Of a DNA stretch of 39,053 nt, positions 1 to 39,053 are shown piece by piece. Each line of letters begins with the position of its first letter. The first letter of the stretch is position 1. The stretch is from Candidatus Micrarchaeota archaeon. GTDB lineage: Archaea > Micrarchaeota > Micrarchaeia > Micrarchaeales > CABMGC01. The position numbers and the translations under genes were made by a program. The DNA lies in NCBI GenBank assembly GCA_021809925.1, contig JAJZJV010000003.1, positions 1-39,053 of the forward strand, given 5' to 3'. The notes under the pieces are model-generated. The model had not been told where the DNA came from. It saw nothing but the letters and a program-made list of their open reading frames with translations, and did not search any database.

Positions 1-2
1 AA

Positions 3-227
3 GGTGACATATCAAACGTCCAGATTTACAATTCCATATTATCCTCTCAAGAAATAAATGCACTCTATCTGGAGGGCATTTCCGGAGCCCCAATTACTCT
101 TGAGAGCCTGTTGGGCTGGTGGCCGCTCAACGGCAACGCTAACGATTATTCAGGAAATAATAATGACGGAACCGCCTCAAACGTAATATGGTCAGGCACA
201 TGGTGGCAGAGTTATACTGCACCCTGA
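3..227 (+). CDS. C-terminal fragment of a LamG/concanavalin-like surface protein (5' end cut by window edge)
   Basis: Frame 3 is open from the window edge to TGA at 225-227. The translation GDISNVQIYNSILSSQEINALYLEGI matches the 'V.IYN.aLS..EI..LY' signature that closes LamG-type jelly-roll domains. It is followed by WWPLNGNANDYSGNNNDG, which looks like the start of another such module. Confidence 0.5.
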   Translation, partial: GDISNVQIYNSILSSQEINALYLEGISGAPITLESLLGWWPLNGNANDYSGNNNDGTASNVIWSGTWWQSYTAP

Positions 228-320
228 GTTTATGCTCAGATAGCATGCGTATATAACTCATGTATCACAATCCCTTCACATCCATTTGGGTCTTCAACTA
301 CCTTCTTCTGTCTTCTACTC

Positions 321-1070
321 CTAAGGCGAATTAGCGCCAATGAATTTAAGCAGAATCGAGCTCACTTCTTTCGGATGGGTATAATGCGGCGTATGTTCTG
401 CTCCAGGGACTACCTCCAGCTTGCTGTTGCGTATCCTCTCGTTAAATAATTCCCCATACTTCAATGAGACTGTTGGATCATTTTTTCCCCACACAACCAT
501 AGTTGGCAAATCGATCTTTGAGAGCATCTCCTCTGTCAGATGCTCTGAGCCATTCTCAAAATCATCTTCAAGTATGCTTCTTATCACAGATGCATTTCCG
601 CTTAAGGCCATGGCATCACTGATAAGACGCTCCTTTCTCTCATCGCGAACACTTGCCTCGCTCATGTCATCAAAATATTCCCTCATGCCTGCAGCGTCTT
701 CCAATATTATTCCCTTGCTCTTATAGCCGTGTATGGCATGCATTGCAGCGATCCAGCCGCCATACGAATGGCCCATTATGAATGAATCTAGCAATTTTTT
801 ATCTGCGAGAAGTTCGTTAAGCAGGTTTGCCTGTACAAATACGCTGTAATCAATGTCTGGGGCTGCTGAGAGCCCATGGCCAAGCAGGTCTACCAGTACA
901 ACATGCATCTCCTCAGGCAGGAAAGGAACAAATTTTCTCCATGTCCTCACATTTACGGCAAGGCCGTGTATCAGAACTATCTTATCTCCGTCTCCCATGT
1001 GCTCTTTATAATGTATCTTCCCAAGCCTGGAGTCGAAGTATCCTTCCTCAAAATCCTTCTCAAATTCCAT
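321..1070 (-). CDS. alpha/beta-fold hydrolase
   Basis: 249-aa ORF. It has an HGL oxyanion-region motif (VLIHGLAVN), a GHSYGG nucleophile elbow (GxSxG), and a C-terminal His (GAEHTPH). Confidence 0.85.
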   Translation of the reverse strand: MEFEKDFEEGYFDSRLGKIHYKEHMGDGDKIVLIHGLAVNVRTWRKFVPFLPEEMHVVLVDLLGHGLSAAPDIDYSVFVQANLLNELLADKKLLDSFIMGHSYGGWIAAMHAIHGYKSKGIILEDAAGMREYFDDMSEASVRDERKERLISDAMALSGNASVIRSILEDDFENGSEHLTEEMLSKIDLPTMVVWGKNDPTVSLKYGELFNERIRNSKLEVVPGAEHTPHYTHPKEVSSILLKFIGANSP

Positions 1071-1091
1071 GATCTGAATTGGCCGAGTACA

Positions 1092-1943
1092 TTAATATAT
1101 GTCTTGTTTTTCCATCAGTGATCTTAGAATGAGCTTTAGGTTACTTGATTCCCTAAGCCTTCGATACGCATACTGAATCCACTCCTTCCCAAAGGGCAGG
1201 TATATCGTGACATCCTCTCCCTTCTCAGCCAATTCCAACGCGTATTTGTTTCTTACGCCATTGAGCATGCCAAACATCGCCTTCTTCCTATACTTCCTCT
1301 CGAGAGCCAATGCCTTTCTTATCATATCTGTATCATGTGTGGCTATCATGAATTTCTCAGAGCTCTTGAAGAGATATCTCATCATCTCTGTATAATTATC
1401 ACTGATTTCCTTTCTGGAAGCATATGCTATGCTCTCGTTCTCCCTATATGCGCCCTTAACAAGCCGTACGACTCCGCCATCCTCTACAATCCTCTTCATA
1501 TCCTCAAAGCTTCTTTTAAGATAAGATTGTATGCATATTCCAACCATGCCTCTCTTCATCTCTTTCCCATAAAGCCAGAGTGTTTCATCCACTTCCCTGT
1601 GTGATTCCATGTCAAGCCATGTCATTATCCCTGCGCTTCTCGCCGCTTTGGTTATTCTTAAGTAGTTTGAAAGCAAGGCTTTTCTTCCTTGTAGGCTTCC
1701 TATCTGCGTAGGCTTGACTGCAATGAATATCTCCACTTTTCTCTTCCTTGCTTCATCTATAACTTCAAGGTATGTCTTAACCGCATCATTAACCATTACC
1801 TTATCAGAGAGATCTTCTCCTAGATAATTTATCTTCGCACGGATCCTCAGTGAATTGAGCTTCAGCGCTGCCGCAAGTGCATCGCTTATCTCAGGACCAG
1901 CTATCCATCTTCCTGCAAAAAGCCTTTCCAGATACGAATTCAT
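1092..1943 (-). CDS. proline dehydrogenase family protein
   Basis: 283-aa ORF with INYLGED, VKPTQIG, ICIQSYLKRS, VRLVKGAY, ATHD, FGMLNGV and YLPFG..W..Y..RRL. Together these follow the PutA-type proline dehydrogenase TIM-barrel pattern. Confidence 0.8.
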   Translation of the reverse strand: MNSYLERLFAGRWIAGPEISDALAAALKLNSLRIRAKINYLGEDLSDKVMVNDAVKTYLEVIDEARKRKVEIFIAVKPTQIGSLQGRKALLSNYLRITKAARSAGIMTWLDMESHREVDETLWLYGKEMKRGMVGICIQSYLKRSFEDMKRIVEDGGVVRLVKGAYRENESIAYASRKEISDNYTEMMRYLFKSSEKFMIATHDTDMIRKALALERKYRKKAMFGMLNGVRNKYALELAEKGEDVTIYLPFGKEWIQYAYRRLRESSNLKLILRSLMEKQDIY

Positions 1944-2142
1944 GAATTAATTCGGATCTCAAATGTTAAAACACTACCGGAATCATAGCTGTTCATATGT
2001 ATCCTGCTACAATCATCATGATGAACATGACCTGGCTAGCAATCACACCAGCAAGATGCTTGACATCCCATATTTTTATATGCAAAGAATGCATTTCTGG
2101 CATCCTTCTCTCATGCGGAAGCTTTTTCAAATTGCCTTAGCA

Positions 2143-3354
2143 CTACTTGATATTTCTTCCCAATTTCCTATGAGCCTTTCCAAGCTCCTTCATGCTCAAT
2201 GCTGCAAGCAGGTTAAGCTCTCCACAGAGGACTGCTGATGCAATTATCTCTGCAAGCTTTGCAGAGTTTGATCCTGGCGGATCCCCACTTCCATAAGCCT
2301 TGATAAGCATGAGCGCTTCCTTCTGGGCATCAAGATGCGTTCCTCCCCCAACAGTCCCGACTTCTAGCGATGGCATTGTTACGGATATGTACAAATCTTC
2401 TCCCCTTGCCTCTGTCCAGGTGTATCCTGAACTGCTTTCGACTACCTGTGCAGGATCTTGCCCTGTTGCAAGAAAGATAGCTGCAACGGTATTGGCGAAG
2501 TGTGCATTATACTTCGAGCTTCCTGCCCTCGCGCTTCCCAGCCAATTCTTTCTAAGGTTTGTATCATGAATCTTTTCTGCAGTAACTCCATGGAATACGC
2601 TCTCCAGAACCTCCTTCTTTATGAGTGCCTCAGCAACAACACTCTTTCCTCTTCCATAAAGATTGTTTACCATCGATTCCTTTTTGTCTGAGCACATATT
2701 GCCGCTTATAGCTACCAGCTCTGCCCTCTCAAAGTTCTCTTCTATATAAGAGCATGCTGCTTCTGTGGCTATTGTTGCCATGTTCATGCCCATGGCATCC
2801 CCTGTCTTGTATCCAAACCTGAGCCATACATTGTTCCCAAGCACAAAAGGAACAATGCTGTTTAGCTTTCCATGCCCTGTGGTCGCCTCTGCAGCTTCCT
2901 TTATCAGCTCGTAATTTTCATTAATCCACTCCAGAAATTCTTCCGAATCCGATACTGATTCAAGCCTGAAGACCGGCCCTCTAGTCATCTCGTCTTTCAG
3001 CACTCTTGCCTTAACTCCGCCAGAGATGCTCACAGCCTTCGTGCCTCTTCCAACGCTAGCTATCAACGCTCCCTCGGTCGTTGCCATCGGCACATAAAAT
3101 TCTCCATTCGCGTATCTGCCATCTACTCTCAATGGCCCTATCACGCCTACAGGTATCTCTACGCTTCCTATGACATTTTCAGCATTCTTGCCAACAAGCG
3201 CGGAGTAATCAAGGCTTGATGAGCCTATATTTTTCAACGAGACCCCGGAGATCTCTTCAATTGCAGATCTTCTGGATTCAACAGCATCAGCTGAGCTCAG
3301 CTCCTTGTCGAATCCTCTCAAGTCCAGCTCATTCTCATGGTTCTTCTTTACCAT
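2143..3354 (-). CDS. hmgA: hydroxymethylglutaryl-CoA reductase, class I
   Basis: 403-aa ORF with [33 protein letters not shown] and GTVGGGT motifs. The size is typical of archaeal class-I HMGR. Confidence 0.9.
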
Positions 3355-3418
3355 TCAAATCATCACAAATAGTGCTGCTCGAAGCTTATTAAGCCTTACA
3401 TGGGTCTTCGTCAGCAAC

Positions 3419-4414
3419 TCAGCCTCCGCTAATCGATGCGAACATGCCTTTGATTACCAGTGATACTACAAAAAAGACAACCATTCCCATTATAAGGAAA
3501 ATAGGAAGATATCTCAATCCTTTGAGTACAGATCCAGACGCTATGGATGAGACTATGAATGATGCCATTCCTGTTATGATTAGAACTGCAGCTATAGCGA
3601 AATCCTGATACTGTGTTGGCGTTATTGAAGGTGGCTGTGGCTTAAGGATCGATATTCCGGTGCTTGGGAAAGGCTTTCCTCCATTCTGGCTGAGTATTCC
3701 TGCCCAGATGGTATCTGTGATTCCCATCATCTGGTTTGTAAGTGCATATAATACGGGCGCCCCTATCAGAGCTGCGAATGCTATGAAGAGCGTATACATA
3801 AACAATTGTCCCGATATCTCTTTTTGTATTGTCTGCTGGTTCCTGATATCCTTAGCTATCTGATTGAGAAGGTCGGTCATACCTCCACCATACTGCAGCG
3901 CCTCGCTTATCATCCTTGTGGTGTGCTTCATCTGCAGCGACCTGTACTTGCTTGCAAGAAGCGCGAGGGCATTCTGCATCGTCTCCCCGGCATAAAGCTG
4001 TTTGCTCAATAATTTTACATCCTCATTGAAGTACTTGAATTCTGGCCTTGTCGCCAGTATCATCGCCTTATCCAGAGCAACCCCGCTCCTCACGTTCGCA
4101 GAAGTCAATTGAAGGTAATCAGGCAATATGCTCTCGACAAAGTTCTTTCTCTGCTCTATTATAAATTCCATGACTGCATATATAACAACAACATAAACCA
4201 CAGCAGCCACGACTCCAAAGAATGCCGCAATGCCCTGATTCAATCTAAGCTCAATGTAAAGGCCGAAGCTGACTATAACAAAGAGCGCGAATACTCCTAT
4301 GATCATGATCTGGAGAAGCCTGTCTACGCTCATCTTGATCCCTGCGAGATCCATCTCCTCTGAGAGGAATCTTACAACGCTCCTCGATACAAGCCTCTCG
4401 AACAATGCCATCAA
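3419..4414 (-). CDS. type II secretion system F-domain membrane platform protein (TadC/FlaJ-like, single T2SSF domain)
   Basis: 331-aa ORF. N-terminal TM helices are followed by a cytoplasmic helical bundle (LPDYLQLTSANVRSGVALDKAM ... ISEALQYGGGMTDLL) and C-terminal TM helices. It is the last gene of the pilus operon. Confidence 0.8.
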   Translation of the reverse strand: MMALFERLVSRSVVRFLSEEMDLAGIKMSVDRLLQIMIIGVFALFVIVSFGLYIELRLNQGIAAFFGVVAAVVYVVVIYAVMEFIIEQRKNFVESILPDYLQLTSANVRSGVALDKAMILATRPEFKYFNEDVKLLSKQLYAGETMQNALALLASKYRSLQMKHTTRMISEALQYGGGMTDLLNQIAKDIRNQQTIQKEISGQLFMYTLFIAFAALIGAPVLYALTNQMMGITDTIWAGILSQNGGKPFPSTGISILKPQPPSITPTQYQDFAIAAVLIITGMASFIVSSIASGSVLKGLRYLPIFLIMGMVVFFVVSLVIKGMFASISGG

Positions 4415-4417
4415 TGA

Positions 4418-5587
4418 TCACATGCTAAATATCGGCCTCGAAGACCTCATTATATTCAGGAATATTACCTGAAGGAATATTATACCTACTAGCGCAAGCA
4501 GCAGGATGGTGCCATTAATTGTTATTATGCTTATGAACGTTGTCAGTATTGCAGCAACAGCTATTCCCATGCTTGGGAATATGACTCCGAAAAGCATGTA
4601 GAACATGGCGAGAGCATTGAGCCTCTGCCCATACCTTCTCAATTCTATAACCCTGTCTGATGTCACTTCCTGCACAACTTCCTGCAGTGATCCTATTATG
4701 TCTGCCCCTGCCTTTATGCTGACGCTTGCCTGGAGCATCAATCTCTTGAAGGTCTTTGACTGGGACTTTGCGCTGATCTCGTCCATTGCCTGCTCTATCG
4801 GCATTCCAAGCTGCACAAGCTCGACTACCCTCGCAAATTCCCTGCTCGCAGCCCCATATCCTGTGCTCACAGAGACTATTGCATTGTAAAAAGGCATTCC
4901 GGACCGCATGCTTATTACGATATCTCTCGCAGCAAAGAGAATATCTCTCTCAACCTCCTTGCCGGCTACCTTTGTCCTTGACTTAGGGTATGTCAAGAAC
5001 TTGTTAAATCCTGCAAAGTATGCAGCAAAGCCCACTAAAGGCCCAAGTATAACAAGCCGAGGCTCAATATTGATCATTATTATGGCCATCACTACAGCTA
5101 CTATAACCGCAAGGATCAAAGCGTAAATCATCATCTTTTTGACAAATTGATAGGGAGTTGTCTTCATTCCTGCTTCTATCAAAGATGATTCAAGCCCCTT
5201 CTGCTTTGAAGCCGTCCTCTCTATATATATCTTCATTCCCGAAGGCCTCGCACCTCCCTTCTTTTTGCCTGAGCTCTCGGATTTTATCTCTTCCTTCAAT
5301 CTGTTGCTTGCGCCCTCAGCTCTTATTCTCTGTTCCTCATTGACTGCCGTCGGTGCATGGGATCTTTCCGGCGGCGTATATTCTGGCGCATTCTCCTGCG
5401 GCGGATTTGCCTCTGTAGTTGGCTGGGGTGCGATTTCTTCCTTGGGCATTGCAAGTCCCATCCCTACAGCCTGTTCCTCAGTGCCATATATTGGCTTTGA
5501 CTTTACTTTGATGAACAAGATCTTCTTTGGCTTTGTGAAGCCTATGATCTTCTTCCCCTTTTCATCTTCTTTCTTCTTTTTCAACAT
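4418..5587 (-). CDS. type II secretion system F-domain membrane platform protein (TadB-like) with a disordered K/E/P-rich N-terminal extension
   Basis: 389-aa ORF. About 150 aa of low-complexity sequence are followed by TM helices, then a T2SSF-like domain (FAARDIVISMRSGMPFYNAI ... SVSIKAGADIIGSL) and further TM helices. Only 3 nt separate it from the next platform gene. Confidence 0.8.
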   Translation of the reverse strand: MLKKKKEDEKGKKIIGFTKPKKILFIKVKSKPIYGTEEQAVGMGLAMPKEEIAPQPTTEANPPQENAPEYTPPERSHAPTAVNEEQRIRAEGASNRLKEEIKSESSGKKKGGARPSGMKIYIERTASKQKGLESSLIEAGMKTTPYQFVKKMMIYALILAVIVAVVMAIIMINIEPRLVILGPLVGFAAYFAGFNKFLTYPKSRTKVAGKEVERDILFAARDIVISMRSGMPFYNAIVSVSTGYGAASREFARVVELVQLGMPIEQAMDEISAKSQSKTFKRLMLQASVSIKAGADIIGSLQEVVQEVTSDRVIELRRYGQRLNALAMFYMLFGVIFPSMGIAVAAILTTFISIITINGTILLLALVGIIFLQVIFLNIMRSSRPIFSM

Positions 5588-5618
5588 CGTTTCACATCAT
5601 CGCTGCAATAATATTTAA

Positions 5619-6305
5619 CTATGCTGGCTTTCCATTCCTCTCACTGAGCATTCTTATCACTTCCGCGAGTTTGCTGTTCCTTGCCTCAAAGAGATTCTTC
5701 TGTATTGGATCAGATGGGGCTTTCTCTCCTCTGGCAATCTTCTCCAAGCCGAAAATCTCGGCTTTCATTATCGAGAGTTCCTCGTCACCGAACATGTACT
5801 CATTCAAGCCATCGCTGATTCCTTGCAGATCAGAGAGCTGATCCTGCAACGAGAGTGATGGAAGAACAAGCTTCTCTCCCTCAGATGCCTCTGCTTTCTT
5901 TGCTGCTTTATGCTCGGGCTTCTCAACCTTTTTAAACGCCTCTGGCTTCTTCGGAAGCGCTTCCGCCACGGGCTTTGCTTGCTTCTTGCCTATTCGCGAA
6001 ACAAGATGCTTTACATCTTCTGCTGCTACCTCAAGCTCCTTGCCAAAATGAGGCCCCTCTCTCACTACTTTCTCTTTTTCTGGTTTTGCATCTCTCTGCA
6101 CCTGCTGCTGTGAAAGCATGCCTACTATACCTCTGCTCTCTACATATCCGATCTTTGCATCCGCCTTGCTGTAATCATATTCTGCTTCATTGAGCCTGCT
6201 CTTGAATATGCTCTCGACATTGATCTCAAAGCCAGCCTGCTTCTCAGCTGATTCTGATTCTTCTATAATCTTAACTGCATCCTCATATTCCATAAATATC
6301 CTCAT
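5619..6305 (-). CDS. hypothetical protein with a K/E/A-rich central linker, pilus-operon member
   Basis: 228-aa ORF whose start overlaps the ATPase stop by 4 nt (ATGA coupling). I recognise no motif in it. Confidence 0.6.
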   Translation of the reverse strand: MRIFMEYEDAVKIIEESESAEKQAGFEINVESIFKSRLNEAEYDYSKADAKIGYVESRGIVGMLSQQQVQRDAKPEKEKVVREGPHFGKELEVAAEDVKHLVSRIGKKQAKPVAEALPKKPEAFKKVEKPEHKAAKKAEASEGEKLVLPSLSLQDQLSDLQGISDGLNEYMFGDEELSIMKAEIFGLEKIARGEKAPSDPIQKNLFEARNSKLAEVIRMLSERNGKPA

Positions 6306-7825
6306 TTCAACAGGTCCGGAGTGTACTGCACATCATCATTAGCTAATTGTATTATCTTGGAAGGATTCTTATAATAATTTGCAACGATAAATCCTGCCTC
6401 ATCAATTCCGAATACCTTATTCTTTATCATCCAGTTTAGTATCTTGGCCTTCTGGTCGAGATCGGCATTTATCTCCTGCGGCGTATATCCTCCGTAAAGC
6501 ATCATGGTCTCGCTAAGCCTTGAGAGTTCTGATACCTGCGCAAAGGAATCGCTCCTAAGGTTCCACCTATACACTATGTTTGCATCGCCGCTCCTCAGAA
6601 TTTCTCCGAATTCGAGAACTCTCCTCATCCCGAGACGCCTATGCCTGAATAGCGAGACTACCCCTCCTATCGAATTAAGCATGACCTTTGGAATGTCTAT
6701 TGGCGGGTTAGTCATTCTTATTATTGTATCCTGGGCGTTATCTGCGTGCACAGTGCCATACACCGCGTGTCCTGTGTGTATAGCTTCGAAGAGCGTCTCA
6801 GCATCGCTCTTAGTCCTTACCTCTCCTACAAGCACTATATCGGGCCTCTGCCTTAGTGCATTTATCATCAAGTTATAAAGTGTGATCTCTCCTTTTCCTT
6901 CAGGGTTCGGCTGCCTGGTTAGCATTGGCACCCACTGCAGGAATTCAGGTAGGGTAAGTTCTCTAGTTTCTTCTACAGAGATGACCCTATGGTTTGCTGG
7001 CATGAACATGCTCAGAGCATTGAGAAAGCTTGTCTTTCCACTCGCAGTTCCTCCTGATATCAAAATGCTTATATCACTCTGTATGCAGAGCCATATCAGT
7101 GCGGCAAGCTTGTCGGATATCGTCTTCTGGTCGATAAGCGCTGTCATGGTCCAAGGATTCTTGGAGAACTTCCTTATCGTGATCGTGTTTCCCTTCTGGG
7201 AGACTGGCTTGAGTGTTGCATTTACTCTCGATCCATCTGGGAGCTCTGCATCCATGAGTGGCTGCAGGTTCGATATCTGCCTTCCTACCCTTCTTCCTAT
7301 CTGCTCAGCATCATCATATATTATCATCTCATTCTGAAGCTTGACTGTTGTCTTGCACCACCCATATTTCTTGTGGAAGACCCACACAAACTCGCTTGCG
7401 TTGTTCACTGCTATCTCTTCAAGGTTGTCGTCTGCAAGCAATGGCTCAAGATCACCAAGCCCAAGCATGGTGTTGATTATGTATGAAACAAGAACCTTCT
7501 TTACATTCTCCGGAGTTCCTGGAAGATATCTGTTTATTACAAGGTTCGATGCGGCAATGTACCTGCTGTGCAGCTCATCTATGTAATCCCTGTCTTCGAC
7601 TCTTCCTGGATCTATGGGGACAAGATTTACGAGCTCCTGCCTCAGAGAGAGCAAAAGCACTCTTGTGGCTTCGCCAAGCCCTGGAACAGTAACCTCATAA
7701 ATAGGTACGAACTCTCCCTTCTCTATAATCGTTATATTTACCTTTAACCCATTTGCATCTAGGCTATATGATTCATGAACCTGGATTGGATTATTCAACT
7801 CTGGGCTCTCAGCAGCCATAAACAT
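6302..7825 (-). CDS. type II/IV secretion system ATPase (archaeal FlaI/TadA/PilB-like)
   Basis: 507-aa ORF. It has a Walker A (SGGTASGKTSFLNAL), a Walker B-like DIVLVGEVR, an Asp box (ISVEETRELT), and a His box (GHAVYGTVHA). Confidence 0.9.
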   Translation of the reverse strand: MFMAAESPELNNPIQVHESYSLDANGLKVNITIIEKGEFVPIYEVTVPGLGEATRVLLLSLRQELVNLVPIDPGRVEDRDYIDELHSRYIAASNLVINRYLPGTPENVKKVLVSYIINTMLGLGDLEPLLADDNLEEIAVNNASEFVWVFHKKYGWCKTTVKLQNEMIIYDDAEQIGRRVGRQISNLQPLMDAELPDGSRVNATLKPVSQKGNTITIRKFSKNPWTMTALIDQKTISDKLAALIWLCIQSDISILISGGTASGKTSFLNALSMFMPANHRVISVEETRELTLPEFLQWVPMLTRQPNPEGKGEITLYNLMINALRQRPDIVLVGEVRTKSDAETLFEAIHTGHAVYGTVHADNAQDTIIRMTNPPIDIPKVMLNSIGGVVSLFRHRRLGMRRVLEFGEILRSGDANIVYRWNLRSDSFAQVSELSRLSETMMLYGGYTPQEINADLDQKAKILNWMIKNKVFGIDEAGFIVANYYKNPSKIIQLANDDVQYTPDLLK

Positions 7826-9055
7826 CTACTTTGAAAGGTTATTGACGTCATCCTCCATATTTGACATCTTGTTTCCATATTTCCTTAATTTGGTATTAAT
7901 CTCATCAGCATTCGCAGCCATATTGTCGAGCTTAGCCTCCCTATCTTCTGGCTTGATTCTGTTTCTCGAAGAGCTGCTCTTTAGTGCCTGCAGCTGTTTG
8001 GAAAGCACCAGAAGCTCCTTTTTGATGCTCTCCTTTTCCTTTGATGCCTCTCCAAGCGCTACTTTCATCTCATTAAGCCTATCATTGATATCTGCAAGGC
8101 CTCCAAATTCCTTCTTTATTGTTTCAAGCATTGAATTGAGTTTTTTTACCTCAGAGTCTGCCGAGGCTACCATCCTGTCTACATCGCCCTTCATCTTCGC
8201 GGCGTCATCAAGTAATTTCTTGCTCTCTTTCTCTGCATTTATCTTTGCATTTGCTGCATCATTCTTGTACTCTTGCAATATCTTATTGTACTTATCTACC
8301 TGGCTTTCCATTTCTTTGGAAGAGTCCATCATGCTCTTGATGTCCTTCTTGACATTATCCCTGATCCCTATCAATTCCTTCCTCTGTGATCTGATGGTCT
8401 CGTCGTACTTTGCCACCAGATTGTTTATTATGGCGTCAGCTGCAGATATCTTTACCCGTATGTCATTGTTTATCGCAGCAGTATTCTCGGAAGTTGCACT
8501 GAGCTTATTTATCTCCTCTGATTTCTTGTTAAGTTCTGTTAGCTCTTTCTCGAGCTTTGCTGCAAGGTTGTCAATGAACTCCTTCTTCTCCTCCAACCCT
8601 TTGTAATTCTTGTTTGCTTCCTCACTAAGCTTGTCTATTCTGTCTAGCGATGTTTTGATGTCTCCAGCCTTATTCTTGAATATCCTTTCTGATCCCGAGA
8701 CGAACTTCGTGAATGTCTCTATCTTCTTCTCCATCGCATCGAGAGCATTGACATGAGTTCCTATCTCCTCTTTCAGTGTCAGCTCCTTCATATCTGCGGA
8801 GCGCTTCGCCATGTCTATCGCTTCCTTTGATTGGGAAACTGGCGCGATAAACATCTTTCCTACTCTATATGTTATCTTAAGTAGATTTGCCTTTTCCAGT
8901 ATCTCTGCCCATTCTTCTAAGGTCTTCTGGCTGATGCCCAATGCCGCTATCAGTACCGTGCTCTCAGTATCTCCGTGCTCTGTGATATATTTCAAAAGCT
9001 CGTCTATACTGGTAGTTATCTGCCCATCAGCCATAATTCTCACAACGATAATCAT
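7826..9055 (-). CDS. wHTH-like N-terminal domain plus long K/E-rich coiled-coil protein, first gene of the pilus operon
   Basis: 409-aa ORF. Its stop directly abuts the ATPase start. The N-terminal ~70 aa (IDELLKYITEHGD..LIAALGISQKTLEEWAEILEKANLLKI) look like a winged helix. The rest is heptad-like and charged. Confidence 0.7.
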   Translation of the reverse strand: MIIVVRIMADGQITTSIDELLKYITEHGDTESTVLIAALGISQKTLEEWAEILEKANLLKITYRVGKMFIAPVSQSKEAIDMAKRSADMKELTLKEEIGTHVNALDAMEKKIETFTKFVSGSERIFKNKAGDIKTSLDRIDKLSEEANKNYKGLEEKKEFIDNLAAKLEKELTELNKKSEEINKLSATSENTAAINNDIRVKISAADAIINNLVAKYDETIRSQRKELIGIRDNVKKDIKSMMDSSKEMESQVDKYNKILQEYKNDAANAKINAEKESKKLLDDAAKMKGDVDRMVASADSEVKKLNSMLETIKKEFGGLADINDRLNEMKVALGEASKEKESIKKELLVLSKQLQALKSSSSRNRIKPEDREAKLDNMAANADEINTKLRKYGNKMSNMEDDVNNLSK

Positions 9056-9068
9056 AAAGAAGAAAAGG

Positions 9069-9076
9069 CTATAAAG
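9069..9076 (-). promoter_or_regulatory. TATA-like box upstream of the pilus operon (possible leaderless transcript)
   Basis: The minus strand reads CTTTATAG about 15-20 nt upstream of the ATG at 9055. This spacing would put the transcription start at or near the start codon. Confidence 0.3.
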
Positions 9077-9109
9077 ATTACCACACCAGATACGTCGGCA
9101 TAGGGCGCT

Positions 9110-9829
9110 TCAGATCTTCATGAGAAAATCTGCCATCTCCATGCCAACAACCTCCTCAGGCATGACTGCTGTTGTTATGCCTGCCTTTTCCAGCCTCGCC
9201 TTATCTTCTCTCTTTTTTACTCTGGATGATATTATAAGAGCATTATTTGCCTTCTTTGCAGTTATGCCTATCAATGTGTTCTTTATGTCTTGATCTCCCA
9301 ATATTACTAGCATGACAGCCTTTCCCACCTTACACGCTTCCAATCCCTCGCTCTTTGTCGGATCCGACTGCAGCACGGTAAAGCCATTCCTTGCAGCTCT
9401 CCTAACCTTCCCAAGGTCTGTATCTATCAAGATGTAGCTTCTCCCTTCTTTTTTTAACCTATCAGCAAGGTCTGTGGCAAGCTTGCTTATTGGCGTTATA
9501 ATCACATGTCTGTTTAATGACCTTACTTTCCTCTTTGCAAAATAATACCTTATATCTACTTTTCCCAGAGCCTCATAAAAGACAGTGGTAAGCAGAATCG
9601 TTATTATAAGATTGTTTATTATGGCCAAGAACTGCGCAAGAAGCAGAACAGGGTTAGGGGAATCGAGCTTTATGCTGTTAGATATATATGCTGATCCAAT
9701 CATGCTCATGAAGACGAATAATAACGCCGCAGGAACATTGCTCAAAAGACGGAGGACAACTGCTGTTGTAATTACGAATAAGATTAGCACAGACGCAAAA
9801 AGAATCTTTTGTATCATCCTTATTCGCAT
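9110..9829 (-). CDS. membrane protein with C-terminal RCK/TrkA-N-like domain (degenerate dinucleotide motif)
   Basis: 239-aa ORF with about 3 TM helices followed by an RCK-like fold. The Rossmann glycine motif is replaced by VIITPISKLATD. No TVGYG-type selectivity filter is present. Confidence 0.7.
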   Translation of the reverse strand: MRIRMIQKILFASVLILFVITTAVVLRLLSNVPAALLFVFMSMIGSAYISNSIKLDSPNPVLLLAQFLAIINNLIITILLTTVFYEALGKVDIRYYFAKRKVRSLNRHVIITPISKLATDLADRLKKEGRSYILIDTDLGKVRRAARNGFTVLQSDPTKSEGLEACKVGKAVMLVILGDQDIKNTLIGITAKKANNALIISSRVKKREDKARLEKAGITTAVMPEEVVGMEMADFLMKI

Positions 9830-9837
9830 GCTTTCAC

Positions 9838-10611
9838 CTAAAACACAGCCCTTATAATTCTAATCCCCATCTCCAAACCCGCTAGCTGCTCTGGCAATAT
9901 GCATATATCTGATCCCGCCCTTATCATCTTCCTTCTGGTTTCTTCGGTTGTTGCTCTTGATATTATCTTTATATTTTGGTTAAGATGCCTTGCTGTTATA
10001 ATTCCTATCACATTATCCATGTCTGATAACGATGTGAAAACTATCGCCTTTGCCTTTGTAATAGATGCTGACTTCAGAACATCATTCTCTGTGAATCTTC
10101 TTCCTATGACTGGAAATCTTACACTATTCAAGGAAGGCGTATTCTGCGCATTCGGCTCTATGACTATGAATTTTTCCTTTTTCCTGTAAAGTTCGGCTGC
10201 AAGATTCTCCGAGATTCCACCATATCCGCATATTATTACATGACCATCCATATGCCTGACAGCTATCCTATTGAGATATTCCTCTATGTTGGAATAAACA
10301 GCCAGGTCTATGACTGCTGCAACAATGAAGCTGATTATCAGCATTCTGCTAAGATTATCTATTATCTCAAGCCCGATGATCGATGCTTCTGTATAAACAG
10401 ACCCCGTCGAAGCAAGGGAAGCTATCACTATGTCTGCATTCGATATCGGGTCTGCGAAGAAGACCCTGAGCGTATAATAAGCGCTCAAGTACGCATTGTC
10501 AGTTATCCGCCATATGCCTATCGTGGATATCGCTATTATTGACAATCCTATTATTAATGTTAATATGAGCACATTCCCTGTTTCTTCACCGTCGTCTGGG
10601 TATGACTGCAT
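9838..10611 (-). CDS. membrane protein with C-terminal RCK/TrkA-N domain (channel-like, no canonical K+ filter)
   Basis: 257-aa ORF. TM helices are followed by HVIICGYGGISENLA (GxGxxG). The pore-helix-like segment SAYYTLRVFFADPIS lacks TVGYGD. Confidence 0.75.
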   Translation of the reverse strand: MQSYPDDGEETGNVLILTLIIGLSIIAISTIGIWRITDNAYLSAYYTLRVFFADPISNADIVIASLASTGSVYTEASIIGLEIIDNLSRMLIISFIVAAVIDLAVYSNIEEYLNRIAVRHMDGHVIICGYGGISENLAAELYRKKEKFIVIEPNAQNTPSLNSVRFPVIGRRFTENDVLKSASITKAKAIVFTSLSDMDNVIGIITARHLNQNIKIISRATTEETRRKMIRAGSDICILPEQLAGLEMGIRIIRAVF

Positions 10612-10616
10612 CTTTA

Positions 10617-11066
10617 TCAGCTCAGGCCAGAAAGCTCCCGCAGTATCTCATCGCTCACAGATTTGTTCGGCGTGGCCACGAAATTCGCTCCAGCATCTTC
10701 GAGCTTGCTTTTTATGAACTCGTCGTTTGCCCTTGTTACTACAACTATCTTCTCATTCAGGCTCTTTGCTGTTATCAATGCGAAGAGGTTTTTCGCATCG
10801 TCGTCCATAGCTATTGCTATCGCCTTTGCATCTCCTATCCATGCTTTTTCAAGCGTACTTGAGGAAGTTGCATCCCCATGTACGCACTCTATTTTCTTCT
10901 CTTCAATTTCTTTTATCTTGTTTGGATCTATCTCTATGACAACAAACCTTATCCCATGCTGCATGAGTATCTCTACTATCTTTTCTCCAGCAAGCCCGTA
11001 TCCGCACACAATAACATGGTTCTTTGGATGATCTTCCATGAAACCTGATGGATAATCATAAATCAA
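10617..11066 (-). CDS. soluble RCK/TrkA-N domain protein
   Basis: 149-aa ORF with HVIVCGYGLAGEKIVE (GxGxxG), VVIEID and GDATS, as in NAD-binding TrkA-N domains. Confidence 0.8.
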   Translation of the reverse strand: MIYDYPSGFMEDHPKNHVIVCGYGLAGEKIVEILMQHGIRFVVIEIDPNKIKEIEEKKIECVHGDATSSSTLEKAWIGDAKAIAIAMDDDAKNLFALITAKSLNEKIVVVTRANDEFIKSKLEDAGANFVATPNKSVSDEILRELSGLS

Positions 11067-11213
11067 AGATTTAAGTCTTGCTATATTGTCTAAGTTCTTA
11101 GTGTCTGCAATATCCCTTGGAAAACCGATAAAGATTCTCTATAGATACAGGCACACTGCCACCGTTTACTGACAATGCATGTAGGAATAGCAGCAGAGCA
11201 GCCTGCTCAAAAC

Positions 11214-11621
11214 TCAACTAACGGTGTCTCCTGTTCCTGTTATGCTTTTATTCAGAATAGATACATTCTCTGCATGAATAGTATCATAATTGCCAGAGAC
11301 ATAAAGATCTATCTTTCCATTCACAATCGTTATCACATTGTCATGCCCAATTATGTCAACCGGAACGATATGGGTGGTGTTGATGATCATCGTTATGCTT
11401 TTGTAATTTGTTACGACAGAGACTGTCTGATTGCCCAACACGAGCGTCTGGTTTTGGGAGCTGTCGTTTACTGCTACTGTCTTATTTATTGCTGGCTGCA
11501 CCACACTTCTTCCGGAAAACAGCACAAAATACCCTCCTATTATTATCGCTATAATAATTACAGCTACTACAAAAAAGGCATTGCCTCTTTTCTTAGTCTT
11601 ATCCGCTCGCATAAGCCTCAC
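11214..11621 (-). CDS. small membrane-anchored, sequon-rich extracellular protein (possible class III/pilin-like signal peptide)
   Basis: 135-aa ORF. A basic N-terminus (KTKKRG) is followed by a 20-aa hydrophobic stretch. There are seven N-x-S/T sequons. The C-terminal repeats (DNVITIVNG..DLYVSGNYD) are beta-helix-like. Confidence 0.5.
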   Translation of the reverse strand: MRLMRADKTKKRGNAFFVVAVIIIAIIIGGYFVLFSGRSVVQPAINKTVAVNDSSQNQTLVLGNQTVSVVTNYKSITMIINTTHIVPVDIIGHDNVITIVNGKIDLYVSGNYDTIHAENVSILNKSITGTGDTVS

Positions 11622-11690
11622 ACATTATCGCACTTACTTCACTAGAAACAGAAATAAAAACCCATACTATAACTGAATTTTTAGAAATAA

Positions 11691-11785
11691 TAGCTCCAGC
11701 CAGATTCGAACTGGCGTCAACGGGTTCAGAACCCGTTATCCTTATATGTCTGCATTGGATGCAGAGACCACTAGACGATGGAGCT
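11691..11785 (-). tRNA. tRNA-Gln (anticodon CUG) with a ~22-nt intron in the D-arm region
   Basis: Reverse complement: AGCUCCA UC GUCU AGUGGU[CUCUGCAUCCAAUGCAGACAUAU]AA GGAU A ACGGG UUCUGAA CCCGU UGAC GCCAG UUCGAAU CUGGC UGGAGCU A. The acceptor stem (7 bp), anticodon stem (5 bp) and T-arm are all perfect. The extra sequence contains a 7-bp hairpin. Confidence 0.85.
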
Positions 11786-11864
11786 GTGCATATGCTTTAC
11801 TTTAAATATATATTAATACCTTTTCCTATTAAAGATAATCTTATTAAAAAAATAATTGGTACTA

Positions 11865-12599
11865 ATGGCCCATAATTTCAGGGATCACATCCGTTTCTCT
11901 GACGAGCTCAAGGACATACTTATAGCGGACTTAGCTCTTGCTCTCGCATTCGCAATCATGAGCGTTGGTGGGATATTTGGGGGGAGCGCTTCAGGAATAA
12001 CGATACTGCTTCTTCTTCCAATAACACTATTCGCCACAACTTTGGTATTTGTCCTTCATGAGCTGATGCATAAATTTGTAGCTCAGAAATTTGGGGCAGT
12101 AGCTGCATTCCGAAGATCCGACACCGGGATCATGATCGCATTAATAACGAGTTTCTTCGGATTCCTTCTAGCGCTCCCCGGCGCAACTTATATCTATACC
12201 AATTCCTTTACCAAGAAGGAGAACGGATACGTCTCGCTAGCCGGCCCGCTTACGAACTTTATAATCTTTATAATATTTTATATATTAAACATCGCATTCT
12301 TCATCAATGTCCATATTCATCTATCAAATCTTACCTTAACAACATATGCCGCACTCGCAGTCCAAACCACGATGTTCATAAGCATACTTCTTGCATTTTA
12401 CAACATGCTCCCGATATATCCTTTGGACGGAAGCAAGATACTCGCATGGAATAAGTCTGTGTATGCAATCCTGATAGTTGCAACCTTTGTCTCTCTAACA
12501 ATATTCATACCTCTCTCGCAGCTAATACTTCTAGTAATCTTTATGCTAATCTTTTCTTTCTTCATATCCTCATCGTACAGGAACATCCTGCAAAGGTAA
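11865..12599 (+). CDS. site-2 protease (M50 family) zinc metalloprotease
   Basis: Polytopic membrane ORF with HELMH (HExxH) in a TM helix and the NMLPIYPLDGSKI motif (NxxPxxxLDG). ATG at 11865 is preferred over the TTG at 11856 used by the ORF track. Confidence 0.85.
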   Translation: MAHNFRDHIRFSDELKDILIADLALALAFAIMSVGGIFGGSASGITILLLLPITLFATTLVFVLHELMHKFVAQKFGAVAAFRRSDTGIMIALITSFFGFLLALPGATYIYTNSFTKKENGYVSLAGPLTNFIIFIIFYILNIAFFINVHIHLSNLTLTTYAALAVQTTMFISILLAFYNMLPIYPLDGSKILAWNKSVYAILIVATFVSLTIFIPLSQLILLVIFMLIFSFFISSSYRNILQR

Positions 12600-12611
12600 G
12601 CGTTGTCTCAA

Positions 12612-13673
12612 ATGGAAACTCTTTCATTACTAATATTCTCAAGAAACGACATAAAGAACCTCTTGAGTCTAATACAAGATATTTATGATATCACAAACGA
12701 TATCGTAGTGATTGATTCAAGCGACAAGAACGAAAGGAAATTTTTGGATAAAGAAAAATCCCGTCTTAAGCTACACAAGGTCCGCGTATTCCATGTTGTT
12801 GCAATAGGACTAGCAGAAGTACTTAGGCCTTACGGCTTCTCAAAATGCAAAAACGAGTGGGTACTAACAATAGATACCGATGAGAGGATAAACGAGGACC
12901 TCAAGCGAGGCATAATTGCTATAATAAACGAGAATTCATCTGATGGTTTTGCCATAAAAAGATACGAAGAAGCATCAAAGTCTGGGGTCACGTCTTTCTT
13001 TACTTGGCAGATACGTCTGGTTAAAAAGAGCAAAACCCTATACAAAGGAGAATTGCATGAGCAACCAAAGATTGATGGGAAATTATCAAGATTACCAGAA
13101 AATTATTGTATGCTTCATATGCAGGAGCTAAGAAGAGGCTCCCTCTCAGACTATCCCCAATTAGAGATTTTCGAACGGCTCTCGTATTCCATGTACAATA
13201 AAAAAACTCTTGAATATCTATCAAGGTTGATTATGCCGGGCAATAAAGACATAGGAACATCCTTCTCTGGGAAATTAATAAGATCAATTCTTCTTGGATA
13301 CGAGAGGATTACTTTAAGAAAGCCTGATAAAGAGATATCTAATTTTGATTATTTTGTCTTCAATTTTATGCGAGACCTAGCCTATCTGATAAAACAAAAT
13401 GATGCCAAAGGAATATTGCATTTATTCTCCAGAGAGCTTAACAGGGTTAATCATATTAATGACCTGAAAAAAAGAGCAGATGGCAATGAAAACTTCGAGA
13501 TATCAAAAATTATCGATGATGTTGGCATAATAAAGATGCTCGAACTCCAAGATGAAAAGACCATTCTGCGGCTTAATAAAGCGTTTATGAACAAACCCCA
13601 AGGAATCAATCTTTTGATACAATTGATAAAGGGCGCGTATCAATCACGTTACAGCGACAGCATTAAAAATTAG
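12612..13673 (+). CDS. family-2 glycosyltransferase with a C-terminal extension
   Basis: LSLLIFSRND..VVIDSSD and TIDTDERI (DxD), followed by FTWQIRLVKK..GELHE. This matches the GT2 pattern. Start is ATG at 12612 or TTG at 12603. Confidence 0.75.
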   Translation: METLSLLIFSRNDIKNLLSLIQDIYDITNDIVVIDSSDKNERKFLDKEKSRLKLHKVRVFHVVAIGLAEVLRPYGFSKCKNEWVLTIDTDERINEDLKRGIIAIINENSSDGFAIKRYEEASKSGVTSFFTWQIRLVKKSKTLYKGELHEQPKIDGKLSRLPENYCMLHMQELRRGSLSDYPQLEIFERLSYSMYNKKTLEYLSRLIMPGNKDIGTSFSGKLIRSILLGYERITLRKPDKEISNFDYFVFNFMRDLAYLIKQNDAKGILHLFSRELNRVNHINDLKKRADGNENFEISKIIDDVGIIKMLELQDEKTILRLNKAFMNKPQGINLLIQLIKGAYQSRYSDSIKN

Positions 13674-14662
13674 CCTTTTTCCATTGTTAGCTTATTTCTC
13701 TTCATTGATGGATATATCATAATCTTTATTACAGGATCTGGTATTCTTATCAACACGCTTAAAACAGACTTCTCAGCAATGTTCATTGCAGTATTCTTAC
13801 CTATAAGCTCCTTATAAAAGCGTATTTTATCTGGGTTTTGTATTTTATTTATACAGGCTATTCCAACCATGCTATATACTGGAAGTGTTCCGACATGTTT
13901 TAGAATAGAATCAGAATAAAGCGACCTCAACTCCTCAAGAGCTTTTGGAAATGAATACATCCAGATTTCAAATTCTTTTCCACCAAGATTCGACAAATTC
14001 CTATATTTGATAAGAGGCTCTGAGATAAATTTTCCCCGTTTTCCAACAATGCTCCTAAAGAATAATGTCATATGGAGGTAATCTTTGTTTGATAGGTCTT
14101 CGCTCTTAATCTTACTGAACTCTTCTTTAAGATACTCTCCTCTTGTTATTATCGACCCCATGAATCCGGCATAGCCATCAGTTGCATTTACCAATACCTT
14201 CTCATGCTCACCTTGAAGATACACTTTATCTTTACTTTCCTTAATCTTTCGTTCTATGAGTATCTTAGAAAAATCATTGTTCCATATCTCAGAGTTTATC
14301 TGAAGAAAGTCATAATCCGATATTTCCTTGACTATCTTGTCTACCGCACCTTCTTTCATCAGATCGTCATCTCCGAAGAGCCAGACAAACTCTGTATTTA
14401 TCATAGCAAGCAAGCTTACCAGGTTGGCTGCATAGGTGTTCCCAAGTCCAGAATCATTCTTTTTATAATAGATATCTGCATACTCTTCCTTTAGCTGTTT
14501 TATCAAAGCTTCGGTCTCGCCTCCCTTGCTATTATCTGAAATAAATACAGGGAAGCCGTAGTTCTTCAACTGCGGCATGATACTTCTAAGGCATTCTTCA
14601 AGCCTCTCTCGCCTATTATATGTGGGTATGTAAATTCCTAATTTCCTTTGCAAATCTATCAC
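13670..14662 (-). CDS. family-2 glycosyltransferase (paralog of 16057-17013)
   Basis: 330-aa ORF with IYIPTYNRRERLEECLRSI, VFISDNS and LFGDDD. It shares the motif FLQINSEIWNNDFSK with the other GT2 (FLIINSEIWNKDMSK). Confidence 0.8.
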   Translation of the reverse strand: MIDLQRKLGIYIPTYNRRERLEECLRSIMPQLKNYGFPVFISDNSKGGETEALIKQLKEEYADIYYKKNDSGLGNTYAANLVSLLAMINTEFVWLFGDDDLMKEGAVDKIVKEISDYDFLQINSEIWNNDFSKILIERKIKESKDKVYLQGEHEKVLVNATDGYAGFMGSIITRGEYLKEEFSKIKSEDLSNKDYLHMTLFFRSIVGKRGKFISEPLIKYRNLSNLGGKEFEIWMYSFPKALEELRSLYSDSILKHVGTLPVYSMVGIACINKIQNPDKIRFYKELIGKNTAMNIAEKSVLSVLIRIPDPVIKIMIYPSMKRNKLTMEKG

Positions 14663-14684
14663 TTATAGCAACTCTGATTAATAA

Positions 14685-14726
14685 CTGAACTTTGTTTACG
14701 TCGTAAAGTTCATCTGAAAAGTTCAG
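14685..14726. repeat. overlapping small hairpins upstream of the tnpA relic (possible IS200/IS605 left-end structure)
   Basis: CTGAACTTT ... AAAGTTC ... CTGAAAAGTTCAG. GAACTTT/AAAGTTC form a 7-bp stem, and there is a second CTGAA/TTCAG stem. Confidence 0.3.
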
Positions 14727-14885
14727 ATATTTAACAAATCAGCTATTATAACTCAATATCTTTTCCAGTAATAAAATAAATTTATATTTAATTGCATTGT
14801 TGAATAATTCCACTACTCATCTCTCCGAAAAAGGTTAATATCCTTTCGATTTTTTGTCATAAATGACGATTAGATGTGTAGGGAT

Positions 14886-15255
14886 GGATGAGATACCGCT
14901 AGCTTGCCGCGGAGGAACTCGCCTGTGCTTAGGGTTTATAAGGGACGAAGCCCCTTATCTCATACAGATTCTTCTGCAAATCGCTTCAGGAAAGGGATAG
15001 TCGTCCATAAGATAGTTGTGGACGAAGATTCTGTCCACATGTTCCTCTCAATAAGACTGTGGATGTCAGTATCATAGGCACCGCAATATCCAAAGGGAAT
15101 CTCTCCGTACAAAATTTTCAGGGCGTATTCTGAATTTTGAGAAAAACTCTTCAGGAATGGGGTTTCTGGAGTCTGGGACATTTTTCAAGGAGTGTCAACA
15201 ACTTAACTGCAGAAACAGCGGAACGTTACATTAACAGGCACAAATACCCGAAATA
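14886..15255 (+). pseudogene. tnpA: IS200/IS605-family TnpA (Y1/HUH transposase) relic, disrupted by stops and frameshifts
   Basis: Pieces spread over three frames: ..ILLQIASGKG*, IVVHKIVVDEDSVHMFLSI (the HUH region, with the first His replaced by Ser), YPKGISPYKIFRAYSEF*, and WGFWSLGHFSRSVNNLTAETAERYI (equivalent to LWSpsYF..tvG......YI). Confidence 0.6.
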
Positions 15256-15302
15256 TGTTCCAGGGACAGGTCGCCAGTCAACTCTGGGAGCTTCACAAGA
15301 AG

Positions 15303-15322
15303 CCTCGGACCGAAGTCCGAGG
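15303..15322. repeat. perfect 8-bp stem hairpin just after the tnpA relic (possible IS200/IS605 right-end hairpin)
   Basis: CCTCGGAC-CGAA-GTCCGAGG. Confidence 0.4.
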
Positions 15323-15334
15323 TGATTCACGAAT

Positions 15335-16069
15335 TTACGAAGTCCATATAATACCACTACTACTATTTGCATCATATTGTTTTGTCTTAACGTTAAATCC
15401 TGCACTTATAAGGCATTTGGAGAGTGCATCAAATCCTCGTCTATGGTAATCTATACTTATTTGTTTTAGCTCTTTTAATTCTTCTATTGGTGTATTAAGG
15501 AATATATCATATTCTGAACCTTCACAATCCGATTTAATTATATCCGGATGATATTGTCTAATCACTTCACTCAACGTTGTCTGTTTAGTTTCAATTCCGT
15601 CTGCGGTCTCAGATAATGTTTGTGAACCATTAGTGTATCCATCTGAAAGAGTCATTTTCTTATTTTCCATCCCTATTGCTTCACGTTTAAGAATTATCTT
15701 ATCTTGCATATTATTCAGTCGAATATTCTCTTCTGCGCGATTATATTGATACAGATAAGGCTCATAAGCAATAACTTTTTTGGCTCCTTTATATGCAAAC
15801 AACAATGCCGTATCTCCAATGTTTGCACCAATGTCTAATACTACTTTATTTTTGACATCCAGAAAGTCATATTGCCCATCAAAGAAGTTCTCTCGTAATA
15901 CATAACTGTCATATGCCAAATCTTTTATTGTATCAAATCTAAAACGCATGCCATATTCACGCAACACACCAATACTTGGTATAAATGGCAAGATATACCA
16001 ATTCTCAAAATAACGATAATTAACAGAAATATTTCGCATACCCCACGCAAAACCTCTTATAGAGACCAT
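15335..16069 (-). CDS. FkbM-family SAM-dependent methyltransferase
   Basis: 244-aa ORF with VLDIGANIGDTALLFA (SAM motif I), AYEP, and IKSDCEGSEYDI, which is typical of the FkbM family. Confidence 0.8.
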   Translation of the reverse strand: MVSIRGFAWGMRNISVNYRYFENWYILPFIPSIGVLREYGMRFRFDTIKDLAYDSYVLRENFFDGQYDFLDVKNKVVLDIGANIGDTALLFAYKGAKKVIAYEPYLYQYNRAEENIRLNNMQDKIILKREAIGMENKKMTLSDGYTNGSQTLSETADGIETKQTTLSEVIRQYHPDIIKSDCEGSEYDIFLNTPIEELKELKQISIDYHRRGFDALSKCLISAGFNVKTKQYDANSSSGIIWTS

Positions 16070-17013
16070 CTTATCACAATAATTTTTTTATACATAAATG
16101 TTATTATATCAAGAATCCCCACCGGAAGCAGTGCAGCAAATGTAATTATCAATTTTTTTATGTTATCTTCTTTTAATTGATTAATATATTTAATATAATA
16201 ACTAAAAGGGTGTCTTTTTGCTTTTTTCGAAGCTCTTATTGCTCTAACATACTCTACAATTGGTAATTTGGGTGTTTTAGAATAACCTTTAAGCATAGCA
16301 AATACTTCATGCGATTGTATATATATTAAATCCATAATTCTACTATCCCAACTTCCGTTTTCGCCACGTATTTTTAAAAGACACTTCGATATCAACTTAC
16401 CTGTTAGACCTACTATTCCGTTATAAAATAGTAATGTGTGTGGATAGTTCTTGCCTGCATCTGTTCTCAAGGAATCTTTATTAAGTATAAGCTGATCCAT
16501 TATTACATCTCTTCTTATTACCATGCTACCCATATACAAAGAATAGCTGCCAACATCTTTTAATATTTTTTGATGCTCCCCTCTTTTATAAAGGCGATCT
16601 TCGGAGATCTTTAATGTATTATTTCCATTATGTTTTGACATGTCTTTATTCCATATCTCTGAATTTATTATAAGAAAATCATTTCCTAATAGATTACCTA
16701 ATATCTCCTCTATTGCATTCTTCATTGGAACATCATCATCACCCAGGAGCCAAACATATCTACCTGACGACATAACTAATGTTTTCTTGACATTTTCATA
16801 ATATCCAAGATTCTTTGAATTTCTATTATACTTTAAATTTGTGTGATGTTTCTGTAACTCTTTTACAACATTCTCTGTTCTATCTACAGAAGCATTATCA
16901 GATACGCATATTTCAATATTTTCTGAACAGATATTATCAAGTAATTGCACAAGCTCTTCTGCTCTATTGTGCGTGGGTATGCATATTGAAAGCATTGGTC
17001 GAGTCACGAGCAT
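16057..17013 (-). CDS. family-2 glycosyltransferase (paralog of 13670-14662)
   Basis: 318-aa ORF with LSICIPTHNRAEELVQLLDNI, ICVSDNASVDRT and LLGDDD. It overlaps the downstream methyltransferase start by 13 nt. Confidence 0.8.
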   Translation of the reverse strand: MLVTRPMLSICIPTHNRAEELVQLLDNICSENIEICVSDNASVDRTENVVKELQKHHTNLKYNRNSKNLGYYENVKKTLVMSSGRYVWLLGDDDVPMKNAIEEILGNLLGNDFLIINSEIWNKDMSKHNGNNTLKISEDRLYKRGEHQKILKDVGSYSLYMGSMVIRRDVIMDQLILNKDSLRTDAGKNYPHTLLFYNGIVGLTGKLISKCLLKIRGENGSWDSRIMDLIYIQSHEVFAMLKGYSKTPKLPIVEYVRAIRASKKAKRHPFSYYIKYINQLKEDNIKKLIITFAALLPVGILDIITFMYKKIIVIRWSL

Positions 17014-17085
17014 AACCTCATATCCCTCAGAAATATATCGTTATAATGTAAATGTAAATATATATAATTCTATTTTTATCGTACC

Positions 17086-18325
17086 TTAGGGAACTTGACA
17101 TTTACATTCTAACACCTCGTCAAGATCAAACCCCTCACATCACGTACCTTATTGCGTAGGCGAGAAAGACGCGAATCGAGATTTCTTTCATACCTGCTAT
17201 GTCCAATAAATTAGCAACAATAGGTTTACGGTAACCCAACACTTTCTGAGCCACGATTTACATTGTGATGAACATATCCAGTGTGTTTGTCTTCATCACA
17301 ACTTCTTTCTCTACGTTGATTCTCTTCTTTGAGAATACGCATTCTCCGAATTCTCTCTTGTAACGAGAGTAGAATCCTTCAACATCCCATCTTTTCCATG
17401 ACCATTTTCCTTTCTCCATCTGTCTTGCATTGCCTTCTTTTGACGTGCATCTAAGTTACGCAGCCAGTTCGGAGGTCTTCCCCTCGCAGTTTCCTGTAGA
17501 TTCCAAATTGCTCTCTTACTGCATCGCTTCTTGCACTTAATCCCTTCAATGATGCATAGATTTGACAGGCACAATTGCCTCCAATCCGTGCTTCTTGCAA
17601 TATTCAAAATCAGCATTCGTGTCACATGCTCCGTCTGCGTCAACTTTTCCTACAATATTTGAGATAGGATCGACGAGAGGCACGGATTCCCTACGGTCTC
17701 CAACATTGTCTTTTGTTATTATGATGTTCACATCCTCTCCTGTATTCTCATTTACTCCTGCATGAAACTTCGCCCAGGATTTTATCTTTTTGTACTTCTT
17801 CGTCCTATACTCTCCGTAATTAACGAGTTTGAGATCTGTAGAATCAACTGCAATGTTTATTCTCTTCCCATTTGCAGGAACGTTGAACTTCGCTTATTGC
17901 TTTTCCATCTTGTTTATTCTCCATCAAAACGTCCTGAAATCAGGCATCGAGAAGTTTAAGAACCTGCACATGTCCTCAATAAAACCCTGCAGTTGACGAT
18001 ATCCCAAACGAAGCGTGCAATTTATTCCAAAACCTATCTGGATTATTGTATTTGGATACTTGTAGGATCTGCCATGCTTCTTTTTATTCAATTCTATTAC
18101 TTCCTCTTTCCAGTTCAGCCCAGCTTCTTTCAAGAATATGGTTACTATTCTGCCCTTGTTTACCAACTGATGGTTATACAAACCCTAATTCAGATGTTTC
18201 TCGTACATGCTGATCGCAAATAGGTATATACGTCGTGGGTTTTTATGGCCATGGTGTTTAGGAGAAGAAGGATTATTGGACACAGCACACTAGACGGAAA
18301 GATTCTTAATTTGTCAAGTCCCTAA
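17086..18325. mobile_element. IS5-family insertion sequence, decayed (~1.24 kb)
   Basis: Imperfect terminal inverted repeats: TTAGGGAACTTGACA (17086-17100) and TGTCAAGTCCCTAA (18312-18325). They bracket a frameshifted DDE transposase gene. I found no clean target duplication. Confidence 0.65.
17258..18181 (-). pseudogene. IS5-family DDE transposase, broken into at least 4 reading-frame segments
   Basis: N-terminal piece: YNHQLVNKGRIV..GRSYKYPNTII..LGYRQLQGF..MPDFRTF. Middle piece in another frame: IAVDSTDLKL ... VDADGACDTNADFEYCKKHG. C-terminal piece in a third frame: KRWDVEGFYSRYKREFGECVFSKK. Confidence 0.75.
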
Positions 18326-18381
18326 CTATTAATTAAATTATTGTGATCTAACATACTTTTATCGATTCACGGTGCGCAAAT

Positions 18382-19323
18382 ATGGAGAAAGTACTGATTA
18401 CTGGAGTTACGGGATTTATTGGAAGACATGTCGCTGCAAAGCTTGCTGAAAAAGGATATGAGGTCCACAGCATAGAGCGATATGTCACTGGAAGATATAC
18501 TATAGACAGCAAGAAAATAATGACACATTATGCTAATCTTACTGATTATCCTGCAATAAAGCACATAGTCAGGGGTGTAAAGCCTGACTATTGCATGCAC
18601 ATCGCTGCGATATCTCCTGTTGCATTCGGATACGAACATTTCATAGAAGTGACCGAGACCAATTATCTTGCAACAATGAATCTCGCAGAATCCTGTTATA
18701 GAGATGTTCCTTATTTCAAGCAGTTCATATTTGCAGGCACGAGCGAAGAATATGGGATGACTCTTACTGATAGGAACTCCTTTCTAACAGAGGAATCTGA
18801 GCTTCATCCAAATAGCCCATATGCGATAGCTAAAGTTGCCTCGGATCTCTATCTAAGATATATGAATGAGGCTTATGACTTCCCATGCACGATACTGAGA
18901 CCATTTAATACTTATGGGAGGACTGACAACAAGCATTTCTTCATTGAGAGAACAATAACACAAATGCTGGAAGGAAAGAATGTTTATCTTGGTTCAAAAG
19001 ATGCTGTTAGAGACTGGATGTATTTGGATGACCATGTTGATGCATACATTAAAAGCCTTGGCAATGAGAAAGCCATCGGCGAAGTAATTCAAGTATGTAC
19101 TGGAAAAGGCTATACTACTGAAGAAACAGCTAATATTATAGCCAATCTTGTCGGATTTGAAGGCGAAGTAGTATGGAACAGCACACAGATACGCCCTTTG
19201 GATGCAAAAGTTCTTATTGGGGATAATTCAAAGGCAAAGAAAATACTCGGATGGGAGCCGCGCTATCAGTTAGAAGAAGGACTTAAAAAGACAATCGACC
19301 ACTGGAGAAAAGCTCAGAGTTAA
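18382..19323 (+). CDS. NAD-dependent epimerase/dehydratase (extended SDR)
   Basis: 313-aa ORF with VLITGVTGFIGRHV (GxxGxxG), GTSEEYG, and SPYAIAKVASD (YxxxK). Confidence 0.85.
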   Translation: MEKVLITGVTGFIGRHVAAKLAEKGYEVHSIERYVTGRYTIDSKKIMTHYANLTDYPAIKHIVRGVKPDYCMHIAAISPVAFGYEHFIEVTETNYLATMNLAESCYRDVPYFKQFIFAGTSEEYGMTLTDRNSFLTEESELHPNSPYAIAKVASDLYLRYMNEAYDFPCTILRPFNTYGRTDNKHFFIERTITQMLEGKNVYLGSKDAVRDWMYLDDHVDAYIKSLGNEKAIGEVIQVCTGKGYTTEETANIIANLVGFEGEVVWNSTQIRPLDAKVLIGDNSKAKKILGWEPRYQLEEGLKKTIDHWRKAQS

Positions 19324-19441
19324 ACAGGGTAATACGTTATCAAATCTCTATTTTTGCAGCGTAATCTTTATTGGATTTTTGCAAATATCTCTCCACGCCC
19401 TTTAAGATGTATTCCATAACTTATCCCTGTTTTATATAACA

Positions 19442-20476
19442 CTACTTCTTAATAAAATCCACCACTCTATCTGCAGAATATGCTTTCATCCCTCCGCCAT
19501 TCTTGAAGAACGAATCAAACCAGAGTGCGGTTTGTTTCACAGATTCCTCAAAGCTCATTTTCGGCTTCCAATTCAGTTTTGTTCTTGATTTAGTGGAATC
19601 AAGCAGGAGCAGTTCTTCCTCCAACCTTTTCTCTGGTCTCTTTATCTCATATTTCATGTTCCAGTGCATAGAGAATTCCTTCACCAGGTCGAGAACCGTT
19701 TTAGTCTCGTTTGCTGAGAAATTCCAAGCGCCAGAATATCCTTTTGGATCATGGTAAAGATTCTCGCATAAAATAAGATAACCATTAATTACATCAAGGA
19801 CATTGGACCATGGCCTTATTGATTCTGGATTTTTTATGATAAGTTTGGTTCTTTCTTTTTTGGCATTTACTATATCCGTAATTATTCTTCTTTCTCCCCA
19901 GTCTCCCCCTCCAATAATATTTCCGGCTCTGGCAGTAGCAACTCCTGCACCAGTAAAGAAACTTTCCTCATATGCTTTGGTTATCAGTTCTGAACAGGCT
20001 TTGCTAGAGCTGTATGGATCATTCCCTCCTAGTTTATCTTCTTCTACATATGGTTCTTTTCTATTCAGATTCTCATAAACCTTGTCTGTAGTCACATTTA
20101 TTATTACCTTAACCGCAGCTTCTTTACGCGAAGCCTCCAGTAAATTTAGTGTTCCAACCACATTTGTAGTATAAGTATCTAGAGGATTCTCATATGATCT
20201 GAGCAATATCGGCTGCGCTGCGAGATGCAATATAATCTCTGGTTTATGCTCTTTTATTGCGTCTGATATCTCTTTCCCATTTCTGATATCTCCTTTTATA
20301 TTAGTAATATTTTTTTCAATGCCGAGCAATTCATAGTGGGAAGGATTTGATGGTGGATTAAGGGAAAATCCAACAACATCTGCCTCAAGCATATTCAACC
20401 ATAGCGTTACCCAGGAGCCAACAAAACCCGTATGTCCTGTTATAAGTACTCTCTTATTCTTGAAAAATGAGCTCAA
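19442..20476 (-). CDS. rfbG: CDP-glucose 4,6-dehydratase
   Basis: 344-aa ORF with FFKNKRVLITGHTGFVGSWVTLWL, LHLAAQPILLRSYENPLDTYTTNVVGT and YSSSKACSE, the characteristic RfbG pattern. Confidence 0.85.
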   Translation of the reverse strand: MSSFFKNKRVLITGHTGFVGSWVTLWLNMLEADVVGFSLNPPSNPSHYELLGIEKNITNIKGDIRNGKEISDAIKEHKPEIILHLAAQPILLRSYENPLDTYTTNVVGTLNLLEASRKEAAVKVIINVTTDKVYENLNRKEPYVEEDKLGGNDPYSSSKACSELITKAYEESFFTGAGVATARAGNIIGGGDWGERRIITDIVNAKKERTKLIIKNPESIRPWSNVLDVINGYLILCENLYHDPKGYSGAWNFSANETKTVLDLVKEFSMHWNMKYEIKRPEKRLEEELLLLDSTKSRTKLNWKPKMSFEESVKQTALWFDSFFKNGGGMKAYSADRVVDFIKK

Positions 20477-21396
20477 GCAATAACCTCCTTTATTTTTTCA
20501 TACATCTTCTCTGCTGTAAGTCCATACCTATCCAACAGATAATCTCTGCTTCCAGAGATATGTACAAACTCGTCAGGAAGCGAGAACTTAAGGACCTTGG
20601 AATCAATTCCCGTAATCGAGGATGCAACTTTGTCAAACAAAGCTCCGGTGCTATCCTCAATAGTCACAACCAAGCTCTTGCCTTCTGCAGCAGATACGAT
20701 GGCAGGATAATCAAAAGGCTTCAATGTATGTATTTCCATAACTTCCACCGATCCTCCATCATTATCTAGCATATCTGCAAGCGCCATTGCTGCTCTAGTC
20801 ATGATTCCTGTCGATACAATAAGTATCTTGTCACCATCCCTAAGCCTTAGCGCTTTTCCTATCTTTATAGAACTATATTTTCCATGCTCTATATTTGGCT
20901 CGTTTTTTGCAAGGCGCATATAAACTGGTTTTTTGAAATCTTCCAGATGTTTCATAAACATCTCAACTTCTTTTGGGTCCGACGGGCTAAGAATTGTGAG
21001 ATTAGGTATAGCATCAGCTACTTTCAAATCCTCAAAAGGCAGGTGCGTAGATCCTGCGTCAGAGTACGCCAACCCCGCACCAACTCCTATCAATCTGACA
21101 GGAAGGTTATGGTAACATATGTCATTTCTTACCTGTTCGAATGGCCTATACAATAAGAAAGGTATAATTGAATATACAAAGACTTTTTTACCAGCAAGAG
21201 CCAAACCTGCAGATACCCCAATCATATTTTGCTCCGATATTCCTGCATTTATAAATTTGTCCGGATGCCTTTCCTTTATCGGCTCGAATACTGAGAATCC
21301 AAGGTCGCCTGTGATTAGATATGTATCATTCTTCTTATTCTCTCTCTCGAGATCCATTATCTCAAGCAAACTTTTTGCGAATGCTTTTCTCATCAT
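20473..21396 (-). CDS. transketolase, C-terminal (pyrimidine-binding plus C-terminal domain) subunit
   Basis: 307-aa ORF with FINAGISEQNMIGVSAGLA and GSTHLPFEDL. It has 4-nt overlaps with both neighbouring genes. Confidence 0.85.
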   Translation of the reverse strand: MMRKAFAKSLLEIMDLERENKKNDTYLITGDLGFSVFEPIKERHPDKFINAGISEQNMIGVSAGLALAGKKVFVYSIIPFLLYRPFEQVRNDICYHNLPVRLIGVGAGLAYSDAGSTHLPFEDLKVADAIPNLTILSPSDPKEVEMFMKHLEDFKKPVYMRLAKNEPNIEHGKYSSIKIGKALRLRDGDKILIVSTGIMTRAAMALADMLDNDGGSVEVMEIHTLKPFDYPAIVSAAEGKSLVVTIEDSTGALFDKVASSITGIDSKVLKFSLPDEFVHISGSRDYLLDRYGLTAEKMYEKIKEVIA

Positions 21397-22172
21397 AACT
21401 CCTCATCAAACTCCTCAATCTGTTCTTTTGTCGGAGGCCTGTAGTGCGACTCGAGCCTGTCTTCCATAGACTTAACTCCTTTCCCAAGCACAGTGTGTGC
21501 TACTATTAGCAAAGGGCCTTCATTTTTTGCTTCAAAGACTCTTATGATACTTTCATAATCATGCCCATCTATTTCAACCACATTCCATCCCGCAGCAGCG
21601 AATTCTTCTTTAATTCTTTCTTCTCCAAGCAATGTTCTATCAAAGGCTTGCCATTTATTACTGTCAACAATAGCAATTAGACTTTTAATCTTGTTTATTC
21701 CTACAAAATTCATGGCTTCTAGCGTGCTACCTTCCTGGCATTCACCATCACTCAATAACACATAAACTTTCCCTTTTTCTTTATTCCGTTCCTTCGAAAG
21801 TGCAATTCCTGCAGCTACAGAGAGCCCGTGTCCGAGAGATCCTGTAGCAATTTCAATGCCTTCTGTACCATATAATGGATGCTCTCCAAGACGAGATCCA
21901 TCTTTTCCTAACGAGTCATACGTATTGTCATCAATGATTCTCTTTTTGTGAAGCACAGAGTACAAAGCTAGTGCAGAGTGGCCCTTGCTAAGCACAAATC
22001 TGTCATCATCACCCATTATCTCAAAGTGCAGAGCGATTAGTATATCCAAACAGGAAAGGTCTGAACCTATGTGGGCAATTTTACTCTCATTGTGCTTAAT
22101 GAGCAAATCTTTTCTAAGTTCCTTTGAGAGTGCTTTTAGCTCATCCGCGCTTTTCATTTTCAGGTCCCTCAT
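21393..22172 (-). CDS. transketolase, N-terminal (ThDP diphosphate-binding) subunit
   Basis: 259-aa ORF with HIGSDLSCLDIL, LSKGHSALALY, TGSLGHGL, and the ThDP motif LLSDGECQEGS..EA. Confidence 0.85.
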   Translation of the reverse strand: MRDLKMKSADELKALSKELRKDLLIKHNESKIAHIGSDLSCLDILIALHFEIMGDDDRFVLSKGHSALALYSVLHKKRIIDDNTYDSLGKDGSRLGEHPLYGTEGIEIATGSLGHGLSVAAGIALSKERNKEKGKVYVLLSDGECQEGSTLEAMNFVGINKIKSLIAIVDSNKWQAFDRTLLGEERIKEEFAAAGWNVVEIDGHDYESIIRVFEAKNEGPLLIVAHTVLGKGVKSMEDRLESHYRPPTKEQIEEFDEEL

Positions 22173-23064
22173 AAAGTGCTATATTCTTCTCCATCCATCT
22201 CTTTGTCTTCTCTAATCCGTCTTTTAATGTTGTTTCTGGGATCCACCCGATCTCTTTTTTGATCTTTGTTATATCTGCTTGCCATACTCTCTCTTTTTCA
22301 GGTTCTCTATCCTCATTATCCCATACTGCATCTACGCCAAGCATCTTAACAACTTCCGATATCTTGCTCTGGAGCCCTGATCCAACATTGAATATCTCTC
22401 CGCTCTCAATATTATCCCTATTCTTTATTACTTTTTCATAAGCTCTCGAGACATCCTCTACAAAGACAAAATCCCTCACATTCTCAGGGTTTGACAGTTT
22501 TGCTCTCTCTCTTTTTATCAGAGAATATAGCAATGTTGGTATCAGCCTATGTTTTTCTTCATAATAACCATAAACGGAGAACAAGCGCAGAGTAGCTACC
22601 TTCCCCGTAGATTTTCTTAAACGTAACAAGTTAGATACGAGGGCCTTTGACATTGCGTAATCTGTACTTGGTTCTAACGTGTCAGTTTCCTTCATGGGCT
22701 TCTTCTTTAGCCCATACTCCGAGCTGCTTCCAGTATTTATAAACAAAGATATGTTTTCGGACGCATCAAGCAGATTAAGAGTTCCAAGTATATTGGTTTT
22801 TATGGCCTTCTCGGTATCTTTCTCAAAGTGATAGCCACCATACACTGCGCAATGAATCAAGACGTCTGGTTTTAATTTTTTAAGCATGTCTATTGTCTTG
22901 CCTCTATTGCAAATATCAAGATATTCTACATTTATCCCTTCCGTTCTCCAGTTACCTACTGATCTCGTCAAGCCTACGACTTCATTATCCTTGCCAAGGT
23001 GCTTAGCAACGTTTGAACCCACAAACCCTGATGCTCCTGTTACTACTATCTTCAAACTTTCCAT
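22141..23064 (-). CDS. NAD(P)-dependent epimerase/reductase (extended SDR)
   Basis: 307-aa ORF with IVVTGASGFVGSNVAKHL, GSSSEYG and DYAMSKALVS (YxxxK). It overlaps both the upstream and downstream genes. Confidence 0.85.
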   Translation of the reverse strand: MESLKIVVTGASGFVGSNVAKHLGKDNEVVGLTRSVGNWRTEGINVEYLDICNRGKTIDMLKKLKPDVLIHCAVYGGYHFEKDTEKAIKTNILGTLNLLDASENISLFINTGSSSEYGLKKKPMKETDTLEPSTDYAMSKALVSNLLRLRKSTGKVATLRLFSVYGYYEEKHRLIPTLLYSLIKRERAKLSNPENVRDFVFVEDVSRAYEKVIKNRDNIESGEIFNVGSGLQSKISEVVKMLGVDAVWDNEDREPEKERVWQADITKIKKEIGWIPETTLKDGLEKTKRWMEKNIALYEGPENEKRG

Positions 23065-23822
23065 ACATCTGCCACTCTTTCTCTTTTTTCCAAGATCTTT
23101 TCCAGGTCTTTCTTATCTTTCAGCGTGTCAACGCATTTCCAAAATCCTTCGTATTTATATGCACAAAGCTCTCCATCTTCAGAAAGCTGTTGCAGAGGGA
23201 AGGTCTCAAATGGCATTTCATCTCCTTCTATATACTTCAGAACTTTCTTTGACAAGACCATATAACCGCCATTTATGAATGGGCTCCGTTCAAGACGTTT
23301 CTCCTGGAAGGAAGTTACAAGGTCTCCATCCATCTCTAAGATCCCGAACCTAGGCATCCTCACGGCAGTCAGCGTCGCCATTTTTCCGTGCTTATTGTGG
23401 AAATCCAGTAATTTCTTTATATTAATGTCAGAAACGCCATCTCCGTAAGTCAGCATGAATGTATCGTCTTTAATATACTCCGCAGCCCGCTTTATCCTAC
23501 CTCCTGTCATCGTGTCAATTCCTGTATCAACAACCGTTACTTTCCAGTCAGGGGCATTTTTCTTTAATGTCTCGACTTTACCTGTGGAAACGTCAACCTT
23601 AAAGTCGTCGGAAGCCATGGAAAGACTTGCGAAATAGCTTTTTATCTTCTCTGATTTGTATCCTGCTGCAATCACGAAGTCATTAAATCCCCAATAGGCA
23701 TATGTCTTCATAATGTACCATAAAAGCGGCTTTCCAGCTATCTCAATCAAGGGTTTCGGGACTAAGGATGTCTCTTCGCTCAATCTGGTTCCGTATCCTC
23801 CTGCAAGTATTACGACTTTCAT
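23052..23822 (-). CDS. rfbF: glucose-1-phosphate cytidylyltransferase-like sugar nucleotidyltransferase
   Basis: 256-aa ORF with MKVVILAGGYGTRLSEETSLVPKPLIEIAGKPLLWYIMK.Y...GFNDFVIAAGYK, the RfbF signature. Confidence 0.8.
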   Translation of the reverse strand: MKVVILAGGYGTRLSEETSLVPKPLIEIAGKPLLWYIMKTYAYWGFNDFVIAAGYKSEKIKSYFASLSMASDDFKVDVSTGKVETLKKNAPDWKVTVVDTGIDTMTGGRIKRAAEYIKDDTFMLTYGDGVSDINIKKLLDFHNKHGKMATLTAVRMPRFGILEMDGDLVTSFQEKRLERSPFINGGYMVLSKKVLKYIEGDEMPFETFPLQQLSEDGELCAYKYEGFWKCVDTLKDKKDLEKILEKRERVADVWKV

Positions 23823-23949
23823 CTATATCACTCAAACATGAGAACCTTAATATCATGGCGTTAATATAATAAATATAGTAAGATATATTATGCTTATAGC
23901 CGCATAAAGAAGGTTTTAAACTCAAAAACTAATCAGCACAGTGGTGTCT

Positions 23950-24507
23950 ATGGAGCTTAAAGATGTTGAGAAGTACATAAACGATGGCATAAAAGCAAGA
24001 TCCGGGATAGATCCGAAACAAGTTCTAGACGTTGGGAAAGAGATAGGACGCAGGATGCTTGAAGGAAAGAAATTGATATTGTGTGGAAATGGGGGAAGCG
24101 CAGCAGACGCGCAGCACATAGCTGCAGAATTCGTGTGCAAATTCAAGAAGGAGCGGAAGGCATTGCCTGCATTTGCGCTTCATACAAACACATCAACAAT
24201 AACGGCAATAGGCAATGATTATAGCTATGATAACATATACGAGAGGCAGATAGAGGCGTTTGCATCTGCTGGCGATATCGTGATAGGGATCTCGACAAGC
24301 GGCAATTCTATAAACGTAATAAAAGCGATAGAAAAGGCCAATAAACTTGGATGCCTTACTATAGCATTCACAAGCAAGAGTGGGGGCAAGCTCAAAGAAA
24401 AGGCAAGCATTGTATTCAGCATAGATAGCAATGACACCCCAATAGTGCAAGAATCCTATCTTGCTGTGGGCCATATGCTGTCTCAGATCGTTGAGGATAT
24501 GGTATGA
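23950..24507 (+). CDS. gmhA: phosphoheptose (sedoheptulose-7-phosphate) isomerase, SIS domain
   Basis: LCGNGGSAADAQHIAAEF, AL.TN.S..TAIGNDY and GISTSGNS. ATG at 23950 is preferred over the GTG at 23941. Confidence 0.85.
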   Translation: MELKDVEKYINDGIKARSGIDPKQVLDVGKEIGRRMLEGKKLILCGNGGSAADAQHIAAEFVCKFKKERKALPAFALHTNTSTITAIGNDYSYDNIYERQIEAFASAGDIVIGISTSGNSINVIKAIEKANKLGCLTIAFTSKSGGKLKEKASIVFSIDSNDTPIVQESYLAVGHMLSQIVEDMV

Positions 24508-25022
24508 AGCCTGCCTTGTTTCTGGACAGAGACGGAACCATAAATATTGATTGTCCTTACTGCAGAAATGCAGATGAGATACATATATATGAGGATATCT
24601 TCGAACCGCTAGCGAAGCTGTCTAAAGATTTCTATATAATAATACTTACCAACCAGTCTGGCTTGGCCAGAGGCTACTTTACGGAAAAAGATCTGGAAGA
24701 CATGCACATCAAAATACGGAAAGAAGTGGAAGAGCGGGGAGGAAGGATCGATGCTTTCTATTTCTGCCCAGATCTTCCAGACATGGGTTCAAAGTGCAGA
24801 AAGCCAAACACCGGCATGCTGGATCGGGCCATGAACGATTTTGACATAGACAAGGATGGATCCTTTGTTATAGGCAACAGCGATTCCGACATCGAACTTG
24901 GAGATAGGGCAGGAATAAGGGCCATCCGGGTAAGAGAAGAAGGGAATACCGGCAGAAACGGTTTTTATGCTAAGGATTTTTATGAAGTATTAAATATTAT
25001 AATCAAGGAAGAGAGGAAATAA
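24504..25022 (+). CDS. gmhB: D-glycero-D-manno-heptose 1,7-bisphosphate phosphatase (HAD-IIIA)
   Basis: 172-aa ORF with LFLDRDGTIN (DxDGT), LTNQSG, CRKPN.GM and GNSDSD. It overlaps the gmhA stop by 4 nt. Confidence 0.8.
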   Translation: MKPALFLDRDGTINIDCPYCRNADEIHIYEDIFEPLAKLSKDFYIIILTNQSGLARGYFTEKDLEDMHIKIRKEVEERGGRIDAFYFCPDLPDMGSKCRKPNTGMLDRAMNDFDIDKDGSFVIGNSDSDIELGDRAGIRAIRVREEGNTGRNGFYAKDFYEVLNIIIKEERK

Positions 25023-25041
25023 AAAATGGATAAGTGATAGC

Positions 25042-25968
25042 ATGGTTGAGATAAGCGGTAAAAACATAATAGTAACTGGTGGTAGCGGTTTCATAGGCAG
25101 CAATCTCGTAGAGAGGCTCTGCAAGGACAATAAGGTTCATGTAATAGACAATATGCATACTGGTTCCAAGAAGAACCTATACGAAGCGATGAAATCCGGC
25201 AATGTAACACTTCACGAAAGCGATGTAAAAAACATCGGCAAACTCGGAATACATGCAGATCTGATATTCCATCTTGGAATGTACTCCGCATCTCCGATGT
25301 ACAGAGAGAACCCCCATCTTGTCAGCGAAGTTGTTGACGGGATGATCAGCGTCCTTGAGTATGCTAAGGCAAATAAGGTGCAGGTTGTGCTTGCATCCAC
25401 CTCTTCGATATACAATGGCATAAATCCGCCACACAAGGAAGATATAGTTCCAAAGGTCACTGATTATTATACTGAGGCAAGAATAGCAGCAGAACGCCTA
25501 TCAGAGCTTTACTCTAAATTACATGGGGTAAATGTTGCTGCAATGCGATTCTTCTCAATATATGGAAGGCACGAGGAATCAAAGAAGGGATATGCAAACC
25601 TCATTACACAATTCATCTGGGCGATGAGGAAAGGGGAGAGCCCCGTAATCTACGGCGATGGGAAGCAGAAGAGGGATTTTGTCTACGTCTCTGATGTTGT
25701 TGAAGCATTGATAAAAGGAACTGCGGTAAAGGGCTTTCTGGTAATTAATGTCGGGACAGGAAAGAATTATACCATAAATGAGATGGTAGAAAAGATAAAT
25801 TCAGCCCTAGGGACAAACGTGCCTCCAAAATACATCGCCATGCCTGTCTCAAATTATGTGATGGAGACGCTTGCAGATACAACAAAGGCTGAAAGATTGA
25901 TAGGCTTCAAAGCCAGCGTCTCATTAGATGATGGGATAAGGCGAATAATCAAAGAGGAAGGGCAATGA
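25042..25968 (+). CDS. NAD-dependent sugar epimerase/dehydratase family (extended SDR) with an atypical YxxxR catalytic motif
   Basis: 308-aa ORF with IIVTGGSGFIGSNLVERL and ASTSSIYNG. The expected YxxxK reads YTEAR (Y143, R147; codon AGA at 25480-25482). Confidence 0.8.
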   Translation: MVEISGKNIIVTGGSGFIGSNLVERLCKDNKVHVIDNMHTGSKKNLYEAMKSGNVTLHESDVKNIGKLGIHADLIFHLGMYSASPMYRENPHLVSEVVDGMISVLEYAKANKVQVVLASTSSIYNGINPPHKEDIVPKVTDYYTEARIAAERLSELYSKLHGVNVAAMRFFSIYGRHEESKKGYANLITQFIWAMRKGESPVIYGDGKQKRDFVYVSDVVEALIKGTAVKGFLVINVGTGKNYTINEMVEKINSALGTNVPPKYIAMPVSNYVMETLADTTKAERLIGFKASVSLDDGIRRIIKEEGQ

Positions 25969-26969
25969 AAGAGCATCCAGCAAAGAGAAGGATGATAATG
26001 TCAAAGACGCCACTGAGAATAACCTTCGTTGGGGGCGGAACGGATCTGTCTCAATATTATTCTTCATACGGCACTGGGTGCGTAATATCTGCAGCGATCA
26101 ACAAATACATTTATGTACTTGTGCACAAAGCTTTCGACAATAAAACAAGGGTCAGGTACTCCAAGACTGAGATAGTGGACAACATAGAAGACATAGAGCA
26201 CCCTACGGTAAGGGAAGCGCTTAAGCTCTTGGAGATCACTGATGGGATAGATATAAACGTAGTTGCAGACATCACTGATGGGGGCACTGGCCTTGGATCA
26301 AGCAGCGCTTTCCTAGTAGGATTGCTCAATGCGTTGCATGCGTGGAAAGGAGAGTATATTGGAGCTACACGGCTGGCTGAAGAAGCTGTGCTTATAGAAC
26401 GAGGAATTCTCAAGGAGCCTGGCGGAAAGCAGGATCAGTACATAGCCGCGCTTGGCGGAATACAGTTCTTGGAGTTCAATAAAGATGAAACCGTAGTCAA
26501 CACCCCAATAATAATGTATGAAGAGAGCAGGCGCAGGCTGGAAGAGAGCCTACTTTTCATGTATACTGGAAAGCAGAGGAAGTCTACAGAGATACTCAAA
26601 AAGCAGTCCGCAGACATCTCTGCGCACATTGCCTCTTATAATAAGATGGCTTCACTGGCCAGCGAAATGTTCACAAGTCTGATAGATAACAGATGGATTG
26701 ATACTGGGAAGTATCTGCATGAGAATTGGCTGCTGAAAAGAACCCTAAGCGAAGGCATAAGCAACGAATGGATAGATTCCATATACGATAGAGCCATGGA
26801 CTCAGGTGCACTTGGAGGAAAGCTTATCGGCGCAGGTGCTGGTGGTTTCATGCTCTTCTTCGCCCCTTCAGATAAGCACGAAGAGATAATTCGGGCTCTC
26901 CCGGAACTAAAGCAGGAGCCATTTGAGTTTGAGGCGTTGGGAAGCAGGATAATATATATTGGGGACTGA
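25965..26969 (+). CDS. hddA: GHMP-family sugar kinase, D-glycero-D-manno-heptose 7-phosphate kinase-like
   Basis: 334-aa ORF with TPLRITFVGGGTDL, GTGLGSSSAF (GHMP motif II) and GGKLIGAGAGGF (motif III). It overlaps the SDR stop by 4 nt. Confidence 0.8.
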   Translation: MKEHPAKRRMIMSKTPLRITFVGGGTDLSQYYSSYGTGCVISAAINKYIYVLVHKAFDNKTRVRYSKTEIVDNIEDIEHPTVREALKLLEITDGIDINVVADITDGGTGLGSSSAFLVGLLNALHAWKGEYIGATRLAEEAVLIERGILKEPGGKQDQYIAALGGIQFLEFNKDETVVNTPIIMYEESRRRLEESLLFMYTGKQRKSTEILKKQSADISAHIASYNKMASLASEMFTSLIDNRWIDTGKYLHENWLLKRTLSEGISNEWIDSIYDRAMDSGALGGKLIGAGAGGFMLFFAPSDKHEEIIRALPELKQEPFEFEALGSRIIYIGD

Positions 26970-27047
26970 GCCTGCAGAGTTCTTTCGCCCTCCAAACCAC
27001 CCCTCAGGTTAAATATTTTTCATGCCAAAAGCGAATCAGGTATTAAT

Positions 27048-27266
27048 ATGGCATTGAATATAAAATCAGAGGAAAAGACCACGACTCGCCAGAGAGCATT
27101 CATAATGTCGCATCAAGGAGGGAAAAGAACAGATGCCAGCATACTCGGCATAAATCCAAGGGATGCGGTTCTTATTGCAGCAGTCAGGAGCGGTGCTCCT
27201 TTGCGCGATGTCATGGCCGCACTGTCAAGAGTTGACGAAGGTGCGTGCTTCACCCGCATTGTATAA
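27048..27266 (+). CDS. hypothetical small protein (72 aa)
   Basis: The only evidence is an ATG-initiated ORF in an otherwise non-coding gap upstream of the 16S gene. No motif is recognised. Confidence 0.3.
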   Translation: MALNIKSEEKTTTRQRAFIMSHQGGKRTDASILGINPRDAVLIAAVRSGAPLRDVMAALSRVDEGACFTRIV

Positions 27267-27428
27267 GATCTTCAAATCCATCTTATATACCTTTATATGC
27301 ATATTTATTATCAGGCTTTGCGGCAAGGTGCGAGATTAACTTTTTCTTCCCACAACTCTGCAAGAAGGTATTTAAGCTTATTGTTGCAAAGTAATAGAAC
27401 ATAGCATTGCTATTGTATCGTATCTTAA

Positions 27429-27442
27429 AAGGTATATTTACA
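27429..27442 (+). promoter_or_regulatory. candidate 16S rRNA promoter (BRE/TATA-like AAAGGTATATTTAC)
   Basis: An A-rich stretch plus TATATTTA lies about 45 nt upstream of the processing stem. A similar box, AAGGTATTTAAG, occurs near 27365-27376, so these may be tandem promoters. Confidence 0.3.
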
Positions 27443-27484
27443 TCTTAGCTTGCTATTCATGAAAATTCCTGATGGAATTAGATA

Positions 27485-27515
27485 TAGTCTTGAGGAGTGC
27501 AAAGAGGCTCGCAGT
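27485..27515 (+). promoter_or_regulatory. 5' strand of the pre-16S processing stem
   Basis: TAGTCTTGAGGA pairs perfectly with TCCTCAAGACTA at 29593-29604. GAGGC/CGCAG pairs with CTGCG/GCCTC at 29571-29583, with bulges. This fits a bulge-helix-bulge-like excision stem. Confidence 0.65.
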
Positions 27516-28594
27516 AATTGCTTTACGCGGATACTTCCGCAGATTCCAGTCGATGCTGCTGGAGGACACCGCTATCAGATTTCGACAGCCATGCAAGTCT
27601 ACCCAGTGACTTCACTGGGTGGCGTACGGCTCAGTAACGCGTGGTCAATCTACCGCAGAGAAGGGGATAACCTTGGGAAACTGAGGACAATACCCTATAG
27701 GCTAAGTGCTCTGGAAGGAGCGTTAGCTTAAAGTGGATGCGAATTGGAGCATTTCAGCTCTGCGATGAGACTGCGTCGGATCAGGCAGATGGCGGGGTAA
27801 CGGCCCACCATACCTTTGACCTGTAGGGGATATGAAAGTATAAGCCCCGAGAAGGGCACTGAGACAAGGGCCCTAGCGCTACGGCGTGCAGCAGGCGCGA
27901 AAACTCCACAATGCGCGAAAGCGTGATGGGGGGAGTCTGAGTGGCACACTTTTAGTGTACCTTTTGCTAAGTCTAGACAGCTTGGCGAATAAGTGCTGGG
28001 TAAGTCCGGTGGCAGCCGCCACGGTAATACCGGCGGCACAAGTGGTGTTCACGATTATTGGGCTTAAAGAGTCCGTAGCTGGCCGAAACCGTCTTATGTG
28101 AAATATTGGTGCTTAACATCAATGCGTGCATAAGATACCTTTCGGCTAGGGAGCGGGAGAGGTCAAGAGTACTCATGGGGTAGGAGTAAAATCTTTTAAT
28201 CCTATGAGGACTACCGGTGGCGAAGGCGCTTGACCAGAACGCATCCGACAGTGAGTGACGAAGGCTAGGAGAACGAATCGGATTAGATACCCGAGTAGCC
28301 CTAGCAGTAAATTATGCAGACTTTAGGTGTTGCGCCTATCACGAATGGGTGCAGTACCGTAGGAAAACTGTTAAGTCTGCCGCCTGGGGAGTACGGCCGC
28401 AAGGTTGAAACTTAAAGCAATTGGCGGGGGAGCACACAAGGGGTGGATGCTACGGTTTAATTGAATTCAACGTCGGGAATATTACCTGGAGCGACGGCAG
28501 GATGATGGTCAGGCTAACGACCTTACCAGACGAGCCGAGAGGTGGTGCATGGCGATCGTCAGTTCGTGGTGTGAACTCTCCGGTTAAGTCCGGT

Positions 28595-29086
28595 ATGCTT
28601 TCGTGTGATTCTATGAAAACAATGCTAAAGCCAAAAATATGTTATATGGTTGGGCTCTTCTCAAAGAACTTGGGAGAGAACAATGCCATAGGGATTAGAA
28701 CCAACCTTAAAGAAGTGGAGGAACGCTTCATAGAGACAGCTATAAAAGAGCTCTCTATAGAACCAAGCAAGATCCTTTTCAGGGATGGAGATGTATTTTT
28801 CTATCACTCAAGGATCTACAAGCAATTTCTTGATATAATCAAGAGAGAGACTAAGATCTTTAAGACCGAAAACGAGCTTTCAAAGAGCTACGTTGCAGGT
28901 CTTTTCGATGCTGCTGGTTCTATTAAAAGAAGCGGAGTCCATATTAAGGGAATGAATCCCAGCGATGAGCTTATGTTAGAGGAGCTCGGAATCCACACGA
29001 ACGGAGGAAGAGTCTTGAACATAAGCAAGTTTTTCATGCTTATGAAGGGCTATAGCATTTTGTTGGAGATAACACGATTGCCCGGT
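28595..29086 (+). other. 16S rRNA intron (insertion near E. coli position ~1092-1096); boundaries +/- ~5 nt
   Basis: The conserved GGTTAAGTCCGG at 28581-28594 only continues as (T)ACGAACGAGACTC at 29087 onward. TCGTGT near the 5' end can pair with ACACGA near the 3' end, and CCGG occurs at both junctions. Confidence 0.75.
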
Positions 29087-29107
29087 TACGAACGAGACTC
29101 TCACTGA
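28613..29107 (+). CDS. intron-encoded LAGLIDADG-family protein, probably catalytically degenerate
   Basis: 164 aa counted from the ATG at 28613. Motif 2 reads YVAGLFDAAGSI and motif 1 reads YMVGLFSKNLGE. The stop lies about 20 nt inside the downstream exon. Confidence 0.7.
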   Translation: MKTMLKPKICYMVGLFSKNLGENNAIGIRTNLKEVEERFIETAIKELSIEPSKILFRDGDVFFYHSRIYKQFLDIIKRETKIFKTENELSKSYVAGLFDAAGSIKRSGVHIKGMNPSDELMLEELGIHTNGGRVLNISKFFMLMKGYSILLEITRLPGYERDSH

Positions 29108-29361
29108 CCGTTGCCAGCAGTCTAGAGATAGACTGGGCACTCAGTTGGGACCGCCTGCGTTTAAGCAGGAGGAAGGAGAGAGCAACGGTACGTCAGTATG
29201 CCCCAAATCTTCAGGGCCACACGCGGCATACAGAGGTTGGTACAATGGGTTGCAACTCAGAGATGGGAAGCTAATCCCCCAAAACCAACCAAAGTTCGGA
29301 TTGAGGATTGAAACTCATCCTCATGAAGCTGGAATCCCTAGTAATCGCTTGTCATCATCGA

Positions 29362-29397
<36 letters not shown>

Positions 29398-29570
29398 TGT
29401 CAAGTCATCCAAATGAGGCTCTAGTGAGGCAGTATCTATGATATTTTCGAACTAGAGTTTCGTAAGGAGGGCTAAGTCATAACAAGGTATCCGTAGGGGA
29501 ACCTGCGGATAGATCACCTCACAAACTTCACTTGAAGTATTGTAACCTAATAATGATTGTGTGCAAAATG

Positions 29571-29604
29571 CTGCGTAAGCCTCGCATTATTTCCTCAAGA
29601 CTAT
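29571..29604 (+). promoter_or_regulatory. 3' strand of the pre-16S processing stem
   Basis: Complement of 27485-27515, as described for the 5' strand. Confidence 0.65.
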
Positions 29605-29606
29605 AT

Positions 29607-29628
29607 TCTTATTTTTCATGTTTTTTCT
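29607..29628 (+). terminator. T-rich tract downstream of the 16S gene (candidate archaeal terminator)
   Basis: TCTTATTTTTCATGTTTTTTCT lies immediately after the processing stem. Confidence 0.3.
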
Positions 29629-29739
29629 AAATCTTTTATCTCGCAAGAATAGAAAGCTTTTTAAATTTTTCTTAAAAAAAGAGTAATCTTTAAATATGAT
29701 ATTTTACTCTAACATATTACAATTCCTAATGTGATATCA

Positions 29740-31587
29740 ATGAGTAAAGATAATATTATGCGAAATTCAGAGTACCTCAGGGCTCTCGGAAATGCAGTTA
29801 ATACTGAAATAGGCTTTTCAGAAGCCAACGGCAAAAGCCTGAATAGTGTTTCAAAATTTGAACATGGGATGAATGCTCTGAATCAAGCGAGAAATAGGGT
29901 AATTCCATCTCCCTCACAGACTATAAATACAACTGCATCTGGCGAAGGCCTGAAGAGTGTTTCAAAATTTGAACAAATGATGAAAGCAATGTCTCCGGCC
30001 GGGATGTATTGGGACTCTGGGGAACTGGTCTGGGTCAGGCCAAATAATACCAACGGTTCTCAGTTTGTTGCAGTCGGAACATTCTTCACAAAGATTGCCA
30101 ACAGCACAACAACACATCTGCACAACTCGGTTACAGTTGCAGAGAATATGGTAAAAGTTGGAACTTCTGTGGTTGTAGGGAATGTAAGCAATGCAATATC
30201 ATTCGCATCAAGCCTGGCTGGCAATGCTTATACGGTGACATCTGGCAAGATACATGGCGCTTATTCGTCTGCTGTATCATTTGGCTCTGATACATGGAAA
30301 AGAGCCTCAGACAATACGGTAGCTGCTTACTCACATGCAGTAAATACAGCCACGCATGCAACAAATTCGGTAAATAAAGCAGCAAAGGATGCTGCTTCTG
30401 TTTCTGGAAGTACGTACTCTGATATCGTTAATATCGGAAAGATTTCCTTCAAAACAACAGCGTCCATTGCATCGAGTACATATTACTCTACAGTTTCATC
30501 AAGCTCCGCAGGATGGAAGTATGTGTCTAACTCTGCTTCTGCAGCATACGGAAACATCTCCGCACATGTGCAAAGCGCATCCGACAAAGTAAGGACGAGT
30601 GCCATTGCGATAGCAGCAAAGGCAGCAGCAATATCCTCTGCAGCATCTCTCGGGACGGCAAGCCACTACACTCAAGCGAATGCATGGATCGGAAGTGCTG
30701 CGAAGAGCACACAGTCAAAGGCAGCGGGAGCATACGCAAACGTAGCAGGAGAGGCAGCCAAAGCAGTTGAATACGCCTCTTCACAGATAAATTATGCACG
30801 CACTACCTCCGCAAAGAGCGCGAAATCTGCAGCAAATGCTGTAGCAAGCATTCATGGAAATGTTGCACAGTTTGTAAGCAGAGATGTTAAACGGATGCGT
30901 GAGGAACTTTTAGAATCTCACACACGCACTTCAGAAGCAAGGCGAAGAACTAGAATAGCATCTTCCATAGTAAGAGGGAAAATTCAGGGATATGTGGACA
31001 TGGAAGGGAAGAGCATTCATTTTGTCCATCCATCATTTGGGAGTATTTCAGGCACTATCATTTCTACAGAGGATGGCCGTACGGCAATATCTTTATCTGA
31101 AAGCCAATCAACAGCCGCCACTGGAAGGCAACCATCAACAATCGCTTCGGCTTACGATGCAGCCAAAGCTGCAGTCTCTGCAGCTCCGGGCTTCTTCTCA
31201 AAGGTTCAGGCAAGCGTTGCAGCATCTGTAACAAAAACAATAAAGGGTGTTTCATCAACATTGGAAGAGGTTGCAAAGGCAAATATGATGCCTTTCCCAC
31301 CCGATTCGAGCACAGCTGAGAAGCAGCCTCAACTAAAGGCCGTGCCACCGAAGGTCTCAGAATCAGATAAGATAAAGCAGGAGATCAGGACTCTAAGGAG
31401 CTCAACTCCTGAAAAATCGCCAAATGGCAGATTCGGTACAAGGACTGAGCGTCATCAAGCAGAAAAAATGGGCGCAGAATTAGAAGTCCTAGAAGCAAGG
31501 CTCGCAAGGATGGATGCTCTTTCCAGCGCAGCAAGAAGAAGCGCAGAAAGTGCGGTAAGGAAGCAGCCACAGAGATTAAGAGCCTAG
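29740..31587 (+). CDS. Ala/Ser/Thr-rich repeat protein with a basic coiled-coil C-terminus, function unknown
   Basis: A long ORF of 615 aa from the ATG at 29740. It has an N-terminal duplicated SVSKFE(H/Q)(G/M)M module. The core has AY(S/G/A) or TY(S/Y) recurring every ~11-25 residues. The tail reads AELEVLEARLARMDALSSAARRSAESA. No TM helix or signal peptide is seen. Confidence 0.65.
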   Translation: MSKDNIMRNSEYLRALGNAVNTEIGFSEANGKSLNSVSKFEHGMNALNQARNRVIPSPSQTINTTASGEGLKSVSKFEQMMKAMSPAGMYWDSGELVWVRPNNTNGSQFVAVGTFFTKIANSTTTHLHNSVTVAENMVKVGTSVVVGNVSNAISFASSLAGNAYTVTSGKIHGAYSSAVSFGSDTWKRASDNTVAAYSHAVNTATHATNSVNKAAKDAASVSGSTYSDIVNIGKISFKTTASIASSTYYSTVSSSSAGWKYVSNSASAAYGNISAHVQSASDKVRTSAIAIAAKAAAISSAASLGTASHYTQANAWIGSAAKSTQSKAAGAYANVAGEAAKAVEYASSQINYARTTSAKSAKSAANAVASIHGNVAQFVSRDVKRMREELLESHTRTSEARRRTRIASSIVRGKIQGYVDMEGKSIHFVHPSFGSISGTIISTEDGRTAISLSESQSTAATGRQPSTIASAYDAAKAAVSAAPGFFSKVQASVAASVTKTIKGVSSTLEEVAKANMMPFPPDSSTAEKQPQLKAVPPKVSESDKIKQEIRTLRSSTPEKSPNGRFGTRTERHQAEKMGAELEVLEARLARMDALSSAARRSAESAVRKQPQRLRA

Positions 31588-31893
31588 ATCTCTTACAACT
31601 TTATTATTTGCCATACTAACCAACGGATGATTGCAATATAGCTATGACAATGCAGGAAAGGTCTGCCTTCAAGTATAAAAGAAGCCAGGATCGAGAATCT
31701 CTAACCAGGCTGGTATCTGGTGTCAGAAAGGTTAATTGCAGGGTTGGTTTTGTCACCAGAATGGAATGTTTATAAGATTGACAATTGCAATGAAAGGATA
31801 AGCGGGGTAAATGTGAATCACTGGCAGATACTCTTAAGAAGCTTCTCCAAGGATCCCAATGCTCCTCTTATGATCTAAGAAATGGGTAGCTAA

Positions 31894-32247
31894 ATGAATA
31901 CGGGAAGAATAGTAACGTCCGAGTTGCGCGTGGCTGCGGAGTCAATAAGTCGACAATTCGGGATAAAGATAGATCTAAGTGACTCGTACCATAAGACGTT
32001 CATAAATGCATTCGCCGAGCGCTCTCTCGCCCTCAGTAGTCGATTGTCAAATCTTGTATCAGTAGCAATGGGTTGCAATGTTGCTGGCATCGTTGCATTG
32101 TTCCCAAGCAACGCTGGTGATGGCTCTATACTCTTAGCTGAAAGAGACAGGATAACAGGAAAGAGATATCTTCATAAAGTTATTATTGCCAATTCAGGAA
32201 AACTTTTGTTTGTTGACATGCTCGAAGTGGCAAAAAAGAGAGACTAA
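31894..32247 (+). CDS. hypothetical protein (117 aa)
   Basis: ATG-initiated ORF with no competing frame and no recognisable motif. Confidence 0.4.
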   Translation: MNTGRIVTSELRVAAESISRQFGIKIDLSDSYHKTFINAFAERSLALSSRLSNLVSVAMGCNVAGIVALFPSNAGDGSILLAERDRITGKRYLHKVIIANSGKLLFVDMLEVAKKRD

Positions 32248-32300
32248 TCCCAATCCATAAATAATAAAAATCTTGCATCATTATATAATTTGGTGATATC

Positions 32301-32645
32301 GTGGCGCAAGTCGATGGGGTTGTTGTAAGGCGAAATATTTTGGATAGGCTTGTCTTTCCAAGTGTTGCTCGTTCGTCCGATGTGGTTCTTAGAAGCAACA
32401 GTGACCTCAGGGCATTGCATAGGGATTCGTTGCAAGCTCAAACGCTTGGGGAATTCCTTGGTCTTGGAACATCTATAATAGGCGCAGCTGCACTCTATTC
32501 GCATATAAATACTACAAAAGATATTTTCGGATCGCTTTTTGCTGCGGCTGGAGTAACCTCCCTTTTCATAGCATTATATGCTGCAAAGAGAGACAAGAAG
32601 ATATCACTTCTTTTAAAAGAAAATACTAATAGTGGCGTGCCGTAG
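32301..32645 (+). CDS. hypothetical small membrane protein (GTG start); its 3' end runs into the orphan RNase P repeat
   Basis: 114-aa ORF with two hydrophobic segments (LGLGTSIIGAAALY and LFAAAGVTSLFIALYAA). The start is weak and the last 5 codons lie inside the repeat. Confidence 0.3.
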   Translation: MAQVDGVVVRRNILDRLVFPSVARSSDVVLRSNSDLRALHRDSLQAQTLGEFLGLGTSIIGAAALYSHINTTKDIFGSLFAAAGVTSLFIALYAAKRDKKISLLLKENTNSGVP

Positions 32646-32695
32646 CCCCTCTTCTGTTTTAGGCGACATTAGACTCAGCGGCATTTTGCCTTGCA
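32631..32695. repeat. 65-bp direct repeat, copy 1 (orphan duplicate of the 3' end of RNase P RNA)
   Basis: 63/65 identical to 34360-34424. The differences are C/T at 32664 vs 34393 and C/T at 32676 vs 34405. Confidence 0.9.
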
Positions 32696-32696
32696 A

Positions 32697-33458
32697 CTAA
32701 AGCATCTCTATAAATGCCTTTATGTCTTTCAGCATCATTCTGGCATCTGGCTGGTTAGTAACATCCACATACTTCTTATCATAATATTCTACATTCGCCA
32801 GCATGCCTACCATCTGGCGATCGGAATATGCAATTATGTCTTTTATTCCCCTTATCTTCGCTATGCCATTCATATAATTAACATATTTTCTCTTGTTTGT
32901 CAATAATCTAAAGCCAATCCAAGTATCATATATATCTTTAAGTTCATTTCTGTCCAACATAGCAAGGGTCTTCTCTGCCATAAGGTATTCGATACTATAT
33001 GATGGAACTATGATTGGCGGCACCAATTGACCATAATAATAAAGTAAGTCTACAAGCTGAAGCTTCTCCGGTTCTTCAAAGATCTTCTCTGTAGGCACAA
33101 GGTCCAAAACTATCTCTTTATATGTCATTCTGGCAGAGGTTACTTTTCTTCCAGGGAAAGCTCCACTAAAGGTCATCTTTGCCCCAATCTTCTTAAGCAC
33201 TCTCAATGTCTTCTGATAAGAATACACAAAAATATCCAAATCATACGATAGACGCTGCTTCTTTCCAAAATATATCTTGTTAAGCGCAGTGCCTCCAAAC
33301 AAGCCAACCCTGCATCCTTCTTTCTCTAGCATTGGGAATATTTCACCCATGGCTTCGTATGTAGCTAAGCTTTTTCTAACCTTAGTCGCATCTATTCCCA
33401 GTTTTATTGCTAATTCGTTGAGATCTATATCATATTGCATTAAACCACTGCCTGACAT
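32697..33458 (-). CDS. AbiEii/AbiGii-family nucleotidyltransferase toxin (type IV TA)
   Basis: 253-aa ORF with LFGGTALNKIYFGKKQRLSYDLDIFVY (GGTAL ... R.S.DlD), a signature of the AbiEii/DUF1814 family. Confidence 0.8.
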   Translation of the reverse strand: MSGSGLMQYDIDLNELAIKLGIDATKVRKSLATYEAMGEIFPMLEKEGCRVGLFGGTALNKIYFGKKQRLSYDLDIFVYSYQKTLRVLKKIGAKMTFSGAFPGRKVTSARMTYKEIVLDLVPTEKIFEEPEKLQLVDLLYYYGQLVPPIIVPSYSIEYLMAEKTLAMLDRNELKDIYDTWIGFRLLTNKRKYVNYMNGIAKIRGIKDIIAYSDRQMVGMLANVEYYDKKYVDVTNQPDARMMLKDIKAFIEML

Positions 33459-34167
33459 TGATGCTATCGTATATCTCCCATCTTGAATTATAATTTATAT
33501 TTTTATGTTTAAAAAAATATGATATCCTAGAGCCTTCTCTGCTAAGTTTATACAATCTCTTTAAGAACCATGCTGGAGCCAATCCTTCCAATGCGTACCC
33601 TATCCTGCGAATATCTGTAAGGCTAGAATCCATTGCATAATAAAGCAACTCTTTCCACTCTTTTTTAGTAAGCTTTCTCTCGTTCAATGCCCTATACATA
33701 TCAAAATAATTCGCGTATTTTGGCACTGAAAGTATATCAAAGATGGTTTTTGGGTACGTAGATACTAATATCTCATCTCCCTCTACAAGTATGAATTCTG
33801 CACCGTATTGCTGCTTTGACACATTTACCGGAATTATTATTCTGCCTAATACTCTTCGTTTTTTCTTATGTGCGGATGTGCATACATAGATTTCACTACT
33901 TACCTCTGTTTTAAGGCTGTGCAGGTAAAGTGCCGAGGAAAAGCCAATGTAACCCTTATACAAATAAATCCCTATGTAAAATATATTCGCTGTCTTGGAA
34001 TAAATACTTTTAGATATCTTGAAAAGTTTACCTGTTTTTAACAAATTTTTAATCCTATAATTTATCTTTCTCTTGCTAACTCTCCCATGGGTTATTCTAA
34101 CTATCTCTCTTGTCTTAAAGACCTGTGGCAAATCTTCTATGTTGATAATTCTATCCATATGGAACAC
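33430..34167 (-). CDS. AbiEi-family antitoxin/transcriptional regulator
   Basis: 245-aa ORF. It has an N-terminal wHTH (IKNLLKTGKLFKISKSIYS), then GYIGFSSALYLHSL, PKTIFDIL and IRRIGYALEGL. It overlaps the toxin start by 29 nt. Confidence 0.75.
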   Translation of the reverse strand: MFHMDRIINIEDLPQVFKTREIVRITHGRVSKRKINYRIKNLLKTGKLFKISKSIYSKTANIFYIGIYLYKGYIGFSSALYLHSLKTEVSSEIYVCTSAHKKKRRVLGRIIIPVNVSKQQYGAEFILVEGDEILVSTYPKTIFDILSVPKYANYFDMYRALNERKLTKKEWKELLYYAMDSSLTDIRRIGYALEGLAPAWFLKRLYKLSREGSRISYFFKHKNINYNSRWEIYDSINVRQWFNAI

Positions 34168-34359
34168 TTTATGTATCCAAAATAAAATTTATCAACAGAT
34201 ATAAAAAGGTTTCGCATGTTGAGGTTTTGAGACTTTATTCATTTCTTTCGGCATATTTCGATTTAACAGTTATCAAATCTACAAATATTATTCCATCAGC
34301 CGATTTTGTCTCAAAGCCGCGTGTTGATCTGTAAAGACCTTCCAAACAAGCTACTTCTC

Positions 34360-34424
34360 AGTGGCGTGCCGTAGCCCCTCTTCTGTTTTAGGTGACATTA
34401 GACTTAGCGGCATTTTGCCTTGCA
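34360..34424. repeat. 65-bp direct repeat, copy 2 (the 3' end of the intact RNase P RNA gene)
   Basis: See copy 1. This copy is contiguous with the rest of the RNA gene. Confidence 0.9.
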
Positions 34425-34594
34425 TGCTCACTGTATGCGCACCGGCGCGTTTCATCCACACCCGAAGGCTCGTAGTGTCATAGCTTATCTTCGGCAGCGG
34501 TCTCGTTTCTGTTCCGGATAAGGCCTTAAGCCGTACATACTCTGCATGGAGAGAGCTTCCTCAGCCCGAAGGCCGTCGGTCACCCGCACGCCAC
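34360..34594 (-). ncRNA. rnpB: RNase P RNA, compact (~235 nt)
   Basis: A GC-rich island in AT-rich DNA. On the minus strand: P1 is AGUGGCGUGC/GCACGCCACU (10 bp), P2 is GGUGAC/GUCACC, and P3 is CGGCC-UUCG-GGCUG. A CR-I-like GAGGAAGCUCUCU sits at 34553-34562 and a CR-V-like ACAGAAGAGGGGCUA at 34372-34386. Together these form a P4 helix of 8 bp with a single bulged U. Confidence 0.7.
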
Positions 34595-34629
34595 TATTAT
34601 TATATTACTTATCCTACTATTTAATTATT

Positions 34630-34935
34630 ATGCTAAACGTGCTCCTTTCAGGGACGCTGAATTCAGTTCTCTCTGAAGTTATAGTCATATTCGCCATAGC
34701 TATAGTCTTATTCATAATATTCAAGATTGGCAAGGCGATCCTCAAGCTGATATTCGGACTCATAATAAACAGCATTCTGGGCATTGTCGCAATATTCGCA
34801 CTCAACTATATCTTCAATCTTGGGTTGCCCCTGAATGCGCCAATCTTAATAGCAACTGCGATATTCGGGTTGCCTGCTGTCGGAACCATACTGATACTCA
34901 AGCTTACAGGAGCAGCATTTCTCTTTCTTATATAA
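34630..34935 (+). CDS. small polytopic membrane protein, BofA-like
   Basis: 101 aa from the ATG at 34630. Hydrophobic helices end in LGLPLNAPILIATAIFGLPAVGTILILKL, which resembles the BofA family. The upstream 28 codons of the ORF-track call lie inside the RNase P RNA gene. Confidence 0.55.
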   Translation: MLNVLLSGTLNSVLSEVIVIFAIAIVLFIIFKIGKAILKLIFGLIINSILGIVAIFALNYIFNLGLPLNAPILIATAIFGLPAVGTILILKLTGAAFLFLI

Positions 34936-34943
34936 TATCTTTA

Positions 34944-36560
34944 TCAGTATAATGCCTGACTTCCCTTCCCGCTCGGCCTTGTGAACGATATTATAACTGC
35001 AATAAAGACCAAAGCTGCGAAGATTATGAATATACTATGGAATGCCGACATGAATGTAAGCCACTTGCTTTGGTAAGCTGCGGAATTTACCACGCTCGAT
35101 GGAAGGTTGCTAGTAGTGCCAACGAAGAGCGTCACAAAGCTAGATATGTTAACCGTGGATCCTATGAAGACAAAAGCTATCGTCATACTAAGCATCATTG
35201 CGACATTCATCAGTGTTGAGTTTATTGCAGATCCTACTCCCCTTTGATGTGGCTCAACGCTGCTCATTATCGATGATACATTTGGCGATGCAAATAAGCC
35301 TCCGCCTATCCCAGCAAGCAGCATCACTGTAAGAAGTAAGTAGTAGGATGCGGTTTCTGGAAGGAATATTAGTATCAGCAATGATGCCAACGATAATATC
35401 AAGCCCAAGGTTGTCAGAACCCTGTATCCGTGCCTATCTGATAATATCCCGCTTATCGGTCCAACAACAAGGAATCCAAGGCTTAATGGTATTAGCATAA
35501 GGCCAGCATTCAGCGCACTAAATCCTTTCACTCCTTCAAGGAAGAAGACAAGAAGGAACATAACTCCACCCCTCCCAACAGCATTGAATGCGCTTGAAAG
35601 AACGCCTGCAGAGTATAATCTGTGCTTAAAGAGCTCAAATTTTATTATCGGTTGCTTAGCAAATCTTATCTCATTTATCAGGAGCGCTGCAAGCAAAAGT
35701 ATGAATCCTATCCCAGCAATGTAACTATATCCTAGATACGGGTAGAACGAGGCCTTGAATGCTCCTGAAGCATGAGCTCCCATAGATCCCAATGTATAAA
35801 ATGTAGCAGCTAGCAACAATGTCGATATTGTCAATACTAGAAGTATCGTTCCTGATATATCAAGCCTTTGGTCTGGTTTTATCTGTGATACTTCGTGTAG
35901 CATCATGTATGCCCAGACTGTGGCTATTATCCCAACAGGCACATTTATCATAAAGATCCATCTCCATGAATAAAATGAGGTTATGATTCCTCCAAGAACA
36001 AGCCCAAGGACGCTTCCTCCAACCATTGCTACCATATTGGTCCCAAGAGCCATACCTCTCTCCTTCTGTGGAAATACCTCTGTTAATATTGCAGCAGTGT
36101 TTGACCACATCATAGCAGCTCCAATTCCTTGAAGCAGCCTAAATATTATCAGCTGTAACCCCTCGGTGATCCATCCGTTCGGTATTATAATTGAGGATAG
36201 TCCAGCAAAGAATGATCCTACTGTAAAGACTGCAAATCCAAGCTTGTATATCTTCACCCTCCCGAACATGTCCGCAAGCCTTCCAAAGAACAGGAGAAGT
36301 GTTGCTATTATTAGCATGTAGCCCATCAAGACCCATATCAGGTATGCGAAGCTTGTAGCTGTGGCTGTCTGATATGCAAGGGTCGAAGCAGCAGCGCTTC
36401 CTCCTGGTATGTGCAAGAGAATGCTCTTCAAGATGAAAGGCAATGATATTACCACTATGCTGGTATCTATGCCTGCCATCAGCATTCCAAGTGTCGTATT
36501 GGATAATACAATCCACTTGTACCACGGTTTGTCTCTATGGTCTTGTTTCTTAAAGATCAT
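34944..36560 (-). CDS. MFS transporter, 14-TM DHA2 (EmrB/QacA-like) type
   Basis: 538-aa ORF, highly hydrophobic with about 14 helices. It carries the MFS motif GRLADMFGRVKIY between TM2 and TM3. Confidence 0.85.
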   Translation of the reverse strand: MIFKKQDHRDKPWYKWIVLSNTTLGMLMAGIDTSIVVISLPFILKSILLHIPGGSAAASTLAYQTATATSFAYLIWVLMGYMLIIATLLLFFGRLADMFGRVKIYKLGFAVFTVGSFFAGLSSIIIPNGWITEGLQLIIFRLLQGIGAAMMWSNTAAILTEVFPQKERGMALGTNMVAMVGGSVLGLVLGGIITSFYSWRWIFMINVPVGIIATVWAYMMLHEVSQIKPDQRLDISGTILLVLTISTLLLAATFYTLGSMGAHASGAFKASFYPYLGYSYIAGIGFILLLAALLINEIRFAKQPIIKFELFKHRLYSAGVLSSAFNAVGRGGVMFLLVFFLEGVKGFSALNAGLMLIPLSLGFLVVGPISGILSDRHGYRVLTTLGLILSLASLLILIFLPETASYYLLLTVMLLAGIGGGLFASPNVSSIMSSVEPHQRGVGSAINSTLMNVAMMLSMTIAFVFIGSTVNISSFVTLFVGTTSNLPSSVVNSAAYQSKWLTFMSAFHSIFIIFAALVFIAVIISFTRPSGKGSQALY

Positions 36561-36638
36561 TTGCTCACTGAAAATTAGTCTAATTTTATACTATTTGAAG
36601 CACAAAGTATAAAAACCTTTAAGAAGCCATATCTGGGT

Positions 36639-36833
36639 TCACTTTGATAATTCTATATCTATCTTCTGCACCGTCTTCCTCTTTGCGTGCTCTGCAAGCC
36701 TGACGGATTTCTTTGCCATGGAATAAGCAAACTTGTTAACAATATCAGTGAATTCTATGACTGCAGTATCGCTTACGCGAAAAGCTCCCGCCTCCTTAAG
36801 GATCTTCCTTGCAGCACCGTGTGTTATTGCCAT
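36639..36833 (-). CDS. archaeal histone (HMf-type histone fold)
   Basis: 64-aa ORF: ARKILKEAGAFRVSDTAVIEF...MAKKSVRLAEHAKRKTVQKIDIEL. This aligns by eye with the HMfA/B pattern (..RIIK.AGAERVSDDA...A..LAKHAGRKTI...DIEL). Confidence 0.85.
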   Translation of the reverse strand: MAITHGAARKILKEAGAFRVSDTAVIEFTDIVNKFAYSMAKKSVRLAEHAKRKTVQKIDIELSK

Positions 36834-36915
36834 AAAGATAACCTTCTTTCTTTATGTATAAAAAGTGTTATTGAATATATAAAGCTCTTTCGTAGCAGGG
36901 TATATCAATGATTGG

Positions 36916-37404
36916 ATGGAATACAGGTCTCTTAGGGGGAGTGATTCAAAGGGCCTTATTGAGCTCATATTCTCGGTTTATCACGATGATCCATTATCCA
37001 TGTGGTTTGATTCAGAACCAAGGAAGGATGAGTTGACAGTCCTGATTGGGAACAAGCGCAGGCAGCAGAGCACTGGCAATGTTTCAGATATTATAGCATT
37101 GGATGGCAAGAAGATAATAGGCGAGTGTGAGATAGTGCGTGTTGGAATAGGCCTTGGCCTTATCGGTGTAATAATACAAAAAAGCCATAGGCGAAAAAAT
37201 GTCGGAAGCACGCTATTAAAGATCACATTGAACGATGCTAAGAAGCTCGGGATAATACGAGTATATGCTGAGATCTCATTGAGAAACGACATTGCGATAA
37301 AGTTTTTTGAGAAGATGGGTTTCTCAATGGCCTCTGCTGCCGAGGCTAATCTGTTAAGGAAAGCCCCAGGCTCAAAAACGACCATACTGGCAAAGGATCT
37401 CTAG
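36916..37404 (+). CDS. GNAT-family N-acetyltransferase
   Basis: 162-aa ORF. It has the acetyl-CoA motif A, IQKSHRRKNVGSTLLK (Q/RxxGxG/A-like), followed by A..FFEKMGF. Confidence 0.8.
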   Translation: MEYRSLRGSDSKGLIELIFSVYHDDPLSMWFDSEPRKDELTVLIGNKRRQQSTGNVSDIIALDGKKIIGECEIVRVGIGLGLIGVIIQKSHRRKNVGSTLLKITLNDAKKLGIIRVYAEISLRNDIAIKFFEKMGFSMASAAEANLLRKAPGSKTTILAKDL

Positions 37405-37406
37405 GA

Positions 37407-38033
37407 TCAGGTCGTGAAATTATACACAGCTTCAACGCTTCCATTCTGCTGGCTTAATATATCATACAGTGATGTCGGTGTAGACTTTGATGAATAGACA
37501 ACTACCCATACATTGCTAAAGTTCCTCCCACTCAGCATCGTTCTGTTCTTGTATGTGGCTCTTACTATTACGTTCGAGAATCCGTATTGGCTGATATATC
37601 TCATTACTCCTGTTGTATTGCTTATGTATGAGAAGGTTATAGCTGCCGGATATGACTCTATTTCATAAGGGCCACTGCCTCCATATCCATATATCTGGCA
37701 TGCATCTGTGTAACTGTTTTCTGTTCTGTTTACTAGCCCGTATTTTGGATAATCAAATGAATAAACAGAGTATGATGGGCATGGGCTAGTCGCATTGTAG
37801 ACTACTGACGCTATGATATGCCAGCTTCCGGGGTAAACCGAAGGAGATGCATTTAATATATTGATGGCTGCGTTCTGGTTTGAGTTCTTTAAATCTGTTA
37901 GGACTATCTGTGCAGCTTCCTGGCTCGTCACAGCTCTCTCACCAAGGTGAAGCCCAACTACTACGTAATAAAAAGCAATCATGATTACTATTATTACTGC
38001 AGCGACAATAACTGTCTTTGACAACAAATCCAT
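37407..38033 (-). CDS. membrane-anchored, sequon-rich extracellular protein
   Basis: 208-aa ORF with an N-terminal TM anchor (TVIVAAVIIVIMIAFYYVVVGL) and eight N-x-S/T sequons. No family is recognised. Confidence 0.6.
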   Translation of the reverse strand: MDLLSKTVIVAAVIIVIMIAFYYVVVGLHLGERAVTSQEAAQIVLTDLKNSNQNAAINILNASPSVYPGSWHIIASVVYNATSPCPSYSVYSFDYPKYGLVNRTENSYTDACQIYGYGGSGPYEIESYPAAITFSYISNTTGVMRYISQYGFSNVIVRATYKNRTMLSGRNFSNVWVVVYSSKSTPTSLYDILSQQNGSVEAVYNFTT

Positions 38034-38071
38034 GTTTAACCATCAGATTCAATATATAAAAATCTTGCTAA

Positions 38072-38140
38072 GTGGCATCCTCCAACGACTAAAGGTCGTT
38101 GGCTTCCAGGGTGGCTATGATTGGTCGTCATTATGCCACC
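38072..38140 (-). ncRNA. structured IS605-type right-end region / candidate omega (re)RNA scaffold of the TnpB gene
   Basis: There is a perfect 8-bp hairpin CCAACGAC-TAAAG-GTCGTTGG (38082-38102). It is enclosed by GTGGCAT (38072-38078) pairing with ATGCCAC (38134-38140). The region straddles the tnpB stop codon. Confidence 0.35.
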
Positions 38141-39053
38141 CGTATAGTTCCTCGTTCAACGAAATCAGCCTTCATTGCTGAAGGACTTACAATATCTCCA
38201 GAGGCGTGGCTTCCCCCTTGTCCAGAGGTAGCTCTTTTTAGTATATTTATGCTTGCATTCAAATCCCTGTCCTTTGACATTCCGCATTTTTGACAGTGGA
38301 ATGTTCTTTCAGACAGAAGCATATCCTGAATGTTTCCGCATTCACTGCACGTCTTTGAGGTATCTTTAGGATTTACACCAACCACTACGCAACCAGCACT
38401 TTCAGCCTTGTATTGTAAATAGTTGATGAAATTACCCCAAGATTCTTCGCCTATACTTCTTGCAAGATGATGATTCTTCATCATATTTGCAACCTTGAGT
38501 TCCTCGTATGCAATGAATGAGTATGAATTGACAAGATTATACGATAGCTTATGAAGCCAGTCTTCTCTTATTCGTGCAGTATGCTCGTATTTCCTTGCGT
38601 AGTTTAGAACTGCCTTTCTTCTCTTATGCGAGCCTTTCTTCCTCCTTGAGATTATTCTTTGAAGCCTTTTGAGTTTGGTTCTGTCCGCCTTTGAGATGTG
38701 TTTATTTTGAATGATTGAGCCATCTGACAGAACTGCATATTTGTTTATGCCCAAGTCCATGCCGACTTTATCTCTGTTGTTTGATATGAATGGATTATCT
38801 TCTTTTTCAACTGCAAGCGCAATATACCACTCCTGCGACTTCGTTTTCTTTATTGTTCCCTCAATCTCTCTGTGGTTCATGAAGTTTACTCTTCCTATTT
38901 TTTAAAGTTCTACTCTCTTCTTTTCAATCTTGAAACCTAATTGTGGATATGTTAATGAAGATACAAACGTTCTATATCTTGGAAACCCAACTTTTACTCT
39001 CTTTCCCTCTTTCTTTTCTTTACACCTTCTGAAGAAATACCTGTAAGCATCAG
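38131..39053 (-). pseudogene. tnpB: IS200/IS605-family TnpB (OrfB) RNA-guided nuclease homolog, with an in-frame TAA and 5' truncation by the window edge
   Basis: RuvC-I: VGMDLGINKYAVLSDG. RuvC-II: IAYEELKVANMMKN. Zn finger: CSECGN...CQKCG. RuvC-III: DRDLNASINIL. The same frame continues upstream (..GFPRYRTFVSSLTYPQLGFKIEKKRVEL*KIGRVNFMNHREIEG) through a TAA at 38902-38904. Confidence 0.8.

Follow-up and report, generated by a model that had tools for sequence, protein, structure and literature searches.

Organization of the locus

The window, the whole 39,053-nucleotide (39-kb) stretch of DNA analyzed here, belongs to a Micrarchaeota (DPANN) archaeon from acid mine drainage. Five minus-strand open reading frames were verified between positions 19442 and 23822, in the order rfbF, SDR, TK-N, TK-C and rfbG (Table 1). 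A sequence-only reading had described five overlapping genes with these identities; the genes are real, at the positions it gave, and the identities were confirmed by Pfam and NCBIfam profile matches. In gene order, the longest open reading frames overlap by 13, 32, 4 and 4 nt, which are the values of that reading (4, 4, 32 and 13) when followed along the plus strand. On public contigs, gene callers place the start of TK-N at the second ATG (position 22157; 254 aa, with GAGGGA upstream) and that of TK-C likewise at the second ATG (306 aa), resulting in overlaps of 13, 17, 1 and 4 nt. The second ATG is probably the true start of TK-N, so the overlap between the SDR and TK-N genes is probably 17 nt, not 32. 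Under either choice of start all genes abut or overlap. The rfbG gene begins with TTG, and a Shine-Dalgarno-like sequence, AAGGAGGT, lies just 5' of it. A scan with a bacterial consensus, which makes it weak evidence, revealed no promoter or terminator above chance inside the cassette. The five genes are predicted to form one cassette which is co-transcribed and translationally coupled; a search for RNA evidence of co-transcription found none.

Table 1. Features of the cassette and its surroundings, in order of position in the window
Feature	Position	Strand	Basis
GT2-like protein, recurs with the cassette	12603..13673	+	weak PF00535 match
GT2 glycosyltransferase, likely transferase for the cassette product	13670..14662	-	PF00535
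FkbM-family methyltransferase, recurs with the module	15335..16069	-	PF05050
Second GT2 glycosyltransferase of the glycan cluster	16057..17013	-	PF00535, 81.6 bits
SDR18k, another extended SDR, transcribed towards rfbG; probable epimerase or reductase accessory to the pathway	18382..19323	+	PF16363, 208 bits
rfbG, CDP-glucose 4,6-dehydratase, gene 5	19442..20476	-	TIGR02622
TK-C, transketolase-like Pyr and C-terminal subunit, group-A signature	20473..21396	-	PF02779, PF02780
TK-N, transketolase-like ThDP-binding (PP-domain) subunit	21393..22172	-	PF00456
Extended SDR (SDR2), TK partner, probable NADPH-dependent ketoreductase	22141..23064	-	PF01370
rfbF, glucose-1-phosphate cytidylyltransferase, gene 1	23052..23822	-	TIGR02623, PF00483
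AT-rich 118-nt spacer separating the divergent rfbF and gmhA genes, presumed promoter region of both operons	23823..23940	.	sequence read
Heptose-type operon, divergent from the cassette, relation uncertain	23941..26969	+	NCBIfam best matches
gmhA-like	23941-24507	+	GmhA, 172.9 bits (below equivalog cut-off of 209)
gmhB-like	24504-25022	+	GmhB, 143.9 bits (below equivalog cut-off of 178)
SDR of the heptose-type operon	25042-25968	+	
GHMP kinase (HddA-like)	25965-26969	+	HddA, 156.8 bits (below equivalog cut-off of 600)

CDP-hexose enzymes and the SDR partner

RfbF was matched by TIGR02623 over its full length (1-254) with 316.2 bits against an equivalog cut-off of 300.25; the margin is small and the sugar-1-phosphate specificity is putative. 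RfbG exceeded the equivalog cut-off of TIGR02622 (408.8 versus 278.45 bits, covering 4-341). No homolog of E1 (RfbH/DdhC, DegT-like) was detected in the 39-kb window by tblastn with two DegT proteins or by Pfam scans of the open reading frames, and no E3 reductase was found there. Within the window, the statement that the classic 3,6-dideoxyhexose (E1/E3) route is not encoded thus holds. SDR2 scored 154 bits against PF01370, and a GxxGxxG motif, a Ser run and a YAMSK motif are visible in its translation. Among known structures it comes closest to a GalE-type epimerase and a GDP-6-deoxy-4-hexulose reductase, both weak matches of about 82 bits.

Fold and active site of the split transketolase

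PF00456, PF02779 and PF02780 were all matched above their gathering scores, and the best relatives in the PDB are transketolases. TK-N (102 bits against PF00456) is closest to 6YAK (E 3e-39) and TK-C to 6YAJ (E 2e-41). These structures are of the canonical split transketolase of Carboxydothermus hydrogenoformans, the best structural relative, which like the transketolases of the pentose phosphate pathway (PPP) has the same fold and with which the two-gene architecture and N-then-C order are shared. Against NF004559 (cut-off 488) TK-N scored 197.5 and TK-C 147.2 bits, a shortfall to be expected when a split protein is scored with a full-length model. No second transketolase was found in the 39-kb window.

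Equivalents of the catalytic residues His30, His69, His103, His263 and His481 and of the cofactor-activating Glu418 are present, as is the ThDP/Mg motif; the catalytic residues are carried by the motifs AHIGS, SKGH, GEHP, ESHY, GSTH and ISEQNM. The ThDP motif of TK-N reads SDG...N rather than GDG...N but retains the Asp and Asn, and TK-C keeps the Glu (in ISEQNM), Arg3, Ser35 and His118. With 6YAJ/6YAK and the transketolases of the PPP the enzyme shares its catalytic histidines, the cofactor Glu, and the Asp and Asn that bind ThDP. Since all of these are present, the two-subunit enzyme should be active.

The substrate channel is different. In true transketolases (yeast, E. coli, human), the phosphate and the C2-OH of an aldose-phosphate substrate are held in place by His469, Asp477 and Arg528 (yeast numbering). 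In TK-C these are replaced by Gly106, Ala114 and Lys164, respectively, the equivalent of Eco-Phe434 is Ile, and in TK-N His115 stands in place of the Gln typical of canonical enzymes (GSLGQG to GSLGHG). Three of the five sugar-phosphate channel residues are therefore changed, while the equivalents of the other two, Arg359 and Ser386, are kept. The same changes distinguish a set of related enzymes, here called group A, from canonical transketolases (His469 to Gly, Asp477 to Ala, Leu or Met, Arg528 to Lys, Eco-Phe434 to Ile and GSLGQG to GSLGHG). Across group A, L, A or M takes the Asp477 position and K the Arg528 position in 77%, against D in 89% and R in 100% of canonical transketolases. Relative to canonical enzymes, one residue is also missing after the Ser386 equivalent and one extra residue is present near the C-terminus. 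These channel replacements should create a roomier and different acceptor site. A phosphorylated substrate could still be bound, since Arg359 and Ser386 have their counterparts here and Lys occupies the Arg528 position.

By profile and by structure-sequence scores, the next-closest family is DXS, in which the His469 position is also replaced and the donor is not a ketose. DXS models (PF13292, 56.6 bits) also pick up both subunits, as does, weakly, E1_dh (26 bits); TK-C scored 119.6 bits against TIGR00204 compared with 147 for the best transketolase model, and for some relatives the PGAP product name is "DXP synthase N-terminal domain-containing protein". These matches raise the possibility of a DXS- or PDH-E1-like reaction, in which pyruvate would be decarboxylated and a hydroxyethyl/acetyl unit transferred to C-4, the SDR then giving a 4-C-(1-hydroxyethyl)-6-deoxyhexose, the 3-hydroxy analogue of yersiniose. 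Pyruvate is indeed the donor of the known sugar-branching ThDP enzymes YerE and the alpha-keto acid dehydrogenase-2 type. We nevertheless consider this reading unlikely, as transketolase models and structures score clearly above DXS and E1 for both subunits and the full transketolase histidine set which holds the C1-OH of dihydroxyethyl-ThDP is conserved. DXS itself is a single chain; here there are two subunits. The organism has an HMG-CoA reductase, indicating the mevalonate route, and MEP (isoprenoid) context is absent around the TK genes.

Archaeal cassettes and surrounding glycan genes

Five other archaeal lineages carry these five genes in identical order (TK-N identity 55-81%) with different flanks, so the arrangement is not due to chance. 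In all six archaeal cassettes rfbF is in first position and rfbG directly follows TK-C. Several neighbours recur with the cassette. Orthologs of SDR18k, whose closest structure is the GalE-type 4ZRM (151 bits), adjoin it in L006, L011 and L253 (61-67% identity). An ortholog of the GT2 glycosyltransferase at 13670-14662 lies directly 3' of rfbG in L006 (51%), L091 (44%), L253 (35%) and L011 (32%), and is also present in L089 (79%). Homologs of the FkbM methyltransferase flank the module in L009 (49%), L091 and L011, and those of the GT2-like protein at 12603-13673 were found in L006 (39%), L091 (31%), L011 and L254.

Group-A enzymes in bacteria

A DNA pattern for the residue signature was used to search for further group-A enzymes. 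At least 120 bacterial loci matched, and all of those listed are TK-N/TK-C pairs, from many bacterial phyla. A sugar-nucleotide (extended) SDR was located within 3 kb of 67 of the 118 listed group-A loci and of none of 64 canonical transketolase loci (p = 2.5e-17). The immediate neighbours of the listed loci encode SDRs, GT2s, methyltransferases, DegT aminotransferases and radical-SAM enzymes. Among the immediate neighbours of the group-A loci examined there was no PPP gene, transaldolase included. In the archaeal locus the neighbours of the TK genes are likewise glycan genes only, with no PPP or aromatic-precursor context.

Gene fusions link the SDR to its partners. In Paenibacillus cellulosilyticus and P. 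plantiphilus a fusion gene downstream of rfbF and rfbG joins a relative of SDR2 to TK-N; in the former an NDP-hexose C-methyltransferase-like gene lies between rfbF-rfbG and the fusion. In several bacterial group-A loci an SDR::GT2 fusion, the SDR part of which is related to SDR2, directly follows TK-C. SDR2-like open reading frames of more than 500 aa occur at at least 12 of the approximately 120 listed group-A loci, and four were confirmed as SDR::GT2 by Pfam.

A neighbour-joining tree set group A apart from canonical split and fused transketolases, with subclades that track gene context, and a split transketolase of the Thermoplasmatota (L067), which is canonical, fell in the other group. 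As a single clade, group A received a bootstrap of only 46/100 once the signature motif was masked. Archaea are generally without transketolase (PMC8407392), which makes the premise of the sequence-only reading, that split transketolases are common housekeeping enzymes in archaea, a shaky one. Its proposal of sugar tailoring fared better: the separate clade, the altered channel residues, the glycan-gene neighbours and the Paenibacillus SDR::TK-N fusion all argue for tailoring and not housekeeping. On these sequence comparisons the sugar-tailoring role of the split transketolase is well supported, and the enzyme appears to belong to a large branch of the transketolase family in cell-surface sugar clusters, not in central metabolism.

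The divergent heptose-type operon

A heptose-type operon, overlooked by the sequence-only reading, diverges from the cassette and opens a rival explanation. Apart from the RfbF-like gene, no candidate for HddC was found in the 39-kb window. The split enzyme could be a working transketolase of sugar-phosphate metabolism, either as the sole non-oxidative PPP enzyme of the cell or as supplier of sedoheptulose-7-phosphate to the GmhA/GmhB/HddA-like operon. gmhA begins 118 nt from rfbF on the opposite strand, and gmhA, hddA and gmhB homologs recur near another bacterial group-A subclade, with gmhA beside it. The enzyme retains its catalytic residues as well as counterparts of Arg359 and Ser386, and DPANN transketolases are usually taken as PPP enzymes (PMC8407392). 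Against this, in the five other archaeal lineages the 7-10 kb around the cassette are free of heptose genes, and the His469, Asp477 and Arg528 equivalents are gone. The separate grouping of the canonical L067 enzyme, the 0 of 64 canonical loci with a nearby sugar-nucleotide SDR, the location of the SDR::TK-N fusion in a CDP-hexose cluster and a neighbourhood without transaldolase or other PPP genes point the same way. A role in sugar-phosphate metabolism is considered quite improbable.

Proposed pathway

Based on all of these observations, our preferred reading, to which we assign a probability of roughly 0.55, is that the cassette provides a surface glycan with a modified CDP-6-deoxyhexose, formed by ThDP-dependent C2 addition to C-4, catalyzed by the group-A enzyme, followed by SDR reduction. 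RfbF would make CDP-glucose and RfbG would convert it to CDP-4-keto-6-deoxy-D-glucose, two steps which rest on the equivalog-level family matches. The split enzyme would then most likely load a C2 ketol unit, forming dihydroxyethyl-ThDP from a ketose phosphate or hydroxypyruvate, and add it to the C-4 carbonyl, resulting in a branched sugar which carries a 4-C-glycolyl group and a tertiary alcohol. The adjacent SDR would reduce the new side-chain ketone, the co-inherited GT2 (13670-14662) would transfer the sugar, and the FkbM methyltransferase may methylate the product. What we infer is which carbon accepts the unit, which donor is used, in which order TK and SDR act and what product results; the SDR could act before the transketolase. 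In the literature searched we found no glycan bearing a 4-C-glycolyl or 1,2-dihydroxyethyl 6-deoxyhexose.

Another carbonyl, or another mode of reaction, might be used. Transketolases natively take aldehyde acceptors and cleave alpha-hydroxy ketones, and many bacterial group-A loci consist only of TK-N, TK-C and one SDR (or SDR-GT2 fusion), with no recognisable 4,6-dehydratase in the 8-kb stretch covered, so that there the SDR may create the carbonyl. An SDR-made NDP-hexodialdose aldehyde could thus be extended to an octose, or retro-acyloin cleavage and re-ligation of a 3-hydroxy-4-keto unit could lead to epimerisation or ring contraction. We know of no precedent for such rearrangements by transketolase-family enzymes. 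In the archaeal cassette, the CDP-glucose 4,6-dehydratase is always present and C-4 is the sole ketone of its product, which makes this the least probable of the readings considered here.

Comparison with known systems

The ketol addition proposed in our preferred reading resembles the reaction of YerE and ErwE (yersiniose, erwiniose), in which a carbon unit is joined with the aid of ThDP to the keto group at C-4 of a CDP-6-deoxy-4-hexulose. Their pathway is also initiated by RfbF and RfbG, and ketoreduction also follows branching (PMC12247030). YerE is, however, a single polypeptide of the decarboxylase (AHAS-like) superfamily which uses 2-keto acid donors and a 3,6-dideoxy substrate from E1/E3, whereas the enzyme described here is of the transketolase family and has two subunits, neither of which matches TPP_enzyme_N/M/C, and the window has no E1/E3. 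The alpha-keto acid dehydrogenase-2 type enzymes (aldgamycin, avilamycin AviB1/B2, kibdelomycin KbDH-alpha/beta) are likewise two-subunit ThDP enzymes that place a C2 branch on deoxy-keto sugars. They belong to the E1 family (PDH-E1 alpha/beta-like), not to the transketolase family, and act with pyruvate as donor on dTDP-sugars of antibiotics.

Use of a ketone as acceptor has been demonstrated for no transketolase, and the precedents for sugar branching by split-gene transketolases are proposals for Streptomyces nucleoside antibiotics only (PMC12247030). The split transketolases of miharamycin and amipurimycin biosynthesis (Streptomyces) are also embedded in a keto-sugar tailoring cluster and have been proposed to move a hydroxyacetyl unit onto a keto sugar (PMC12247030). 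By their description they are alike in the chemistry proposed here; theirs serves secondary metabolism and acts on the core sugar of a nucleoside. The 13 reported split candidates are all from Streptomycetes, and hydroxyacetyl transfer is still a proposal (PMC12247030). Canonical transketolases differ from the enzyme described here in context as well as in residues, as theirs is the PPP and here it is glycan biosynthesis. A homolog on a Streptomyces plasmid (L256) has lost His469 and Asp477 as here, but has kept Arg528.

Organization of the cassette

The five chained minus-strand genes proposed in the sequence-only reading were all recovered by ORF translation at the same positions (table below). 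The cassette encodes the formation of CDP-glucose and its 4,6-dehydration, although the RfbF-like protein scored only 16 bits above its equivalog cut-off; no further nucleotidyltransferase was found in the window. The overlaps of 13, 32, 4 and 4 nt described earlier were reproduced with the longest open reading frames, but that of SDR2 with TK-N is more likely 17 nt, because the second ATG of TK-N (22157) is preceded by GAGGGA and is the start chosen by gene callers on five public contigs. No ribosome-binding-like sequence lies upstream of the first ATG. The TK-N/TK-C overlap is more likely 1-4 nt, and rfbG begins with TTG, with AAGGAGGT upstream. A bacterial promoter and terminator scan of the cassette gave results at chance level, the consensus used being bacterial and not informative for an archaeal host. 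Transcripts of 18000-27500 were absent from three metatranscriptomes of the same study, the locus being seen only in DNA runs.

The absence of an RfbH/E1 gene was borne out, as the window holds no DegT/E1-type gene. The additional transketolase for which a search of the genome had been proposed was absent from the 39-kb window.

Features of the window and of compared bacterial loci (L-numbers)
Feature	Position	Strand	Remark
HMG-CoA reductase	2143-3354		
tRNA (weak)	11691-11751	minus	Rfam, 31.7 bits
GT2	12603-13673		
GT2	13670-14662		
FkbM methyltransferase	15335-16069		
GT2	16057-17013		
Transposase remnants, DDE transposase fragment	17311-18181	minus	between glycosyltransferase genes and cassette
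Second SDR	18382-19323		
RfbG, CDP-glucose 4,6-dehydratase	19442-20476	minus	NCBIfam equivalog, 409 bits (cut-off 278)
TK-C	20473-21396	minus	Transket_pyr + Transketolase_C
TK-N	21393-22172	minus	Transketolase_N
Extended SDR (SDR2)	22141-23064	minus	
RfbF, glucose-1-phosphate cytidylyltransferase	23052-23822	minus	NCBIfam equivalog, 316 bits (cut-off 300)
gmhA-like/gmhB-like/SDR/HddA-like operon	23941-26969	plus	divergent from cassette
16S rRNA gene, archaeal	27543-29522	plus	
ORF in 16S rRNA gene	28421-29107		228 aa
Ala/Ser-rich ORF	29731-31587	plus	618 aa
AbiEii toxin-family gene	32697-33458	minus	
RNase P RNA, archaeal	34360-34595	minus	95.8 bits, above gathering
BofA-like ORF (annotated)	34546-34935		
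OrfB_IS605/TnpB-like short gene	38131-38880	minus	249 aa
SDR::Transketolase_N, Paenibacillus cellulosilyticus	L255 7097-9004		635 aa
SDR::Transketolase_N, P. plantiphilus	L142 4871-6625		584 aa
SDR::GT2	L098 3466-5463		
SDR::GT2	L102 5920-7926		
SDR::GT2	L162 2144-4132		
SDR::GT2	L140 1935-3959		

Conservation in archaea

The cassette is a conserved module located within a glycan island, to which the three GT2 genes, the FkbM methyltransferase, the second SDR, the transposase remnants and the divergent heptose-type operon of the table belong. The gene order NTP-transferase, SDR, TK-N, TK-C, RfbG-like was found again in five other archaeal lineages, with TK-N identities of 81% (L089), 62% (L006, a Micrarchaeota MAG), 59% (L091), 57% (L253) and 55% (L254). 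Their flanks are unrelated. Two more archaeal contigs (L009 and L011) carry SDR, TK-N, TK-C and RfbG-like genes without an adjoining cytidylyltransferase. Orthologues of the second GT2 gene in the table lie directly 3' of rfbG in four archaeal lineages, those of the second SDR adjoin the cassette in three, and the module is found together with FkbM methyltransferases in three.

Residues of the split transketolase

The fold of TK-N and TK-C is not in doubt. Among solved structures, the split transketolase of Carboxydothermus came nearest with both its chains (E 3e-39 and 2e-41), ahead of human transketolase, DXS and PDH-E1. The alignment shows that the catalytic histidines (yeast His30, 69, 103, 263 and 481) are kept, as are the ligands of ThDP/Mg, the cofactor Glu and the equivalents of Arg359 and Ser386. 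Residue by residue, His469 is replaced by Gly106, Asp477 by Ala114 and Arg528 by Lys164 of TK-C. The three original residues serve the transketolases of yeast, E. coli and human to bind the aldose-phosphate acceptor by its phosphate and C2-hydroxyl. Judged by these residues, the enzyme appears to be a non-canonical transketolase, predicted to be catalytically competent yet substrate-divergent.

Distribution and phylogeny of group A

The C-subunit alignment split cleanly into two groups. Group A, to which the pair of the window belongs, has the motif G-x-G-x-G-x-x-Y-x-x-x-G-x-T-H, whereas canonical enzymes, including a Thermoplasmatota split transketolase, have A-T-H-A-G-x-x-V-G-E-D-G-x-S-H-Q. 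A degenerate DNA pattern of the group-A motif, scanned against species-representative genomes, matched at least 120 loci, and every match listed was a TK-N/TK-C pair. The matches listed fell in Acidobacteriota, Chloroflexota, Planctomycetota, Proteobacteria, Bacillota, Actinomycetota, CPR phyla and others; pairs were present in Saccharibacteria, Berkelbacteria and Moraniibacteriota MAGs, and L102, L105 and L106 are CPR MAGs with such pairs. E. coli genomes gave no match at the DNA level to an enterobacterial group-A pair, and therefore the pair could not be linked to an O-antigen of known structure.

Four residue differences are independent of the search pattern. Among the group-A matches listed, the Asp477 equivalent is Leu, Ala or Met (Asp in 89% of canonical enzymes), the Arg528 equivalent is Lys in 77% (Arg in 100% of canonical enzymes) and the equivalent of E. 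coli Phe434 is Ile in 95%. The fourth is in TK-N, where canonical GSLGQG becomes GSLGHG. Canonical split and fused transketolases of at most 42% identity, which made up most of the output of a single-protein scan of species genomes, served as the control set.

Placed against pentose-phosphate transketolases in a neighbor-joining tree, as had been proposed, the pair of the window fell in group A, apart from the canonical enzymes. Group A formed one clade, with subclades which track gene context: archaeal cassette; bacterial rfbF/rfbG; gmhA plus SDR; SDR or SDR-GT2. With the motif masked, the four closest cassettes held together in 100% of bootstraps and the six archaeal modules in 95%, but support for group A as a whole was only 46%.

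Gene context and fusions

A sugar-nucleotide-type extended SDR was located within 3 kb of the transketolase at 67 of 118 group-A loci among the matches listed, versus 0 of 64 canonical loci (Fisher p = 2.5e-17). Based on a Pfam census of genes directly adjoining the group-A loci listed, SDRs were found upstream in 24/100 and downstream in 20/111, together with GT2 (20), methyltransferases, DegT aminotransferases, radical-SAM/B12 enzymes and Zn-ADHs; pentose-phosphate genes were absent from these immediate neighbors.

Fusions of two kinds link the components. The genes of Paenibacillus cellulosilyticus KACC 14175 (plasmid NZ_CP054609.1, HUB94_RS00335-00355) run in the order rfbF, rfbG, NDP-hexose C-methyltransferase-like, SDR::TK-N, TK-C, TylF-type O-methyltransferase and glycosyltransferase; for the fusion, which mirrors the SDR-then-TK-N adjacency of the window, the PGAP name is no more than "SDR family NAD(P)-dependent oxidoreductase". 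That of P. plantiphilus is likewise downstream of rfbF-rfbG. Further cultured carriers of the transketolase genes are P. chibensis NBRC 15958 and Actinoplanes missouriensis (AMIS_56710/20). In several bacterial phyla, the gene immediately downstream of group-A TK-C encodes a fusion of about 660 aa with an N-terminal SDR and a C-terminal GT2; four loci, one of the carriers being a CPR (Moraniibacteriota) MAG, were confirmed by Pfam. The transketolase-like enzyme and the SDR are inherited, sometimes fused, as one unit with rfbF/rfbG, and a GT2 co-travels.

What fits least well is the connection to heptose. The divergent heptose-type operon lacks a nucleotidyltransferase, and the RfbF-like gene of the cassette is the only one in its vicinity. 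A true transketolase, possibly supplying sedoheptulose-7-phosphate to this operon, would fit the divergence of gmhA from rfbF, and a sugar-phosphate role may also apply to a whole bacterial subclade in which gmhA and a 4,6-dehydratase-like SDR precede TK-N and TK-C (in this order at L119, L133, L158, L163 and L202; with an extra ORF between SDR and TK-N at L117 and L177; often followed by an APH-like kinase or GSCFA protein). This explanation was downgraded to quite unlikely because heptose genes are absent near the five other archaeal cassettes and the acceptor-site residues are changed. The gmhA subclade fits the same tailoring logic applied to NDP-heptose, which may be its substrate.

Proposed pathway

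In the pathway preferred here, to which we assign a probability of roughly 0.55, the TK-N/TK-C enzyme would convert a ketol donor to dihydroxyethyl-ThDP and add the dihydroxyethyl unit to the C-4 carbonyl of CDP-4-keto-6-deoxyglucose. The absence of His469, Asp477 and Phe434 would leave room for a pyranose ketone, and the kept Arg and Lys could serve as diphosphate ligands. SDR2 would then reduce the glycolyl ketone, and GT2 would transfer the resulting sugar. SDR2 has a Ser/Tyr/Lys triad and "GLTRS" after strand beta-2; the acidic residue typical of NAD-specific SDRs is missing there, a slight hint that NADPH may be used. Pyruvate as donor, with DXS/E1-like chemistry, is considered unlikely, and action on a different carbonyl, or a rearrangement, very improbable.

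A narrower statement is likely to be correct: the enzyme acts in nucleotide-sugar tailoring and does not serve the pentose-phosphate pathway. The sugar-tailoring role suggested from the sequence was right in direction, given the divergent residues, gene context and fusions. The best classification is that of a putative ThDP-dependent sugar-branching enzyme; it would represent a third ThDP family with this role, one that is widespread among gene clusters for surface glycans.

In split-gene transketolases, the transfer of hydroxyacetyl onto a keto sugar has only been proposed, for miharamycin and amipurimycin biosynthesis; none of these sugar transketolases has been characterized in vitro, and Streptomycetes account for all 13 further candidates (PMC12247030, a 2025 review). 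In an EPS cluster of Actinoplanes, a 2026 paper places a split transketolase between a methyltransferase and DegT genes, with no function assigned. The open-access full-text literature yielded no account of the group-A family or of its signature, breadth or fusions, nor a characterized function for split transketolases of glycan clusters or a glycan with the predicted sugar.

A broader proposal is tentative, at somewhat less than even odds: group A may be a widespread uncharacterized transketolase-type ThDP family, with bacterial and archaeal carriers among which are the genome-reduced DPANN and CPR lineages, and may form C-C bonds on nucleotide-activated keto sugars to give C-branched or chain-extended surface-glycan sugars. 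The Micrarchaeota product would be a branched 6-deoxyhexose new to archaeal glycans, and many metagenomic "pentose-phosphate transketolase" calls would be wrong. If true, transketolases would be the third ThDP family building branched sugars, beside the YerE-type and E1-type, and the first in which a hydroxylated C2 (glycolyl) unit is passed to a ketone, a transfer sought by biocatalysis groups (PMC12247030). An unknown sugar would be present in surface glycans of DPANN archaea and many bacteria, and it could be sought in cultured Paenibacillus strains. A comparative-genomics paper on DPANN counts the transketolases of these archaea as pentose-phosphate enzymes acquired from bacteria, and such calls serve to infer the pathway in DPANN and CPR genomes (PMC8407392); inferences from group-A pairs may be wrong. 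A split transketolase that has G-x-G-x-G-x-x-Y-x-x-x-G-x-T-H and lacks equivalents of His469 and Asp477 would then not count as pentose-phosphate evidence.

Host and other features of the window

The HMG-CoA reductase is 55-67% identical to Candidatus Micrarchaeota MAG proteins, and the locus is present in mine-drainage metagenomes. The TnpB-like gene, the AbiEii gene and the DDE transposase fragment are mobile and defence remnants; AbiEii/AbiEi genes also occur in the cassette flanks of L089 and L091. The RNase P RNA overlaps the start of the BofA-like ORF, and the weak tRNA was absent from the ARAGORN output. The 16S rRNA gene matched the full 1478-nt Rfam model over a span of 1980 nt, giving an insertion of about 500 nt. 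The 228-aa ORF inside it had no Pfam match even at E <= 1; a LAGLIDADG-like motif seen by eye (YVAGLFDAAGSIKRSG) suggests that it may be an intron-encoded homing endonuclease. Beyond this gene, the window, like L002, has the 618-aa ORF, which has no family match. In L001, another assembly of the same population, pyrophosphatase, LMW phosphatase and peroxiredoxin genes (1-3000) take its place, indicating a strain-level rearrangement beside the rRNA gene.

Follow-up and report, generated by a model that had tools for sequence, protein, structure and literature searches.

The operon gmhA-gmhB-SDR-hddA of this Candidatus Micrarchaeota genome would direct synthesis of D-glycero-α-D-manno-heptose-1-phosphate, which is predicted to be activated by an unlinked nucleotidyltransferase (C29_NT) and then, as the NDP-heptose, modified by the extended SDR of the operon (SDRhep), with the divergent rfbF cassette belonging to a separate pathway. 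This reading is given a probability of roughly 60%. The window, i.e. the whole stretch of DNA analysed (JAJZJV010000003.1:1-39053; 39,053 nt), and one other contig of the genome include the following features.

23052-23822, minus strand, rfbF-like glucose-1-P cytidylyltransferase gene, gene 1 of the CDP-hexose cassette
19442-23064, minus strand, remaining cassette genes, SDR to rfbG (profile matches, synteny)
22141-23064, minus strand, cassette SDR
21393-22172, minus strand, N half of the split cassette transketolase (tktN)
20473-21396, minus strand, C half of the split cassette transketolase (tktC)
19442-20476, minus strand, CDP-glucose 4,6-dehydratase gene rfbG (TIGR02622, 408.8 bits, above 278.45)
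23823-23949, AT-rich divergent spacer between rfbF and gmhA (sequence reading)
23941-24507, plus strand, gmhA-like sedoheptulose-7-P isomerase gene (SIS), likely start ATG 23950
24504-25022, plus strand, gmhB-like heptose-1,7-bisphosphate 7-phosphatase gene (HAD-IIIA)
25042-25968, plus strand, extended SDR gene (SDRhep)
25965-26969, plus strand, hddA-like GHMP kinase gene (heptose-7-P 1-kinase)
27543-29522, plus strand, archaeal 16S (SSU) rRNA gene (Rfam RF01959, 1330.8 bits, model 1-1478 over 1980 nt)
G000:C29:19315-20046, minus strand, gene for the ManC/HddC-like nucleotidyltransferase C29_NT, unlinked to the operon

An ORF check of the window recovered all five ORFs of the initial annotation in place, and the plus-strand operon that it had described extends from 23941 or 23950 to 26969. 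The gmhA ORF opens at GTG 23941 and has an in-frame alternative start at ATG 23950; the spacer to the divergent rfbF-like gene is 118 bp from the former and 127 bp, the length first reported, from the latter. The tight coupling by 4-nt overlaps (ATGA) claimed for the operon holds for the gmhA/gmhB and SDR/hddA junctions, but gmhB and the SDR gene are separated by a 19-nt gap. As had been noted, the operon includes no dedicated nucleotidyltransferase gene. None lies 3′ of hddA, where tblastn with the operon-encoded nucleotidyltransferase of a relative gave no match, and the 16S rRNA gene, 573 nt beyond the end of hddA, closes off the downstream space.

The GmhA-like protein matched Pfam SIS_2 (87.3 bits) in a profile search. 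Its best NCBIfam match was gmhA TIGR00441 at 172.9 bits, under the equivalog cut-off of 209.45, and it was likewise under the cut-offs of the remaining GmhA models in NCBIfam. Its 12 best solved matches, headed by 2xbl/2x3y (150 bits), were all GmhA phosphoheptose isomerases, in keeping with the identity proposed for the SIS protein. Alignment with 2xbl showed that the GGSAADAQHIAxEF and QE..(L/A)xGH stretches, which we take to be metal/catalytic residues of GmhA, are retained, and orthologues in the heptose loci of relatives are 55–66% identical. The GmhB-like protein exceeded the cut-offs of TIGR01662 (109.8 bits, cut-off 44.6) and TIGR01656 (127.7 bits, cut-off 84.15) and reached 143.9 bits with its best GmhB model, NF006506, under the cut-off of 178; its best solved matches were the GmhB entries 4pnh, 3l8h, 3l8e and 2gmw. 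Its HAD-IIIA core carries the DxDxT motif as DRDGT (aligned to 4pnh and 3l8h). Against a GmhB identity, only half of the pattern C-x-H...C-x-C, presumably the zinc-binding motif of GmhB, is kept, with C-P-D...S-K-C in place of C-P-H...C-D-C in 4pnh.

The HddA-like kinase includes Pfam GHMP_kinases_N/C domains, and its best NCBIfam match was HddA NF049969 at 156.8 bits, far under the cut-off of 600, followed by a fucokinase model at 79.8 bits. Comparison with the solved heptose-7-P kinases 3k85, 4usm/4usk and 4n3o gave E values from 1e-38 to 2e-36, and those with fucokinase (4e-16), mevalonate kinase (2e-9) and galactokinase (5e-7) were much weaker. The kinase thus groups with heptose-7-P kinases and not with another GHMP specificity. 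Kinases of the GHMP type should yield the α anomer, so the predicted product is the α-1,7-bisphosphate. The family matches and solved relatives support the initial assignment of the four genes to an α-type (GHMP-kinase) heptose set.

HddA-like genes (E≤1e-20) were found in 94 of 400 other Micrarchaeota genomes sampled, the best match having at least 39% identity in 58 of the 94 (hand count). For each gene of the operon, the z-scores for GC, GC3 and codon usage stay within about 1.3 SD. Because the composition is native and HddA-like genes are this frequent in the phylum, the horizontal acquisition suggested earlier, taken as a recent event, is not supported. Twenty loci were fetched around best HddA matches, and GmhA, GmhB or both usually adjoin the kinase in them. 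An L7-type nucleotidyltransferase is encoded inside the cluster in five loci (L040, L041, L056, L059 and L042, the last with a truncated start) and a C29-type nucleotidyltransferase is adjacent or fused in four (L049, L050, L055 and L058). Ten have no nucleotidyltransferase gene within the fetched stretch. In L046 the orthologous cluster also lacks one, and a second HddA paralogue (41% identity) is followed by a divergent nucleotidyltransferase 34% identical to the L7 type. All five heptose-positive genomes with neither a nearby nucleotidyltransferase nor a C29-type one encode an L7-type enzyme elsewhere (202–234 bits). An unlinked nucleotidyltransferase appears to be normal for Micrarchaeota heptose genes. 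Fusions include GmhB-nucleotidyltransferase in G023 (483 aa) and SIS-nucleotidyltransferase in G106 (412 aa), both confirmed by Pfam, further GmhB-nucleotidyltransferase fusions in G365 and G375, the latter followed by tktN/tktC, and a transaldolase-HddA-like fusion in G106.

It is improbable that no heptose is made and that the substrate of the SIS, HAD and GHMP proteins is some other sugar phosphate. Such a reading would explain why all four heptose-specific scores of the operon proteins miss the NCBIfam equivalog cut-offs, and why genomes devoid of HddA and GmhA can still encode SDRhep and C29-type nucleotidyltransferases. It would further fit the scarcity of a substrate source: 23 of 27 HddA-positive genomes of the family to which the window genome belongs gave no transketolase match in a cross-tabulation, and neither transaldolase nor ribulose-P epimerase was found in the 93%-complete window genome. 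Both points also count against the main reading, in which the supply of sedoheptulose-7-P is doubtful. The cassette transketolase, the only one in that genome, is the sole candidate there for internal synthesis of this substrate. On the other side, the best NCBIfam match of all three enzymes is a heptose-pathway family, the solved structures nearest to them are those of GmhA, GmhB and heptose-7-P kinases, and their genes lie together throughout the 20 loci, with fusions to one another's partners. The same triad plus a nucleotidyltransferase gene is also present in the bacterial loci L130 (order NT-hddA-gmhA-gmhB) and L008.

The RfbF-like protein exceeds the equivalog cut-off of the glucose-1-P cytidylyltransferase model TIGR02623 (316.2 against 300.25 bits) and is encoded in the same operon as rfbG. 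In a tree it falls within a 100/99-supported clade of 15 RfbG-linked nucleotidyltransferases on a branch no longer than those of its neighbours (0.29 against 0.2–0.25). The gene order rfbF-SDR-tktN-tktC-rfbG is conserved in five other Micrarchaeota genomes (G204, G349, G238, G305 and G215; loci L090-L094). HddA and GmhA are absent from four of these, one of them consisting of a single 1.2-Mb contig. In the fifth, G215, the cassette and the heptose unit are on different contigs, and the latter has its own nucleotidyltransferase gene after hddA. RfbF and RfbG are linked in 14 of 18 RfbG-centred loci examined, and gmhA/hddA-like genes lie within 10 kb in one of the 18 (L101). The cassette is most likely a separate CDP-hexose pathway that merely neighbours the heptose operon.

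The initial annotation had raised the possibility that RfbF makes CDP-heptose or serves both operons. RfbF would then also convert heptose-1-P to CDP-α-heptose, RfbG and the SDRs possibly would give CDP-6-deoxyheptose, and the cassette transketolase would supply sedoheptulose-7-P. Consistent with this, the 127-bp spacer is common to both units and the heptose operon is devoid of a nucleotidyltransferase gene; the L7-type nucleotidyltransferase of relatives matches RfbF best in the window genome (tblastn, 93 bits against 85 for C29), and the L7 and RfbF types form sister clades (98/93). The only transketolase lies in the cassette, and enzymes making sedoheptulose-7-P are linked to heptose genes in the relatives G375 and G106. 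However, this proposal is unsupported, because the conserved cassette occurs independently of GmhA/HddA and none of the 20 heptose loci has an RfbF-type nucleotidyltransferase gene; we regard it as unlikely. Very doubtful is the fullest version, in which the two divergent units would form one pathway, transketolase giving sedoheptulose-7-P, GmhA, HddA and GmhB giving α-heptose-1-P, RfbF cytidylating it and RfbG and the SDRs forming CDP-6-deoxyheptose. If true, it would be an NTP_transferase-fold route to CDP-α-heptose, of which no description was found in the literature searched.

The activating enzyme is most likely the mannose-type nucleotidyltransferase encoded elsewhere, C29_NT, and not the neighbouring RfbF. 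In each of G023, G106, G173 and G209, the protein that C29_NT matches best is the heptose-linked nucleotidyltransferase itself (41–44% identity, 171–189 bits; next ≤101.5), and in reverse these proteins all match C29_NT best among the four nucleotidyltransferases of the window genome in the reference panel. Trees group C29_NT with the nucleotidyltransferase fusions (91/88 in one, SH-aLRT 86 in another); four genomes encode its relatives as fusions with GmhB or GmhA, and in others they adjoin heptose genes. Among solved structures, C29_NT is nearest to mannose-1-P guanylyltransferases, and Yersinia HddC (6jq8/5xhw) was also matched at 94 bits. The HddC model NF049965 scores C29_NT (129 bits) above the operon-encoded L7-type enzyme (106.9) and RfbF (86), but under the equivalog cut-off of 300, which no gene passed in a search of the whole genome.

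Several observations count against a heptose role of C29_NT. The family is not heptose-specific, as HddA is absent from 14 of 30 other genomes carrying a C29-type nucleotidyltransferase (E≤1e-40), GmhA is also absent from all five tested of these, and their C29-type enzymes are intermixed in the tree with heptose-linked members. C29_NT is most similar (47–48% identity) to copies in G009 and G150 that are unlinked, the latter genome having a second copy, and its gene lies at a contig end beside CysD/CysN-like genes and not beside sugar genes. An HddC-like gene elsewhere, which the initial annotation had named as contrary to its proposal, would thus be present, in a soft sense, as C29_NT. Most likely, the puzzle of the missing activator, and hence CDP-heptose, has this ordinary answer.

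A different activator is also unlikely, although marginally less so than RfbF. Candidates would be generic NTP-transferases on C20 or C11, scored by the HddC model at 75 and 60 bits, or a 146-aa HldE-domain-II-like protein of the cytidylyltransferase fold on C32, which reached 77.9 bits with rfaE_dom_II and has as best solved match 3glv, labelled 'LPS core biosynthesis protein'; alternatively, the heptose phosphate may stay unactivated or an activated sugar may be exchanged with the host. In the 20 loci, C20- and C11-type enzymes are not adjacent to heptose genes, the exception being a C20-type gene about 8 kb off in L045. A cytidylyltransferase-fold (HldE-type) nucleotidyltransferase acts on β-heptose-1-P, at odds with the α product expected of a GHMP kinase. 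Archaea are reported to have monodomain heptose nucleotidyltransferases, but the C32 protein is without the (F/L)xxGRSTT motif named in that report (PMC11573728).

SDRhep matched Pfam Epimerase (137.9 bits), and its best NCBIfam match was heptose_epim TIGR02197 at 130.2 bits, under the HldD cut-off of 274.6; among solved proteins it comes nearest to 6dnt, UXS and GalE-type enzymes. Counting against the predicted role, its catalytic motif is Y-x-x-x-R and not Y-x-x-x-K, Arg replacing the catalytic Lys of SDRs, and Y-T-E-A-R is present in all four orthologues aligned. Orthologues with 59–73% identity are encoded in 12 of the 20 heptose loci of relatives. In G027 one (65% identity) adjoins a C29-type nucleotidyltransferase gene; given this adjacency, SDRhep would be functionally tied to that family, and it probably modifies the NDP-heptose by epimerase-like chemistry.

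From the gene order, family resemblance, comparative linkage and fusions, a pathway can be predicted with its catalytic steps, anomer, nucleotide, SDR reaction and glycan destination. GmhA would isomerise sedoheptulose-7-P, the HddA-like kinase would add a phosphate at O1, and GmhB would take off the 7-phosphate. C29_NT, and not RfbF, would then activate heptose-1-P, probably giving GDP-heptose, which SDRhep would alter before glycosyltransferases build the resulting sugar into a surface glycan. Counting against this reading, neither STT3/AglB nor a GT9 heptosyltransferase was found in a search of the window genome.

The bacterial GDP-D-glycero-α-D-manno-heptose pathway of GmhA, HddA, GmhB and HddC serves the Aneurinibacillus S-layer glycan and Campylobacter, Burkholderia and Yersinia capsules. 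Shared with it are the three enzyme families in one operon, a kinase nearest to solved HddA/WcbL-type enzymes, a candidate activator resembling ManC/HddC, and the gene set of the bacterial locus L130. Unlike it, the present system is in a 0.9-Mb DPANN archaeon, with an unlinked nucleotidyltransferase, scores under equivalog cut-offs, an extra conserved Y-x-x-x-R SDR and no GT9 heptosyltransferase found. The cassette resembles the RfbF/RfbG CDP-glucose pathway (3,6-dideoxyhexose route) in its linked RfbF and RfbG, both above equivalog cut-offs, and differs in the split transketolase and SDR inserted between them and, in four of five relatives, in having no link to heptose genes.

That heptose is poorly documented in archaea, as first stated, is partly true. 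Thermoplasma acidophilum and Cuniculiplasma are reported to carry D-glycero-D-galacto-heptose in their N-glycans (PMC11407970, PMC12448462), likewise archaeal surface glycans. Archaeal HldE-type enzymes of NDP-β-heptose synthesis, with ADP-, CDP- and UDP-heptose as possible products, are described as well, so that heptose activation in archaea has a precedent and CDP-heptose is a real metabolite (PMC11573728). That system combines a ribokinase-type kinase with a cytidylyltransferase-fold nucleotidyltransferase and the β anomer, whereas a GHMP kinase and candidate nucleotidyltransferases of the NTP_transferase fold are found here.

The operon is most likely a further example of a known heptose pathway with its activator encoded elsewhere. 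Cultivated Micrarchaeota have a glycosylated S-layer, and one study reported no activated-sugar genes in them and suggested that such sugars come from the host (bioRxiv 10.1101/2021.04.28.441871). Roughly one in four of the Micrarchaeota genomes sampled has an HddA-like gene; this frequency, the location of GmhA/GmhB beside the kinase and the GmhB-nucleotidyltransferase, SIS-nucleotidyltransferase and transaldolase-kinase fusions suggest that many such reduced archaea produce one or more unusual activated sugars of their own. Thermoplasmatales are the hosts of cultivated Micrarchaeota (PMC8975820) and are reported to display heptose in N-glycans (PMC12448462); therefore, a shared or mimicked surface sugar would be a testable idea for DPANN-host recognition.

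The heptose operon, the neighbouring cassette and the rRNA gene are arranged as follows.

19442–23822, minus strand: cassette of overlapping genes, rfbF-SDR-tktN-tktC-rfbG
23052–23822, minus strand: rfbF of the cassette, divergent from gmhA
23941 or 23950–24507, plus strand: gmhA
24504–25022, plus strand: gmhB
25042–25968, plus strand: operon SDR
25965–26969, plus strand: hddA-like GHMP kinase gene
27543–29522, plus strand: archaeal 16S rRNA gene

The ORFs of the initial annotation were confirmed at their coordinates. The 4-nt overlaps it described are present (ATGA) between gmhA and gmhB and between the SDR gene and hddA, but gmhB and the SDR gene are separated by a 19-nt gap. The 127-bp spacer between gmhA and rfbF is obtained with ATG at 23950 as the gmhA start; the first start codon of the ORF is GTG at 23941. 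The 16S rRNA gene begins 573 nt 3′ of hddA, hence the operon ends at hddA. The reported lack of a nucleotidyltransferase (NT) gene in the operon was borne out, as tblastn with a relative's NT found no match 3′ of hddA in 26970–29700, a region taken up by the 16S rRNA gene. An NT pseudogene remnant at this site was rejected on the same search.

The 16S rRNA gene is 1980 nt long, compared with the 1478 positions of the model. Its alignment is colinear to about window position 28262 (model position 708), and the ~490 extra nt found 3′ thereof, which overlap an ORF at 28421–29107, may represent an intron or insertion in the rRNA gene. Neither this ORF nor that at 29731–31587 yielded a usable Pfam match at E ≤ 1.

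The window corresponds to contig C3 in full (39,053 bp). The genome comprises 907,647 bp in 48 contigs and is 93% complete; Candidatus Micrarchaeota MAGs are the closest to it in public data. Among the loci obtained by scanning genome contigs (4) and metagenome contigs (5), no close relative had the divergent arrangement of heptose operon and cassette.

The GmhA-like protein has an SIS_2 match and scores 172.9 bits with TIGR00441 (gmhA), under the cut-off of 209.45. Its 12 best matches among solved structures are phosphoheptose isomerases, and DiaA ranks only beneath them. The GmhB-like protein is above the cut-offs for the HAD-IIIA and histidinol-phosphatase-domain models and below the GmhB-specific one (143.9 vs 178). 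GmhB entries are its closest solved structures; DRDGT is retained, and the zinc-site pattern is C-P-D...S-K-C. The kinase includes the GHMP N and C domains and scores 156.8 with the HddA model NF049969, far under the cut-off of 600. It matches four heptose-7-P kinase structures at E values of 1.2e-38 to 2.3e-36, and more weakly fucokinase (4e-16), mevalonate kinase (2e-9) and galactokinase (5e-7). Since the kinase and the SIS protein are closest to heptose enzymes among solved structures, neither another GHMP specificity nor a non-heptose SIS protein is indicated, and the heptose assignment proposed initially withstands this check.

The operon SDR is weakly HldD-like (130.2 vs a cut-off of 274.6) and is closer to 6dnt, UDP-glucuronate decarboxylases and GalE-type epimerases than to HldD. 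In this protein and three orthologues the SDR motif Y-x-x-x-K is represented by Y-T-E-(A/G)-R, with Arg replacing the catalytic Lys. The same proteins have S-S-I-Y at the site of S-E-V-Y in UXS. The operon is real and, as judged by resemblance and conserved linkage, probably encodes the α-type heptose-1-P route.

In GC, GC3 and codon usage (z-scores), the four heptose genes deviate by no more than ~1.3 SD from 560 long ORFs of the genome. Of 400 other genomes sampled from the phylum, 94 have an HddA-like kinase match at E ≤ 1e-20; in 58 genomes, by hand count of these matches, the best one has at least 39% identity. The native composition and wide distribution argue against the recent horizontal acquisition that had been suggested. 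The heptose genes may have an old bacterial origin; the nearest non-Micrarchaeota loci found are bacterial (43% identity). Elsewhere in the window, three GT2 glycosyltransferase genes and an FkbM-type methyltransferase gene at 12603–17013 have a GC of 0.31–0.37, 2–4 SD under the genome ORFs, and this segment looks like a variable glycan island.

No gene in the 93%-complete genome passes the cut-off of the HddC or HldE-domain-II model. An unlinked NT on contig C29 (C29 NT) is the best candidate for the activating enzyme. It is one of three NTP_transferase genes present besides rfbF.

Candidate activating enzymes in the genome
C29:19315–20046: C29 NT; HddC model 129 bits, highest in the genome
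Contig C20: NT; HddC model 75 bits
Contig C11: NT; HddC model 60 bits
Contig C32: cytidylyltransferase-fold protein of 146 aa; rfaE_dom_II 77.9 bits, best solved match 3glv

An HldE-type route was rejected, as its sole find, the C32 protein, falls below the cut-off of 181.5 bits and lacks (F/L)xxGRSTT, the motif named for promiscuous heptose nucleotidyltransferases (PMC11573728). The best solved relatives of the C29 NT are mannose-1-P guanylyltransferases, and Yersinia HddC gives 94 bits. Adjoining the C29 NT gene, at C29:17293–19309, are CysD-like (PAPS_reduct) and CysN-like GTPase genes, which could indicate that sulfate is activated to make sulfated glycans.

Regions of up to 20 kb surrounding the 20 top-ranking HddA matches were compared, with genes mapped by BLAST against a panel. 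In these loci gmhA, gmhB, the operon SDR gene (12/20; 59–73% identity) and hddA recur together. An NT of the type termed L7 lies within the cluster in five loci (L040, L041, L056, L059 and L042, the last with only the first 15 codons, MKAFILAGGKGLRLR, before the contig end), and four have an adjacent or fused NT of the C29 type (L049, L050, L055 and L058). The fetched stretch contains no NT in 10/20. Locus L046 has the orthologous cluster without an NT, but also a second HddA paralogue (41% identity), after which comes a divergent NT that is 34% identical to the L7 type. The fusions found are listed below; tktN/tktC follow that of G375.

Fusion genes in other Micrarchaeota genomes
L049:8068–9519 (G023): GmhB-NTP_transferase, 483 aa, Pfam-confirmed
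L050:5316–6554 (G106): SIS(GmhA)-NTP_transferase, 412 aa, Pfam-confirmed
L050:2226–3872 (G106): transaldolase-GHMP kinase, 548 aa, Pfam-confirmed
L124:3965–5146 (G365): GmhB-NTP_transferase
L125:3000–4241 (G375): GmhB-NTP_transferase

Five heptose-positive genomes with neither a nearby NT nor a C29-type NT all carry an L7-type NT elsewhere (202–234 bits), so that unlinked NTs are common within this phylum.

The initial annotation had raised the possibility that the RfbF-like cytidylyltransferase activates heptose-1-P as CDP-heptose. L7-type NTs are indeed sister to the RfbF clade (98/93), hence the two folds are close. However, none of the 20 heptose loci has an RfbF-type NT, and the cassette, in which rfbF (TIGR02623, 316.2 > 300.25) and rfbG (TIGR02622, 408.8 > 278.45) flank an SDR gene and a split transketolase, is found in genomes without heptose genes. 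RfbG-like matches at E ≤ 1e-40 occur in 52/400 other genomes, and 18 loci were fetched and compared. The gene order is conserved in G204, G238, G305 and G215, and in G349 without the SDR gene (loci L090–L094); none of these fetched stretches includes heptose genes. G204, G238 (one 1.2-Mb contig), G305 and G349 are not HddA-positive and have no GmhA match, thus the cassette works without heptose genes. Only L101 among the 18 RfbG loci has gmhA/hddA-like genes within 10 kb. Nor does RfbF show signs of an altered role; in a 29-NT tree it has an ordinary branch length and falls in a cassette subclade (99/100) inside a clade of 15 RfbG-linked NTs (100/99). Activation via RfbF is accordingly improbable. 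Joining the heptose and cassette contig ends of G215 was rejected, there being no suffix-prefix overlap; the fragment 3′ of hddA in G215 is the start of an L7-type NT. No literature on transketolase together with CDP-glucose was found.

The genome has no transketolase other than that of the cassette, and neither transaldolase nor ribulose-phosphate epimerase was found in the 93%-complete assembly. Transketolase matches occur in 191/400 other genomes of the phylum, 10/82 of the window's family and 11/94 of the sister family. Cassette-type enzymes are 55–62% identical to that of the window, other copies 35–48% (mostly 37–42%). An obligatory role in sedoheptulose-7-P supply was rejected as a general rule, given that among the family's 27 HddA-positive genomes cross-tabulation found transketolase in 4 and its absence from 23, and that the cassette type occurs in heptose-less genomes. 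Heptose producers generally do not depend on transketolase, but in this genome the cassette enzyme may feed the heptose operon. PMC5864196 describes the pentose phosphate pathway as patchy across Micrarchaeota.

STT3/AglB (PF02516) had no match in the 93%-complete genome and matched in all four archaeal control genomes; GT9 was not found in the genome. Contigs C29, C48 and C25 carry GT4 genes akin to those that neighbour heptose loci in relatives. Archaea possess HldE-type heptose enzymes, some yielding CDP- or UDP-β-heptose (PMC11573728), and PMC11407970 and PMC12448462 report D-glycero-D-galacto-heptose in Thermoplasma and Cuniculiplasma N-glycans. For one cultivated species, bioRxiv 10.1101/2021.04.28.441871 reports a glycosylated S-layer and that activated-sugar synthesis was not found. 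Literature on heptose and DPANN or archaeal HddA, supplements aside, gave no description of an α-heptose pathway in Micrarchaeota.

Other features of the window, all on the minus strand, are an archaeal RNase P RNA match at 34360–34595 (95.8 bits, gathering score 84; 236 nt vs a 288-position model), a 61-nt Rfam tRNA match at 11691–11751 barely above threshold (31.7 vs 29; the window has no tRNA according to ARAGORN), an AbiEii-type nucleotidyltransferase toxin gene at 32697–33458, and an IS605 OrfB/TnpB-like gene (Cas12f1-like TNB domain) at 38131–38880.

In G023, G106, G173 and G209, the best match of the C29 NT is exactly the heptose-linked NT (41–44% identity, 171–189 bits), the next-best reaching at most 101.5 bits; conversely, these heptose-linked NTs match the C29 NT best among the four panel NTs of the window genome. 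In the 29-NT tree the C29 NT groups with two fusions (91/88). C29-type NTs (E ≤ 1e-40) were found in 30 other genomes, 16 with and 14 without HddA, and GmhA was absent from all five tested of the latter. In a quick tree of 30 rows, in which heptose-linked, unlinked and heptose-less members were intermixed, the C29 NT grouped with four sequences, three of them fusions and the fourth a heptose-less member (SH-aLRT 86). We read the C29 type as a ManC-like family that would act on mannose-type sugar-1-phosphates generally and be used, sometimes fused, for heptose-1-P. Its use by heptose producers would make the unlinked ManC/HddC-like C29 NT the most likely candidate for heptose activation rather than a proven dedicated enzyme. 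The account as a whole, in which the operon would provide heptose-1-P and the C29 NT would be its likely activator, is given a probability of about 0.6.

Follow-up and report, generated by a model that had tools for sequence, protein, structure and literature searches.

The 3′ end of the gene for RNase P RNA looks like a docking site for tiny integrase-less toxin-antitoxin cassettes in Micrarchaeota

Integration at the 3′ ends of tRNA and tmRNA genes, where tyrosine integrases have their att sites, is textbook knowledge, and sublocation rules for integration within these genes were reportedly laid down by Williams in 2002. Integrated elements of the archaeal SSV and pNOB8 types are typically far larger than the insert described below. 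Integron cassettes, including the toxin-antitoxin (TA) cassettes of chromosomal integrons, and IMEX elements depend on a recombinase provided in trans, which in the case of IMEX is the host Xer. TA systems of the AbiE class are assigned to type IV and were lately proposed as type VII. To our knowledge the gene for RNase P RNA (rnpB) is not a recognised integration target, and very little is known about mobile elements in DPANN archaea; our literature search found no report of integration at rnpB. The archaeal elements that use SSV-type or pNOB8-type integrases encode their own integrase, a gene that is split by integration in the SSV-type elements (PMC7253208, PMC6563490, PMC5861418). The AbiE systems used here for comparison are AbiE of Streptococcus agalactiae and MenAT of M. 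tuberculosis (PMC7450476, PMC10435456, PMC11375011, bioRxiv 10.64898/2026.01.19.700257).

The locus under study lies in a stretch of 39,053 nt (the window) from a Micrarchaeota (DPANN) archaeon with a small genome. Its features, including a terminal 16-nt segment delimited with the help of L031, a strain variant, and L121, a contig of another species, are as follows:

32301..32645, + strand: p114, clade-specific small membrane-like protein, convergent with rnpB; original chromosomal flank
32631..32695, − strand: orphan repeat copy, attL-like, 1 nt past the AbiEii stop codon
32631..32646, − strand: terminal 16-nt core, in RNA sense GCTACGGCACGCCACT, candidate crossover or att core (from L031 and L121)
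32697..33458, − strand: abiEii, DUF1814 nucleotidyltransferase toxin, 253 aa (PF08843, PADLOC)
33430..34158, − strand: abiEi, antitoxin and autoregulator, 242 aa from the ATG at 34158 (PADLOC PDLC02267)
34159..34359, − strand: cassette leader, defined by alignment, with a conserved promoter/operator block
34360..34424, − strand: gene-linked repeat copy, attR-like, the functional rnpB 3′ end (P1 3′, P2 3′, P4/CR-V)
34360..34595, − strand: rnpB, 236-nt archaeal RNase P RNA of the reduced Micrarchaeota type (Rfam RF00373)

A repeat search of the window returned a sole family, the 65-nt direct repeats 32631-32695 and 34360-34424, which are identical at 63 positions and differ by T/C transitions at repeat positions 34 and 46. 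A 33-mer of the repeat has two exact occurrences in the window (shuffles: 0 expected). The RNase P RNA, a candidate in the initial annotation, was confirmed by the RF00373 covariance model (95.8 bits, gathering score 84; E 1.2e-25). This full-model match spans 34360-34595, so that the right copy is exactly the 3′-terminal 65 nt of the RNA and holds, as had been proposed, the 3′ strands of P1 and P2 plus the ACAGAAGAGGGG segment (P4/CR-V). Homologues found in 21 related loci have 233-241 nt and score 89.9-110.5 bits; conservation across species ends exactly at 34360, and the outer limit of the repeat coincides exactly with the RNA 3′ terminus. The concern that the 65-mer might be a dispersed repeat was dispelled by about 40 other Micrarchaeota genomes, each of which has one copy, located in rnpB. 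The 1,664 bp between the copies hold only two real ORFs, the overlapping abiEi and abiEii, and the att-like geometry first read from cassette and repeats is upheld. As in islands at tRNA and tmRNA genes, the direct repeat is the 3′ part of a stable-RNA gene, with identity running up to the 3′ terminus of the RNA and no further; one junction has the gene whole again (an Rfam match over the full length that exceeds the gathering score) and the other an orphan 3′ fragment, and the cargo is AT-rich and foreign in character (GC ~0.35 against 0.40-0.46 in the flanks). Unlike in those islands, the target here is rnpB, there is no integrase, and the insert is a TA pair of 1.1-1.7 kb. The best reading of the rnpB case is integration of the tRNA/tmRNA type in a new form.

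Profile searches settled the identity of the two genes, which had been named from their translations. AbiEii matches Pfam PF08843 (E 3e-14, 54 bits against a cut-off of 22.5) and 16 PADLOC AbiEii models, and its nucleotidyltransferase motifs GG(T)..SYDLD and AEK..DR..KDIYD are invariant across the family alignment. AbiEi is matched by PADLOC PDLC02267 (E 1.2e-25) over profile positions 18-239 of 252; a GTG at 34167 is given as an alternative start in the ORF list, and the family (32 clusters) comprises proteins of 237-247 aa, bar one cluster of 214 aa. The AF2 model of AbiEi (pLDDT 91.3) has AbiEi (6y8q, E 2e-6) and Rv2827c (1zel, E 1.3e-5) as best Foldseek matches, with a probability of 1.0, and the predicted fold together with the PADLOC match points to an N-terminal wHTH followed by a C-terminal domain. 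The structure of AbiEii predicted by single-sequence AF2 (pLDDT 34) was unusable. Both genes lie on the same strand, antitoxin gene first, and overlap by 29 nt, the bicistronic layout of AbiE. This overlapping operon is shared with S. agalactiae AbiE and MenAT, as are, judging from sequence, a DUF1814 nucleotidyltransferase toxin with conserved catalytic motifs and, in the model, an antitoxin with the AbiEi fold (wHTH plus C-terminal domain). Unlike those systems, the cassette belongs to an archaeal subfamily confined to Micrarchaeota-like genomes: its AbiEi has at most 16% identity to solved AbiEi, neither protein gave a meaningful match in sequence and profile searches against the PDB, and toxin activity and RNA substrate are putative.

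The part of the leader next to abiEi (34159-34230) is a block of the form TTTTTATAT-N3-TTGAT-N~20-ACATAAAGTGT-N5-ATG. This TATA/operator block is the cassette's own and is common to paralogous AbiE cassettes at other loci, upstream of which the leader motif is found too. The 32 nt that adjoin rnpB (34328-34359) are conserved; the middle ~105 nt are dispensable and missing in the B clade, and the whole cassette measures 1.66 kb here and 1.56 kb in the sister clade. No flanking repeat of at least 14 nt and no rnpB-like segment was found around five paralogous cassettes at other loci (51-58% identity), so the AbiE family can move without this att. Related AbiE cassettes occupy other convergent gene ends, for example the FtsY/fumarase gap of 14-100 nt. 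The AbiE cassette on contig L021 lies 122 nt past tRNA-Ser(GCT); no tRNA fragment is repeated there.

The same structure is present in at least eight independent assemblies. At the rnpB loci of about 40 other Micrarchaeota species the cassette is absent, synteny on the 5′ side is kept (BofA-histone-GNAT-p208 in homologous loci) and the 3′ flank is different, which identifies the cassette as a real, derived insertion. In its clade it appears to be fixed: all clade contigs that reach far enough past p114 carry it, with the exception of variant L031 (L114 is too short to be called empty or occupied), and the contexts of p114 homologues and of close AbiEi homologues contained no empty site. The metagenome scan yielded four rnpB loci of other species, none with the cassette, and no orphan rnpB fragment was found in other species apart from L121. 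At the junction itself, p114 and rnpB overlap by 15 nt. p114 runs into the orphan copy and takes its end (SGVP-stop, that is its last four codons and the stop codon) from the initial 15 nt there, and any insertion between the two genes must therefore duplicate at least 15 nt.

The two copies have had different histories. The gene-linked copy is identical at all 65 positions in every cassette-bearing lineage (0/65 substitutions), and the two differences between the copies occur in the lineage of the window alone, sister contigs having T/T. One of them falls in P2, where, as the alignment bears out, the gene-linked copy has an A that forms a pair with U, and the G of the orphan would make a G-U wobble. 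This difference had been read as consistent with selection on the linked copy only. The invariance of that copy agrees with this; the claim is incomplete, since the inner part of the orphan (positions 20-65, 32650-32695) is also conserved, with 2 substitution events against 11.3 expected from the synonymous sites of adjacent genes (P = 3e-4), far below the neutral expectation for these 46 nt. The outer positions 1-19 (32631-32649) drift at the neutral rate (6 events, 4.7 expected), and the profile of identity between the W and B clades jumps within the orphan from 63-72% to 89-93%. The orphan may thus also be maintained, by gene conversion or by some function of its own. The region shows no special RNA structure (fold z = −0.16) and no terminator-like hairpin. 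Divergence at fourfold sites between the clades is 0.205 in the cassette (30/146) against 0.50 in both flanks (267/536; Fisher P = 9e-11), so the cassette has a more recent common ancestor than its surroundings. This lower divergence could reflect ordinary allelic recombination between clades that both inherited the insertion.

The site was found to be used a second time, independently, in the other species. After rnpB (99.3 bits), L121 carries a HEPN-MNT pair of 1.09 kb, beyond which lies a copy of the last 16 nt of the gene, matching at 15 of 16 positions. This cassette has a GC content of 0.38 against 0.50-0.56 in the flanks and tight borders (~45 nt and 22 nt); in relatives of L121 the distance from rnpB to the OFOR-beta gene is 300-1000 nt. 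Across 43 unique rnpB loci (310 kb) additional copies of the terminal 16-mer occur only in these two lineages, downstream of the gene and on the same strand, with a chance expectation of 0.08 at up to two mismatches and 0.0035 at up to one; no match was found on the opposite strand. L031, a strain variant of the B clade represented by one short contig from Logan, preserves precisely these 16 nt, beyond which lies unrelated ORFan DNA. The ORF in this tail has no relatives in the genome contigs or in a set of 5.8 billion proteins, and for this reason the variant could not be extended. With a different TA cassette at the same spot in a second species, rnpB seems to be a docking site, not recorded before, for very small mobile cassettes that lack an integrase. 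The repeat has 65 nt in the window and 16 nt in L121, and so the two insertion events need not share one recombinase.

On balance we lean towards the view that a small, non-autonomous TA cassette was inserted at the 3′ end of rnpB in Campbell fashion, probably site-specifically. A DNA circle bearing a copy of this 3′ end would have undergone one reciprocal crossover with the resident one, in or adjoining the last 16-19 nt of the gene, bringing in leader, abiEi and abiEii as a self-promoted unit. Such a crossover would rebuild a complete rnpB at one junction (34360-34424) and leave the displaced 3′ end as the orphan (32631-32695) beside its old downstream neighbour p114. The most likely catalyst would be a site-specific recombinase acting in trans, from the host or from a helper element. 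Once in place the cassette would probably be held by addiction, its loss freeing the stable AbiEii toxin from AbiEi control, and occasional gene conversion from the selected rnpB copy would keep the orphan rnpB-like. As first noted, there is no integrase: Pfam detected no recombinase domain in the cassette or in the ~5 kb to each side of it. The search of viral contigs, genome contigs and the metagenome recovered neither an integrase-bearing element nor an attP-bearing plasmid or virus, and viral contigs scanned with a 27-mer, an 18-mer and the inner 23-mer of the segment gave no real match (the lone hit falls in a coding region of L045 and is due to chance). In the absence of an integrase element, of attP and of an empty site in the clade, the choice between a decayed island and a cassette mobilised in trans, both proposed at the outset, stays inferential.

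The decayed island, in which a once larger island or provirus would have entered the rnpB 3′ end with a tyrosine integrase of its own and been eroded by deletions to the TA pair and its att copies, would account for the classic att geometry. By virtue of addiction, TA modules are the last survivors to be expected from a decaying island; the loss in the B clade of ~105 nt of the W-clade leader shows ongoing deletion, and the ORFan DNA of L031 at the same junction could belong to such an element. We nevertheless hold erosion to be unlikely, given the tight borders (1 nt beyond the stop of AbiEii on one side, 87-192 nt of leader on the other), the lack of pseudogene debris, a second cargo in L121 that consists of a TA pair only, again tightly bordered, and the equally compact form of the same AbiE family elsewhere (promoter and two genes). 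The scans of contigs, viruses and metagenome likewise found no larger relative with this att. A distinctly improbable course would be integrase-free spread, in which host homologous recombination between the two copies releases a 1,729-bp circle that, once transferred, enters a related genome through one homologous crossover at the invariant 3′ end of rnpB, the 65 nt being a homology arm and no recombinase site. It would agree with a segment that is nearly invariant phylum-wide (a 27-mer is identical in 18 species), with a cassette younger than both flanks, with an orphan kept identical to rnpB, which implies that the copies do recombine, and with the lack of a recombinase. It leaves unexplained how the first rnpB segment came to be on the cassette. 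The 16-nt repeat of L121, short for homologous recombination, and the break of L031 at the same 16 nt argue for a fixed crossover rather than one anywhere in the 65 nt, and despite a target present throughout the phylum the AbiE cassette sits at rnpB in one clade only.

No att at all would be needed if illegitimate or microhomology insertion had placed the cassette between p114 and rnpB and repair, such as the fill-in of a staggered break, had produced the 65-nt duplication. The paralogous cassettes at convergent 3′-end junctions without att (the FtsY/fumarase gap) are in line with this, and the 15-nt overlap of p114 and rnpB forces some duplication, which might then have persisted because both genes need their ends. 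Intact p114 and rnpB require 15 nt, however, and not 65; conservation of the orphan's inner 46 nt goes far past the needs of p114, and random repair would not be expected to yield a repeat in L121 that ends at the same nucleotide with different cargo, nor the L031 junction. Both the repair origin and the persistence of its product for that reason are thus hard to credit. There is, finally, the concern that the duplication or the placement of the cassette is a mis-join at a conserved RNA gene. Assemblers do struggle here: two contigs of one MAG (L006 and L018) end inside the orphan copy, and L024 and L115, from one sample, are reciprocal W/B mosaics. L024 was considered as a natural recombinant and set aside, the reciprocal mosaic from the same sample making an assembly cross-join likelier. 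An artefact at the locus as a whole has a negligible probability: at least eight contigs from different samples, assembled by megahit at k141 (longer than the repeat) and by SPAdes, run in the same order through both copies, among them L019, L022, L023, L025, L030, L040 and L115, and the copies carry lineage-specific differences.

To return to insertion by a recombinase in trans, the locus shares with SSV-type and pNOB8-type elements an archaeal host, a specific site and att repeats in an RNA gene, and departs from them in having no integrase fragment and a small-genome DPANN host. With integron cassettes and IMEX it shares small non-autonomous units without a recombinase of their own at one defined site, and, as in integrons, where TA cargo stabilises the array, L121 has two TA pairs in series at the site. 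Unlike in those systems, the site lies inside an essential RNA gene, the cassettes have their own promoters, and in the contigs at hand no attC-like or dif-like site, IntI-like gene or attI is evident. By analogy, the resemblance may describe a possible working mode and not family membership. A broader picture, possible and put forward tentatively, is that AbiE, HEPN-MNT and the L031 DNA are all self-promoted, integrase-less mini-cassettes, inserted by a recombinase in trans and exchanged between lineages, which would make an integron- or IMEX-like system that has its anchor in an essential DPANN ribozyme gene, with the orphan as the cassette's own att.

Should the last segment of rnpB prove to be a genuine att, orphan rnpB ends would offer a sequence handle for the mobile DNA of Micrarchaeota. 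The locus would then also point to a recombinase that serves 1-2 kb cassettes in trans, and provide a natural example of an addictive TA pair locked beside an essential gene. Toxins of the AbiEii family act at RNA 3′ ends, which makes a functional link between the toxin and the stable-RNA 3′ end worth testing. An element with GCTACGGCACRCCAC beside an integrase, if found, would settle the mechanism. Both cargo toxins come from TA systems based on nucleotidyltransferases.

The two segments 32631-32695 and 34360-34424 form a direct repeat with 63 of 65 positions identical. No additional copies are present in the window and none (0) is expected by chance. The Rfam match spans 34360-34595 on the minus strand, so the right copy is the final 65 nt of rnpB; the CR-V/P4 segment and the 3′ strands of helices P1 and P2 fall within it. 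The region is organized as follows:

32301-32645, plus strand (opposite to the abiE genes): small gene p114, whose 3′ end lies within the orphan repeat copy
32631-32695: orphan (left) repeat copy
32697-33458, minus strand: abiEii (Pfam PF08843, E 3e-14)
33430-34158, minus strand: abiEi, 242 aa from the ATG that matches homologues (PADLOC AbiEi, E 1.2e-25)
34360-34424: gene-linked (right) repeat copy, inside rnpB
34360-34595, minus strand: rnpB, archaeal RNase P RNA (full-length Rfam match, 95.8 bits for a gathering score of 84, E 1.2e-25)

The initial annotation had noticed the repeat, its position at the 3′ end of a candidate RNase P RNA and the AbiEi/AbiEii pair; this observation is correct and reflects more than chance, the covariance model and both protein profiles supporting its assignments. 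The two overlapping genes are the only ones found between the repeat copies. The orphan copy begins with 15 nt that encode the final four codons and stop of p114, and one nucleotide separates the AbiEii stop codon from the copy's other end. No recombinase domain was detected in the cassette or in its neighbours p618, p117, p114, BofA-like, MFS, histone, GNAT and p208, in agreement with the earlier statement that no integrase is present. The RNase P RNAs of Micrarchaeota (window 34360-34595 and ~40 related loci) are reduced archaeal ribozymes of only 233-241 nt, with a hairpin of few nucleotides in place of a ~35-nt segment of the Rfam model and a shortened specificity domain.

A 27-mer of the repeat matches 18 species-representative genomes, nearly all labelled Micrarchaeota, and a shorter core identifies 18 further loci; the RNase P RNAs at these related loci score 89.9-110.5 bits. 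Synteny holds throughout the phylum on the 5′ side of rnpB (BofA-like, histone, GNAT, p208); the 3′ side varies from species to species. The cassette and its left flank occur in one clade with two branches, W (the window and contigs L022-L028 and L019) and B (L030, L040, L006+L018), and the insertion is derived. The duplication is not an assembly artefact, since both copies are crossed by eight or more contigs, which come from different samples and assemblers; the structure is real. An MFS transporter gene (window 34944-36560) lies between the BofA-like and histone genes only in the cassette-bearing clade, these two genes being adjacent in other Micrarchaeota. Contigs L024 and L115, both from sample ERZ27237063, are reciprocal W/B-type mosaics with the switch point inside the cassette. 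Being reciprocal and from one sample, they were treated as assembly cross-joins rather than natural recombinants. A single MAG (GCA_021835445.1) also carries W-type and B-type copies of the locus (L026, L040). The two populations therefore occur together, and public data include bins that are cross-joined or mixed.

The gene-linked copy is identical at 65/65 positions in every lineage, while the orphan copy shows private changes only: positions 34 and 46 in the window, 19 in L019, 1-2 in L022-28, 12 and 18 in L030, and 1 in L018/L040. The two substitutions reported in the initial annotation are thus recent and specific to the window lineage. The rate baseline came from the abiE genes next to the orphan, with 34 events in 138 fourfold-degenerate sites across the same five lineages. 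The outer 19 nt of the orphan evolve neutrally (6 events, 4.7 expected). The invariance of the linked copy agrees with the initial annotation's proposal of selection acting only on that copy, but the inner 46 nt of the orphan are also strongly conserved (2 events, 11.3 expected, P = 3e-4), with no fixed W/B differences despite 20% synonymous divergence in the neighbouring gene. The proposal is therefore incomplete. Older orphan changes appear to have been erased, leaving the young private ones. Such a pattern would be expected if the selected rnpB copy periodically overwrote the orphan by gene conversion. Alternatively, the inner part may be conserved for a function as abiE 3′ UTR or as att; the RNA fold of the region shows nothing unusual (z = -0.16).

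The cassette is younger than its surroundings. Divergence at fourfold sites between W and B is 0.50 (267/536) in genes of both flanks but 0.205 (30/146) in abiEi and abiEii combined (Fisher P = 9e-11; Jukes-Cantor distances of 0.82 and 0.24, respectively), and the W/B identity profile jumps from 63-72% to 89-93% within the orphan copy. Either the cassette was transferred between branches after the W/B split or an allelic recombination tract, which would be bounded by the orphan and rnpB, homogenized it.

A second, independent case was found in L121, a contig of another Micrarchaeota species (rnpB, 99.3 bits). A HEPN-MNT toxin-antitoxin pair directly follows rnpB (stored coordinates 5451-6797; oriented 1205-2550): a wHTH-minimal nucleotidyltransferase ~45 nt past the rnpB 3′ end (Pfam Polbeta, E 1.3e-7), then a HEPN protein (E 2.6e-8). 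Located 22 nt past the HEPN stop, GCTACGGCACGCCACA repeats the last 16 nt of L121 rnpB in direct orientation with 15/16 identity, ending exactly at the RNA terminus. It is followed by a VapB/PemK pair and the OFOR-beta gene, a conserved neighbour that lies 300-1000 nt from rnpB in six relatives. Both L121 cassettes have a GC content of 0.38-0.40, compared to 0.50-0.56 in their surroundings. A controlled scan covered 43 unique rnpB loci (310 kb), each of which was searched for additional copies of its own terminal 16-mer. Matches occurred downstream on the same strand only, and in the window's clade and L121 only (chance expectation 0.08 at up to two mismatches, 0.0035 at up to one); no opposite-strand copies were found in the 43 loci. 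Contig L031 represents a strain variant of the B branch, and its p114 protein is the one encoded by L030. It matches B-branch contigs at 98.4-99.7% identity through exactly the first 16 nt of the orphan, inclusive, and then continues into unrelated DNA encoding the ORFan MSFLDTLVTAGFTKEEAKSL..., without relatives in any collection searched. This junction (L031:2611-2901) could reflect a rearrangement, a chimera or another element inserted at the same att. Three features thus point to the last 16-19 nt of rnpB: the repeat in L121, the junction in L031 and the boundary between the neutral and conserved parts of the orphan.

The earlier reading of the geometry and of rnpB as target is largely right. 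The case is best read as integration at a stable-RNA gene with a new target, rnpB, in a DPANN host and with a minimal cargo lacking an integrase. Our literature search found no paper in which rnpB is described as a target of integration; the L121 instance makes a dedicated att site there plausible. In the simplest account, one reciprocal crossover joined a circular DNA, which carried a mimic of the rnpB end, to the chromosomal rnpB 3′ end. The orphan part adjoining p114 would then be the displaced original gene end, free to drift, and the part adjoining abiEii would have been brought by the element. The 3′ tip of the present rnpB would likewise be element-derived, and kept by selection on P1. 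That the site recurs with different cargo and a common boundary speaks for a site-specific recombinase acting in trans. Live alternatives are homologous recombination alone and decay of a larger island. Searches retrieved no larger element with the same att, no viral or plasmid contig bearing an attP and, within the cassette-bearing clade, no empty site. Insertion with accidental duplication is less likely.

The AlphaFold model of AbiEi (pLDDT 91.3) has S. agalactiae AbiEi (6y8q) and Rv2827c (1zel) as top PDB folds, and the nucleotidyltransferase motifs of AbiEii are invariant throughout the family. AbiEi homologues form 32 clusters of 214-247 aa (all except one 237-247 aa), whose named sources are Micrarchaeota or Marsarchaeota. 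Five AbiE cassettes, 51-58% identical, occupy unrelated loci: NifU/PGI, fumarase/FtsY, beside a 23S rRNA gene and a PIN toxin-antitoxin pair, a glycosyltransferase island, and after tRNA-Ser. All five are lone pairs and carry the upstream TATA/TTGAT/ACAWAAAGTGT block shared by every cassette of the family, of the form TTTTTATAT-N3-TTGAT-N~20-ACAWAAAGTGT-N5-ATG (window 34159-34230; L021, L032, L034, L036, L038), probably a TATA box and AbiEi operator. The family is therefore made up of compact, self-promoted gene pairs that land at convergent gene ends. The fumarase/FtsY cassette occupies a convergent gap that measures 14-100 nt in at least six relatives. The five cassettes have no integrase within 7 kb and no flanking repeat of at least 14 nt; a long target repeat accompanies the family only at rnpB. 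Toxins of the AbiEii family act as nucleotidyltransferases, adding nucleotides to tRNA 3′ ends, and their control by the antitoxin has been demonstrated in bacteria (PMC7450476, PMC10435456, bioRxiv 10.64898/2026.01.19.700257). Toxin-antitoxin addiction plausibly helps to retain the cassette. The 51%-identical cassette L021:1083-2761 lies on the strand of tRNA-Ser(GCT) and begins 122 nt past its 3′ end, with no tRNA fragment repeated. Class II tRNAs such as tRNA-Ser are preferred by bacterial AbiEii and MenT3, so this location could be a hint, or coincidence.

Other features of the window were recorded. ARAGORN identified zero tRNAs in the whole 39 kb; a weak match at 11691-11751 on the minus strand (31.7 bits, no D-arm, three acceptor-stem mismatches) may be a degenerate tRNA fragment. 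The 16S rRNA gene (27543-29522) spans 1,980 nt for a 1,478-nt model and therefore contains an insertion of ~500 nt; a 228-aa ORF without Pfam match (28421-29107) overlaps the gene. A possible explanation for the extra segment is an rRNA intron or insertion, a feature common in DPANN. A 249-aa TnpB/IS605 OrfB-like gene (38131-38880, minus strand; Pfam OrfB_IS605 and Cas12f1-like TNB domain) lies in a segment (38071-39053) missing from L022 and L023, two near-identical contigs in which ThiI comes after p208; it is a strain-specific IS insertion. The long Ala/Ser-rich protein p618 (29731-31587), without Pfam match, is very fast-evolving, with ~70% amino acid identity between strains that share 97-99% identity in the neighbouring genes.
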